Source: Nemertoderma westbladi | Taxonomy: Eukaryota; Animalia; Xenacoelomorpha | Direction: 5' to 3' | Length of the DNA: 64,000 nt | Assembly: GCA_032718475.1 (NCBI GenBank) | Contig: JAUCBJ010007175.1 | Coordinates: forward strand, 1-64,000 | Part shown: one piece after another, positions 1 through 64,000 of the stretch | Layout of the letters: each line of letters begins with the position of its first letter | How positions within the stretch are numbered: position 1 is the stretch's first letter | Translations under genes and position numbers: made by a program | Notes under the pieces: generated by a model | Databases searched by the model: none | Told to the model about the DNA's origin: nothing | What the model saw: only the letters and a program-made list of their open reading frames with translations

Positions 1-2739
1 GCCTTTGGTATTTTATATTAAGAAGGGGGAAGTTAGAATCACTGCATAAATGCAGTTCATCTAACTTCCCCCAAATATCCACTGTTGAATAAAATTGAAG
101 CGATATATTAAGTCCGAAAAGTTGCGAGTTTTTTAATAAATTGTGTGGTCCATTTGTTATCTGATCTCTATTTATTGTTTAAAGTTAATTTAAGATCACA
201 TTGGTTTTTAGAATATTAAAATCTTATTAATTATGAATTTAACCAATCGAACCCTTATAAGGACCGATTATTTGTACACCTACTCCTAATGCGCTCAGTA
301 AGGTCCAAACAACATATTAATATGAAAATAAAGTATCTGCAATGAAAAGAACCCAATAATACACCATTTGACCTTATTAAAAAAAATTGCACATTTGCAC
401 ACATATTTGCACAAGTGCACTTTAGCGGATCCTAAAGGTGGTTCATATTTAACACACTTATGTCTATCCTCTACCGATCTATATTGGTGCATGATCAATT
501 GTCAGTCGCTAAAAGTGTCAAAAATCAGATTTAATAAATCGCGACATTTGCGATTTTGGACCATATTCATGGACATTTTAAGTTACTTTATAGACATAAA
601 AAGTTAAACAAATGTTAAGATTATAGTTAGAAATCACTCCAAACTACATTTTAACCCAAAAAATAACATTCTAGGAAGTATAGAACTGGAAATAATAGTG
701 TATGAAATATCGAAAAAATGTGCACTTTTTAAGTGCATTTTGCACTAAGTGCACATAAGTATTTTCCCAAGTTGTATCCTATTTCATATACTACGATCTA
801 TCCTCTATCCAATGAAAAAAGTTTCAGATCAAACGGCCCAGTAGAACCGAAGTTATTGATGTTTAAAAATAGTCACTCGAAAATTTCAAAATCACTTGGT
901 CACATAGTCTAGTGGTTATCAATCACGTTAATGAAACCTAAGTTCGCGGGTACGAAATCCAATATTGGCCATTCTAAATTTTTTGCAAAAAAAAATATTT
1001 TTATTTTTTCACTAAAATCGCTCTAACTTCGGTTCTGGTGGTCCAAATTCAATAAAATTGGTATATTCTTTGCCGTAATTTTTTTTTCTATCTTTTGAGA
1101 GGGGGTCATTTTTGGCCCCAAAAAAAATTGAAAAAAAGGGCCAAAATTACGCGATATTTTTCGGCCCTTAAAATTCATAATTTTAATTATAAATGTTAAG
1201 AAAAAAGATAGCGGAGGTAATTTTCTACATTTTAAATGTACTTTTGGAGCAATACACTAAATTATAATGGAGTAGCGATTTATTAAAAATAAAATTTTTT
1301 TTGCCCCTTTTTATAAATATTTTATTTCACACGATCGTCTACCGCACCAGTTGTATAATAGCTACGGCGTTGTAACTAAATCTGAAAGATAGATAATTTA
1401 ACGCTCTATAAGAATGTTTAAATACGTTTCCCCGACGTTGAGTAGTTTTTGAGCTACACGTGTTCCCGCGCAGCCAGTTTGAAACGCGAAATTTTAATAT
1501 TGGCCCTCATTTTTTTTTATATCATTTGCGCAGCAAAACCAATCGAATATTTGGATTGCCCGTATTAATATTAACCTTATAAAATGCACCTTAACCTTCT
1601 AGAGTCAAAAATTTAAAAGTTATTAGTTATAAATCATTTATCAGTTTCTGGCCCTTTTTGGACCCTTTTGCCGACATATTTTTTGTACCCCCATTCGATA
1701 GGAATGTAGCCCCTGTGGTCTGTTACACCTTCCGAAAAGAATTGGCAGATTCCTACTAGCGTTTTCGAATTAAAAATTTCGGAAATATTAATTATATATA
1801 AAGGACGGACAAAAACGGAAAAGTTACGGCCCCTTTTTCCACCCGCAATATTAATAAATATCTTACCCCCATTCGATAAGAATGTAGTACCACTCTTTCC
1901 CTATCCACCCGCGTTACTTTCGTCTCCGTACGATTAATACTTGTCCGAGTTATAGCGCATTCCGCAAAGTCATTTTGTCCGTTTTCTCGATTTTGACGGA
2001 CATTAGCTGGTAAACATCGACTTAATTTTTAAAACAAAAATATGTGAAATCTAATTTTTAGACCCTCTTTCGATTCCGGGCGACGGCTAGTAGGTAGGGG
2101 CGATATTTAATTTTTTTTACATAGACCCTAATGGTGAATTCTAGCGGAGACGACGGACAATCGTCCGTAATGTCCGTCAAACCGATAGATCGGAAAATCC
2201 TTGTGGATCAAATGTCTTAGGATCGGCCGATGCGTCTCTGGTGAAAAAATAAAGGAAAAATAGTGGTTAGTTTAGGAGAACAGGCAAATGCTCGCTCTCT
2301 ATTCTCCTCTCTCAGTAATATGATAATAAATTATTCATCCTTCCTGGTAGGTCAGTTGTCTTAGCTTAGGAGGATACACCCGGCTTATGATAACCATAAG
2401 TATGAAACCTAGGTACCGGGTTCGAGCCGCAAAAGGGGCGGTTTAAATTTTTCGCTATGGCAAGCATTATTATATTGTTATATTACATTACATATAATGT
2501 TTGGATAGAAGTTTCTGTGTGAGGAAGTCAGAAACTAAAAACCTTTATTACATCCCAGTTTTATACTAGCTTAGCTACTATTTTATAATTTATGTTATTT
2601 GATACTTTAATTAAATGAAAAGCTATTTAATGAAATGTTAATTAACGAATTGATGAAAATGTAAATGTTACAATACCAGCAGACCAACACGCTTTAATTA
2701 ATTATTTATCCCATTTTGACCCCAGATCAATATTTTTAG

Positions 2740-2860
2740 GAAATCAGTGCCAATCCTTATTCTCGGGAGGTGACTGACTGGATTACCGTTACGAATCTTC
2801 GTCTGCGTTTTTTGAAGTTATTTACGTTGGGGGATACCGGTATGAATGTGGGAAAATCTG
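2740..2860 (+). CDS. LAMB1: Laminin beta exon 1 in window (LN domain)
   Basis: tttttag|GAA...TCT G|gtgagt; EISANPYSREVTDWITVTNLRLRFLKLFTLGDTGMNVGKS. Confidence 0.9.
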
Positions 2861-5800
2861 GTGAGTTGGTATAACAGTAAGTACAGTAGGTGTTCCATAG
2901 TAAGGGGACATCGGACATCCATGACGTCATGCTGAGAACAGGGTAGGATATTTTGTGAGATATTGTGACCAGGGGGGTGGGTCCTCAATTATTGATTGAC
3001 AAACATGTTCCTTTGGTGGGAAATTTAAAAATAGTTTGCGGATGTTTTATAGCACAAGTAATGCTTAGCTCACTCCAACACAACTCGGAATCCCGATCTT
3101 CGGTTAAGTTAATAAAAGATATCAGAGGCAAAGCTAGTGATCCCAAGGATGAGTACCCAGTTACTTATTTGAGTACCCGGTTACTAATTTAAGTACGCGG
3201 TTACTAATTTGAGTTCCCGGTTACTAATTTGAGTACCCGGTTACTAATTTGAGTACGCGGTTACTAATTTGAGTTCCCGGTTACTAATTTGAGTACGCGG
3301 TTACTAATTTGAGTACGCGGTTATTAATTTGAGTATGCGGTTACTAATTTGAGTACCCGGTTACCAATTTGTGTACGCGGTTACTAAGTTTACTACGCGG
3401 TTGCTAATTTGTGTACCCGGTTACTTATTTGAGTATTCGGTTACTAATTTGAGTCCCCGGTTACTAATTTGAGTACCCGGTTACTAATTTGAGTCCCCGG
3501 TTACTAATTTGAGTACCCGGTTACCAATTTGTGTACGCGGTTACTAATTTGAGTACCCAGTTACTTATTTGAGTACTCGGTTACTAATTTGAGTCCCCGG
3601 TTACCAATTTGTGTACGCGGTTACTAAGTTTACTACGCGGTTGCTAATTTGTGTACCCGGTTACTTTTTTGAGTACTCGGTTACTAATTTTAGTACTCGG
3701 TTACTAATTTAATTACGCGATTACTAATTCAAGTTCTAGGTTACTAATTTGAGTAGCCGGTTACTAATTTGAGTAGCCGGTTACTAATTTGAGTAGCCGG
3801 TTACTAATTTGAGTACCCAGTTACTTATTTGAGTACCCAGTTACTAATTTGAATACCCGGTTACTAATTTGAGTACGCGGTTACTAATTTGAGTATCCAG
3901 TTACTACTTATTTGAGTCCCCGGTTACTAATTTGAGTAGCCGGTTATTAATATAAGTACTCAGTTACTAATTTAAGTACGCGGTTACTTATTTGAGTACC
4001 CGGTTACTAATTTGAGTACGCGGTTACTAATTTGAGTTCCCGGTTACTAATTTGAGTACCCGGTTACTAATTTGAGTACCTGGTTACTAATTTGAGTTCC
4101 CGGTTACTAATTTGAGTACGCGGTTACTAATTTGAGTATGCGGTTACTAATTTGAGTACCCGGTTACCAATTTGTGTACGGTGTACGCGGTTACTAAGTT
4201 TACTACGCGGTTGCTAATTTGTGTACCCGGTTACTTATTTGAGTATTCGGTTACTAATTTGAGTCCCCGGTTACTAATTTGAGTACCCGGTTACTAATTT
4301 GACTCCCCGGTTACTAATTTGAGTACGGTGTACGCGGTTACTAAGTTTACTACGCGGTTGCTAATTTGTGTACCCGGTTACTAATTTGAGTACCCGGTTA
4401 CCAATTTGAGTACGCGGTTACTAAGTTTACTACGCGGTTGCTAATTTGTGTACCCGGTTACTTATTTGAGTACCCGGTTACTAATTTGAGTCCCTGGTTA
4501 CTAATTTGAGTACCCGGTTACTAATTTGAGTACCCAGTTACTTATTTGAGTACTCGGTTACTAATTTGAGTACCCAATTACTTATTTGAGTACTCGGTTA
4601 CTAATTTGAGTACCCAGTTACTTATTTGAGTCCCCGGTTACCAATTTGTGTACGCGGTTACTAAGTTTACTACGCGGTTGCTAATTTGTGTACCCGGTTA
4701 CTTTTTTGAGTACTCGGTTACTAATTTTAGTACTCGGTTACTAATTTAATTACGCGATTACTAATTCAAGTTCTAGGTTACTAATTTGAGTAGCCGGTTA
4801 CTAATTTGAGTAGCCGGTTACTAATTTGAGTAGCCGGTTACTAATTTGAGTACCCAGTTACTTATTTGAGTACCCAGTTACTAATTTGAATACCCGGTTA
4901 CTAATTTGAGTACGCGGTTACTAATTTGAGTATCCAGTTACTACTTATTTGAGTCCCCGGTTACTAATTTGAGTAGCCGGTTACTAATTTGAGTACCCAG
5001 TTACTTATTTGAGTACCCAGTTACTAATTTGAATACCCGGTTACTAATTTGAGTACGCGGTTACTAATTTGAGTATCCAGTTACTACTTATTTGAGTCCC
5101 CGGTTACTAATTTGAGTAGCCGGTTACTAATTTGAGTACCCAGTTACTAATTTGAGTATCCAGTTACTACTTATTTGAGTCCCCGGTTACTAATTTGAGT
5201 AGCCGGTTACTAATTTGAGTACCCAGTTACTTATTTGAGTACCCAGTTACTAATTTGAGTATCCAGTTACTACTTATTTGAGTCCCCGGTTACTAATTTG
5301 AGTCCCCGGTTACTAATTTGAGTACGCGGTTACTAATTTGAGTATCCAGTTACTACTTATTTGAGTCCCCGGTTACTAATTTGAGTAGCCGGTTACTAAT
5401 TTGAGTACCCAGTTACTAATTTGAGTATCCAGTTACTACTTATTTGAGTCCCCGGTTACTAATTTGAGTAGCCGGTTACTAATTTGAGTACCCAGTTACT
5501 TATTTGAGTACCCAGTTACTAATTTGAGTATCCAGTTACTACTTATTTGAGTCCCCGGTTACTAATTTGAGTAGCCGGTTACTAATTTGAGTACCCAGTT
5601 ACTTATTTGAGTACCCAGTTACTAATTTGAGTACGCGGTTACTAATTTGAGTATCCAGTTACTACTTATTTGAGTCCCCGGTTACTAATTTGAGTAGCCG
5701 GTTACTAATTTGAGTACCCAGTTACTTATTTGAGTACCCAGTTACTAATTTGAATACCCGGTTACTAATTTGAGTACGCGGTTACTAATTTGAGTATCCA

Positions 5801-8800
5801 GTTACTACTTATTTGAGTCCCCGGTTACTAATTTGAGTAGCCGGTTATTAATATAAGTACTCAGTTACTAATTTAAGTACGCGGTTACTTATTTGAGTAC
5901 CCGGTTACTAATTTGAGTACGCGGTTACTAATTTGAATTCCCGGTTACTAATTTGAGTACCCGGTTACTAATTTGAGTACCTGGTTACTAATTTGAGTTC
6001 CCGGTTACTAATTTGAGTACGCGGTTACTAATTTGAGTATGCGGTTACTAATTTGAGTACCCGGTTACCAATTTGTGTACGGTGTACGCGGTTACTAAGT
6101 TTACTACGCGGTTGCTAATTTGTGTACCCGGTTACTTATTTGAGTATTCGGTTACTAATTTGAGTCCCCGGTTACTAATTTGAGTACGCGGTTACTAATT
6201 TGACTCCCCGGTTACTAATTTGAGTACGGTGTACGCGGTTACTAAGTTTACTACGCGGTTGCTAATTTGTGTACCCGGTTACTAATTTGAGTACCCGGTT
6301 ACCAATTTGAGTACGCGGTTACTAAGTTTACTACGCGGTTGCTAATTTGTGTACCCGGTTACTTATTTGAGTACCCGGTTACTAATTTGAGTCCCTGGTT
6401 ACTAATTTGAGTACCCGGTTACTAATTTGAGTACCCAGTTACTTATTTGAGTACTCGGTTACTAATTTGAGTACCCAATTACTTATTTGAGTACTCGGTT
6501 ACTAATTTGAGTACCCAGTTACTTATTTGAGTCCCCGGTTACCAATTTGTGTACGCGGTTACTAAGTTTACTACGCGGTTGCTAATTTGTGTACCCGGTT
6601 ACTTTTTTGAGTACTCGGTTACTAATTTTAGTACTCGGTTACTAATTTAATTACGCGATTACTAATTCAAGTTCTAGGTTACTAATTTGAGTAGCCGGTT
6701 ACTAATTTGAGTAGCCGGTTACTAATTTGAGTAGCCGGTTACTAATTTGAGTACCCAGTTACTTATTTGAGTACCCAGTTACTAATTTGAATACCCGGTT
6801 ACTAATTTGAGTACGCGGTTACTAATTTGAGTATCCAGTTACTACTTATTTGAGTCCCCGGTTACTAATTTGAGTAGCCGGTTATTAATATAAGTACTCA
6901 GTTACTAATTTAAGTACGCGGTTACTTATTTGAGTACCCGGTTACTAATTTGAGTACGCGGTTACTAATTTGAGTTCCCGGTTACTAATTTGAGTACCCG
7001 GTTACTAATTTGAGTACCTGGTTACTAATTTGAGTTCCCGGTTACTAATTTGAGTACGCGGTTACTAATTTGAGTATGCGGTTACTAATTTGAGTACCCG
7101 GTTACCAATTTGTGTACGGTGTACGCGGTTACTAAGTTTACTACGCGGTTGCTAATTTGTGTACCCGGTTACTTATTTGAGTATTCGGTTACTAATTTGA
7201 GTCCCCGGTTACTAATTTGAGTACCCGGTTACTAATTTGACTCCCCGGTTACTAATTTGAGTACGGTGTACGCGGTTACTAAGTTTACTACGCGGTTGCT
7301 AATTTGTGTACCCGGTTACTAATTTGAGTACCCGGTTACCAATTTGAGTACGCGGTTACTAAGTTTACTACGCGGTTGCTAATTTGTGTACCGTGTACGC
7401 GGTTACTAAGTTTACTACGCGGTTGCTAATTTGTGTACCCGGTTACTTATTTGAGTACCCGGTTACTAATTTGAGTCCCTGGTTACTAATTTGAGTACCC
7501 GGTTACCAATTTGTGTACGCGGTTACTAAGTTTACTACGCGGTTGCTAATTTGTGTACCCGGTTACTTATTTGAGTACCCGGTTACTAATTTGAGTCCCT
7601 GGTTACTAATTTGAGTACCCGGTTACTAATTTGAGTACCCAGTTACTTATTTGAGTACTCGGTTACTAATTTGAGTACCCAATTACTTATTTGAGTACTC
7701 GGTTACTAATTTGAGTACCCAGTTACTTATTTGACTCCCCGGTTACTAATTTGAGTACCCTGTTACCAATTTGTGTACGGTGTACGCGGTTACTAAGTTT
7801 ACTACGCGGTTGCTAATTTGTGTACCCGGTTACTTATTTGAGTACCCGGTTACTAATTTGAGTCCCTGGTTACTAATTTGAGTACCCGGTTACTAATTTG
7901 AGTACCCAGTTACTTATTTGAGTACTCGGTTACTAATTTGAGTACCCAGTTACTTATTTGACTCCCCGGTTACTAATTTGAGTACCCTGTTACCAATTTG
8001 TGTACGGTGTACGCGGTTACTAAGTTTACTACGCGGTTGCTAATTTGTGTACCCGGTTACTTATTTGAGTACCCGGTTACTAATTTGAGTCCCTGGTTAC
8101 TAATTTGAGTACCCGGTTACTAATTTGAGTACCCAGTTACTTATTTGAGTACTCGGTTACTAATTTGAGTACCCAGTTACTTATTTGAGTACTCGGTTAC
8201 TAATTTGAGTACCCAGTTACTTATTTGAGTACTCGGTTACTAATTTGAGTCCCCGGTTACTAATTTGAGTACCCGGTTACCAATTTGTGTACGCGGTTAC
8301 TAATTTGAGTACTCGGTTACTAATTTGAGTCCCCGGTTACTAATTTGAGTACCCGGTTACCAATTTGTGTACGCGATTACTAAGTTTACTACGCGGTTGC
8401 TAATTTGTGTACCCGGTTACTTATTTGAGTACCCGGTTACTAATTTAAGTACTCGGTTACTAATTTGAGTGTACGGTTACTTATTCGAGTACCCGGTTAC
8501 TAATTTTAGTACGCGGTTACTAATTTGAGTACCCAGTTACTTATTTGAGTACTCGGTTACTAATTTGAGTCCCCGGTTACTAATTTGAGTACGCTGTTAC
8601 TAAGTTTACTACGCGGTTGTTAATATGTGTACCCGGTTACTTATTTGAGTACCTGGTTACTAATTTGAGTACCCGGTTACTAATTTGAGTACCCAGTTAC
8701 TTATTTGAGTACTCGGTTTCTAATTTGAGTACCCAGTTACTTATTTGAGTACTCGGTTACTAATTTGAGTACCCAGTTACTTATTTGAGTACTCGGTTAC

Positions 8801-11800
8801 TAATTTGAGTACCCAGTTACTTATTTGAGTACTCGGTTACTAATTTGAGTACCCAGTTACTTATTTGAGTACTCGGTTACTAATTTGAGTACCCAGTTAC
8901 TTATTTGAGTACTCGGTTACTAATTTGAGTCCCCGGTTACTAATTTGAGTACCCGGTTACCAATTTGTGTACGCGCTTACTAATTTGAGTACTCGGTTAC
9001 TAATTTGAGTCCCCGGTTACTAATTTGAGTACCCGGTTACCAATTTGTGTATGCGGTTACTAAGTTTACTACGCGGTTGCTAATTTGTGTACCCGGTTAC
9101 TTTTTTGAGTACCCAGTTACTTATTTGAGTCCCTGGTTACTAATTTGAGTACCCGGTTACTAATTTGAGTCCCTGGTTACTAATTTGAGTACCCGGTTAC
9201 TAATTTGAGTACCCAGTTACTTATTTGAGTACTCGGTTACTAATTTGAGTACCCAGTTACTTATTTGAGTACTCGGTTACTAATTTGAGTACCCAGTTAC
9301 TTATTTGAGTACTCGGTTACTAATTTGAGTCCCCGGTTACTAATTTGAGTACCCGGTTACCAATTTGTGTACGCGGTTACTAATTTGAGTACTCGGTTAC
9401 TAATTTGAGTCCCCGGTTACTAATTTGAGTACCCGGTTACCAATTTGTGTACGCGATTACTAAGTTTACTACGCGGTTGCTAATTTGTGTACCCGGTTAC
9501 TTATTTGAGTACCCGGTTACTAATTTAAGTACTCGGTTACTAATTTGAGTGTACGGTTACTTATTCGAGTACCCGGTTACTAATTTTAGTACGCGGTTAC
9601 TAATTTGAGTACCCAGTTACTTATTTGAGTACTCGGTTTCTAATTTGAGTCCCCGGTTACTAATTTGAGTACGCGGTTACTAAGTTTACTACGCGGTTGT
9701 TAATATGTGTACCCGGTTACTTATTTGAGTACCCGGTTACTAATTTATTATTATTATTCAATCCGGTATAAGGCCCCGGTGGCTTTAAGTAAAATGGTCG
9801 GACAATAATATTGTAACTGCACATGATTAAAATTATTATACACATATTATTACATAAGAACGAAATTAAGATTTAAATTAGAATAAAATGGTTATACAGT
9901 ATATGCCTTTACACACAAAAGTTATCATTGGCATTAAACGCATCATATGTGGCATGATGGACATTGGTGTCATCGAGATATGTTTTAAAAATTATATTGA
10001 TCCAACTGCACCCAAGTACAGTACGACTAAAATAATCGTGGATACATTGGTGTTTAAGAGTATATGATATATTAGGCTTATCTAAAATTGACCATATATA
10101 GAAGGTATCAAATTGTGTACGGAAGGTTGCATTGGCAAATTCTTGTCTCGATCGTTTACATATTTGTTTCACATCATACCGTTGGGTTACAAGACTTTCG
10201 AGGGACGGAGAGCCCAGGTAGAAAGAGCTTATTCTGTAGTCGTCAAAAATTTGTTCATGTACCACTCCTGCTAGATGGCGTGTAAAAATATATGAGAATA
10301 AAAATGATATTTAGTTGTTGTCACAATTAAAGGCATTGTGTAGTGCGCGTAGTTGTGAGCACCTCTGTCTGTGAATTTGAGTAACCTAATTTAAGTAACC
10401 TTAATTTTTTATTTACTAATTTAAGTACGCGGTTACTAATTTAAGTACGCGGTTACTAATTTAAGTACGCGGTTACTAATTTAAGTACGCGGTTACTAAT
10501 TTGAGTACCCGGTACCTAACATGTTATCTCGTAACGTGTTAGACTGCGACGGTACCAGCCGCAGTCTCTCGCGGAGACAGGGATTATCGAGACGTCTATT
10601 AATTGAGGCAGGTCTTGTTGCCTGATTCTCTTTTTATACGTTGTTGTCACAGTGTTAGTGTTTAATTGTTTTTAAATTTCATGGTTTTTCTTAACTTGGA
10701 ATATAAATAAAAGTACACGGTAGAAAAAATAAACCTTACACGCTATTAACGTTAATTTAATAGTTATTAACACCTAAAGTGCCCAGTGTAGCAATGGTAC
10801 AACGAACTGCGAAATGTTACCAAAAAATTATTTTCAACTTAAATTTTTAGTATATTTATAGTATTTATTACAGTTAGTAATTTATTATTTTAAATTATGC
10901 TTATATTTTCTGAAAATTTTAGGGTTAACTTTATCTATTTTATTGATTATAATTTAAGTGTTGGACATGAAGTATTACTACGCCATTTACGAGATTGCGA
11001 TCCGTGGTATGTGTATGTGTTTCGGTCATGCAATGGACTGCATCCCCGACCCAGCCACGGGGGCCAACCCCCTGAGGGTCTACGGTATGTGCAGGTGTCT
11101 GCACAACACTGCCGGGAAGAATTGCGATCGCTGTCTGGAGCTGTACAACGACGCCCCCTGGAGGCCCGGCGTGAACAAAACGGCGAATGAGTGCAGGAGG
11201 TTAGTAGAGGTGGGGGGCATACATTGCATATATGTGGAATATAATCTTCTCAGCATCTCAGGTCTTTAGATCCCGGGGGACTTTAGACCCTGAAAGGGCC
11301 TTGAGATCTCACTTTAATGAAAATAATTTAATTTATAATATTCAATGTATTTATTATATTGGATTGGCTAAAGATACAATTAAATGGAAAATTATACTAG
11401 ATTGACTAAAGTAGCTAAAAGTTTACGGGGTATGGCAATGTAAAACAGATGTAACCAACCGACCTACAGACCTATACCGTTCTAATCTTATCGTTAACGT
11501 AAATTTAAGTCTCACAATTTTCCTCATTTATTATTGGTGTTTTGGGTGAATGAGTGGTTTCATATATACCTGAGCCGCTAGCTGAATGGTTAGAGCGTCA
11601 GACTTCCAATCCGGAGGTCACCAGTTCGATCCCGCCTGGACGTCATTGCCGTCTTTGCAAAAGCTGTAATATTAAATCTGACCCATTCAATAGGCGCCAT
11701 AATAGAATGCAATAACGCGATTTTTTCTAGCTAGTTCTCTCAGATAATTTGACTATTATCAATTACCTTTTTTTATACTAGGCTTGCTCCACAATTCGAA

Positions 11801-14800
11801 CCAGTCCGCAGTACCGAGATCATATAAGAAACAGCTGAAAAGTTTCCCCCGCTAACTAGAACCCACTTTTCCTTCGATTTCTTTGGTTATATGCATAGAT
11901 TTCCTATATTCAAGTGTTCACAGTTAAATTCAACAAAGTGTATCTATCTACCCGTCGCTCGTATCGGTCGGTCGGTCGGTTGGTCGGTCGGTCGGTCGGT
12001 CGGTCGGTCGGTCGGTCGGTCGGTCGGTCGGTCGGTCGGTCGGTCGGTCGGTCGGTCGGTCGGTCGGTCGGTCGGTCGGTCGGTCGGTCGGTCGGTCGGT
12101 CGGTCGGTCGGTCGGTCGGTCGGTCGGTCGGTCGGTCGGTCGGTCGGTCGGTCGGTCGGTCGGTCGGTCGGTCGGTCGGTCGGTCGGTCGGTCGGTCGGT
12201 CGGTCGGTCGGTCGGTCGGTCGGTCGGTTTGGTAGGTCGTTCGGTCGGGTGGGTCCGTCCGTCCGTCCGCCTCTCAGTTACCGTTTTAACATCCACCCTT
12301 TCCACTTCTCCCTTTTAGATGCGACTGTAATGACCACGCCGTCTCCTGTACCTTTGACGAGGAACTCTGGGAGAGATCCAACCAGACTTCGGGAGGCCGT
12401 TGTATCTGCGATTCTGTGACTACCGGTGTGCATTGCGAAGATTGCCAACCCTTTTATTATCTCGCACACGATAAAAGAATAACAGGTTGAAATTATTGCA
12501 AAATATTTGATTTATATTAATTTTTAATATTAGAAAAAAATAACAATATAATAAACAGGAGTTATTCATTTTTCATTCATTTTTTTCGCTCCATTTGCTA
12601 TAGAGTTGGATCATTCTTAGTCCTGTTTAATTTACTTAATAATATAAAAACAGGAGTCGAATTCGAACTTTTTATAAAGTTTCTGTAAGAATTGTTTTAA
12701 AACCGAGCGTACCGATGATTGTATAATAGTTGCGATATTGGAATCTCAATTTTTTGACGAATGTTGGAAGTTTTATGACCGACTGTGGAAGGAAATAATC
12801 GAGTGTATGTAATAATGAAAAAGTAAAAAAATATATTTATATTTATAAAATTTATAGAATAACCACCGGTATAATCAGCTGTAGAATATGATTGGATTAT
12901 GTAGATTACTGATATTCCATCCCCAGATTCCGACCCCTGTCTGCCATGCGATTGCTACTTTTATGGAACAGAAAACGAAAGAGGATATTGCTACCCAAAA
13001 AACGATACCGAAAAGGGAATTACTGCAGGAAACTGCCCCTGTAAAAAGAACACTCAAGGGAAACGGTGGGTTTGTGCTTGGGTGGTACTTGTAACCTAAT
13101 TGTTATTATATTAATTATAATTAGCAGCAGCGTGGTCTAGTGGTGACATTCCTGGGCTTCCAATTAGGGAGCCCTGGTTCGATCCCTAGATGGGGCAGCA
13201 CTATTTGGGCACAGTGTTTTAAATGCTGCAGCCTAGCCCAACCCCGGCTTTCATCCTTCAGTAGTCGATAAATGGGAACCAAGGCAACTTGGGAAACAGA
13301 GTGGAAGGGTTTACTGTGGAAGATCACCCATGATGGTGGTGAACAGGGATTCATTGGCTTAACGAGCCTAAAAGATTCCCCCATTCATTATATTAATTAT
13401 TATTAACACAATTTAATTTACATTTAAATAAAGTATCACTTTATTTCACGCTGGCTCGAGTGGGAATATTTCCTCGGACGAGCGTAAGTGAGAAATAAGA
13501 AGCGAGAGCCTGAGGGTACTGAATGACTAACTGTTGGCCTAGCTCACCGTGAAAGTAGAATACTACTACTAGGATCGGCATGCTGCATTGCAGCTGCATT
13601 TTTAAGAATGCTGTGCCGGCTTGTCAACAAAATTGCACCGCCACAACTCCCTATCACCCATGACATTTGCTAGATCATCCGCATCTTTAAGGCCATTGTC
13701 CTTTAAAATGCGTCTCAAGAACGTCATGGGCTGTCCACCATGCTTATTCACTCCATGAGGCTGCCAAAGTACAAGATTATGCACTGGCTGGTCCTCACGG
13801 CGAAAGCAATGTCCTGCAAAGCGGAGGCGATTTTGTTCTAGTGTCAAGCTCGGGGGAACCAATGAGACGCCTCCAATGTTATATAGTGTCTGGTTGGAGA
13901 TGTGTGCATTGTACTTGACACAATGAACCTGGAATTATAATGATCTAAGGACATGCGCAGAACATAGTCAACCACAATAATGAACAAGAATGGTGCAAGT
14001 GTGTCTCCTTGGAGGACGCCCCATAACACTTCAAATGGTGCTGTGTCACCGTCAACAGTAGACACTAATGTTGTCGAACCATCGTATTCTGATCTGATTG
14101 CTGCAATAATTTCATCAGGAATCCCATATAATGAAAGTATGCTGAATACGGTACAATTATACTAAAACAATATTGTTACCTTATTTCACGCCGTGAGATA
14201 TACGGTAGCACCATATAGCCTATCATTGAATTTACTTTTTCACGGCGTATTTCACGCCGACTTTTAAATTAAGTTATATTATTATTATTTCTTATTTATT
14301 GTGTCAGACCACATGTGACAGACAACTAACAGCTGTCCTCCTTTCGGCCAAGTAAGTAACAGCCTATATATAACAAATATAAACTGTAGTCCAACTTTAT
14401 TATTCGATTGTTTATTACATTATTATTGCTTTTATTATTGTTTTTAGGTGCGATGAGTGTAAACCTGGCTATTGGGATTTGGGTAAAGGTCGTCCAGACG
14501 GTTGTAAGGCCTGTAGTTGTCGTACAGAAGGGACTCTAGACAATCTGGGATGCGATAAAGTTACAGGGGAATGGTAAGTTGTCTTTACGGAGTTTGGATA
14601 ATGTAAGTGTTTCTACAGTATGTAGACCTAAACTGCATCAATTACCAATCACCCAGGGCCGGATTAAGGGGGGTACAATCGGTGCAGGTGCACCCGGGCC
14701 GCTACGTCATTAATCCGGCCCTCCAATCACCGCCCCACAAGCTAATTTTTATCAAATTAAAATAATTAAATCAAATTACAAAAACAGCTACGAAATTGGT

Positions 14801-17800
14801 GATTGTTCAGAACAGTTTCTTACTAATGGCCTACTACCGAATTAATGGCCTACTACCGAACTACCGAACTACCGAACTACCGAATTTTTTTAATAATCGG
14901 ATTATTTCGCTAAAAAGTAAAAGTTTCAATTTATATATTGTTACCCGTATTCCGCAAGTAAAAATCTCCATTTTTATTTATTTCTAATCAAAAAAGCAAA
15001 AATTAGATGGATTTACGAATAGCCATTTTATTTATTACCGTATTTACTCGAATAAGAGCCTTTGTGTTTAAGTTTATTCGGGGGAGGCGTTTATTCGGGG
15101 GAGGCGTTTATTCGGGGGAGGCGTTTATTCGGGGGAGGCGTTTATTCGGGGGAGGCGTTTATTCGGGGGAGGCGTTTATTCGGGGAGGCGTTTATTCGGG
15201 GAAGGCGTTTATTCGGGGGAGGCGTTTATTCGGGGGAGGCGTTTATTCGGGGGAGGCGTTTATTCGGGGGAGGCGTTTATTCGGGGGAGGCGTTTATTCG
15301 GGGGAGGCGTTTATTCGGGGGGAGGGACGTTTATTTGGAGGAGGCGTTTATTCGGGGGGGGGGGGACGTTTATTTGGAGGAGGCGTTTATTCGGGGATGC
15401 GTTTATTCGGGGAGGGCGTTTATTCGGGGGAGGCGTTTATTCGGGGAGGCGTTTATTCGGGGAGGCGTTTATTCGGGGGAGGCGTTTATTCGGGGGAGGC
15501 GTTTATTCGGGGGAGGACGTTTATTCGGGGGAGGCGTTTATTCGGGGGAGGACGTTTATTCGGGGGAGGCGTTTATTCGGGGAGGCGTTTATTCGGGGAG
15601 GCGTTTATTCGGGGAGGCGTTTATTCGGGGGAGGCGTTTATTCGGGGGAGGACGTTTATTCGGGGGAGGCGTTTATTCGAGGGGGCGTTTATTCGGGGAG
15701 GGCGTTTATTCGGGGGAGGCGTTTATTCGGGGAGGCGTTTATTCGGGGGAGGCGTTTATTCGGGGGAGGCGTTTATTCGGGGGAGGCGTTTATTCGGGGG
15801 AGGCGTTTATTCGGGGAGGCGTTTATTCGGGGGGGCGTTTATTCGGGGGAGGCGTTTAAGTTCCAAATTGTGCGGTTCGAGGGGGGCGTTTATGTTTATG
15901 TTCTAGATTTTCAGCATTTTGAATCTAAATACCCAATAAAGAATGTTGTTAAATTCAAGAAAACAAGTTAAACAAATGAAATAATTCAAATAATACCAGG
16001 ATTATATTTATTACAATGCAGCCTATTACAGCGGTACAACACCCTACTATATTAACCTTCAGTCTTAACAATCAGTTAACTCTCAACAATATTAACGCCC
16101 CGCATTGTAATATTATTAAACGCCGCCGGGGCGTTTATTCGGGGACAGGCGTTTAAGTTGTTACTTTGATGGTAAGGGGGGCGTTAATTCGAGGGGGAAT
16201 TTATTCGAGGGTGGCCTCTTATTCGAGTAAATACGGTAATCCCATAAAGCTCTCAAAGACAGAATAAAGACGGTATATTTCGTATCATTTTATTGAAATT
16301 CGAAACAAAATATCGGTTGATGGGGTGTGGAGGATGCTGCTAGTGCATGGAGACGGAATGGACCGAGTTAGTAAGTATTTAGTTATGTTTTCCCTAAATA
16401 TTTATATAAAGGTGTCAGTCGGGATTTCTCTTTTCCGTTTCAGCACCTGTAAGAAACACGTTATCCAATCGGAGTACTGCGACACATGCAAATCGGGTTA
16501 CTTCGGTTTATCCAACAGCACTGATGGTTGCCAGTTCTGCGATTGCTTCCTAGGTGGCGCTGTCAATAATTTATGCAACGCAAACGACGGCCAATGCGAG
16601 TAAGTAATATTAGTTTATAAAAATTATTATCTTCGAATAATTTTTGTTACACCGTTATAGTTTCAGTTTATCATATTCATACCAATCATCGAGTTGTATT
16701 ATTTTAGTTTCTTTTCACAGCGCTGTTCGGTTTTCTAATTTTCTAAAATGTATTATTGGGTTCGATTTTGGACCTGTTCTCTTGTAGGCAGTCTATATAG
16801 TATACTATACTGCAGAAACTGAAACTATTTCCGTGACTTGATAATATAGATCGCGATAACTGAAATTTCTTAATAGTGAATAATATTATTAATTAATTAT
16901 TAATTAATTAATAGTCATACTGTAGTTGTTATAATTATTTACGTTTTCATTCATACAACATGATACGAAATATTTAGTCTTTAACTTTGAATCCATCACA
17001 AAAACTGGGGTATCCTTTTCTGGGGCTCGAACTCACGACCTTCCGGAAGACTTCAGCTCTAAATTCATAAAACTTAAAGTGACTCTGTAATTTAGTTCTG
17101 ACGCCGCTTTGGGTAGTAACTAAAAACGTAATATATACGTACGTTTATATATTCATATTGAGTAAGTATATTCGTCAATTTTACTAAGTGTGTTTCTAGC
17201 ATACTACCTCGGCGAAGTTAGTTTTGGTACTATCTGGTGCAGGCCCCCAAATCTTGCTCGGGAGTACCTCTGCAAACTCTTTTGAGCGCGCTAACTCTGC
17301 CACCATCTCTGCTAGCTAGCTCGGAAGCAGGCCTACAGTCTTCTCTCTGGGGCCACTAATTTCCGCCCTTTACCAAGTGGCTCTATAGTTATTTATAACG
17401 GATTGAGTTCTCGGGGTAAAGTTTCGCTAATCTCTATACCCAAACGGGACCACCACCACCACTGTTTGGACATGAGAGTTTGCAGAGAGTATTGTAAATA
17501 GCCAAGTTCCAATAGCGTGGGAGCCGAATTAAGTATTTTACGTCTGTGGTCTGACCTTTTTGCGGCAATATAAGACTCAACTTGCGATTTAGATAGATTA
17601 TTTTTTATGATTGGTTATTTTTTGACAATATTATTATTACTGGTATTAATTATTACTACCATTTTGGCCGTAATAACAAAATTCCCCCTCACCCGGTTTC
17701 TATTTTTCCTCTTCCAAAGGGTTTTCTATGTTTATTTCTTAAATTAACATTTATTATCGAAAGGAAGATATTAACATCTGGAAAATAGAAATCACTTTCT

Positions 17801-20800
17801 CGATAATATAAGAATCGTATTAGTATTGACAATATTGACAATTTAGTCTTGATAATATTATAAAGTCCGTGAATCAAGTCCGATATACAAGTTGGCTGGA
17901 TAAAATACTAGTTGGCTGAAAGTTGTTATATTATTGAAGGAGATTTTTTAGCGGGAAAAGTCAGGCTTCGACTCGCGAGACTATCCATTTTAAGCCATTT
18001 GGGAGCTTCCCACACTACTGGGGACGTGAAAAATCCTTTACAGGCACAGCTCTTTAAGCTAGACACGAGTGGGGCCCTTCGTGAAGCAAAAGCTTCAAGC
18101 TATCTTAGCGAACAATTATAATTATACTATGACTTTAAAATAGGCCTGTCAAATCTTGGCTTCCGACAATTATGGCTTCCGACACAGACACACACCGCCA
18201 CACCCCAAAAACACCCCCCCCCCCCCCCTCTTTTTGAAAACGGCCATAGTAGAATTATAACAGTTCGCTTATGGCTCGCATTTTTGACTCGCCCCACCAC
18301 ACCAGGTCAAGCTGTGGTCACCCCTTTTTTAAATAGTTTTCTTTGTGAGGTTAATCCAAGGTCCGTGATCCAAGGTGGACTGACCGGTCAACAGACTGAT
18401 ACAGTAGTATATCTGAGGAACTGTCGCGAGGCACTAACTGCCAAGATTGCAGGATATATCTCAATATAGTTATTGTTTGCATATTACTGAAATAGTAGCT
18501 TGTGATTGGATATTTAATAATTTTTTTTTAAATAAATATATTTTAAATTATTTATATTTTAAATATATTTTTAAATTTATTTTATAATTATCAATTAGGA
18601 CATTAAACACAAAATCTGCATGTTGAAATTGCACAATGTTTAATTTGTGTGATATCATTTATTGATGGCCCCTTAGGATCGGGGACTGATTTTCTTCAAT
18701 CATAGAATTACATTAAAATTGAGGACAGTTTATAGCTGGTTAATAATGTACAGTATTATTAGAAGCTGAACTACTGTACCCACACCGACACTAAAAGTTG
18801 ATGTCTGCCACAACAACAGCTGTAACAGATCACCAAAGTTGCTGACAGTCAATAGAATCCAATTGGAATTGCTACTGCCAACAAGACAGCTGTAACAGAT
18901 CCATTGATACGATTTGCCCAACTTGTGGTCGTGTGTGTTTCAGCTGTAGTCGAAGGTTCTGTTGTGGTTGTAGTCGTTGTAGTTGTAACCGGATCAAACG
19001 CGGGATCGTTCCAATCAATTTCTCCATTGGCATCCAGGAAGTCGTTTTTCCAGACCCGGTCTCTTCCTATTTTGTTGCACATGTCTGTTCCATTGCAGCA
19101 AACTTGCTGACAACTTAGATGTCTCACATCCAACCTGTCTTCGTCTTCCGGCGCGTATTCCCCAGAAGCAATCCATGCTTCCTTGCAATCATCTTCATTG
19201 ATTTTTTCCACACAAGCCGTTGGTTCGCAAACCTCTGCCCTTGTATACATCAAACCTTTGGCATCTACGTTGTTGATAGTCCCTGTGGCTGTCGCTTGCA
19301 TGAAGAATATTGTTATAAGATCAATCACCACCCAGTTGCGACGAGAAACGTCAATGAGCGTATCCGGCAGGACTACAGCGGTTCTTCTACAAGAGAAAAC
19401 ATGGGACTAAACAACCGATCACGGACAATGAGCCACAACTACGAGTCATTCACAAGACATAACAATACATCCCACAACCGATTGGGCGTGACGAATCATC
19501 ATGATCACTTTAATCAGGAACATAGTTGCAGTAGTCCATGCGGGCCACATAGCCAGTCTGGTAGACGCAACAATGGTATCAACAGGCAATCAAATCAAAG
19601 TAATAATTTTATCAACACCAATCGATGCCACAAAGACAGCAGCCCAGCAGAAGGGAATCCGCAACAGTGTGATGATAGGCGGAACTTTTAGCGAAACCCA
19701 CAGTGATGTACCCCCGGCCCAGCACATACCTCTGAAAGTGACAACTTACAACTGCCGCGGGTTTCACTCAGCGAGTGATTATATTCTGTACCTAATGCAA
19801 ACAGCAGATGTCGTAGCCGTTCAGGAACACTGGCTGGACTCAATAGAAGCCAAAGAACTCCTGATGGACCTGCACCATAAGTTCAAGTGTGTTTATACTG
19901 TCTGTCACCTCATGGATAATCCACATCGAAAGCGTGGCGCCGGAGGGGTCTCACTTTGGTACAACATTGATAGATTCACATCTGTTTCCAGTATCAAATC
20001 CTCTGATGACATTGTTGGAGTGATAGCCAATATCCCCGGTCATGTTAACTCATTTCTTATTTTATCATGCTATGCACCAGATGCCTCAAAATCTACCACT
20101 CTTTATGAAGATTACCTAGGGAGATTGGACTCTATAATTAAACAACACCACGACTCCATCCCAATCATACTGTCTGATGCCAACTCGGATGTTGGTCCCT
20201 TACAGGGGCCCAGGTTCTTGAGGACAACAGCAACGATAAGGGGAGAAATGCTCAACAGCTTCTTATCGTCTAACTACTATATATGCGCCGACACAACCTC
20301 AAAGTTCACAGGCCCATGTATTACCTTCAGGGGTCGTGGCCACTCGTATATTGACCACATTATTACCAGTGAAACTGGAATGAGTTTCCTATCGAATGGC
20401 ACAGTATACGAGGAGGACCCTGTCCGTAACGACTCGGACCACGTTCCTGTAACAGCCACTTTTAGATTACCTACAAATAAACAAAGTCGAAAGTTTTGTG
20501 ACACCAACCTGATTTCCACCTTACGGTTTGCCTGGGATAAAGTAACCAGTGAGCAAACTGAGAATTACAACCAACTGGTGGATAGTGGCATTAATATTAT
20601 CCGTTCCGGCTTTCCCCATCACACGAAATGGTCCAGGGACGAGCTGGAGATGTTTACCACAGGAGTCAAAGATACTATATTCCAATCAGCGAAGGCAATC
20701 TTCCCCATCATAAAGGTACATCGAAGATCTAAGAATCTTAGAATAAGGTCGAATCAAATCAAGGAACGCTCTAAAACAACGCATCAACTCTACAACCTGT

Positions 20801-23800
20801 GGTGCGGCGAAGGGAAGGATGAAAGTAGTACCTATGGGCAGGCATTTAAGGAATCGAAACGCGCCGGGAGACGACTGAAAAATTGGTTATCAAAAAACCT
20901 AGTATCCAACGCGGTGAACAGCAGATCTAAGCTGCTAAGGAGAGATCCCAAAAAATTTTGGAATAGTTTCAAACCGAAATCCTCTCAAGAACCTCCTGCC
21001 AGCGTCCAACAGAATATCAGAAGCAACATGTCTAAGACCCATAAAGAAGATACAGATTACATTAAGTCCTTATCACAATTGATAGACGAGGTACAAGAGG
21101 CGAGCAACACTGCCGATCTCCCAACGGTCTCACCTCTGACAATAAAGAGAGCAGTATCTATCCTCTCCAAAGGAAAGGCACCGGATATAAATTCACTCGT
21201 TGTTGAACATATCATCAGCATTAACCCGGAGTTAATATGTGAAGTCCTAGCAGATATAATCAATGCATCATTTAGACTCGGTGAAGTACCTCAGCTATTT
21301 GGCGAAACAATCGTCACCCATCTGCACAAGGGCAAGGGCCGTGACCCTCTTCACCCCAAATCGTATAGACGCATTGCCACAGTCAACCTATTTGCAAAGG
21401 TGTTCGAGTCCGTGCTTCTCAGTGAGTTTCTCCCGATCCATGACATCATTCCACCATCACAGCTGGCATACCAAAAGAGGACTGGTTCTGATCTGATTAT
21501 TGGAGCCCTGCTCGAATGTCTGGAGACACAACGCCGAAAGGGAGTCTCTGTCTACATCTGCCAGTTGGACGTTGAGGCAGCCTTTGATAATGTGGAGTAC
21601 CTGACCCTCTTCAGCAAACTGCGACATCACATCAACCCTTTCATATGCCTCTCACTACTGGCATACTACAGATGCACCATAGCATTCCTTAAATTCGGTT
21701 CAACAGTCTCCACTGACGGGATACCGCTCAAACGTGGCGTGAAGCAGGGTTCGCTGCTCTCCCCGTTACTCTTTAATTTTTACACAGGCGGAACTCTAGG
21801 GGCACTGAACAGTGCCGGTTTCGGACACAGCCTTGCAGATGGATGGCTGGGTTCAATTTGTTATGCAGATGATATTCTCCTCATTGGAAAATCCGCCCAG
21901 GAAATCGAGGACCAACTAATAATAGTGACCGAGAATCTAGCTAAAGTTCAACTAACCATCGAAGAAAGCAAGACACGTTGGATGTGTATATTGGGCTATG
22001 GTCGCCATGAGCGTGACATCACAACTTTCCTCAATGTCAATGGCCGCCTGGTGCCTTGCAGCCAATCAATTAAGTTTTTGGGCTTTAAACTTCACTTCAA
22101 TCCTAGGGCTCTGTCCGACTGCATTCAAACCATTGCCTCCATTTCCGAATCTTTCCATAGAAACGACTGGACTGTGCGGTGGCTAAATACAGCGACCTTG
22201 AGTCATCTTTGGTCATCAATAGCAATCCCATGTATACTGTATAGCGTTAAATTCCTAGTTGGCTCATTGACGGACACCGAGTTGACTAAACTGGAAGTCT
22301 ACTATAGGCGAATACTCCGTGGTTTGCTACATTTGGGTAACTATGCCGGCAATCAAATTGTCTACAAACTGATGAAATGTAACCCTATCACATCCGATGC
22401 ATTTGCAGCATCGCTTGGGACAATTTTGCGAGTTCCGAGGTGTCCAAAGTCCAATCTCCACATCACCCTCAGTTTCTTAACCCAACTGAATTCCCAGACA
22501 TCTAACAGTTTATACATAGGCCCCGGGTCGACTTGCAACAACTGCAGGCGTCTCTTCCCAATACCACCTATATCACCTCTGCTCAACTACGACTACAGTA
22601 AACCGGAGTTACTGTCAAGGTTTAAACCAGGGGCATTGACACCAGGTGAGACCGCCAACTACGAATTCATCCGGCAGTGCTATGACCATAGTGGCGCAAC
22701 ATTTGACCACAAACACACACGTATACTAGAATTTTTCGACATACCGCACTGATATCATCTGACATAACTTTCCAGTGGGTTCCTGAAATATTAAAACATA
22801 CAATTACAACTGATTTGTCTAATTACAACTTCAGTGTCTTACATATGATTTTATTTCGTATATTGAAAACTTATTGATATCTTACCATATATTGTATATA
22901 TACTGTCAACATGTATTGTATATAGATATTGTGTATCGTTCGCTACCATTTTAAATTGTGTTGTGTGTGCATACTTCACTGATTGACCATTTTAAATTGT
23001 CGGCACAGACCGAATCTAATATATTGAATTGAATTGAATATGCGACATCCTGCACAATCCGTTGTAACGACACCTTGTTGATCAAGGTACCATGGAGCAT
23101 CGGCGGATATGTCTGGGCGCGATGACTTATAAGTAATCATGGTGTACTCGTCCATACAAGAAATACCTGTTACCCGTATAACCTCTTCTGTAACGATTGA
23201 AATAGCAATCAGTAGTAACACATTGACGTATTCGCTAGTCATGTTGCTTTATTGTGGACGTGCCCTATTGAATATGTTTATTAATACAATGATGATAGTG
23301 TTTATAATTTTTATAAGTAATAATAATTTATACTTTATACAATATAAATTAATATGGTTATATATACAATAATACAGGAAGAACTTCCCACGGGTGGCAC
23401 TTTAAGATCTTTGTAAACCAAACTTCAACTCCATTCCATGAAATTTGTTGTAAGTATTGCGGACTAAGCGCTGGTAATCGGTACCATGTGCGCCAGTGCA
23501 CCGAGGTATCACCACTATCACACTTAGCACGAACTTAGGGGGGGTGAGGGAGGGGGGGTGTTAGTCTCTTTTCGTTTCCATCGCTAGTAAATTTCTACCT
23601 ACAGTGTTCTCGAATGACCTGTTTCATTTCAGGTGGAACGTTGTTGACATTTTTTTTTCCTGCAGTTGATTTTTCTCCAGAAGGACATTGGGTCAGACAA
23701 TGCATGCAGTTTAGTTTTCCCTATTTTCCTAGTATACAGTTTAGTATTACTTGTAGTTTGTTCCATTCCTACTAAAGCTCTATTTTAGGTAATTCAAGCT

Positions 23801-26800
23801 AGACATTTTGCTAGCGACCACAGATACTCCATGGATTCCATTGAGTATCTGTGGTCGCTAGATGGATAAGAACGCCATATAATGCTAAAACCAAATAACT
23901 GCAAAAATTTAATTCCACAGAAAACCGTTAACTTTTACAAACGTAATGTAATTTTATCACTGTAGACCTATAGCTATGTGTGTAGTGTATGTGCTAACTA
24001 ACCATCGTGTGAGCTTTATTTTGTATACATACATATATCATGTACACCACTATGAGGATGCATTACCGTCCGTTTCTATTGTGAACTGTGTAAAAATCGA
24101 TGGCTAATGGATTGTAGAAGCTGTTACGATCTATTCTCCTTCAAGTATCTCTGTAGTTGGGCGCCGGGATGATTTTAATTCGTGCTGGATACATACAAAG
24201 GGGATTATAACATAATTAGTACAGGAGTACATCAACTTAACTCACCAATTCAATTTGTCGCGTTTTATTAAACGAAAATTGGCAGCTATCAAGCTGACGC
24301 TTGTTTACTCCCTCAGCGGCAGAGCTTCCATCCCATGTTATCATGGTTAACTGTCAGATGCCCAATAGGGACACTTCCCAATGATAATTTTGCTTAATAA
24401 AATTAAGAACATTAATGGAAAGGAGCAGGTTACAGTGGCGGTCTTTTCTAACCAAAACAATAAACTACAAATTATTTCACTTGCGGTCAGGTCAATTTGC
24501 TCTGAGGATCACTATTTTCACTTGTGCTCAATGTGCGCCACTATCTGATTATGTGATGTATTAGGCCTAGCAACAGGCAAAATACGTAATGAATGGAAAT
24601 TGTGGTCTCAAAAAAATCTTATTGGGCAAGTGACTTATTCTGTAAGTCGAGTATTGGGTCAGTGACCTATAGGTAAAGTGACCTACTTTCGTTTAAAACT
24701 GAAATATATTGGGCAAGTGACCTATAATATTATTTTTATGGGCAAGTGGCGTATTGGGGAAGTGTCCTATTGGGCAAGTATCTGCATCCCGTTAACGGTC
24801 TCAGGAATTCTTAGCCCGCAGGTATTCTGTAACGTGCGAGTAAAATGTTTCCCATAATGTGAAACATGGTGGGAACTATCTAAATCTAAACTCTAATAAA
24901 TCCCGCGGGCTAAGACAGACATCACCCAACCCCGTTAACATGTACTGTAACTGTACAATGTTAAGTATGTTGATGCAACAAAATAGGAAGGGCCTTAGTA
25001 GTCAACGGGAGCAGCAGGGTACGCAGCAAACTTCGCCTGCGAGAAAGCTTTGCCCGCATCCATTCTTCGCTCGGAGCAATCTTCGCCCTCAAAATAATCA
25101 ACTATCTCCCGGCGGAAACCTTCGCCCGCAGGCAATCTTCGCCCGCAGGCAATCTTCGCCCGCAGGCAATCTTCGCCCGCAGGCAATCTTCGCCCGCAGG
25201 CAATCTTTGCCCGCGAGCAATCTTCGCCCACTATACAATTATTGTTTTGGTTAGAAATAGCCGTCTCTGTAACCTGTTCCTTTCCCTCAATTGGTAACTA
25301 AAATGGTTACTAACACAAATCTTATTGGGCGAAGGTTGCTCGCGGGCGAAGATTGCCGGGCGAAGTTTGGACGCGGACGATGGTTGTACCCAAACATCAG
25401 CAGCCATAACATTTTTTGTCTGATACAACATTTTTTACGAAAAAAACAGTGCTTTTTTTTGAAAATTTTAAAATTATTTTGAAAAATAGCGGTCAAAGAA
25501 GTTGTCGGCATCCGAATGCTTGAAATACCTTCAATGGTATACGGATGAACCTGCGTACGATATTGTACGCCAGCACCTAGGTATGGCGGAAGATGGTTTT
25601 CAATCTTAATATTTTTAATGCAATTAAATTAATTTTTCAAATCCACTAAAATTCCGGGATTAATTGCTCATCTTATGTTAATATTGGTTTTATATTGCTA
25701 TTGTCACGGAAACGGCGTAATTTCAACGTACAAATTATCTTTAATTGTTTACGATTATTCGTAGTAACACGATTAATCGTCGTTTTTCTAACGACCAATC
25801 CACATTCAATTTGATGACCACATCAAAATCTTTGCAATAATTCATCGTGATATCATCGCTACGAATTAACATTTATCGTTCGATCGCGATTAATCCTGAG
25901 TGTTTTATTCACACTCGCCAAGCTTTGGATTTGTACGAACAAATCACTTTTAGGTTGAAGAATAACTGCAATGTAACTGATGAAATATACACTGAGACAC
26001 TTTTAGTAAATGATTGAAAGAATTTGGGGGCGGGATTCGTGTCGATTCGTGGTTGCTTTTATTGAATGTGGTTTTGTTTACTTTTGTTACCCACAGATGC
26101 CGACCGAACATGATGGGAAGACGATGCGATGAAGTGCGACCAGGTAACTATATCCCCGATGTAGATAACTACCTGGTCGAGGCTGAAGATGATCCAACTA
26201 TATCGGGCGAACAGGTCAGATATAAGTTTATCACATTCTCTCTTATTGTTACTGCGTGATATAATGTACTATATATCACACCGATTGGTAAATATACGTA
26301 GTTGCCAAACTGAAAAATTATTTGGATTTTATCTTGCTAATAATTACGTTTCGCATTATTAGGCACTAATAATTATTTATTACATGAGGAAAAAAGTAGA
26401 ACTTTTTCTTTATTCTCGAGGCATTTTATTTACCGAGAATCAGCGAGGTTAATAAAGGGTCGAGAGAATATTGTGTTCTCGAATATTTATTACGTAACTA
26501 GAGAGCCGCTTAACTATTCATAAACAAATATTGGGTATTGAGTTCCGTTTTGGTGTTCGCCTTGCAGACACTAAAGTTGCAATAACTTTTGAGTGTGTGA
26601 ATGGATTTGGCTCAAATTACGTGCAAACCTTTTCTACTTCGATGCTCCTCCAACACTAAAAATATTATATATTTCTTCTTTCGCCGGGAAAAAAAACAAA
26701 ATCAATGCTATCCTATGGGTTACTTTTTTCCCTATCTAAAAAGGTTCTCCTTTGTCTCCCGATTTTGGGTAGCTATAGTTTCTGCTAATTTTGAATTTAT

Positions 26801-29800
26801 ATGATATTGAACATGTTCTATATCACATAAAAAGTAGTTTCAGAATGGTTTTCTGGAACATTTTTATGAATACATGAAGACATGTTTGTTTATCTAACTT
26901 GTTGAAGGCCTAGAACATAAAGTAAAAAATAGCCAAAACTTCAATTGATTTTTGTATCTTTTTAAAAACAAACGTTCCAGAATATAAAATATCTTATGAT
27001 TATTTTTAAAAATATATGTCACAAAAAATATATGAAATCTAAACAATATAGATTTAAATATAAGACTTTATTTATGCGAATGTTCTAACTCTGCCTCTCC
27101 CCATACAGAAGGTGGTTGTCCCCTCGCCGTCCAGCGATGACGTCACCGTGTTGGTGGACCTGTTGCCGGGCGAACCGCTGACGTTCGTTATATCGGACCT
27201 ACCGGACGAGCGTTGGTATAAAGTGCTGATCCGGTTCGTTAACCCCAGAGGTCCGGACGAAGCCTCGTTCGCGCTGACCAACCCGGACGGGACAGCTGTC
27301 GATACACAGTGCGGGGGTCGGGAGCAGAGCTCGTTACCTAGGTTACAGGTACGTTATAGAGGCATTAAAGAATTCGTTGCCTAGGTTACAGACGTACGTC
27401 ATAGAGCCGTTACAGACCTCGTTACCTAGGTTACAGACGTACGTCATAGAAGCGTTACATGCCTCGTTACCTAGGTTACCGACGTACGTTAAAGAGGCGT
27501 TACAACCTCGTTACCTAGGTTACAGACGTACGTCATAGAGGCATTACAGACCTCGTTACCTAGGTTACAGACGTACGTCATAGAGGCATTACAGACATCG
27601 TTACCTACCCAGTGAAAAATGCGCATGCGTATCGCAAGTGATTTTAAAGCGTCATGCGTTTTTATTGCGGCTCAATAAATAGCGATAAAACTCTTGTGAT
27701 TCGCATGTGATTCACATGTAAATAGGGAAGCGATTCCACGCATGCGCTTCACAACTTATTTTACGCATGTGATTCCGTGCATGAAAATCGCATGGGAATC
27801 ACACCTCATTTAACGCTTATTTTACGCATGTTTTACACCATGAGATTCTCATGAGTTAATTCCCATGCGAATCGCATGTTTTTAATTACACTAAAGAATA
27901 TTAATTAAAATAAAGTTGCCTATCAAGAAATAAATAGTTTTAAAATATAAAATGGATGAATACGAATTATCTAATATGGCTGTCAAATACAGATATTATA
28001 TTAATATATTTTATAGAATTGAAAATTATAGGGAATAGTTAAAAGTGTATCATGGTTGTTCTAATCTATTTGTATTATCCTGTATATAACCAACCATTTC
28101 TAGTATTGATTCATACAGCATGTCTAATGTTCTAAGTCTAGAGAGTGAAATGTAATGTAATGTAAGGTAAGTACAGTAGGCAGATGATACGGAAGCCCAT
28201 AGTATCAAACAGTAGTGGAATAATCAACTACTGTAGCATATTTTCTGCCACAAAAGGTCTCAATGTATTACACAAAAATCACAACCAGTAGATTTTTGCG
28301 ATATTTATGCGTCATGACGCTTGAAAGTCGCAAGTGAATCGCATGTGAGTTTTATGCGACTGAACGCAAGTTGTTGTGATTTTTATGCGACTTAAACGCA
28401 ATTTGTTGCGATATTTATGTGACATAACTCAAGTAGATCGCTTGCGTAAAGGTCGGGCCATAACTCTTGGGAATCACATGAGATACGCCTGCGTTGCACG
28501 CTTGCGATACGCTTGCGCACTTTTCACTGGGTAGGTTACAGACGTACGTTAAAGAGGCGTTACAGACCTCGTTACCTAGGTTACAGACGTACGTCATAGA
28601 GGCATTACAGACCTCGTCACCTAGGTTACAGACGTACGTTAAAGAGGCGTTACAGACCTCGTTACCTGGGTTACAGACGTACGTTAAAGAGGCGTTACAG
28701 ACCTCGTTACCTAGGTTACAGACGTACGTCATAGAGGCATTACAGACCTCGTCACCTAGGTTACAGACGTACGTTAAAGAGGCGTTACAGACCTCGTTAC
28801 CTAGGTTACAGACGTACGTCATAGAGGCTTTACAGACCTCGTTACCTAGGTTACAGGTATGTTATAGAGGCGTTACAGACCTGGTTACCTAGGTTACAGG
28901 CACATTATAGAGGCTTTACAGACCTCGTTACCTAGGTTACAGACGTACGTCATAGAGGCATTACAGACCTCGTTACCTAGGTTACAAACGTACGTTAAAG
29001 AGGCGTTACACCCTCGTTACCTAGGTTACAGACGTACGTCATAGAGGCATTACAGACCTCGTTACCTAGGTTACAGACGTACGTCATAGAGGCATTACAG
29101 ACATCGTTACCTAGGTTACAGACGTACGTTAAAGAGGCGTTACAGACCTCGTTACCTAGGTTACAGACGTACGTCATAGAGGCATTACAGACCTCGTCAC
29201 CTAGGTTACAGACGTATGTTAAAGAGGCGTTACAGACCTCGTTACCTAGGTTACAGACGTACGTCATAGAGGCATTACAGACCTCGTCACCTAGGTTACA
29301 GACGTACGTTAAAGAGGCGTTACAGACCTCGTTACCTAGGTTACAGACGTACGTCATAGAGGCTTTACAGACCTCGTTACCTAGGTTACAGGCACATTAT
29401 AGAGGCTTTACAGACCTCGTTACCTAGGTTACAGACGTACGTCATAGAGGCATTACAGACCTCGTTACCTAGGTTACAAACGTACGTTAAAGAGGCGTTA
29501 CAGACCTCGTTACCTAGGTTACAGGTACATTATAGAGGCGTTACAGACCTCGTTACCTAGGTTACAGACGTACGTCATAGAGGCATTACAGACTTCGTTA
29601 CCTAGGTTACAGACGTACGTTATAGAGGCGTTACAGACCTCGTTACCTAGGTTACAGGTACATTATAGAGGCATTACAGACCCCGTTACCTAGGTTACAG
29701 GCATGTTATAGAGGCGTTACAGACCTCGTTACCTAGGTTACAGGTACGTTATAGAGGCGTTACAGACCTCGTTACCTAGGTTACATGTTAGTTTGTGGGG

Positions 29801-32800
29801 GGGGGAGGGGGGGGGGGGGCTCGCTCCAAACGGCTAAAGATACAAACAGTGGTGAAATATTTCTTATTTATAACATTATAATATGTATCATAATAATTAT
29901 TATATGTTATTTATTGTTGATTTGGTTATTATCTCTGGTATATTATTTACAGACAATTGAGTTCCTGGAATCTCGTGGTGCGACTGCAGTGGAAGTGGCG
30001 ACGCTGTGTCTAAAGCCTAGTCGGCGTTACGTTGCCACGGTGACCGTAACACGTAGCACTAGCGGTTACCCTAGCGACGGGGTTGGCATAGACTCGGTTG
30101 TCGCCCTACCTGTCCCCGACGACCTAACCTTCACTACTGACGATGGAATGGATCTCGTTGACGAGTTCAATGAACTTAACTGTCTGCAGTGAGTCTGTCT
30201 ATCAGTAAATTAATTTACAAATAAAATCTTTTTTTTAACCTCATAAGTCTCATTTATTTACATAGATAATAAAAACTTTACAAAATTCAGATAATATTAA
30301 ACAACGTTACTAGGCAACAAATGTAAGAGCGAAATTTAAAATGAAAAGTGCACCCACCCCCCAACACAGAAACAGTCTCTATGATGTATGGAGCATACTA
30401 CTGTACTACCCCACCCACCCAGCCGAACTGCGCCAACACCCCCGGGTCTGAATCCGCGTTAGCCAACCGGATCGATGAGTCGGTGACTACCTCCCGCACC
30501 GGTCGCCTATCATCTGAACGGTAACCGCGCAAACACATTAAGGACGACTTGAGGAGGGAGAAACTGATCTGACAACTTTACCGCCAGTCGTTTTACAAAC
30601 TGGTGGGCAGCTGGTGCCATTCCTCCGAAAGCAGAGAGGATTAAGGGAGTGAAGGTGGAGTGTTCCACCTCGCGTAATCTCTCCTCGTATTTCCGGCACT
30701 TCCTCGCCTCGTAGTGGAGATGAGCGGCGTCAATCGACATCGCCGCGTTGGTGTCCGCCAGCGGGTTGAACGCCGACACGTCGCTGAATATTTTCGGGTA
30801 GCGATTGACCAAGAATCCGCTTACCGACATGTCGAGCCGCGCCAGCTGGTCTGTCGAGGTGGAACACATATAAATCTAATAAATAATAATGAAATGTCAA
30901 ATTATCTTATTGGAATTATTAATACATTATTAAGCCATAAATTAATTAATAATTAATTTATTAAAAATAATTATTATTGAGAACAAAATAATGTGGAATG
31001 GATATAGGACGTTTCGTCCCCGGTGCGAAAAGTCCAGGGAAGAAAAGTGCGGGGACGAAATGTCCACCATCACGGACTTTTCGTCCAGAAAGTAAATAAT
31101 TACTAGCTACCATGACTCATAAATTATTCCAGACAAATATTTTAATTGAAGATTCAATTTCTTTTTTATTAATTTTTTTACTAGCTATTATAAAGTACTA
31201 GCTAACACAAAATCAAAATAACTAACTACCATCTTAATGTGAGAAGGTAGCTAAAGGGGTGAAAAGTCCGGGACGAAAATACCGGGTTAAAAGTTCCGGG
31301 ACGGAAAGTCCGCGGGACGACAAGTACGGGACGGAAAGTCCGGGAGGGAAAGTCCGGGGACGAAAAGTCCGGGGACGAAAAGTCCGGGGACGAAAAGTCC
31401 GGGGACGAAAAGTCCGGGGACGAAAAGTCCGGGGACGAAAAGTCCGGGGACGAACAGTATATTGACGAAATGTCCGTATACCATGTGGAATAACTTGTTT
31501 TTTCTGTAGGTCTGTGTGTGTCCTCTTTTTAATCCGGATTTATTCGCAATAGCAGAATATGCATTTATTCCTCGGCTACGCCTCGAAAAAATGTGCACAT
31601 TCTACTATTCCTCGAAAATTCGGATAAAAAAGTCAGACAAAAAAATAGTACTTTCTTTTTGTAAAATAAATAAATTATATTATGTTTTTTAATTTATTGA
31701 AATAGAAATATACCGTTTTCTACTATACTTTTATTATTACTTCTACAAGGTTTTGGTACAAAAACTCTGATATTGTAATTCCCGAGGAGTGTCGGGACCC
31801 GGCCAAATCCATCAGCTTACAAATACACGAGGCCGCGTTACCCTGCGAGTGCGACCCCATTGGTTCAATATCTACTGGTTGCGATACACAGAATGGTCAG
31901 TGCCGGTGTAAACGCAATGTGATTGGTCGGCGTTGCACGGCCTGTGTTAGTTACCACTACGGGTTCGGGGCAGAAGGGTGTCTTCCGTGCGACTGCAATA
32001 GAGATGGGACAGACACGGATGTCTGTACTGAAGATACAGGCCAGTGTCGGTGTAAAGATAGTAAGTTTGTACAGTAGTTTAGTAGTAGACCTTGTGTGTG
32101 TAAAGATAGTAAGTTTGTACAGTAGTTTAGTAGTAGACCTGTGTAGAGTGTGTAAAGGTGGGCAAGTGTACCGTATAGTAAAATGCTACGTGTACAGCTC
32201 GTAAAGTTAATTTAAAGTAAAGATTTTTATCTCAGTTAAAACGGCAGTGTGCAGATATTAAGAGTGGAATAAAATTTATTAATAATTATTTTTAACGTCT
32301 CGTAGATATCGTTGGTCGTACATGCGACACTTGCGGCCGGATGCGGCATCGCTTCCCCACGTGCGTGGCCTGCGACTGCGGGAGATACGGCCGACTCGTG
32401 CGACCCGGTCTCCGGTAGTTGCATCGGTTGCTCCGAGAACACCGCCGGGAAACAGTGCGGCGACTGCGCCACGGGTTACTACCGGGGGGTTGCTGCTATG
32501 GGAACCGAGACCCGTTGTCTGGCATGCACGTGTCCCGGCCGACCCGGGTCTGGGAGGTATTTCGCCGATTCCTGTCAGATGGTCTCTTTCGCCGGACAAA
32601 ACAAGGTAACGAATCTGTTGCATTCCTATCGTATTAGTGTTTTTGTAATGCATTTATTATTCGATAGTCTTCAATATTAATATAGATACTATTTTAGATT
32701 AAATGGAGTTGGCATTTGTTATGGCTGTATTGTTAATTAATTGGAACTTTGATAAAAAAACTTTTATGAAAATGTTTGGCTGATAAAAACAACAGCACTC

Positions 32801-35800
32801 CAGAGTTTGTACTTTTCGCACCAAGTTTTTACCTCACATTTTGGCGTGCAGCATTAACATTAACATTTTTCTCTTTTGTTATTTAATTTAATTCCTTTTA
32901 CGGATTTAATCATTGGACGTTGGGGTGTCACTTGTGGTTTATAAAAAGTGGGGCGAGCCAAAGTATTAGTTTTTGCTTTTTATATTTCTAAAGTGTCCCA
33001 GATGTCGAATTTTCTTATATTTTAGTGGTTTATATTTTTGTGATTTCATTTTTCATTTTTAGTAGAAAATCAACTGCATTCAGTTCCAGATCTATAAATT
33101 AGTTGGAGTGGAATATTTCGTTTAAATTATATTCAATTAAATATTGTTTCGGGGCTCTCAATATTTGAGCACCAAAAATGGCTTCTCGTTCGAGGCCCCA
33201 CCCCCCCCCCCCCCCCCCCCCCCCTTCGAGAACGAGGGGGGAGGGGCGGGATACTCCATTCTGTATATGATTAATGAATTTAATTATCTAATTAATTTTA
33301 ATTTATTAATTTATACAGGAGTTGCGATGCTCATGTAGTCCCGGTTACCAAGGAAACGAATGCGACCAATGCGTTCCCGGTTACTATGGCAATCCCCCCG
33401 CTTGGTATCAGCTGTTCCAAATGTTTCTGCAACGATAATACCGGGGAATTCCGGATGCGACGCCTCTAGCGGCGCGTGTAGGAACTGCAGAGGGAATACG
33501 GAGGGGAGAGAATGTGAGCGTTGTGTACCGGGGTTCTGGGGGGAAGCGACACAGGGCGATTGTAAGCCGTGCGGATGCAGTTAACTAGGATCGTACAGTA
33601 AACCGTGCGGATGCAGTAAACTAGGATCGTAAGTAAACCGTGCGGATGCAGTAAACTAGGATCGTAAGTAAACCGTGCGGATGCAGTAAACTAGGATCGT
33701 AAGTAAACCGTGCGGATGCAGTAAACTAGGATCGTAAGTAAACCGTGCGGATGCAGTAAACTAGGATCGTAAGTAAACCGTGCGGATGCAGTAAACTAGG
33801 ATCGTAAGTAAACCGTGCGGATGCAGTAAACTAGGATCGTAAGTAAACCGTGCGGATGCAGTAAACTAGGATCGTAAGTAAACCGTGCGGATGCAGTAAA
33901 CTAGGATCGTAAGTAAACCGTGCGGATGCAGTAAACTAGGATCGTAAGTAAACCGTGCGGATGCAGTAAACTAGGATCGTAAGTAAACCGTGCGGATGCA
34001 GTAAACTAGGATCGTAAGTAAACCGTGCGGATGCAGTAAACTAGGATCGTAAGTAAACCGTGCGGATGCAGTAAACTAGGATCGTAAGTAAACCGTGCGG
34101 ATGCAGTAAACTAGGATCGTAAGTAAACCGTGCGGATGCAGTAAACTAGGATCGTAAGTAAACCGTGCGGATGCAGTAAACTAGGATCGTAAGTAAACCG
34201 GTGTCGTTGGTGAATGAACGGGGTTCGAACCAGCGCTATACGTACGTTTGGCCTATCAGGCCTCATCAGTAGCGTTAACCAGTTCAGTCACTTGCCCCTG
34301 ACACTTACTCTCCCATCTAATACACTTCTTTTGGACATTTAGTTTAAAGATGCATACTAATGCCGCTACTAATGAGGCCTACCAGGCCGAAAAATGCGTA
34401 TAGCGCTGGTTCAACCCCCGGTGACATGTTTTCTCATGTTTGACCATTTCTGAATAAAAATATATTAAGACTATAATTCATTAAATAGTTTTGCATTATC
34501 AGCTGGTTGATCTCCAATTCATGCAATCGTAAGTAAACTGTGTAGTTAAGTTGTGTTCATGTAATAAAATGTTCCACCTTGGTGTTGTGGTTGCATTGAA
34601 TTAACATCTCTCGTAGGTCGTGGGTTCGATCCCCAAATGAGCCAGGGTAGTTTTCGTTTCGGCACGATGGTAGCTAAATGAGTACTGGGGATTCCTGTTT
34701 GGGAATTAGAAGTCCCAAAAATGTTTATTTTGAAGTGTATTTGTTTTAACATTAATTATTACAATTACAATAAATGATTTAACTCTAGTTACTTATTTCG
34801 CCTTGTGCGTTATGAAAAATGAGCAAGCCAGGGCCTTGGAAGAAATTAAACAGCAACTAGTTTTAAACCAGGACATGTTAAGTGCCTCTAATAGGCAATT
34901 ACCACCCAAGGCCACGAAACCAGGCTTCCAAATAATCCAGAGAGCTTCTGACATGGCAGGTATTCATGCAGAAGATTATAGGTGGAACCAGATTAACGAT
35001 AGTGACATTTTCAGTCGGACTGACTCCAGGCCTCAACAACCTCCCATACAAGTGAACCAACCTTACACGGATGACCCACCCAAATTTACCTTTCATACAC
35101 CACAAATAACTCCTGACTATTCCAAACTAAATATGTCAGCACAAGAGAGTTTTACACACCAGATGGCACGTACAGAAGCGCGTCAAGCAGTGTCCACTGG
35201 AGAAACTCTTAAGTTCTATGGCGATGAACTAAAATGGCTGCCATTTAATGAATAATTATAAAGACACTATTCAAAATTCAGTGCTTTCTGATGGTGAGAA
35301 GTTAAGGTTTTTGATCGACTGTTTGGAAGGAGCTCCCAGAGATATGGCTATGAAATATATTGGTCACCCTGGAGGATTACAGCAATGTTTGAGTAATTTA
35401 TGTGAACGTTATGGTAACAAAACTAAAATAGCTAGATATATCTATCAAAAGTTAGTTGCCCGAAAGCGTATCACAGCCGCTGGATTGATTGAATTCGCTG
35501 ACGAAATTCAAGAGATGTGCCGGCAATTAGACTGGTTAAGTAGAACTGATGTTTATGATACAACCATGCTCGTAAATATGATAGCAAAACAACCTACCCA
35601 AGGGCAATGTAGGAAACAGGTGGGATAAACATGTCCTCCATCTGGAACGTAGCCAAAATAGAGAACCAAAAATGCAAGACTTTACAAAATTCCTGAAGGA
35701 AGAAGTAAAACTGCAATTGCAAAGGGAACGCAATGAACCAAAGGTCAGTGAAAGGTTTGTGACCAGAAAGCGAGGAACTGTGTACCACGTGACAGTGAAA

Positions 35801-38800
35801 GCTATACATCGCCAGGTGAGGATACGGGTAGGGATAGTGCGAGTGAAGTATATTATACTAAACCGACTGGTAAACTGAGAACTGGGCCAAGTACACCACC
35901 TAGATCCAGACAAGTTAGTTGCAAATCTAGTGCCCCTAGTAGAGACAAGCATTCCGGACCCGACACTTACCCCTTGAAGGTGCCAAATGTACAATCCAAT
36001 ACAGCTGTCTGTCTACACGAAATTGCTCTTTATGTAAGGAGACGCACCGACTATCACGTTGCCCAGAATTTTTCAAGAAAACTCTTAAGGAAAGAAGGGC
36101 TACTGTAAGCTCACTTGGACTCTGTTTCGTTTGTTTACAATCCAGACATTTGAGAAACAAATGTCGGTTCGAAACAAAATGTCCCAAATGTAGTGAAAGA
36201 CATCATGCTCTGTCTGTTACATATAGATCAGCCTAAGGTAAGGGACCCGGAATATCATGTTCAATTTAGCGACTGCTATGACTCGAACACCTCATCTGAT
36301 GCGGCGGAATTTTTCCCCGGATAATTTTCTGATGAAGATGAAATGTGTAATATGTGTCATTCAGCCATATACAAGGCACTACAATATGAAACTCCATCAG
36401 ACACTAATGATGATGAACTAAACGACCCAGCTCATGCGCAGGTGAGTAAGCGCATTCACCGACCCAAATATGTTATCCGTGAATTTCCTGTGGTCCAACT
36501 TCGTTTGCACACACCCCACTCCAGTGTCATTATAAATGCGCTCATGGACACAAGAGGTACCGGAAGCCAACATCTTGTTTAGAGACAAAGACAAATTCCC
36601 CATGAAACTGTAACTATCAGGAATTGTGCAAGTATGGAAGTCGACAGTTAGTACTAACTATTGCAAGGGAGCTCTATCGACACCATGGTAAGGACTGCTT
36701 GAGAAACATCAAAACTTGAAACACTCGAGAAACGGCCACCACATCCTCCGCCTATGACGACTTATGCCGGCAGGACAAGGATCGGCTGGTTTTGTACTGG
36801 ACCATCAGCTAAGACTTTGGCTGAACGAGAGAGCCGATCTAAAAGCCTTCAATGTAACATGACCAACAGGAGATATGTCATTTCTGTCTCATTTCTCGTT
36901 CAGGAAATGTGGAGTGAGAACAACTCCTGGGATCTGGAGAAACATGATCTGGGGAGTATAATTCTGGGGGGGGGGGGGGGGGGGGGGGGCACTGGAAATA
37001 TGTATTCAGTCTTTGTGCATAATTCCTGGCGAAACGGCTGAAGAAAATTTACTTTACTAATATTTAACCACATTTACAGACAATGCGACGGCGACGGTAA
37101 CTGTGGTGTTTGCGATATCCGTTCCGGCGTTTGTGATTGTTTACCTAATGTCGAAGGCAAACTGTGTAAAAGGTTAGTCTCTGTAAAGATAAATCAACAC
37201 AAACCGTTATACGGTTATGGCTAAATGTTTATAGCCATCCTGCGTTAGTTTATTTACACTAAACATTTATTGTACTCAATCTCAACCCAAGATTCAGATA
37301 CCCAATCCTACCTCCCCTCCCTCCATTACTTTTATTTATATTCAGTTCTCATATAGCCCTACCTTGACAGTAACACACTGAATAGCAATATCTTATATTT
37401 TAAACCAACCCCACCACCCACCACTATAGTGCTGTTTAACTTATTTTGTAGTGACAAATTAACTAAACCCAATAAAATAAATATAAATGACACTAATTTT
37501 TTCAACTAATTAAATAATAGTTGGAATTCAACTAAAAGTTAACTAAATACCAACATTTTGAATAATTCACGTAAACATACCGACAGTTCTTATTGACTCG
37601 TAAAGGACAACACCACCCATTCTATATTGGGTATGGTCTTTCATATGGTTATCACTATGTTAGCCTACTCTACCTTGTAACTTAGCTCAACTGGATCGAG
37701 GGATCCGGGAGAAAAAATACAGTTCATTTAGTTTTAAATCACTTCGCTTGTAACTTAACTGTGTAATAAATAAATTATTAATTAACTTTAAGTAGATTCT
37801 TTCAACGCATATAATATATATTTTATTATTTTTGAACATATATAAAGTAATTTCAGACAATGTTTACTACAATATTTTATCTACTACTTGCTCTATTATC
37901 CGTACCGGTATCTCAATGTAACTCATTATTTGCTTCGTATAGATGCCAACCTGGGTACTGGGGTCTGGGATCCCAGGCTGACTCACCAGGCTGTCAGCCT
38001 TGTGATTGCAGTCCCCAGGGATCACTGACACCGGACTGTAACCAATTAGAAGGTCACTGTGACTGCAGACCCGGTTTCGGTGGTCGAACATGTACAGAAT
38101 GTGCTAATGGACAGTGGGGTAAGTTAATGTTGTAATGGACAATGGGGTAAGTTAGTGTGGTAATGGACAATGGGGTAAGTTAATGTTGTAATGGACAATG
38201 GGGTAAGTTAATGGACAATAGGGTAAGTTAATGGACAATGGGGTAAGTTAATGGACAATGGGGTAAGTTAATGTTGTAATGGACAATGGGGTAAGTTAAT
38301 GGACAATGGGGTAAGTTAATGTTGTAATGGACAATGGGGTAAGTTAATGGACAATAGGGTAAGTTAATGGACAATGGGGTAAGTTAATGTTGTAATGGAC
38401 AATGGGGTAAGTTAATGGACAATGGGGTAAGTTAATGTTGTAATGGACAATGGGGTAAGTTAATGGACAATAGGGTAAGTTAATGGACAATGGGGTAAGT
38501 TAATGTTGTAATGGACAATGGGGTAAGTTAATGGACAATGGGGTAAGTTAATGGACAATGGGGTAAGTTAATGGACAATGGGGTAAGTTAATGGACAATG
38601 GGGTAAGTTAATGTTGTAATGGACAATGGGGTAAGTTAATGGACAATAGGGTAAGTTAATGGACAATGGGGTAAGTTAATGTTGTAATGGACAATGGGGT
38701 AAGTTAATGGACAATGGGGTAAGTTAATGGACAATGGGGTAAGTTAATGGACAATGGGGTAAGTTAATGGACAATGGGGTAAGTTAATGGACAATAGGGT

Positions 38801-41800
38801 AAGTTAATGGACAATGGGGTAAGTTAATGTTGTAATGGACAATGGGGTAAGTTAATGGACAATAGGGTAAGTTAATGGACAATGGGGTAAGTTAATGTTG
38901 TAATGGACAATGGGGTAAGTTAATGTTGTAATGCACAATGGGGTAAGTTAATGTTGCAATGCACAATGGGTTAAGTTAATGGACAATAGGGTAAGTTAAT
39001 GGACAATGGGGTAAGTTAATGTTGTAATGGACAATGGGGTAAGTTAATGTTGTAATGCACAATGGGGTAAGTTAATGTGGTAATGCACAATGGGGAAAGT
39101 TAGTGTGGTAATGGACCATAGGGTAAGTTAATGTGGTAATGGGGTAAGTTAATGGACAATGGGGTAAGTTAATGGACAATGGGGTAAGTAAATGGACAAT
39201 GGGGTAAGTTAATGGACAATGGGGTAAGTTAATGGACAATGGGGTAAGTTAATGTAGTAATTGGGTATGCTAATGGTCAATGGGGTAAGTTAATGTGGTA
39301 ATTGGGTAAGCTAATGGACAATGGGGTAAGTTAATGTTGTAATGCACAATGGGGTAAGTTAATGTGGTAATGGGTTAAGTTTATGTTGTAATGCACAATG
39401 GGGTAAGTTAATGTTGTAATGCACAATGTTGTAAATTTATGTTGTAATGGACAATGGGGTAAGTTAATGTGGTAATGAGGTAAGTTAATGTTGTAATGGA
39501 CAATAATGGTGTAAGTTAATATGGTAATGGATAATGGGGTAAGTTAGTGTGGTAATGGACAATGGGGTAAGTTAATGTGGTAATGGACAATGGGTTAAGT
39601 TACTGTGGTAATGGGTTAAGTTTATGTGGTAATGGACAATGAGATAAGTTAATGTGGTAATGAGGTAAGTTAATGTTGTAATGGACAATAATGGTGTAAG
39701 TTAATATGGTAATGGATAATGGGGTAAGTTAGTGTGGTAATGGACAATGGGGTAAGTTAGTGTGGTAATGGACAATGGTGTAAGTTACTGTGGTAATGGA
39801 CAATGAGGTAAGTTAATGTGGTAATGAGGTAAGTTAATGTTGTAATGGACAATAATGGTGTAAGTTAATATGGTAATGGATAATGGGGTAAGTTAGTGTG
39901 GTAATGGGTTAAGTTTATGTTGTAATGCACAATGGGGTAAGTTAATGTTGTAATGCACAATGTTGTAAATTTATGTTGTAATGGACAATGGGGTAAGTTA
40001 ATGTGGTAATGAGGTAAGTTAATGTTGTAATGGACAATAATGGTGTAAGTTAATATGGTAATGGATAATGGGGTAAGTTAGTGTGGTAATGGACAATGGG
40101 GTAAGTTAATGTGGTAATGGACAATGGGTTAAGTTAATGTTGTAATGCACAATGGGGTAAGTTAATGTTGCAATGCACAATGGGTTAAGTTAATGGACAA
40201 TAGGGTAAGTTAATGGACAATGGGGTAAGTTAATGTTGTAATGGACAATGGGGTAAGTTAATGTTGTAATGCACAATGGGGTAAGTTAATGTGGTAATGC
40301 ACAATGGGGAAAGTTAGTGTGGTAATGGACCATAGGGTAAGTTAATGTGGTAATGGGGTAAGTTAATGGACAATGGGGTAAGTTAATGGACAATGGGGTA
40401 AGTAAATGGACAATGGGGTAAGTTAATGGACAATGGGGTAAGTTAATGGACAATGGGGTAAGTTAATGTAGTAATTGGGTATGCTAATGGTCAATGGGGT
40501 AAGTTAATGTGGTAATTGGGTAAGCTAATGGACAATGGGGTAAGTTAATGTTGTAATGCACAATGGGGTAAGTTAATGTGGTAATGGGTTAAGTTTATGT
40601 TGTAATGCACAATGGGGTAAGTTAATGTTGTAATGCACAATGTTGTAAATTTATGTTGTAATGGACAATGGGGTAAGTTAATGTGGTAATGAGGTAAGTT
40701 AATGTTGTAATGGACAATAATGGTGTAAGTTAATATGGTAATGGATAATGGGGTAAGTTAGTGTGGTAATGGACAATGGGGTAAGTTAATGTGGTAATGG
40801 ACAATGGGTTAAGTTACTGTGGTAATGGGTTAAGTTTATGTGGTAATGGACAATGAGATAAGTTAATGTGGTAATGAGGTAAGTTAATGTTGTAATGGAC
40901 AATAATGGTGTAAGTTAATATGGTAATGGATAATGGGGTAAGTTAGTGTGGTAATGGACAATGGGGTAAGTTAGTGTGGTAATGGACAATGGTGTAAGTT
41001 ACTGTGGTAATGGACAATGAGGTAAGTTAATGTGGTAATGAGGTAAGTTAATGTTGTAATGGACAATAATGGTGTAAGTTAATATGGTAATGGATAATGG
41101 GGTAAGTTAGTGTGGTAATGGACAATGGGGTAAGTTAATGTGGTAATGAGGTAAGTTAATGTTGTAATGGACAATAATGGTGTAAGTTAATATGGTAATG
41201 GATAATGGGGTAAGTTAGTGTGGTAATGGACAATGGGGTAAGTTAATGTGGTAATGGACAATGTGGTAAGTTACTGTGGTAATGGACAATGAGGTAAGTT
41301 AATGTGGTAATGAGGTAAGTTAATGTTGTAATGGACAATAATGGTGTAAGTTAATATGGTAATGGATAATGGGGTAAGTTAGTGTGGTAATGGACAATGG
41401 GGTAAGTTAATGTGGTAATGAGGTAAGTTAATGTTGTAATGAACAATAATGGTGTAAGTTAATATGGTAATGGATAATGGGGTAAGTTAGTGTGGTAATG
41501 GACAATGGTGTAAGTTAATATGGTAATGGATAATGGGGTAAGTTAGTGTGGTAATGGACAATGAGGTAAGTTAATGTGGTAATGAGGTAAGTTAATGTGG
41601 TAATGAGGTAAGTTAATGTTGTAATGGACAATAATGGTGTAAGTTAATATGGTAATGGATAATGGGGTAAGTTAGTGTGGTAATGGACAATGGGGTAAGT
41701 TAATGTGGTAATGGACAATGGGTTAAGTTACTGTGGTAATGGACAATGGGGTAAGTTAGTGTGGTAATGATGTAAGTTAATGTTGTATTGGACAATGCGT

Positions 41801-44800
41801 TAAGTTACTGTGGTAATGGACAATGGTGTAAGTTAATATGGTAATGGATAATGGGGTAAGTTAGTGTGGTAATGGACAATGAGGTAAGTTAATGTGGTAA
41901 TGAGGTAAGTTAATGTGGTAATGAGGTAAGTTAATGTTGTAATGGACAATAATGGTGTAAGTTAATATGGTAATGGATAATGGGGTAAGTTAGTGTGGTA
42001 ATGGACAATGGTGTAAGTTAATATGGTAATGGATAATGGGGTAAGTTAGTGTGGTAATGGACAATGGGGTAAGTTAATGTGGTAATGGACAATGGGGTAA
42101 GTTAGTGTGGTAATGGACACTGGGTTAAGTTACTGTGGTAATGGACAATGGGGTAAGTTAGTGTGGTAATGATGTAAGTTAATGTTGTATTGGACAATGC
42201 GTTAAGTTACTGTGGTAATGGACAATGGGGTAAGTTAATGTGGTAATGGACAATGGGGTAAGTTAATGTGGTAATGATGTAAGTTAATGTTGTAATGGAC
42301 AATAATGATGTAAGTTAATATGGTAATGGATAATGGGGTAAGTTAGTGTGGTAATGGACAATGGGATAAGTTAATGTGGTAATGGACAATGGGGTAAGTT
42401 ACTGTGGTAATGGACAATGAGGTAAGTTAATGTGGTAATGGACAATGGGGTAAGTTAATGTGGTAATGATGTAAGTTAATGTTGTAATGGACAATGGGTT
42501 AAGTTACTGTGGTAATGGACAATGAGGTAAGTTAATGTGGTAATGGACAATGGGGTAAGTTACTGTGGTAATGGACAATGGGGTAAGTTAGTGTGGTAAT
42601 GATGTAAGTTAATGTTGTAATGGACAATGGGTTAAGATACTGTGGTAATGGACAATGGGGTAAGTTAATGTGGTAATGATGTAAGTTAATGTTGTAATGG
42701 ACAATGGGTTAAGTTAATATGGTAATGGATAATGGGGTAAGTTAGTCTGGTAATGGACACTGGGTTAAGTTACTGTGGTAAGGGACAATGGGGTAAGTTA
42801 GTGTGGTAATGATGTAATTTAATGTTGTAATGGACAATGGGTTAAGTTACTGTGGTAATGGACAATGGGGTAAGTTAATGTGGTAATGGACAATGGGGTA
42901 AGTTAATGTGGTAATGATGTAAGTTAATGTTGTAATGGACAATGGGTTAAGTTAATATGGTAATGGATAATGGGGTAAGTTAGTGTGGTAATGGACAATG
43001 GGGTAAGTTAGTGTGGTAATGGACAATGGAGTAAGTTAGTGTGGTAATGGACACTGGGTTAAGTTACTGTGGTAATGGACAATGGGGTAAGTTAGAGTGG
43101 TAATGGACACTGGGTTAAGTTACTGTGGTAATGGATAATGGGGTAAGTTAGTGTGGTAATGGACAATGGGGTAAGTTAGTGAGGTGATGGACAATGGGGT
43201 AAGTTAGTGTGGTAATGGACACTGGGTTAAGTTACTTTGGTAATGGATAATGGGGTAAGTTAGTGTGGTAATGGACAATGAGGTAAGTTAGTGAGGTGAT
43301 GGACAATGGGGTAAGTTAGTGTGGTAATGGACAATGGGGTAAGTTAGTGAGGTAATGGACACTGGGTTAAGTTACTTTGGTAATGGATAATGGGGTAAGT
43401 TAGTGTGGTAATGGACAATGAGGTAAGTTAGTGAGGTGATGGACACTGGGTTAAGTTACTGTGGTAATGGACAATGGGGTATCTCCGTGTGGTAAAGGAC
43501 AATGGGGTATCTCCGTGTGGTGATGGACAATGGGGTATGTTATTGTGGTAATAGATATATACATGTTGGGTGTGCTGTTAATTCTGTTAATTCTTTTTGT
43601 TTTAATAACTTTGTTTTTAAATATTAGGTGATCCATCAGTTGGGTGTAAACCTTGTGGATGCGACCCATCTGGGTCTCAGAAACAGCAATGCGACCGAAG
43701 TACTGGTGTCTGTCAATGTAAACCCGGCATACAGGGCCGCTACTGCGAGCAGTGTGAGAGAGGGAGTGTGGAATTCCCGATCTGCCGTAACTGCGGACAA
43801 TGTTTCACTAACTGGGACGATAAGTAAGTTTATAGCAATGGATTCTTGTTCGTTATAATAATTATAAACTAGATAAACAAAAAAAAAATCATAAAGGAAA
43901 TTTGTAATCCTTCCAGACAATCTTGTCTAAATGTGTATTTCTATTGATAATAATGAGTGATTTAAGTTTGTAGTTTACTAACCAAATACAGTATATTTAA
44001 TCTACCTATATATTTAATAAGTAATGGTACTTTCATAGGTAATAAAGGTACACTTATATTTACTTATAATTATCAATTAATATTTTTACTCTAAATTTAA
44101 AGTTTCGGGGTGCGGGTTTCGGGTGGATGCGAGGTGTGTGGGATCTAGGGACCACCTCATAAAGTTCCTTGCTGTTCGCGAGTGAGGGATCCACCCACAG
44201 TTCCCATGATGGAGGCCGCATCCGACCAGAATGGCAACAGCTTACAAGAATTGAGTCTGAACCTCCTTGTTGAGTTCCTGGTACTTTCGGATCTTTATAG
44301 TTCCGCTTCCTCGGCAGTGCGCCCTCAAGCGGATACAATTATTTATTTAATTCATATAATTCAAATGTCGAAAGTTGAAAATTATAACGTAATTACATCA
44401 ACAAATTATTTATAATTTTATTCGCAGGATAGAAGACCTGGTTAACGCCACTCGGGCAACTATAGAACGCTCCAAAAACTTTACGGGTTCCAGCCATGCT
44501 GGAGCCTATGACCGAGAACTAGCGGAGTTGGAGGCATTGGTTGATAATATTACCAGTCATATTAGCGATCCTTTCTACAGCACCGACGATGTTATGAAGA
44601 TCGCCAATGAACTGGAAGATCTGAAAACTCGATATGGCAAAAAATTGGTTAGAAGGAGTTTTCTTTTTTCTTTATTGAAGAAAATAATAATGTTTTATAT
44701 ATTTAATTGATTGGTATTTATATGGTATTAATAATTATGATACAACTAAATAGTGAAACCAACTTATTATTGTTACCTATTACAGGATGACCTAGAGGTG

Positions 44801-47800
44801 AATGCTTACAGTATAGAATCCTTGGACGAGGACATGGCTGATAGTACAGATGCGTTGGACATACTGAGAGACAGAATCGAGGATTTAGGGATCCTAAGTG
44901 ACTTGATGCTGGCTAATGCCACTGAGTTGTCAGCCTCTGACGCAGAAGGAGCCATTAGAGTGTTAGAAGAAGCTATGGATGTCGTCCAACAAGCTGTAAG
45001 AAAGGTTAGTCTGGTACAATTTTCATGTTGGTTGATTGTAAACTGAAACAATTTGAATGTTGATAATTTCCAAAGTGCCGCCCATGTGAGGAATACCAGG
45101 ATTTCACTTTTCGGTCGACTTTTTATTGGAATTTTATATAGGAAGATTTTTTATTTTTTTTTAATTTATCTTTATTAAGTGTTTTATAGCGCTTTATTTC
45201 TGTCTTATAACCTGTACATATACTAATTCGTTTATTGTTTTGGTTAGATTCAGCCCTTCTGTAACATGTGTTTTTGGTGAAAACCTATGGTTTTCTTCAC
45301 ATGGGGGTAACTGCAAAGTGAAATATAACGGCAGAAAGTCTGGTATTCTTCACATGGGGGTAACTGCAAAGTGAAATATAACGGCAGAAAGTCTGGTATT
45401 CTTCACATGGGCCCCAAAGTGAAACAATTTTAATGTTGATTGATTCTAAACTGAAACCATTTTCCTGTAGGTTGATTCATTGGACGAGATAGTGGAGAAT
45501 GCGACGAGAATTCGAACCGACGTGGAAGACATTTTGTTGAAGTCTGAGCGACTGCGTCTGGAGCCGCGATTCAACGAGACTGTAGACCGAGTAGCGGAGG
45601 GTCTGGCGGACGTGGAGGACCTACTGCGTGGTCTCAACCGGGACGTCTGTGGCTCCGGCTCGCCCTACTGCAACCCAGCGTGCGGCGGGGCTGGTTGTCC
45701 CGTACAGTGTGGCGGAGAAGACTTCCTGAACAAGTCCCGTTGCGCAGGTATCACTTACCGAATTGTAAAAATCTCACCCCAAAGGAAAACTCCCAAAAAT
45801 CAGTTTCAACTCTCTAAGATTAATCGAATAACATAGCCAAACGTTTGCTCAATTAGTTTGTTAAGGTTCGATACATAAGTATCGGTAATTTTTTTAATGT
45901 GAGTGTTGTTAAACACGTAAAATCAGTAGTACTTACTTAATTATAATATAATAATGAAATTCCGGTATTATAATACACCATCTCACTTAAAACAACAATT
46001 TTTAGCAAGTCGGAGAACCCCCACCCCCCCCCCCCCCCGAATTGTTTTTAAATTTCAATCATATTTTACGAAATTTGATTTGATGATAGTTCGACACCTT
46101 TTCTTACTGTTGGCCTTGCCGGATTTTAATTTATGAGCTATTTCGATACAACAAGACGTTACAAATCGTCTTTTTCGCAATATTTAGCCACTATGTCTTC
46201 TTTATTTTTCGTCTTTGGAATGAAATCTATATTAGAACCGCTTTCATCTGCAGATTCAGAATCAGAAAACCGTTTTAAATTTCACCAATAACTTCCGGAG
46301 ATATTATCAAAATTCAAAAGTATACATTTTGACACATAATTCGCTATAATTCTAATGTTTTATTTACTCAATTCTAGAATATTAATTACGTGTAATGAAG
46401 AAATAACATGGCAAAGAAACAACAGAGCACCTAATTAATGCATCATCAAATACTATGTGTAAATATATTGCTTTCCTTTTCAACAGCATGACCCATTGTG
46501 GAGTCTTTCCGGACAACCTATGTGAGAGTCTCTTACTACCTCACCTCAAGAATGCTACTCGAAAGAAAAACGATACAACAAATTACAGAGGAATTTCAAT
46601 CTCATCAATCTTCGTCAAGCTGTGGGAAATTCTAGTTCTGAGCGAATTCACTCGAGAGGCAACTTGCCATCTCCAAATGGCATACAAGAAAGGAATCAAT
46701 GGAGAAATCCCCTACATGGTAGCCAATAAACTAATTAAGCGTTTTAATGCAGGTGGCTCAGACGTCCACGTGCTCTCAATAGACTTATCTGCGGCCTTCG
46801 ACTGCGTAAACCACAAATCTCTCTTTAGTAAGCTTAGGGAAACAAATATCGATAAACCCTGGTTACAACTACTCGAATCACTCTACAAAAAATCTACAGC
46901 TTATGTAAGAACAGGACGACGTTTATACACACAATCAATCAAACTATCCAAAGGCGTAAGAGAAGGGGGAGTATTATCTGCCTGGCTCTTTAATTTTTAT
47001 CTAAAAGAATTATTCGTCAACATAGAATCATTAGGATTAGGTATACACATCAACAAGCACTCCTACCCTATAATTGGGTATGCAGATGACATACTGCTTC
47101 TAGCAAACCTAAAGAGCGATCTACAGAAGTTAACAACAGTTTGTACTACCTACTTCTCTGCACATGGCCTAAAAGCGAACCCAACAAAATCCCATTATGT
47201 TATCTGCTCACCAACAACAAAGACAACCACTAAACAAACCCTGAAAGTTGGTCACACTACCCTAGAACACGAAAATAGTTGTCGATACCTAGGACTGCCC
47301 TTCCCCTTAAACTCAAGACAGCCTAAAAGACAACTTCGTCAAAAGGTGCTGGTGGAATGTGGCGCGACTAAAGAACCGGGGGTTATCAACTTCTGATGTG
47401 CCCCTGATAGTTACGAAGACCATATGGAAAACCATTTGCACCCCATCAATCCTATATGGAACAGCAAATTACACAGATGCTATCACCAACGATTTTGAAG
47501 TCTTTTTTCGAAAGGCTATGAGATCAATATTAGATGTCAAAAATTACGTATCCAACAATACCCTGTACCTTCTCCTAGGACAAGAAACCCTATCATCCCT
47601 AGTGGCATACAACAAATGTAGGATCATATACAGTGCTTTCAACTCTCGCAATCCAAAAATAATATACTTCTTCGCCTGGCTTCTAGCGCAGCATAGCCTT
47701 AATATATATAAAGACCCTCTATTTGACGACTACAACGTTGCGTCGTGGATTTACGAACTACCATGCATAACCAGCCTAGTAACGGCATCCTACAGCACCA

Positions 47801-50800
47801 AACATACCATAAGGAATGCGAAAGAACGCAACAAGCCAACAGCCAAATATAAGGACATTTTCAATGCGCTGTTTTTAAATAGTATCCTAAACAACATCAA
47901 CTCAGAAAACCACGTAAGGCATGAATGTATCCTTGATTTTTATGGAATCGAAAAATCAACCACACAATAATAACTCATGACTAGGTACACACAGAGCTAA
48001 CTATCACCATGGTGTCTTTGAGTGACCTGACTTTTATTGATTTATTGTTTTATTGATTTACTGATTTATTGATTTATTTTTTGATTATTGACCGTTTTAA
48101 TTATAGCCTGCCGGGGCGTATGCCGTGCAAATGAATGAATGAATGGAGAGTTTTACAAGTTCAACTAAATAATAATTAATATTCTAGAATAAAGATATTA
48201 AAAAACATAGAATTATAGCGATTTACGTCTCTAAATTTACACACCTAGTATTTTGACAATATCTCTGGGAATTTTGCAGAAATTATAAACTGTCGGATTA
48301 GGAATCTGCAGATAAAGGCGGTTCTCATACATAATGTCTAGATTACATTCAAAAGACGAAAAATATAGCCAACAGAGATAAGTAAATATTACTAAAAATG
48401 TGTTTTTTAACGACTTTGTTATTACGAAATAGCCCAGAAATGGAAAAATCCGGCTCTGGCAGCAGTTAGAAAAGTTGTCGAACTATCATCATACCAAATT
48501 TCGTAAAATATGATTGAAATTTAAAAACAATTGGGGGAGAGGGGGGGGGGGGGGCTCAGACTTGATAAAAATTGTCGTTGTATTGAGGGAGATAAGTGTA
48601 TATACAAAACTGGTAATTGTAACAGGAAATTCTGAAATAATTTGTTTACGCCAAATGGATCGTGATCGAGAAATGTTCCATTTTCAAATTCAAATATTGA
48701 TTTATTTATTTATTAAGCCGAGGAAATATATTTAATGTCATTAAATGGTAACTCCGACAATATATGTTATGTTCTGTAGACAAAGGGTCTAAACCGATGG
48801 CTGATATCGCGAAGAAAAAGGTTGAGGAAGCTGAAGGACATGTTAAAGACCATAATGCTGAGAGCGCTGAGTTTCTAGCTAATATGACGCGATACGCGAA
48901 TATTACGGGAGCTGCGTGGAATCTTTCTCAGGTCTGTTTATAACCGGAATCTAAGTTGTAACGATCGTCTGTACTCCGTAACTCTATTACATATAGGCTT
49001 ACTATCCATAGGAACCCTATCTGCAACTTATGTCCCAAACTGTTGCTCCCCCTCCGCCTCGTGCTACTTTGGCCCCTTTAAGTCATCCGACCCAACAATT
49101 ACCTGCTCCATATGTAAAAATAACCATTTCCATTTGCTTTGCGGTACACATTTAACAGCCTCGAAGCTGATCGATTTCACAGCTCGTAACGACATGATTT
49201 TCTGTAAAAATCTTTCCTTTCCAACCCATTAGCAATGACGATCGTGATATATTTCAGGAGAAGTCACAATGAAATTACTCAATAATGGATGACTTTTTAA
49301 ACAGAACTTTTAACGAGGTTGACCCGGACAAATATTTAATACATCTCAATATTGATAACGGTTTTCTCTCTGAATCACAGTTTAATAATAAATTTAAACA
49401 TATTAATCCGAAAACTTCACTATCAATATTTAATCTAAATTGCCGCAGCCTTCTGTCTAATCATTCTGAGCTTACAAATTTTTCATGACGCTAAAATTAA
49501 AATCCTACATTGTGACTCTCACCGAAACGTTTTTTTCTGATGCTGATTATATACACCGGTTTATTTAAAATTAACGGTTTTGTAGGACCATTTCTCCATA
49601 ATCGTACTGTTGGTAAATTAAAACGTGGTGGAACAGCAAATTGTGTTACTGATAAATTTTCAGTGACCAACAGCAATGACTTGCAGGTGGAGGGACTTGA
49701 TAACTCATGGATTCAAATCACCGGACCGCGCCAGAAAGCAGTAATTGTTGGCACTATCCTATCGACCTGATTCTGTAAAAATTGATATTTTTTTTGCATC
49801 TCTCGATCTCCGATAACCAAACTAAATAACAACAATAAATACGACGCAATTATTACAGGCGACATAACATTGATTTACTTAATCTAACTAAAACAGCTAA
49901 ACAAGACATTTACTTTCCTCCATCTGCTATGTACAATAAATTAAACTCCAACTCGAATAACCCCCCTGGTCCAAACCCTCAGGATCACACAATAACTACA
50001 TTAACACACGTTTCATTTCTAACTCGGGCGTATTTTCTTCACTGATACCTCTGACCATCAACTTTTCACATTTTACAAATTAAAAATAAAACGCTTTTTG
50101 ACTTCTCCCAATTTAATCCCGACTCTTTTATTCGCGATATCGAACGAGAAACCTCATGGTCTTACAACTCGTCGTCAGTACCACCACGGGAAAAATTTGA
50201 TGAATTTTACAATAATTTTATTAAAATTTGCGTTACCCATATTCCCAAAAACGTTTTATTCTTAAATTGTTACTTTTTCGCTCGAATATACCCCACAATT
50301 GCAATTGGGAGAAAACGTTTCTTTTTCCCTTGGGAAAAAAAGTAACCCATAGGATTGCATTGAATTTACTTTTATTCCCGGCGAAAAAAGTAAATTAAAA
50401 TATTTTTGGTGGAATTTCTTAAATTTTATTACATATATTGAAAGAGCATCGACGTAGAAAAGGTTTGGATTTCATTTGAGCAAAATCCATTCACACACTC
50501 AAAAGTTATTGCAACTTTAGTGTCTGCAAGACAAACTCCAAATCGGAACTCAATACCCAATATTGGTTTATATTGTTAAGCGGTTCTCTAGTTATGTAAT
50601 AAATATTCGAGAACACTAAATTATTTAACATTAAGTAAGGCAACATCGAGAGTTGAATAGTACAATAATTTGAATCGCAGTAACTATGGAAGGAAACATT
50701 ATAGTTAAATACTACAGTTCAATTAATTTTGTAACTCAACTGTACTGTAGCATTTCGCTATGTTTTATTAAAGAATTTAGCAACAAACAAGTACCAATTT

Positions 50801-53800
50801 AAAAATATAATTACGTATTGCTTGAGAAAAAAACGTAGAACATTTTTTTTCAATATTCCCTCGACCCTTTATTAACCTCGTTGTAGCTCGGTAAATAAAA
50901 TGCCTCGAGAATAATGAAAAAAGTTATACTTTTTTTCCCAGGTAATAAATAATTTTTTCTCCACGAACCCTTCGAAAAAAACCATCGATTACCAATAAAT
51001 TAATTAAATTAAACATTATCAAAAATAATTTATACCGCATTTATATCAAAAAGCCATCTGACGACAATTTTACGACCTTCAAAAGATTTAGAAAAAACTG
51101 ACATCACTTCTACGAACAGCTGAAAAAACCTACTACGCAAAAAAATGTGAAGATAACTCAGGAAACATGAGAAAAATGTGGATGATTATAAATAGTGCAC
51201 TAAATAAATCCAACAAACTCTCCATACCAAAACAGATTACAATTCGCACTGGCGATTCATAGGACCCAACCCAGTGAAATCCCCCGTTCTACCCGCTCCC
51301 CAATACGTTTTGTAAATCACTCCAATCCGAAGTCTTTCGTAATTACAGAAACAATACCAGTAGAAGTAGAATACCGTCTCCTTCAACTCAATCCTAATTC
51401 TGCTACTAATTTTCCTTTATCAAATTGCTTACGGTTTCCGCTAAACCCCTATCTATCCAACTAAGCTTATTAACTTATCTTTTTCCATAGGCTTCTTCCC
51501 GGATTCCTTGCTGGAGTGACTACCGTCCTATCTCCTTATTGTCGGTTATCTCTAAAATTTTCGAATCAATTATAAATTCACAACTTATTTCATACTTGTC
51601 TAAAATTTAAAATTATTTCTTCATCTCAATTCGGATTCAGGCCAAAAAGAACCACAACCCTCGCACATTTATCTTTTAAGAAAAAATTATTAACGCCCCC
51701 GATTTCAAACAATTTTACTCACGCATTTTACGCACTGTATACATCGACCTAACAAAAGCTTTTGATAGATTAAATTTATCAGTCTTATTAAAGAAACTCA
51801 AACCTTTTGGGATAAGAGGAGTGCCACTTAAACTTTTAGATAGTTTTCTTACTTCCAGATACCAGTTTGTACAATTAGGGCAAATTATATCCTCACTACA
51901 ACCCCTACTCTGTGGAGTTCCTAAAGGGTCTATTGTCTCACCAACTATTTTTACTCTATATAAACGACCTCCCTAACTCTACCAAACTATTCTCTACTTT
52001 GTTCGCTGATGATACCACTCTTCTACTTTCTGATAAACTTACCTCACGCACCCAACCTTATCTCAGAATTAAATTTAATACTTAGATAATATTATAACTT
52101 ATAATATTTTATTCTATCTAACTGGCTCACTAATAATAGTCTAACATTAAACCTAACAAAAACAGAAGCTACATTCTTCTCTACCACCCATAATGTGTGT
52201 GACCTTCCTAACCTATACATAAACTATAAAGCTATAAAATATACCGATAGCAGCAATAAAGTACTAGGAGTTTGGAGACAAAAATGTAACGTGGAAAACT
52301 TGTGTACCAACTACGTTCTTAAAAAAATATCGTAATCTACAGGTATATTTTATAAACTCAGATATGTCTTTCCTTCACATATTCTACGGCAACTGTACTA
52401 CTCACTAGTTCATCCTTATCTACAGTACGGCATCAATCTCTGGGGCGGTATCTACTCTACTACTCTAAATCCCATCCGTGTTAAGATCAACAAAATTATC
52501 CGATACATTACCTTTAATCACAACCAATCGTCCTCCGCTCCAAATATACAAGTCATTATAGGTACTCTTCCACTCCATTTACTAAAATCGAGTTATATTG
52601 GTGTTGTAAGGGTCTAAGCCACGATTCTAAGTAAAACAAATTCCTTTTTATCATATGGCCATTTCGTGTATTAACACACGTCTTCAGTGATATAAATATC
52701 CTTTATGTCCTTTATGATCCTCCTATATCTTATCCTCCATGTCAGCCTAATCTCTTTTTTTTTTTTTTACCACTGCTCATATTTTATTCACACTTCGCAT
52801 TTTATCGATTGTTCATCCGAAAATAACCAGGCATGTACTGTACGATAGCCTCGTATAAATTAGTATCTTTTACAGTATTATTCAATTAAATTTAACCACG
52901 TACGTACTTATTTTAATATGTAAATTATGTAAACATTTTAATATATATTTATATCACTGAAGACGTGTGTTAATACACGAAATGGCCATATGATAAAAAG
53001 GAATTTGTTTTACTTAGAATCGTGGCTTAGACCCTTACAACACCAATATAACTCGATTTTAGTATGTATTCGCCGCGAACGACATCTTTCAAACTCGCTT
53101 CATATTTAAACTCCATTTACTGTATAACTATGCAACCCGGTCGGTAGCCGCAGTGTCAACTACAGGGGTTCCTTTGGTTCGACTGAACACCAGCCAGCAA
53201 TCCCTGAGTTTTCAAGGCCCTTCCATCTGGAAATCAATTCCAACTAAAAAATCTTTCTCTAAACATTTAAAAGCTCATCTACTTGACGGTCACGGCCCTA
53301 AACCGATTAGGTTCTCTGTTCGCAGAACACCGAACACTATTCCGGCCACGGAACTAGTCCAGCAGAATGCCTTTATAGAATCCTGGGATTTGGGGGACGA
53401 GAGGATCTCAGCAACTAAGCGAAAACGAACAATAGGATGTTCCTAGACCCCCCCCCAAAATTTATCCAGAAGACTTTTCGCCATACATAATATGTTAAAA
53501 AAGTCTACGGTTCTCCGGCTAGGACCAATTTGAGTCAAAAAGTCCGCTTCCCTAGCAACCACGTTGCTATGGAGATAAGTCCAGAACCGCTAATGCTACG
53601 GACTTGGGACCGGCGCCAATCGATAGGCAGCATATGGGTTTACCTTCAAGAGATTTTTTTTGGAGCGATCAGATGATGATCTTGACCATGATCAGCAAAG
53701 ATCAGTTTTGATCAGCAATCGGACACTCAAGGCTTGCTCCAATCGAAAAACTTAACATTACAAAAAGATTCAGCGACCCCACATTAGTCATGATTCCCGT

Positions 53801-56800
53801 TAAAAGATTTTAAAAAAAGTGAATTCTTCCCGGTCAAAACGCAAGATCATGATCGCGCAAAGATCGGACTTCGTAAAATCGTAACTAAGCATTTTGGATA
53901 TAAACAATTACTGTAGGAAACGTTCAGAACACCGCCCTGAGTCGATTAAAAAAAAAATTGGCTCGATCGGACAACCGGTTCTCGAGATCTGATACCTGAT
54001 CATTAAAGATCATATTTTTCGGTTTTTTCCAATTTTCTCGAAAACTTTGTTTGAGACCCCCGATTTTTTTTTTACGAATCGACTTCTATGATGAAGGGGC
54101 AACTTTTGAGCATTTCGAAATTTTCAAAAAGCGATTTGATCAGGCCGCGATCAGAAAAGATCGTGTTTTTGGTTTTATTTCGAAGACCAAGTCCTGGGAG
54201 TTCACCGTATGGAAAAACTTAACATCACAAAAAGATTCCTCACCCTCGAATTATGGGGGTAGCCAAAATTTGGGCATAAAAAAGTTCAAGTCTAGTGGGT
54301 CAAAACTCAAGATCATGATCGCCAAAAGATCAGTATATTTAAAATCGAATCTAAGCATTTTTCTAATAAACATTCATTGTAAGAAATGTTCAATGGTCTA
54401 TTCTGAGTTGATTAAAAAAAAATTGGCTCGATCGGTCAACCGGTTCTCGAGATCAGCTTCCTGATCATAAAAGATCATGTTTTTCGGTTTTTCCCGATTT
54501 TCTCGAAAACTTTGTTTGAGACCCCCGATTTTTTTTTTACTAATCGACTTCTATTAAGAAGGGGCAACTTTTGGGCATTTCGAAATTTTCAAAAAGCTAT
54601 TTGATCAGGCCATGATCAGGAAAGATCATGTTTTCGGTTTTATTTCGAAGACCAAGTCCTGTGAGATCACCGTATGAAAAAACGTAACATTACAAAAAGA
54701 TTCCTCACCCTCGAATTAGGGGGGGGGGTAGCCAAAATTTGACCATAAAAAAGTTCAATTCTAGGGGGTCAAAAGATCATGATCGCAAAATGATCAGTTT
54801 TTTCGTAATTACTTCTGACCATTTTGGGGCAAAACTTTCAAACTAAAAAACATTCACTGGAGTGTTCTAAGTAGATTTAAAAAAATTTCGACTCAATAGG
54901 CCTACCGGTACCGGAGATATGGTCGTCCAAAGTCTGCTTCCGGTAATTCGAAAATATTTCGAAAACCCTTGATCGAATTTTTTCCTTGAAAATATGTGAA
55001 TGTACAGTTAGTGGACCCGCATCTAACGATATATCACAATCCATATTTCGGATGACAGGTACCGGTGAAATCAGACTTTACCGAAAAAAATTCAAATTTT
55101 AGCTACTCATGTCTGACTATCTCGAAAACTATAATAGGTATGGAAATACTTTCACTGCAAGAAATGTTCGCCTATCCAATGCGCTTCTAACTCTGTGCTC
55201 GGATTTTGCATAGTGTCAAAACCTACAACTTAACCCCCCCAGCGGAGGGAACGGAGTGACCGGAGCGCCAGTACTATCTTTCATTATTATGAAGTAATAA
55301 GGGCGGTGGGTGGGGTAGGTGGTGATCACTATTTATAGGGTGGAGGGAGGGTCTAGTATATTACTTTAGGATATTTGATTTCTTTGCAATATAGTTTAGC
55401 TGCCTCAGTCTTATTTGTAATATGTTATACATTATACCAAATTATATCAAGTTTTAACATACTACATTGTCTACCTGTAGGAGAAATATACAATGTAGGG
55501 CTCATAATATATTTATAAATAGATTTAGTATATTTACATTGTATAACAGAGTTAATTGATACTATTACGGTATTATACTAAAGACGCCGCTTTGATATAT
55601 CTGATCAAATGGCAATTTCTTGTATATTATCTATTTAAACTATCTTGGGTATATCATTCAATTTCTAAAACTATAATAATAAACATTTACTTTACTTCTT
55701 GTTTACTCGCATGGATATATTGATATAAAACACTTCAGTATAATATCTTATAGGGCCAAACGCAGATTAATCGGAATAATATGTTTAATTATTATTACAA
55801 TTGGCACATTGAAGTAAGTAGTACATGAGTTTGATAAAATAATTAGGAACCGAGAGGTTCATTACTGTAAGAATTGCTCGAGACTGGCTGACTGACTGAC
55901 TGATCTACAGCCAAAACTACTCTAACGATTTTGATGAAATTTTCACAGCATCTAGATACCGCGATTCTAAGGTCCCTGGTATGTTCCGCTATTTCGTCCA
56001 TGAGCCGTGGGCTCGAAAAATAGACATAAACGAAAAAACGCCATAGGCGCAATGGTAAAATAACACCAATGACAGCTGGTGTCCTGATGAAAAATGGTTT
56101 ATGTAATGCATTTCTACACAAGGCTTAGTAATAAATCGGTGAGGTTGCCAAGATTATTATACTTAGTACACCCATACTGTTTGTTTAGGCCCTGCACTCT
56201 CTGTCAAAGCAAACATTGACTGGTGGTTGGTTTAGTTTGAAATCTATTATCGCCTCAGCTGAATTACTCTTCCCAATGCAATCTATGGGAATATCTCACT
56301 CTGCTAATGTAAGCTGAATGACAGTTACGTAGACAGTGAGTTGGCTACATTAATGCCAACATTATTGCAAAATGTTTTTTTGTTGGATTACTCTCTGTCA
56401 GTCTCCCCTTCAGAACATTGTATAGGGAATTTACTTTAGTTTACTCTACTGTGCCATTCAGCTGAATGGATTTGAGCGATTGCCAAGTTACAGAGTTGGA
56501 TCATTCTCTCACCATAGGCAAAGACAAATCTTTTTAAAAATATAATTTTTCCATGTTTTTTTTTCTGACCAAAAATTTCAAAAAAAATTTTTCGTAGACA
56601 GTACTGCCAATCGATTCGCCATCAAAAATAACGCAAAAAATTTTTTTTGCAAAATTTTAAATTACTGTAAATTTTTGGCGACTGGGGGGGGTCAATTTTT
56701 TTCGATCCGCTATAACTCCGGAACGCTTTGTCCAAATTCGATGGGGTTTTTATTTTTCAACTTAATTCGATGTCCTCATTCAGTCTATCCATGTTTCGAA

Positions 56801-59800
56801 ACCCCAAACAGCGCCGTTCAAAATTTAATTTTTTCTAGTTCTAGAATTTTACAAATTTCAAAAAAGTTGCAGTATTTTATTAACGCCTTTACGGAATTCG
56901 ATAGCGTTTTCTATTCTTATATTAAACGCAATATCCTGAATCTCACTAGCCTAGTTTCGCGTCACCAACGCCAAGACTTCATACTTTTTGAAGAAAATTT
57001 TTCTAGAATAATTTTTATTTAATTACATTTATCGCGATTTCTTATTACTGGTTGCACATGAATTGATGGAGTTTTCAATTTATTAACTAAACGCGATATC
57101 GCGCATCGCACCAGCGTGGTTTCGAAATTCCAAAACGAGGTCTTCACTAGTTGCAGGTCGATTTTGTTCTAGAATTGAGTAACTAATAATAGATCGAATT
57201 TATTAATAATTATTGTATGAAATATGATTGTATTTTTACATAATTATTAGTTCTATAATAATTCTCGTTGTCTCTTTTATTTGAAATAAAAAGTCGGTTC
57301 CTTATCGGGCCGCTAGGCCCGTCACTAGTTATGAATCTGTATCTTATTCTACTTTGTCTATATGATTATGTTATATAATAATGTTACTTTATCACTTTGG
57401 TTTAAACCGATCTCCTTTACTATTACTTACTACTTATACTACTACTACTACTACTACTATTACTACTACTGCTACTGACTACTACAGAGTTATATATTAT
57501 AAGAGGATGGGGTTCGTGATTATTAGTTATTATACAAGTGCCCCTCGGCTATAGAGAGTCCACCCTCGGTTGCTTACTGGATTCGCTTAATTTTTTAAAT
57601 GTTAATTTCATTGACTTCTTATATAGATAGGTAACGATTCTTAACACTCTTAAATTGTCCTAACAATAGTAGCACCCCACGCCCCCCCCCCCCCCCCTTC
57701 CCCCAACAATACTGTACAATATAATTGTATATTATATTAGGTCGCCTATGACACAGTTAATTCGATATTCACCGATGTTAATATAACCTACGAAAAGTTT
57801 AGGATTATGTTTGAAAACGCACAAAAATTATTGCATGTTGATGTCAAACTTGTTACAGCCGAACAGGTGAGTTATATTATTAAAATCCAACAAATTTCAC
57901 AATATTGGATTCACTACGAGGCCTTTTACGAGTCATTATATCACAAGGGCATTCGAAAAACATTTGTTCAGGAGACACTAAAAACCTTTAAAAGTATTTT
58001 TTCACCTTAAGGTACCTTTTCGCTTTCACAGCCACATTTATTGGTTCAACCAAATTAAATTTATTTGGTATCTTCTGAAAGCTCTTTATCAGTTCTATCG
58101 CATAGTACTTGATATGCTAGGATCGATATAAGTTGGTGGCATTAATGGCACAATCAAATGCCATTTTGCATTTTGTAAATTTCCTTTACATGAATTCACA
58201 CAAAAGCCCTTTTTACACCCAAAAATTTGCCGAAAAAATCGCTATATTTTTGGACATAAATCAAATCAGACTTTAATATTTCTCCAGAAAGTGGAGGACA
58301 TTAATATTTCTCCAGAAAGTGGATGTTAATATAAATCGTAAAAAGCCGTTAATATTAGTATTATTAGTAATATATTATAATTATTAGTAATATTAGTATA
58401 TGTGTGGATGTAGGCTGTAGTAGATGGGTGGAAACAGGGTTTCAATCACACAAAACCTGCTGTCCCTAAAAATAAAACCTGGATTAGATGTATGTGAAAC
58501 AGGGGTTCATTCACAAAAAACCTGCGGTTCTGAAATATAAAACATGGTTTGTAATTTTGGATATGTAAAACAAATAATTAAGGGTTAATAATGTATAAAA
58601 AATACATGGTTTTAATTAACCAAAACCCCTAGTTTCAAATATTAATAAACCCCAGGTTTTATCGCACTAATTTACGACTGTTTTTATCATAAAACCGGCA
58701 TTTTATTTGTTTAAAAACCGCAATCTTTATTGAATAAAATCCCAGGTTTATCAGTTAACATTATTAAATATATATATATTAAATGTATAAAAAACTGTGG
58801 TTTTCACAACCCAGAAACTCTACTTTCAAAGAATTTACAAACCCCAAGTTTTAACAGTAATTAAAAATAGATTTATTTCCAAAAACCCCGTTTTTATTTC
58901 ATTAATTATGTGTTTATTATTGGGTTAAACCCGGGTTTGTCACTGATTAGAAAACCATCATCATGTGATTTAATGCCGGTGGTTTTTTTTCTCAGTGAAA
59001 CTAGGGTTTTTTGAGAAACCAGTAGTTAGATAAAAAAATTATAAAAGTTTTATAATTATTTTAAAAGTGATTGCAACTAACCCTTATGTCAATACCACTC
59101 AAATTAATAGTATAAATCGTTAATTTGATACATTTTTTTTTTCGAAATCGGAAGTTCCAAATTGAAAACCTATGTTATAATTTACAACCTAGGGTGAAAA
59201 TCACAAATACAGGTTTGGTTTTTTCAGTGTAGACTTAAGATTAATAAATCCCTTCTAACGCTGAAGGGCAATATGTAATCTGTTCTTGGATATTTGTAAA
59301 CTGTAGCATACACGTACTGTTCAGTAGCCTAACGAGCATAAATGTATTTTGTACATAAAAGTTCTGCATTTCAGGAATTAAATTCATAATAAGAAATATT
59401 TAATTACCTCCAATAACATTTTAACTCATTTTCTCCTGTAGATAATAGAGCTGGCGGAGGAAGCATTAAACCGCTCTATTGACATTTCGCCAGAAGTGTT
59501 GGCCAATCTTTCAGCGAGTATTAACGAGACCGTGTCTGCCTTGGAGAACATTGACGATATTCTTATTGCAACAGAAACAAACATATCGGTTAGAAAAGCA
59601 ATAGGGCTTAAAAGTTGGATTACAAACCGAATACATTAGGGAAAAGTGTTTGTCCAAAACCAATATTTACTTCTTCTATTTAAATAATTTATTAGCACCA
59701 TATCTCACGCTGGTCGGGTGGTGATATTTACGAGACTGCACAAGTTCGAGTGACCCCCGGATTCTATATAACGAGAGCTTTAATGTGAAATACGGTGTAC

Positions 59801-60956
59801 CATATTCCGATTTAATATAATATGTCACATTATTTGGTCGTTTTATTGACATCTATCCACCAACTTACTAAGGCGAGTCCTTATTGTCCTACCGGCATCA
59901 GTCCATCCCAGATCTCCAATATGTTGTTTTAACCGCGACCTGGTACTAATTTATTGGTCTTTCTGGAACTTCTTTATTATTTTAATATCTAAGCCAACAA
60001 TATTATACCTGATTTCAGATGAATAAATGAGTTATTAGATATAGAAATTTCAGTGCTGTTATCAACTGACGGAAGTCAGTAAGTTGTTGGTGATACTTAC
60101 TAATAATTGGTTTACGCCATATCGTCATGGTTATTGTCGTCTATTCATAGATTTACAATAAAATAAACTGGAAATTATTGAATTGTTGTACTTTTTAGAT
60201 CGCAGAAGCGTTGAAACGCCGAGCTGAAGAGGTTAGGATAGAAGCCGAGGGATTTTTGGATAAAGCCAAAGTTATAGATGAAGATGTGGTTGAAGCCGAG
60301 GAGACACGGCTGAAAGTCTACGAAACACATCGGATTATTGATGACGTCATTGACCTCACTCTAGAAACACAAAGTTAGTCTGATTATAATTAGGCCGCGC
60401 TATTGATTTCCGGTTATATTTACTTTGAATCGAACATAATCGAAAAACATCGATAAAACCGTATGGTGTAAAAATATCGGGATTATAAACATTTGGTGAG
60501 TAGCTAGCCATGCATAGTGAAGTGCACAGAGAGCGCGAGCAGTTTTATTACATATATTTATCCCTTTAGTTAGAATATTATGTTGTAATTTACTAGCTTC
60601 AGCACGCAGTTGCAAAATAACTTGTCACTGTATTTCTCAACCCATATTATATATTTTATATAATATTATATTTCAAAACATAACAAATATTTACAGTATT
60701 TGCGATTTATTTACTTGATATATTTTTAACTTGTATTGTATATAGATACATATTGTCGCACAATGCTCATTTCTCCTTTGCACTAAAAATCGTAAATATC
60801 CGCCGAATTTTTGCAGAACGAGTAGATGAGGATTTGGCTTCATTGAACGAAACATATAAGGAGATCACAAGGAGATTAAATCAACTTCAGGGGGAAAAAA
60901 TTACAGATTTAAAAAAGAAAATAGCATCTAATGAACAAAGGGCGGATGATGTAAAG
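2740..60956 (+). CDS. LAMB1: Laminin beta chain gene, partial at both ends, 23 exons in window
   Basis: Spliced translation gives LN end (PYSREVTDWITVTNLRLRFLKLFTLGD...[21 protein letters not shown]), LE repeats, LF domain, CGQCFTNWD, coiled coil and the beta-specific knob (VCGSGSPYCNPACGGAGC). Intron phases match at every junction once the three +1 bases in exons 11-12 are discounted. The exact paralog cannot be resolved. Confidence 0.95.
3150..10513. repeat. 20-bp satellite (GAGTACCCGGTTACTAATTT) with higher-order blocks, interrupted at about 9746-10370
   Basis: About 6.6 kb of 20-bp units; variant clusters such as TTCAAGTTCTAGG recur at 3729, 4766 and 6667; the array resumes briefly at about 10374-10513. 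Confidence 0.97.
9746..10370 (-). mobile_element. 3' fragment of a LINE related to the 46.4-48.1 kb element, inserted in the satellite
   Basis: (TAA)n tail at about 9746-9758; ORF 9909-10265 (FDDY..PSLESLVT..SIL..KHQCIHDYF) aligns by eye with the C-terminus of ORF 47359-47970 (FDDY..PCITSLVT..SIL..RHECILDFY). Confidence 0.75.
10959..11199 (+). CDS. LAMB1: Laminin beta exon 2 (LN end and first LE)
   Basis: ag|TG TTG GAC ATG AAG TAT...AGG AG|gttagt; [24 protein letters not shown]...[24 protein letters not shown]. Confidence 0.93.
11572..11645 (+). mobile_element. tRNA-derived SINE head or tRNA pseudogene (Gly-like)
   Basis: A-box TAGCTGAATGG and B-box AGTTCGATCC; CTTCCAA loop; acceptor and T stems do not pair. 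Confidence 0.55.
11964..12270. repeat. (GGTC)n microsatellite
   Basis: About 65 near-perfect copies, decaying into (GTCC)n about 50 bp before the exon 3 acceptor. Confidence 0.98.
12319..12485 (+). CDS. LAMB1: Laminin beta exon 3 (LE)
   Basis: ccttttag|A TGC GAC TGT AAT GAC CAC; CDCNDHAVSCTFDEELWERSNQTSGGRC...CEDCQPFYY. Confidence 0.92.
12927..13065 (+). CDS. LAMB1: Laminin beta exon 4 (LE)
   Basis: cccag|AT...AAA CG|gtgggt; DPCLPCDCYFYGT...AGNCPCKKNTQGKR. Confidence 0.9.
13123..13390 (+). mobile_element. tRNA-derived SINE with a conserved-looking central domain
   Basis: A-box TGGTCTAGTGG, B-box GGTTCGATCCC, central GCTTTCATCCTTCAGTAGTCGATAAATGGGAACCA, 3' CATTCATT. Confidence 0.75.
13560..14150 (-). 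mobile_element. RTE-clade LINE fragment, internally deleted
   Basis: GVLQGDTLAPFLFIIVVDYVLR and RLRFAGHCFRR...LVLWQP; (TAG)n tail near 13560. Confidence 0.85.
14448..14573 (+). CDS. LAMB1: Laminin beta exon 5 (LE)
   Basis: tttttag|G TGC...GAA TG|gtaagt; CDECKPGYWDLGKGRPDGCKACSC. Confidence 0.92.
14654..14723. mobile_element. 70-bp hAT-like mini-MITE
   Basis: TIR CAGGGCCGGATTA / TAATCCGGCCCTC; 8-bp TSD CAATCACC at 14646-14653 and 14724-14731. Confidence 0.85.
15038..16236. mobile_element. Tc1/mariner (Tc2-like) non-autonomous element with an internal G-rich 19-20 bp minisatellite at 15072-15858
   Basis: TA|CCGTATTTACTCGAATAAGAG ... CTCTTATTCGAGTAAATACGG|TA; unit GGGGGAGGCGTTTATTC. Confidence 0.88.
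16444..16599 (+). CDS. LAMB1: Laminin beta exon 6 (LE)
   Basis: tttcag|C ACC TGT...TGC GA|gtaagt; CDTCKSGYFGLSNSTDGCQFCDCFLGGA. Confidence 0.92.
19311..23035 (+). mobile_element. Non-LTR retrotransposon (LINE), probably 5'-truncated, with intact ORF2
   Basis: Flanked by GAATAT at 19305-19310 and 23036-23041; (TTGAA)n tail; contains the 1083-aa APE-RT ORF. Confidence 0.92.
19501..22752 (+). CDS. LINE ORF2: APE endonuclease and reverse transcriptase
   Basis: APE motifs YNCRG, VQEHW, YIDH, SDHVPV; RT motifs LDVEAAFDNV, GVKQGSLLSPLLF, YADD, KFLG; no stops. The true start codon is uncertain. Confidence 0.95.
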   Translation: MITLIRNIVAVVHAGHIASLVDATMVSTGNQIKVIILSTPIDATKTAAQQKGIRNSVMIGGTFSETHSDVPPAQHIPLKVTTYNCRGFHSASDYILYLMQTADVVAVQEHWLDSIEAKELLMDLHHKFKCVYTVCHLMDNPHRKRGAGGVSLWYNIDRFTSVSSIKSSDDIVGVIANIPGHVNSFLILSCYAPDASKSTTLYEDYLGRLDSIIKQHHDSIPIILSDANSDVGPLQGPRFLRTTATIRGEMLNSFLSSNYYICADTTSKFTGPCITFRGRGHSYIDHIITSETGMSFLSNGTVYEEDPVRNDSDHVPVTATFRLPTNKQSRKFCDTNLISTLRFAWDKVTSEQTENYNQLVDSGINIIRSGFPHHTKWSRDELEMFTTGVKDTIFQSAKAIFPIIKVHRRSKNLRIRSNQIKERSKTTHQLYNLWCGEGKDESSTYGQAFKESKRAGRRLKNWLSKNLVSNAVNSRSKLLRRDPKKFWNSFKPKSSQEPPASVQQNIRSNMSKTHKEDTDYIKSLSQLIDEVQEASNTADLPTVSPLTIKRAVSILSKGKAPDINSLVVEHIISINPELICEVLADIINASFRLGEVPQLFGETIVTHLHKGKGRDPLHPKSYRRIATVNLFAKVFESVLLSEFLPIHDIIPPSQLAYQKRTGSDLIIGALLECLETQRRKGVSVYICQLDVEAAFDNVEYLTLFSKLRHHINPFICLSLLAYYRCTIAFLKFGSTVSTDGIPLKRGVKQGSLLSPLLFNFYTGGTLGALNSAGFGHSLADGWLGSICYADDILLIGKSAQEIEDQLIIVTENLAKVQLTIEESKTRWMCILGYGRHERDITTFLNVNGRLVPCSQSIKFLGFKLHFNPRALSDCIQTIASISESFHRNDWTVRWLNTATLSHLWSSIAIPCILYSVKFLVGSLTDTELTKLEVYYRRILRGLLHLGNYAGNQIVYKLMKCNPITSDAFAASLGTILRVPRCPKSNLHITLSFLTQLNSQTSNSLYIGPGSTCNNCRRLFPIPPISPLLNYDYSKPELLSRFKPGALTPGETANYEFIRQCYDHSGATFDHKHTRILEFFDIPH
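24990..25420. repeat. Probable non-autonomous DNA element with inverted subterminal repeats
   Basis: GCAATCTTCGCCCGCAG repeats at about 25075-25230, with inverted copies (GGGCGAAGATTGC) at about 25327-25370; ends not resolved. Confidence 0.55.
26097..26214 (+). CDS. LAMB1: Laminin beta exon 7 (LE to LF domain start)
   Basis: cacag|A TGC CGA...CAG|gtcaga; CRPNMMGRRCDEVRPGNYIPDVDNYLVEAE. Confidence 0.9.
26370..26800. mobile_element. Dispersed non-autonomous repeat; a second, inverted copy lies at about 50250-50960
   Basis: CTCGAGGCATTTTATTTACCGAG...AAAGTTGCAATAACTTTTGAGTGTGTGAATGGATTT matches the reverse complement of 50480-50950. Confidence 0.8.
27109..27348 (+). CDS. LAMB1: Laminin beta exon 8 (LF/domain IV)
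   Basis: atacag|AAG GTG...TTA CAG|gtacgt; 240 bp, phase 0/0; LLPGEPLTFVISDLP...YKVLIRF. Confidence 0.82.
27330..29785 (+). repeat. 43/45-bp minisatellite seeded on the exon 8 donor junction
   Basis: Unit ACGTACGTCATAGAGGCATTACAGACCTCGTTACCTAGGTTACAG contains the exon end CTCGTTACCTAGGTTACAG and the intron start GTACGT. Confidence 0.95.
27608..28531. mobile_element. Non-autonomous TIR element (CCCAG ends, 2-bp TA TSD; possibly EnSpm/CMC-like) inserted in the 45-bp array
   Basis: accTA|CCCAGTGAAAAATGCGCATGCGTATCGCAAG ... CTTGCGATACGCTTGCGCACTTTTCACTGGG|TAggtt restores an intact array unit when removed. Confidence 0.9.
29953..30188 (+). CDS. LAMB1: Laminin beta exon 9 (LF/domain IV)
   Basis: tttacag|ACA...CTG CA|gtgagt; LCLKPSRRY...IDSVVALP...FNELNCLQ. 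Confidence 0.87.
30250..30872 (-). mobile_element. 3' fragment of a CRE-like non-LTR retrotransposon (restriction-like endonuclease domain)
   Basis: ARLDMSVSGF...FSDVSAFNP...EARKCRKY...FTPLILSAFGGM is the RxD..D..K..KY RLE pattern. Confidence 0.8.
31000..31482. mobile_element. Mutator-like non-autonomous element with 15-bp subterminal repeats (GGGGACGAAAAGTCC)
   Basis: 9-bp TSD ATGTGGAAT at 30991-30999 and 31483-31491; imperfect TIR GGATATAGGACGTTTCGTC / GACGAAATGTCCGTATACC. Confidence 0.87.
31750..32060 (+). CDS. LAMB1: Laminin beta exon 10 (LF end and LE)
   Basis: acaag|G TTT TGG...GAT A|gtaagt; [34 protein letters not shown]. Confidence 0.92.
32050..32158 (+). repeat. Two-copy (about 48 bp) duplication of the exon 10 donor junction
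   Basis: GTGTAAAGATA|GTAAGTTTGTACAGTAGTTTAGTAGTAGACCT occurs twice, followed by a partial third GTGTAAAG. Confidence 0.92.
32306..32605 (+). CDS. LAMB1: Laminin beta exon 11 (LE), one apparent +1 frameshift near 32390
   Basis: cgtag|AT ATC GTT GGT; FPTCVACDC in one frame, then ADSCDPVSGSCIGCSENTAGKQC...CPGRPGSGRYFADSC in the next frame; AAG|gtaacg. Confidence 0.88.
33319..33592 (+). CDS. LAMB1: Laminin beta exon 12 (LE), two apparent +1 frameshifts and a TAA; donor at 33593 or 33629
   Basis: atacag|GAG TTG CGA TGC; CSPGYQGNECDQCVPGYYGNP / SCSKCFCNDN / GCDASSGACRNCRGNTEGRECERCVPGFWG...CKPCGCS; phase-2 end GGA TC matches the next exon. Confidence 0.82.
33562..34200 (+). repeat. 35-bp tandem array seeded on the exon 12 donor junction (18 copies)
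   Basis: Unit CGTGCGGATGCAGTAAACTAGGATC|GTAAGTAAAC; GTAAGT every 35 bp from 33629 to 34189. Confidence 0.97.
34199..34525. mobile_element. Penelope-like or retrozyme remnant with two inverted, degenerate hammerhead motifs
   Basis: Inverted arms at about 34220-34274 and 34364-34420; candidate 13-bp TSD ATCGTAAGTAAAC at 34186-34198 and 34526-34538. Confidence 0.65.
34573..34715 (+). mobile_element. Degenerate tRNA-derived SINE
   Basis: TGGTGTTGTGGTT, GGGTTCGATCCC, then TAAATGAGTACTGGGGATTCC. Confidence 0.5.
34810..36960 (+). mobile_element. Degenerate BEL/Pao LTR retrotransposon gag-protease fragment
   Basis: KFYGDELKW...LSDGEKLRFLIDCLEG...ERYGN (DUF1759-like); three zinc knuckles at about 36020-36210 (CSLCKETH..C, CFVCLQSRH..C, CPKCSERH); ALMDT; RTRIGW; many frameshifts. 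Confidence 0.85.
37080..37172 (+). CDS. LAMB1: Laminin beta exon 13 (LE)
   Basis: tttacag|A CAA TGC...AAA AG|gttagt; CDIRSGVCDCLPNVEGKLCKR. Confidence 0.92.
37943..38118 (+). CDS. LAMB1: Laminin beta exon 14 (LE)
   Basis: gtatag|A TGC CAA...TGG G|gtaagt; CQPCDCSPQGSLTPDCNQLEGHCDCRPGFGGRTCTEC. Confidence 0.94.
38105..43550 (+). repeat. 5.4-kb 20/28-bp satellite seeded on the exon 14 donor junction
   Basis: Unit TAATGGACAATGGG|GTAAGT(TAATGTTG) matches the exon end TAATGGACAGTGGG plus the intron start GTAAGTTAATGTTG. Confidence 0.97.
43628..43823 (+). CDS. LAMB1: Laminin beta exon 15 (last LE)
   Basis: attag|GT GAT CCA...GAT AA|gtaagt; GDPSVGCKPCGCDPSGS...CGQCFTNWDD. Confidence 0.93.
44428..44647 (+). 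CDS. LAMB1: Laminin beta exon 16 (coiled coil)
   Basis: cgcag|G ATA GAA...TTG|gttaga; IEDLVNATRATIERSKNF...GAYDRELAELE. Confidence 0.88.
44786..45004 (+). CDS. LAMB1: Laminin beta exon 17 (coiled coil)
   Basis: ttacag|GAT GAC...AAG|gttagt; heptad pattern, SDAEGAIRVLEEA. Confidence 0.88.
45078..45413. mobile_element. Small TIR element with a duplicated 52-bp right end
   Basis: GCCCATGTGAGGAATACCAG / CTGGTATTCTTCACATGGGC; candidate 8-bp TSD CCAAAGTG at 45070-45077 and 45414-45421. Confidence 0.6.
45471..45747 (+). CDS. LAMB1: Laminin beta exon 18 (coiled coil and beta-knob)
   Basis: ctgtag|GTT GAT...GCA G|gtatca; LNRDVCGSGSPYCNPACGGAGCPVQCGG. Confidence 0.92.
46015..48560. mobile_element. 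Foldback/MITE with about 370-bp imperfect inverted arms (46015-46388 and 48172-48560) hosting a LINE
   Basis: AATTGTTTTTAAATTTCAATCATATTTTACGAAATTTG is inverted at 48495-48532; TTCTAGAATATTAATTA is inverted at 48173-48189. Confidence 0.82.
46395..48145 (+). mobile_element. 5'-truncated LINE (RT and C-terminus, one frameshift near 47330-47360)
   Basis: NYRGISISS, IDLSAAFDCVNH, GVREGGVLS, YADD, RYLG; (TGAA)n tail at 48132-48144. Confidence 0.92.
48780..48931 (+). CDS. LAMB1: Laminin beta exon 19 (coiled coil)
   Basis: ctgtag|AC AAA GGG...CAG|gtctgt; GSKPMADIAKKKVEEAEGHV; phases 1/0 fit. Confidence 0.85.
52580..53064. mobile_element. Penelope-like inverted pseudo-LTR insertion with perfect 120-bp arms
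   Basis: Arms 52580-52699 and 52945-53064 read as exact reverse complements; each holds a hammerhead motif. Confidence 0.8.
52952..52995 (+). ncRNA. Minimal type I hammerhead ribozyme motif; identical copy on the minus strand at 52649-52692
   Basis: TATCA CTGAAGA C GTGTG-TTAA-TACAC GAAA TGGCCA TA^ TGATA; stems I and II pair and stem III is the palindrome ATGGCCAT. Confidence 0.8.
53350..55290. repeat. Non-coding interspersed element with about 465-bp internal tandem duplication
   Basis: AAAATTGGCTCGATCGG.CAACCGGTTCTCGAGATC at about 53955 and 54420, with a diverged third copy at about 54880; GATC-rich; family not identified. Confidence 0.6.
55859..57328 (+). mobile_element. Non-autonomous Helitron-like element
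   Basis: 3' hairpin CGGGCC-GCTA-GGCCCG (57306-57321) then CTAG|T; (CTGA)n near a tentative TC 5' end. Confidence 0.65.
57741..57866 (+). CDS. LAMB1: Laminin beta exon 20 (coiled coil)
   Basis: attag|GTC GCC TAT...CAG|gtgagt; 126 bp open, phase 0/0. Confidence 0.8.
59442..59588 (+). CDS. LAMB1: Laminin beta exon 21 (coiled coil)
   Basis: ctgtag|ATA ATA GAG...TCG|gttaga; IIELAEEALNRSIDISPEVLANLSASINETVSALENIDDIL. Confidence 0.88.
60199..60373 (+). CDS. LAMB1: Laminin beta exon 22 (coiled coil)
   Basis: tttttag|ATC GCA GAA...CAA A|gttagt; IAEALKRRAEEVRIEAE. Confidence 0.86.
60817..60956 (+). CDS. LAMB1: Laminin beta exon 23 (coiled coil); gene continues beyond the window
   Basis: ttgcag|AA CGA GTA...AAG|gtcagt; RVDEDLASLNETYKEITRRLNQLQGEKITDLKKKIASNEQRADDVK. 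Confidence 0.86.
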
Positions 60957-60992
60957 GTCAGTTACTAAGGTTACTAATCTTTTGTAAACAAC

Positions 60993-61922
60993 TCTGCCAT
61001 GCAATGTGAAAAGTCACAACATATGTATAGTGTTACAAAGGAGAAAGACCGTGAGGGCAATACAAAAGACCGCAATTACTTAAACTTATGGAGAAAAACG
61101 TAAGTCAACAAAACTTGCGGTTTTTTGTCATTGCATATAATAATAAGAAAACGCACATACGGTTTTATTGAAATTTGTGTCTTTTGACTTGCGGTTTTTT
61201 ACAATTTGCAGAAAAGGCGCGAAATTCAAAATTGAAATTTCACCAAGTGACTTGCGGTGTTTTATCATCATGTCTGTATGCTACGGAGTTAGAGCAGAAT
61301 TTAATGAGGATGTCAAATCTGAAAATTGCTTGGCGAGATCTGTTGGATGCATTTTCATTAATTACCTGAATAAGTCCTGATGGGAGAAAGCGAGATCGCT
61401 TTTAATTTTTGAGTTATCACTGTCTCTCCATGTCTGCCGGTCTGACCGTCAAAATTTAAGTTTAGACAGACAGCCAGAGACAGACCAATAGTCAGACAGC
61501 CTATATTGTACCGAACATAAAAATTGACATTGGAGATTAAATCACGGACTTTGAATCCCAATTATTATGGCTCTGTGGGGTATTTCCCCGTTCCCAAGTT
61601 TTTTTGGTTATGCAACCTCTTTCGAGTTATTTACAAATAAAAAACCGCAGGGGTCGGGAGGTGGTCCCCTCCCTCCTTAATTAGTGAATTAATTTACACA
61701 AATGCAAAAACACTGTAAGTACAAAAAATAACCCTGAAGTCAAAATATTAATGGAAAGTGAAAAATAATCACGTTGAAAAATTTCCCAACCCAATTGCGT
61801 AGGGTTATAAAAAATTTGTAATTTACGGACATTTTAACCAACAATCTGAAGGAAAACAGTAATTTGCGTTTTACTCGAAATGACCTTGTTTTCACTTGCG
61901 GTCTTTTCACATTTCACTGCAG
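60993..61922. mobile_element. Probable MITE
   Basis: Imperfect TIR CTGCCATGCAATGTGAAAAG / CTTTTCACATTTCACTGCAG; AAAAGACCGCAA subrepeats in both orientations. Confidence 0.5.
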
Positions 61923-62339
61923 AACTTATATTTATCTTAGTTTATGTTTCGCTAACATTCAGTAGGTTAATGTAAGTGTGGTTTACAATGTTGCTGTCAC
62001 ATGCAAATGTTCAAGTTTCAAGGTTAAATTCAGTTGTAACTTAAGCCTAATTTTTTTATCTCTACCCTATTATTAATTTTTAACACTGTAACTCAGCATT
62101 GAGTTACACCTAAGCGATTGGATCCATCGCAAGCCATAGTGATTATTCAAAAACCCCTCGACGTAATTCGACAACTAAACGGACAGTTTACTCCCTAAAA
62201 ATAGATTAATACTGCCAAAAATATGGCAGTATGTCTAACTTATTCATTAGGTTTGTGGCTTTTAAACCCCAATTTACGATAATATTTGATAAAAGGTAAT
62301 TATTATTATTGAAAATATAAGGGTTATATTTTTGAGTTT

Positions 62340-64000
62340 CATATACAGGAATATATTGATGTGTTTTATCGTATACAGGAATATATTTGTGTTTTATCAT
62401 ATACAGGAATATATTGATGTGTTTTATCGTATACAGGAATATATTGATGTGTTTTATCATATACAGGAATATATTTATGTGTTTTATCATATACAGGAAT
62501 ATATTTATGTGTTTTATCATATACAGGAATATATTTATGTGTTTTATCATATACAGGAATATATTGATGTGTTTTATCGTATACAGGAATATATTGATGT
62601 GTTTTATCATATACAGGAATATATTTATGTGTTTTATCATATACAGGAATATATTTATGTGTTTTATCATATACAGGAATATATTTATGTGTTTTATCAT
62701 ATACAGGAATATATTTATGTGTTTTATCATATACAGGAATATATTTATGTGTTTTATCATATACAGGAATATATTTATGTGTTTTATCATATACAGGAAT
62801 ATATTTATGTGTTTTATCATATACAGGAATATATTTATGTGTTTTATCGTATACAGGAATATATTTGTGTTTTATCATATACAGGAATATATTGATATGT
62901 TTTATCGTATACAGGAATATATTTATGTGTTTTATCATATACAGGAATATATTTATGTGTTTTATCATATACAGGAATATATTTATGTGTTTTATCATAT
63001 ACAGGAATATATTTATGTGTTTTATCATATACAGGAATATATTTATGTGTTTTATCATATACAGGAATATATTGATGTGTTTTATCGTATACAGGAATAT
63101 ATTGATATGTTTTATCGTATACAGGAATATATTTGTGTTTTATCATATACAGGAATATATTGATATGTTTTATCGTATACAGGAATATATTTATGTGTTT
63201 TATCATATACAGGAATATATTTATGTGTTTTATCATATACAGGAATATATTTATGTGTTTTATCATATACAGGAATATATTTATGTGTTTTATCATATAC
63301 AGGAATATATTTATGTGTTTTATCATATACAGGAATATATTTATGTGTTTTATCATATACAGGAATATATTTATGTGTTTTATCATATACAGGAATATAT
63401 TTATGTGTTTTATCATATACAGGAATATATTGATATGTTTTATCGTATACAGGAATATATTTATGTGTTTTATCATATACAGGAATATATTGATATGTTT
63501 TATCATATACAGGAATATATTTATGTGTTTTATCATATACAGGAATATATTGATGTGTTTTATCGTATACAGGAATATATTGATGTGTTTTATCATATAC
63601 AGGAATATATTTATGTGTTTTATCATATACAGGAATATATTTATGTGTTTTATCATATACAGGAATATATTTATGTGTTTTATCATATACAGGAATATAT
63701 TTATGTGTTTTATCATATACAGGAATATATTTATGTGTTTTATCATATACAGGAATATATTTATGTGTTTTATCATATACAGGAATATATTTATGTGTTT
63801 TATCATATACAGGAATATATTTATGTGTTTTATCATATACAGGAATATATTTATGTGTTTTATCATATACAGGAATATATTTATGTGTTTTATCATATAC
63901 AGGAATATATTTATGTGTTTTATCATATACAGGAATATATTTATGTGTTTTATCATATACAGGAATATATTTATGTGTTTTATCATATACAGGAATATAT
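62340..64000. repeat. 30-bp satellite running off the window end
   Basis: Unit GAATATATTTATGTGTTTTATCATATACAG with ATTGAT and ATCGT variants; about 55 copies. Confidence 0.97.

Follow-up and report, generated by a model that had tools for sequence, protein, structure and literature searches.

The original paper on the mirage minisatellite of lancelet Adh3 is said to be that of Canestro in 2002, and somatic length instability of this array has reportedly been observed. Mirages, tandem arrays whose units span an exon–intron boundary and carry its splice signals, are described for the lancelet Adh3 gene and the globin genes BflGb6 and BflGb9, with units of 10–160 bp, in the available text of PMC3087553, and for PGBD5 and troponin C in that of PMC3902484; their structure is known, and the former source calls the way they form unclear. 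Human minisatellites that reiterate a donor occur in F7 intron 7 (37 bp), CBS intron 13, 6-16, lamin B2 and PDGF, and in F7, lamin B2 and PDGF the most upstream donor is used (available part of PMC1557585). In human duplicated genes, internal tandem repeats straddle exon–intron boundaries (PMC2812944, available part), whereas the accessible sections of PMC12783039 and PMC10078293 hold nothing relevant to junction-spanning arrays; our literature search, confined to articles without their supplements, found no genome-wide test of mirage enrichment at junctions. The arrays reported here belong to the mirage class and are unusual only in density, so that an earlier note on this DNA, which knew of no named system for them, is superseded by the lancelet and human cases (PMC3087553, PMC3902484 and PMC1557585, as far as available).

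The window analyzed, a 64,000-nucleotide stretch of a Nemertoderma westbladi contig, contains the host gene:

2740–60956, + strand: laminin beta-like gene modelled with 23 exons in the window, the gene extending beyond this model at both ends

Its exon phases chain across the model, and it encodes, in order, the end of an LN domain, LE repeats, domain IV-B, further LE repeats and a coiled coil, with Pfam matches to EGF_laminin and, weakly, to LAMININ_IV_B. The top solved-structure match of the product was laminin beta-1 (E 1.8e-24), and a protein search returned 22 matches at 34–52% identity, the majority annotated as laminin beta, with neither a lancelet protein nor a close relative among them. 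Orthologous introns were sought by a metagenome scan, which yielded four loci at 37–59% identity and no useful orthologue. TRF masking covers 30% of the window, the gene span holds 25 tandem arrays with periods of 10–120, and the introns contain LINE reverse transcriptase frames. An exon-like stretch at 23378–23505 is not needed as an extra exon, exons 6 and 7 already joining in phase. Contig evidence came from four runs (X1, X2, X3 and X4) as assembled contigs; although X2 is recorded as 'DNA?', its contigs pass over introns bounded by GT..AG, from which we infer an origin in transcripts.

A scan of the 23 donors and 23 acceptors found arrays at exactly four donors, those of exons 8, 10, 12 and 14, just where the earlier note had placed them, plus a weaker array at the exon 18 acceptor. 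As in mirages, tandem units of 20–48 bp thus cross the exon–intron boundary at 4/23 donors and 1/23 acceptors. The units do begin inside the exon ends, as had been claimed, but with 11–31 rather than 11–25 exonic bases (31 at exon 12). The noted copy numbers of 2, 18, about 35 and about 200 held up as counts of 2, 18, 34 and ~205; to call them stages of one process is an interpretation, not an observation. Checked in read contigs, three of the arrays proved to exist: the 48-bp junction and the 35- and 20/28-bp units were recovered, including from another haplotype. At exon 10, there are only two copies:

31750–32060, + strand: exon 10, its first-copy donor used (X2 joint 32060 to 32306, GT..AG)
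32050–32157, + strand: exon 10 donor duplicated as two 48-bp copies, with three copies of GTGTAAAG as bounds

The unit includes 11 exonic nt before the donor at 32060, the edge microhomology GTGTAAAG lies at 32050, 32098 and 32150, and the copy–copy junction is contained within X3 record 20 and X4 record 31.

The next array follows two exons that appear damaged in the window:

32306–33592, + strand: exons 11 and 12, showing single surplus bases at three places, a stop codon and an unusual donor
33562–34200, + strand: 35-bp donor array of 18 units (x18.2), each with 31 exon bases plus GTAA, donor at 33592
34219–34420: inverted-repeat element after the array
34526–34547, + strand: putative older copy of donor 12 and its flank (20/23 aligned columns match), beyond the inverted-repeat element

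Of the surplus bases, the one at 32389 is missing from both X1 and X2 and the ones at 33394 and 33443 from X2, and the stop codon of the window is a Lys codon in X2. A pseudogene reading of exons 11 and 12 was rejected because the lesions are absent from X2; they are likely consensus errors. ATC/GTAAGT is present in 17 of the 18 units, the splice signal is kept in 17/17 downstream units, and GTAA.CCG is present at both ends of the array. Contigs of X1 and X4 carry a unit variant missing from the window's 17 identical copies, so the length and uniformity of this array are uncertain. X2 passes from exon 12 at 33592 directly to exon 13, and a 26-nt microexon considered at 34503–34528 is not in that contig.

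The array at exon 8 comes in two parts:

27109–27348, + strand: exon 8, predicted donor CAG/GTACGT at 27348, phase 0 fitting exon 9
27325–27607, + strand: 45-bp donor array, part 1, ~6 units, unit 1 reaching ~24 bases into the exon and including its true donor
27608–28531, no strand assigned: inverted-repeat element with TA target duplication within the array, 39-nt arms 92% complementary
28532–29785, + strand: 45-bp donor array, part 2, 28 units

Together, the parts hold 34 anchored units, which have diverged from one another; the AG before the GT is replaced through a 2-nt insertion in 25 of them, and the GT itself is kept in most. Comparison with homologues puts the end of exon 8 in a poorly conserved stretch, and the array has no clear microhomology seed.

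The largest array follows exon 14:

37943–38118, + strand: exon 14, its first-copy donor used (past exon 14, the X2 loose end consists of the first bases of exon 15)
38098–43552, + strand: 20/28-bp donor array, ~205 units with a G-rich sense strand

Its units are 20, 21, 28 or 31 nt long with ~19–21 exonic nt, and number 209 by TRF and 203 when anchored. The GT is kept in 174/203 anchored units and absent in 29/203; the units have diverged, their mix shifts along the array and the final ones are decayed. AATGTG.TAAT microhomology surrounds the donor, and contigs of 20/28-bp units are many in X1, X3 and X4.

Arrays on the acceptor side are one decayed case and one candidate:

45005–45478, + strand: about four decayed 30–32-bp units in intron 17, of which the final one crosses the acceptor of exon 18 at 45471
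45078–45413: element with an 8-bp target duplication, splitting the intron 17 array
62339–64000, + strand: 30-bp array of 56 acceptor-like copies that leaves the window, a candidate mirage at the acceptor of the following exon

The three upstream copies in intron 17 have TG instead of AG. In the candidate, AG is kept in 56/56 anchored copies, and 45 of the 56 reach an acceptor matrix score of 10.4, which only 0.04% of intronic AGs attain.

The claim that four arrays at 23 donors exceed chance stands within the window (expected 0.2–1.1, P 7e-5 to 0.02). The window, however, was itself picked for its four donor arrays, and the P values of this excess apply to it alone with no correction for that selection. 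A position null of 0.026–0.035 per intronic site gave binomial P 0.003–0.008, an intronic-GT null P 0.02–0.03, and an array-birth null an expectation of 0.22–0.30 with P 7e-5 to 2e-4, which became 0.006–0.019 with an intron target of 10 kb and 0.05–0.12 with one of 5 kb. Four of the seven non-element arrays with a score of at least 100 are on donors, and the four donor arrays are confined to seven consecutive donors (P 0.04). Specificity for donors was not borne out (4/23 donors vs 0–2 acceptors, Fisher P 0.11–0.42), and a search for fossil mirages at 18 other donors found none both significant and spanning. Six other arrays in the window lie inside mobile-element inverted ends; none of the four donor arrays does, since they start in exons, and the elements sit within or downstream of them. 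A role for hairpins was rejected: junction folding energies at the array donors (–0.3 to –4.6) fell inside the range of the other donors, with two-unit z-scores of –1.8 to +1.6.

On balance, we favor four independent mirage minisatellites, probably born by slippage between short direct repeats and probably neutral. The array units come from native coding sequence, and the exon ends 10, 12 and 14 from which they derive match conserved LE motifs in homologues. Repeats of 8–11 nt flank three of the four donor arrays, and unit-edge microhomologies, as the earlier note had claimed, are present at exons 10, 12 and 14 (GTGTAAAG, GTAA.CCG and AATGTG.TAAT); a founding microhomology looks the same as a partial last unit, and these seeds are therefore putative. 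They fit the Haber and Louis birth model, in which 5–10 bp repeats flank the future unit and slippage or unequal crossing-over begins the array, a general model that in the available text of PMC6947457 is silent on splice junctions. Replication slippage or microhomology repair would duplicate 28–48 bp across a junction, aided by the frequency of GTAA in both Cys-Lys codons and intron starts, and unequal exchange and conversion would then expand and homogenize the copies. Copies internal to an exon would be purged, while junction-spanning copies would spare the exon; the intact AGs of the candidate at 62339 would weaken the argument that acceptor copies need purging. Finally, exon edges may be old and shielded from deletion while mobile elements turn over intron interiors, so that arrays would accumulate at junctions in a repeat-prone genome. 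This last step is the weakest, since it reduces the excess without abolishing it: with a 10-kb intron target, the excess remains as given above, and the clustering in seven consecutive donors is not predicted. Nor does seed supply explain the excess over intron interiors, because microhomology at array-free donors, although longer than at acceptors (5.4 vs 4.7 nt, P 0.007), is not richer than at random intronic sites (5.9 nt); it is compositional, matched exon–intron pairs being no more alike than mismatched ones (P 0.21).

Neutrality is probable, given that the first donor is the one used in all the spliced sequence seen (3/3 junctions examined, those of exons 10, 12 and 14; X2 contigs, one run), a contig-level view that loses rare isoforms and that minor use of downstream donors could escape. 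Drift is visible in the 45-bp units without AG (25/34), the exon 14 units without GT (29/203), the decayed end units and the inserted elements. Donor-choice regulation or a decoy role, raised in the earlier note, finds no footing in these junctions or in copies that drift and take up elements. The exact GTAAGT sites, 172 in one intron and 17 in another, and the one or two extra donors used by the human 6-16 and CBS mirages (available part of PMC1557585) could suggest selected U1 decoys, telescripting aids or donor-choice switches; such a function is nevertheless very unlikely, with no array at 19/23 donors, copies that lose the signal and acquire mobile elements, only first donors seen in contigs, and a stop or frameshift on read-through to the second donor in 4/4 arrays. 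For annotation, these sites mean ~170 false donors after one exon. An assembly or amplification artefact is hardly credible and, as to the existence of the arrays, largely refuted: the likely consensus errors adjoin the 35-bp array, whose X1/X4 variant unit is missing from the window, but the 48-bp junction is internal to X3 and X4 contigs, 35- and 20/28-bp unit contigs abound in X1 and in X3, which carries another haplotype, and the 45-bp and 28-bp arrays have diverged units, the former holding an element with its target duplication. For X4, unit depth relative to flank depth differs from that in X1/X3, but this depth is not a measure of copy number.

Copying from RNA, whereby a LINE enzyme would reverse-transcribe nascent unspliced RNA and the junction be patched as a tandem copy, agrees with units collinear with pre-mRNA and with the LINE frames in the gene's introns, but is highly implausible, since no unit has an exon–exon join, a poly(A) tail or its own target duplication, and DNA slippage gives the same anatomy more simply. 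Uniform array birth with a chance cluster, a repeat-rich window picked from a huge scan, gains from the 25 arrays in the gene span and from the ~250,000 windows scanned, a number at which P values of 1e-3 to 1e-2 would turn up many times; it is unlikely in view of the fifth junction array at the exon 18 acceptor and the candidate sixth, both unlisted in the earlier note, and of the recurrent mirages of lancelet genes (PMC3087553 and PMC3902484, available parts). A tentative possibility is that splice junctions are birth hotspots of tandem duplications in this animal, germline polymerase pausing or R-loops linked to splicing raising slippage or break repair locally. The ~4–18 fold, window-local excess would fit this, as would the several mirages of lancelet PGBD5 (available part of PMC3902484), the generating mechanism described as unclear (available part of PMC3087553), the strong G skew of the largest array and a skew in the first 50 intron bases of 0.48 at array donors (n=4) vs 0.22 at others (n=19); that comparison is tiny and taken after duplication, the array-free donors 1–5 are equally skewed (0.50–0.67), the window had been chosen for these very arrays and donor specificity is not significant. 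Were this reading true, the 5–6 junction arrays would be the visible sign of a process acting genome-wide, by which introns lengthen at their ends and material for intron gain arises; no system so far would be better suited than this genome to finding the mechanism behind mirages. With several mirages per gene, a junction-enrichment test would be easy and well powered here; enrichment outlasting an age-matched null would mean that splicing shapes the mutation spectrum of a gene's own DNA, and its failure would leave a clean case of neutral repeat growth tolerated by splicing.

Taken together, the arrays share with lancelet mirages boundary-spanning units, on the 5′ or 3′ side, with splice signals, normal splicing left undisturbed and diverged edge units (PMC3087553 and PMC3902484, available parts). 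They share with human minisatellites a first unit across the boundary, identical pseudo-donors after it and use of the most upstream site; in human 6-16 and CBS, two pseudo-sites are spliced as well, whereas no such use is seen here at the contig level (PMC1557585, available part). The repeats of PMC2812944, as far as its text is available, give rise to introns and to alternative splicing in recently formed paralogues, whereas no mRNA change is seen here. More than one mirage per gene is found both in this laminin gene and in lancelet PGBD5, which has two (PMC3902484, available part). Scale sets the locus apart: the human genes have one array each, with 5–26 copies (PMC1557585, available part), and the lancelet globins and PGBD5 have 2–7 copies (as given in the available lancelet texts), whereas this gene carries four donor and one or two acceptor arrays in 23 exons, with up to ~205 copies.

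The arrays lie in a laminin beta-like gene. Of 25 candidates in a search with its protein, 22 were hits (34–52% identity, mostly named laminin beta); they belong to insects, fish, a hemichordate, and others, and no hit was close. The top solved-structure match of the gene is laminin beta-1, EGF_laminin was matched by four of eight exon translations, and LAMININ_IV_B was matched weakly by one. All introns are GT..AG, the phases chain from exon to exon with exceptions only inside exons 11 and 12, and exon GC is 51%. Intron 6 also holds an exon-like stretch (23378–23505) that is bordered by AG and GT and has an open frame rich in Cys and His; the laminin frame does not need this stretch. Tandem arrays begin within exons 8, 10, 12, and 14 and extend into the following intron; an unbiased scan of every junction in the gene found arrays at 4 of 23 donors, the same four reported in the earlier note, and at 1 of 23 acceptors. 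Arrays of this kind, which copy an exon edge and its splice signal into the adjoining intron, are called mirages in lancelets.

2740–60956, + strand: laminin beta-like gene, 23 exons in the window, exon model with chained phases
Exon 8 array: 34 anchored units of 45 bp, divided into two blocks by a 924-bp mobile element
Exon 10 array: 48-bp unit, two copies
Exon 12 array: 35-bp unit, 18 copies, 31 of 35 bases exonic
Exon 14 array: mixed units of 20, 21, 28, and 31 nt, about 205 copies, spanning 5.4 kb
45005–45478: intron 17 array, decayed 30–32-bp units, the last spanning the exon 18 acceptor
62339–64000: candidate acceptor mirage of exon 24 (the exon lies beyond the window), 30-bp array, 56 or more copies

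The exonic share at exon 12 exceeds the 11–25 bases per unit given in the earlier note. The ends of exons 10, 12, and 14 encode laminin EGF-like motifs conserved in homologues, which indicates, by sequence comparison, that the units at these exons originated from exon sequence and not the reverse; the end of exon 8 falls where homologues show little conservation. In the intron 14 array the unit types shift along its length, terminal units are decayed, and the GT is missing from 29 of 203 units; in 25 of the 34 45-bp units a 2-nt insertion precedes the GT.

Five sequencing runs cover part of a 1.8-kb stretch, and the short-read contigs of four of them (X1–X4) were compared with the arrays. Over 1,150 bases X4 is identical to the window, of which it may be the source, and it is therefore not independent; X1 and X3 represent one sample and another haplotype (8–9 differences in 692 bases). 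Units of the arrays claimed at exons 10, 12, and 14 were seen in the contigs, and the junction joining the two 48-bp copies is contained in X3 record 20 and X4 record 31. Summed depths in X1, X3, and X4 were 2396, 965, and 408 for the 35-bp units (flanks about 21–27, 4–11, and 4) and 824, 372, and 3341 for the 20/28-bp units (flanks 26, 10, and 12); since these sums are no copy number, they are taken only as the presence of many units. For the 45-bp array, the diverged units and the inserted element, whose inverted ends measure 39 nt and which is flanked by a TA target duplication, argue against an artefact. Around exon 12 the window sequence is unreliable in places: X2 lacks three extra bases and a stop codon present there, X1 lacks one of these bases as well, and a 35-bp unit variant of X1 and X4 is lacking in the window's array. 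Likely consensus errors (three extra bases, the stop codon, and an odd donor) cluster at 32389–33596, in exons 11–12 only, and the remaining 21 exons show none.

Although the record for X2 reads 'DNA?', introns are missing from its contigs, cut out at GT..AG, and we therefore infer that X2 derives from transcripts. It joins 32060, the exon 10 donor, to 32306, exits exon 12 at 33592 straight into exon 13 carrying the first unit's own letter, and runs from exon 14 into exon 15. The first donor was thus used at all three junctions examined, in a single run whose contigs drop rare forms. Reading on to the second donor leads to a stop or frame shift in all four arrays, and both results speak against the suggested regulation by donor choice.

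On the acceptor side, intron 17, its inserted element aside, is composed almost wholly of decayed units resembling the exon 18 acceptor. Its three upstream copies have TG in the AG position, the pattern expected if upstream acceptors were selected against. The donor context of this intron resembles the end of an array unit, and its anatomy would fit intron gain via AG|GT site duplication. The array at 62339 holds 56 acceptor-like sites, of which 45 score 10.4 on a matrix from the gene's acceptors, a score attained by 0.04% of intronic AGs; in each anchored unit, the bases that come after a strong acceptor-like site would continue the frame of exon 23. If this array is the exon 24 mirage, acceptor copies are able to retain AG.

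TRF masked 30% of the window. Intron 1 carries a 20-bp array (3150–9746 and 10374–10513; 325 copies in higher-order blocks) that touches no splice junction; its unit contains TACTAAT, which resembles a branch-point motif. A (TCGG)75 microsatellite (11964–12267) ends 50 bases upstream of exon 3, and intron 19 holds a two-copy 465-bp repeat (53832–54885). LINE-type elements lie in introns 6 and 18 (19492–22752 and 46407–47970), the former with an unbroken 1086-codon frame containing endonuclease and reverse transcriptase domains. Inverted-repeat elements at 15034–16240, 25120–25357, and 31007–31458 carry internal 15–17-bp GC-rich arrays. In intron 12, 34734–36900 is AT-balanced with coding-like broken frames and is probably an old retroelement; one of its frames gave no Pfam match.

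The donor arrays exceeded expectation against random intronic positions (P 0.003–0.008) and intronic GT sites (P 0.02–0.03), in a window chosen for the pattern. A null that distributes 24 array births (period 10–120) over 37.6 kb of array-free intron predicts 0.30 arrays on donors versus 4 observed (P 2e-4); without six element-borne arrays, 0.22 were expected (P 7e-5). Should no more than 10 kb of the intron sequence be old enough to count, P is 0.006–0.019, and with 5 kb, 0.05–0.12. The four array donors fall among seven consecutive donors (P 0.04). The claimed excess over random repeat birth thus stands robustly inside this window, picked for its pattern from a very large scan (P 7e-5 to 0.12 by null). 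Donor specificity is not supported: donor and acceptor counts did not differ significantly (Fisher P 0.11–0.42).

As the earlier note claimed for microhomologies at unit boundaries, 8–11 nt direct repeats flank three arrays, with one copy exonic and one intronic. They may be slippage seeds, although a partial last unit would look identical; in the slippage model of Haber and Louis, as summarized in PMC6947457, direct repeats likewise bound the future unit. Cross-junction repeats are slightly longer at array-free donors than at acceptors (5.4 vs 4.7 nt, P 0.007) because of composition, GTAA being present at the start of 12 of 19 introns and at the end of 5 of 19 exons. Random intronic sites have even longer repeats (5.9 nt), and seed supply therefore fails to explain the excess over intron interiors. 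We somewhat favor a passive origin, in which duplications would arise via slippage at junction-flanking direct repeats, copies would expand neutrally, and arrays would be tolerated since the first donor is used; they would persist at old, deletion-protected exon edges, while intron interiors turn over via LINEs and inverted-repeat elements. The main rival, a splicing-coupled rise in the array birth rate, appears rather unlikely: its sole hint is a G skew after array donors of 0.48 versus 0.22 (n = 4 and 19), but the array-free donors 1–5 equal that skew. Array donors were not distinguishable from other donors by folding into hairpins.

Taken together, the four donor arrays are a real, unusually dense set of mirages. 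The kind is already named, although the earlier note knew of no named system: mirages are described as tandem repeats across exon–intron boundaries in lancelet Adh3, globin, troponin C, and PGBD5; they occur at the 5' as well as the 3' boundary, leave splicing undisturbed, and are of unclear origin (PMC3087553, PMC3902484). The portions of the mirage literature covered, mostly outside subscription journals, contained neither a genome-wide enrichment test nor a mechanism. Donor-reiterating minisatellites are also described in human F7, CBS, 6-16, lamin B2, and PDGF, and in F7 the most upstream donor site was shown to be selected (PMC1557585). As far as these accounts go, the arrays here resemble lancelet mirages in being tandem across exon–intron boundaries with regular splicing unaffected, and they resemble human F7 in using the first donor, here at 3/3 junctions examined.

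Follow-up and report, generated by a model that had tools for sequence, protein, structure and literature searches.

The intron at 38119-43627 of a laminin beta-like gene of Nemertoderma westbladi is taken up almost wholly by a minisatellite in which the end of the upstream exon and the start of the intron are repeated about 210-fold. We consider it probable that the spliceosome uses the first of the resulting donors and that the array is a tolerated by-product without function. The array is a large example of a known repeat class, the junction-spanning minisatellite ("mirage" or F7 type). The earlier note on this DNA overlooked both this named class and a larger human example of it. All coordinates refer to the forward strand (+) of the window, i.e., the whole 64,000-nt stretch analysed, and a slash in a motif marks the exon-intron junction.

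Gene context and intron limits

For four laminin beta homologues, the alignment stops at ~38120 and restarts at ~43627 with the protein gapless, which fits the intron limits proposed in the earlier note. The flanking exons are exon 14 of the window (37943..38118; tblastn with homologues, AG/GT limits), which encodes laminin EGF-like repeats, and exon 15 (43628..43823; homologue alignment, open frame), which encodes the last EGF-like repeat and the start of the coiled coil. The authentic 5' splice site, GGG/GTAAGT (38119..38124, phase 1), is the only donor that leaves the frame open, and the intron closes with a non-repeat end (43553..43627) that holds a T-rich tract and a TAG acceptor, with the best pyrimidine tract (9/14) among all AGs of the intron. 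Exons 13-18, spliced at first donors, form 393 stop-free codons. The designation "exon 14" is valid when counted from the first exon in the window; the gene itself begins upstream, as the first match to a homologue of 1,770 residues falls only near residue 200. The organism's own laminin protein was not found among 25 candidates, of which all 22 matches were 34-52% identical to the product of this gene (best, 52%). Further protein searches for it returned one match among 9 candidates, a laminin gamma, none among 339, and otherwise two unrelated repeat proteins.

Array anatomy

The repeat call and unit parse delimit a junction-spanning minisatellite (38098..43552) that occupies 98.6% of the intron. 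The parse resolved 213 units of 57 distinct types, and TRF reported 209 copies with a period of ~28, in good agreement with the earlier description of a ~200-unit satellite of the exon 14 junction. Most units are 28 nt long (n = 125), the others 20 (n = 41), 21 (n = 33) or 31 nt (n = 13), along with one final cut unit. The template is the last 21 nt of exon 14 (38098-38118; unit-to-exon comparison), and the 28-nt unit consists of these 21 exon-end letters followed by 7 intron letters (GTAAGTT). To describe the intron as made almost entirely of splice sites was an overstatement: donor 9-mers account for 28% of its sequence, and in a 28-letter unit 21 positions are exonic. GTAAGT nonetheless occurs 172 times in the intron, at a density of 31.7 per kb vs 0.35 per kb elsewhere in the window (the latter excluding a 35-bp sister array). 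These sites include 122 GG/GTAAGT and 23 AG/GTAAGT, together 145 of the 213 units, so that these two forms do characterize most units, and GT is found at +1/+2 in 183/213.

Units 1-30 (38119..38798) constitute a homogeneous block of 4 types in which G/GTAAGT is intact in 30/30, vs 14-22 types in each later block of 30. The reported divergence away from the exon was borne out as greater variety, but not as a steadily growing distance from the exon sequence: in every block of 30, units differ from the exon-end 21 nt by 3.0-4.3 mismatches/21. Self-comparison also recovered the internal duplication described previously, with a length of 1,035 bp (38873..39907 and 40087..41121) rather than ~1.2 kb, the value of 1,214 being the offset between copies. 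The two copies differ at 2 positions close to the 5' edge and are identical over the other 992 bp. Several further internal duplications of 150-280 bp were detected, and the homogeneous proximal block, together with duplications of both sizes, indicates concerted turnover in the array. The surrounding sequence is itself repeat-rich, tandem arrays accounting for ~29% of the window.

Donor strength and products of later donors

On a simple U1-pairing count, the first donor scores 7.5/11, similar to the gene's other donors, while 119 array copies tie with it and 25 score higher, which bears out the claim of many equally strong donors. GTAAGT is the optimal U1 match, as also claimed, at +1 to +6 only, positions -3 to -1 reading GGG instead of CAG. 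The proximal donors are identical at -3 to +8 and spaced 20-28 nt, and the first six would yield exons of 176-300 nt, all plausible sizes. RNA structure masking the copies was considered and rejected (first 300 nt, z -0.52; 55/200 shuffles fold equally well). Reading past the first donor gives the short peptide of the earlier note and then an in-frame TAA in the first unit (38133..38135), which every downstream donor includes; accordingly, 0 of 182 downstream GT donors leads to a stop-free product. No clear pattern of selection for or against donor letters was found across the array copies. Positions -1 and +1, which lie within a varied GGGG run, are among the most varied of the unit: -1 varies in 8/36 sequence contexts (30/212 copies) and +1 in 9/36 (28/212 copies). 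In contrast, +2 hardly varies (1/36), a pattern more in keeping with a mutable run of Gs than with selection.

Expression of the gene

A run search listed four sequencing runs (X1-X4) from three studies, all of them short-read contigs and none listed as RNA. Run X4, which comes from an independent study and whose label as DNA was a guess, behaves as RNA, with no depth over the flanking introns and with contig loose ends that correspond to previous and next exon sequence. In one of its spliced contigs, 33592 is followed directly by the next exon, which places the splice at the first donor of the sister array with the 35-bp unit; the gene is thus expressed. X4 is without both exon 12 insertions present in the window, and one other letter differs in 33516-33592, likely that of the window's TAA stop. 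The earlier note's refuting condition of an unexpressed gene or a pseudogene does not describe these data, since a pseudogene would lack an intact spliced transcript. The X4 contig of 2,498 nt, in which the focal junction is expected at nt 346, is unbroken downstream; as contigs lose rare forms, the size of any leak is not readable from it. Exon 12 itself is uncovered in X1-X3, a gap that is uninformative.

Sister arrays and donors as repeat seeds

Repeats also span the donors of exon 12 (33562..34200; 35-bp unit, 18 copies), exon 8 (27325..29785; 45-bp unit, ~31 copies, the donor being altered in the majority, interrupted by an inverted-repeat element) and exon 10 (32050..32144; a two-copy 48-bp duplication from the donor repeat test). 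In all, 4/21 donors of this gene seeded repeats, vs 1.7% of intronic positions, a count from one gene chosen after the fact, and 0 of its 21 acceptors did so. The exon 18 acceptor carries a degenerate two-copy repeat with a score of 29 vs the cut-off of 30. Our literature search, largely of papers available without subscription, found no study that examined genome-wide whether donors seed repeats. The donor-seed enrichment is the one fresh point of this analysis. That donors are hot spots of minisatellite birth in this genome is a tentative idea, somewhat on the doubtful side. Its extension, in which donor-tied mutation creates such hot spots and the array also acts as a length-dependent dial bleeding laminin beta transcripts into nonsense-mediated decay (NMD), appears quite unlikely.

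Comparison with known systems

The larger human example is the 25-bp VNTR in ABCA7 intron 18, for which De Roeck et al. 2018 (PMC5954066) describe 12 to ~427 units and up to 10.7 kb, compared to 213 units here. As in the present case, that array starts at the exon's donor, every unit begins with a donor GT, and use of the second unit leads to a premature stop (PMC5954066). Unlike ours, the unit in ABCA7 has the GT as its first letters, is C-rich, and is described in that account without an exon part; that study measured length polymorphism and effects on splicing (PMC5954066), whereas here we have the sequence of one assembly. The 37-bp VNTR in F7 intron 7 (Borensztajn et al. 2006, PMC1557585) provides a documented precedent for donor choice: its first unit straddles the boundary between exon and intron and is followed by identical pseudo-donors, and in minigenes with 1-12 units only the most upstream functional donor is reported as used, even where later sites match U1 better (PMC1557585). 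It differs in having 4 exon letters per unit vs 21, a GTGGGT donor core vs GTAAGT, and 5-9 units vs 213 (PMC1557585). The same paper summarises arrays of 10-25 units in lamin B2, PDGF, CBS and the 6-16 gene, the last two with splicing from the second and third donors as well (PMC1557585).

Among invertebrates, lancelet "mirage" minisatellites have been described in Adh3, the globins BflGb6 and BflGb9, troponin C and PGBD5 (PMC3087553, PMC3902484). These are likewise tandemly duplicated exon-intron boundaries with units of 10-160 bp, concerted turnover and several loci per genome (PMC3087553), and by these accounts they leave splicing undisturbed (PMC3087553, PMC3902484). Their copy numbers are small, however, with 3-6 for BflGb6 (PMC3087553), and in contrast to the lancelet cases, a single gene here has four affected donors and no acceptor that passed the test.

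First-donor use and alternative explanations

The array may have been born through a short tandem duplication across the exon-intron junction. Slippage and unequal exchange would then have enlarged it, the youngest and homogeneous units being those that adjoin the exon. The F7 results and the 35-bp sister array suggest that the donor nearest the exon would be met first in nascent RNA and would pair with the upstream acceptor, in which case the other donors would be nearly silent. A slip to a later donor would bring in a stop five codons on, as seen in the sequence, and the resulting products, with many junctions downstream, would presumably be cleared by NMD, so that the cost would be a small loss of output with the protein unaltered. 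By analogy, first-donor use at the focal junction with a small NMD-bound leak is likely, such a leak being plausible given what is described for ABCA7 (PMC5954066). Among the outcomes put forward in the earlier note, first-come selection is documented in F7 and seen at the sister array; heavy NMD and a U1 sink were left unsupported. Several observations weigh against tolerated first-donor use: the X4 sequence read at the loose end, 30 letters, does not include the focal junction, the human cases leak, either to second and third donors or through one-unit retention, and the F7 result stems from mammalian cells with ≤12 units, from which this animal with 200 units may differ. Moreover, with intact donors in all 30 proximal units, a neutral model must invoke a recent expansion.

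A rather unlikely alternative is that donors 2-6 take a sizeable share of splicing and NMD destroys the products, so that array length or proximal-unit quality sets laminin beta output, or that the G-rich units alter exon 15 splicing as in ABCA7. The identical, closely spaced proximal donors, the stop shared by all later-donor products, the 116 GGGG runs of the array, and what is described for ABCA7, where one unit is retained and the following exon is skipped in a length-dependent manner (PMC5954066), would all fit. Yet donor choice in F7 was the same whatever the number of units (PMC1557585), the ABCA7 one-unit retention is reported as unaffected by length (PMC5954066), and the X4 contig shows no break, although NMD would deplete its targets there. 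Alternatively, the array could be real and its length inflated by assembly, e.g., through false duplication of the 1-kb block. The letter-identical 992 bp point in this direction, as do the homopolymer-type insertions in exons 11-12, two of them missing from another run, which indicate an imperfect consensus nearby. We nevertheless consider inflation very unlikely, as the 57 unit types occur in ordered, nested patterns that an assembler would not invent, ~170 units would remain without the duplicated block, and the sister array unit is found at high depth in runs of two studies, one possibly the source of this DNA. The same exons could suggest a dead gene copy in which decoy donors are irrelevant: in the window, exon 11 carries a single extra letter and exon 12 carries two, a TAA interrupts the frame at 33582, and a search of 45747-59442 did not reveal the further exon (or exons) that phase requires there. 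This is highly improbable given the X4 spliced contigs without both exon 12 insertions and the open exons 13-18, although the sequenced individual could carry a null allele.

That the array is kept for bulk binding of U1 snRNP, as a sink or telescripting device, might appeal because its GTAAGT sites lie in unstructured RNA and U1 at cryptic intronic sites is described as blocking premature polyadenylation (PMC10870369). It is scarcely credible because site numbers are small relative to the U1 pool: with about one million U1 copies per mammalian cell, ~180 sites on some tens of nascent transcripts would bind an estimated <1% of mammalian U1, a level that may differ in this animal. Furthermore, the intron contains no AATAAA or ATTAAA to suppress, and donor letters are not preferentially kept. 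Stepwise removal of the intron by recursive splicing at the 23 AG/GTAAGT motifs has a negligible probability: a recursive splice site combines YAG/GT with a polypyrimidine tract, and here 23/23 are GAG, with 5-6/14 upstream pyrimidines where the 21 acceptors of the gene have 6-13 (mostly 8-11). An intron of 5.5 kb, besides, needs no splicing ratchet.

As it stands, the array is of little import beyond a large, invertebrate-type case of a known repeat class. It would, however, be a good natural setting in which to test first-come donor choice with 200 copies, many more than the 12 units of the F7 minigenes. If donors were enriched as repeat seeds genome-wide, this would link splicing signals to the birthplaces of minisatellites and would provide material from which introns could be gained through tandem duplication, a route suggested for the lancelet mirages (PMC3087553).

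An exon-intron junction amplified across an intron

The intron following exon 14 of the laminin beta-like gene (38119-43627; exons are numbered from the first in the window) is 5,509 nt long, and 98.6% of this length is a minisatellite spanning the exon 14 junction. Tandem Repeats Finder reported 209 copies with a period of about 28 (38098-43552), while unit-by-unit parsing yielded 213 units of 57 types, 20-31 nt long, with copy number and length both as given by one assembly; this agrees with the roughly 200 units estimated in the earlier note. GTAAGT is present in this intron in 172 copies, preceded by GG in 122 cases and by AG in 23, so that most units do carry one of the two proposed donor forms. 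Its density is 31.7 per kb, versus 0.35 per kb elsewhere in the window (plus strand only, excluding a 35-bp array at the exon 12 donor). The view of an intron made almost wholly of splice sites thus holds for the array but not for the donor 9-mers, which make up just 28% of its letters. As claimed, units are uniform beside the exon and more varied distally: units 1-30 comprise four types, all with G|GTAAGT intact, and later 30-unit blocks comprise 14-22 types with 17-24 G|GTAAGT donors each. The internal duplication is also real, but the block measures 1,035 bp (two mismatches), the suggested 1.2 kb corresponding to its offset of 1,214. Overall, the earlier description is right except for such details.

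Each 28-nt unit joins the 21-letter end of exon 14 (3-4 mismatches) to the first 7 letters of the intron. Across units, variation is higher at positions -1 and +1 than at adjacent ones and +2 is almost invariant, a pattern which fits a mutable G-run, with no preservation of donors visible.

Splice signals within the array

By a simple U1-pairing count, the first donor scores 7.5 of 11 because its positions -3 to -1 are GGG, and is thus an ordinary donor. Among array copies, 119 equal this score and 25 exceed it, the earliest of the latter at 39184; CAG at -3 to -1 occurs in none of the parsed units. Folding of the first 300 nt is no more stable than that of shuffled sequences (z = -0.52), hence the copies are not hidden by RNA structure. 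Reading past the first donor soon meets a stop, as the earlier note stated (TAA at 38133, in frame with exon 14), and none of the 182 GT donors further downstream gave a stop-free product. When all AGs of the intron were compared by pyrimidine tract, the authentic acceptor ranked best and no good acceptor was found inside the array, where the AG|GTAAGT sites (23/23 GAG) have 5-6 pyrimidines of 14. This argues against recursive splicing and pseudo-exons, both of which we disfavor.

A transcribed laminin gene

With an upstream exon as query, 22 matches were obtained, all laminin chains and nearly all beta (34-52% identity). Four laminin homologues are collinear with the window, breaking at ~38120 and resuming at ~43627 with no protein gap, and exons 13-18 spliced in silico at first donors encode 393 codons without a stop. 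We located 21 exons; the start of the gene lies before the window, and at least one further exon, expected between 45747 and 59442 from phase and about 94 homologue residues, was not found there. The intron after exon 6 holds an open 1,086-codon frame resembling, by eye, an endonuclease-reverse transcriptase (19492-22749, plus strand), and a Cys-rich frame of 185 codons that also has a Thr-rich stalk and a hydrophobic tail (19406-18852, minus strand), possibly an exon of a nested gene.

Within 32306-33592, exon 11 contains one extra letter and exon 12 two, plus an in-frame TAA at 33582; the exon 12 donor looks weak (GTACAG). The earlier note had raised the possibility of a pseudogene, which is unlikely given the spliced contigs in X4, a public sequencing run from another study whose kind was guessed as DNA. 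Over exon 12, X4 depth is confined to the exon and its loose ends are the preceding and following exons, and we therefore read X4 as RNA. As X4 lacks both exon 12 insertions (33394, 33443), the lesions probably reflect either an allele or local errors of the assembly. In one X4 contig (2,498 nt), exon 13 follows directly on 33592, where the 35-bp array has its first donor, and the contig extends downstream, with the predicted place of the focal junction at its nt 346; assembled contigs lose rare forms and give no measure of leak size. Three studies account for the four public contig sets in which the 3' flank of the focal array is present. The 35-bp unit has high depth in three other runs (X1-X3), and X1 may be the source of the window's DNA.

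Repeats at other donors

Four of the 21 located donors are followed by tandem copies of their own junction: 27348, 32060, 33592, and 38118 (exons 8, 10, 12, and the focal exon 14). Intronic positions sampled for comparison show such copies in 92 of 5,379 cases (1.7%; 2,123 positions within arrays were excluded), giving a binomial P of 0.0004, or 0.005 without the focal array, although sampled positions are not independent and the count comes from a single gene, picked because of the finding, with at least one exon missing. No acceptor (0/21) carries such copies; at the exon 18 acceptor, a degenerate two-copy 32-bp duplication (45416-45478) falls just below the score cut-off. Sequence derived from the exon may also favor the formation or the detection of repeats. 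Donors may be repeat-birth hot spots in this genome; we consider it improbable that they are so and that, in addition, array length sets the share of laminin beta transcripts lost to nonsense-mediated decay (NMD). The literature searched, covered in part, contained no genome-wide test of donors as repeat seeds.

Other elements were also observed. An approximately 925-bp MITE-like element (27608-28531), which has terminal inverted repeats and TA as its target site, sits within the 45-bp exon 8 donor array, and the intron after exon 12 contains broken gag-like retroelement remnants (34700-36900, by eye) and a stray 35-bp unit copy (about 34520-34540). Most of the window's first intron is filled by a 20-bp satellite (3150-9746 and 10374-10513; 325 copies, 185 branch-point-like TACTAAT motifs) matching no exon junction. 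At 62339-64000, a 30-bp array of 55 units, each a T-rich run then CAG|G, resembles 3' splice sites and may belong to the acceptor side of an exon located past the end of the window.

Origin and consequences of the array

The array would have arisen by a short duplication across the exon-intron junction and grown by slippage and unequal exchange; its unit origin, block duplications, first-unit stop, and copy number in this assembly are directly observed. During splicing, the first donor would be chosen, and transcripts leaking to later donors would be cleared by NMD. In reported F7 minigenes, splicing took place exclusively at the most upstream functional donor, alike with 1-12 units and even against later sites with a better U1 match, and competition was described only from perfect CAG|GTGAGT sites (PMC1557585). 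Some leak at the focal array is nonetheless likely by analogy, since human 6-16 and CBS also splice from their second and third donors (summarized in PMC1557585) and retention of one unit occurs in ABCA7 (PMC5954066). The earlier note also proposed that the array acts as a U1 sink, but this fails on numbers: by our estimate, demand amounts to about 180 sites in each of some tens of nascent transcripts, far too little against a pool of about one million U1 per mammalian cell (PMC10870369).

The size of the array is no record, as the ABCA7 VNTR, starting from the donor of exon 18, can have about 427 units and span 10.7 kb (PMC5954066), compared to 213 units here. Human junction-spanning cases include F7, CBS, 6-16, lamin B2, and PDGF (PMC1557585), with wider accounts of boundary repeats and splicing in PMC2812944 and PMC10078293. 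In lancelets, "mirages", minisatellites made of duplicated exon-intron boundaries, are described in Adh3, globin, troponin C, and PGBD5 genes with splicing reported as undisturbed (PMC3087553, PMC3902484), and their authors considered them possibly general. The Nemertoderma westbladi array is another example of this already described repeat class.
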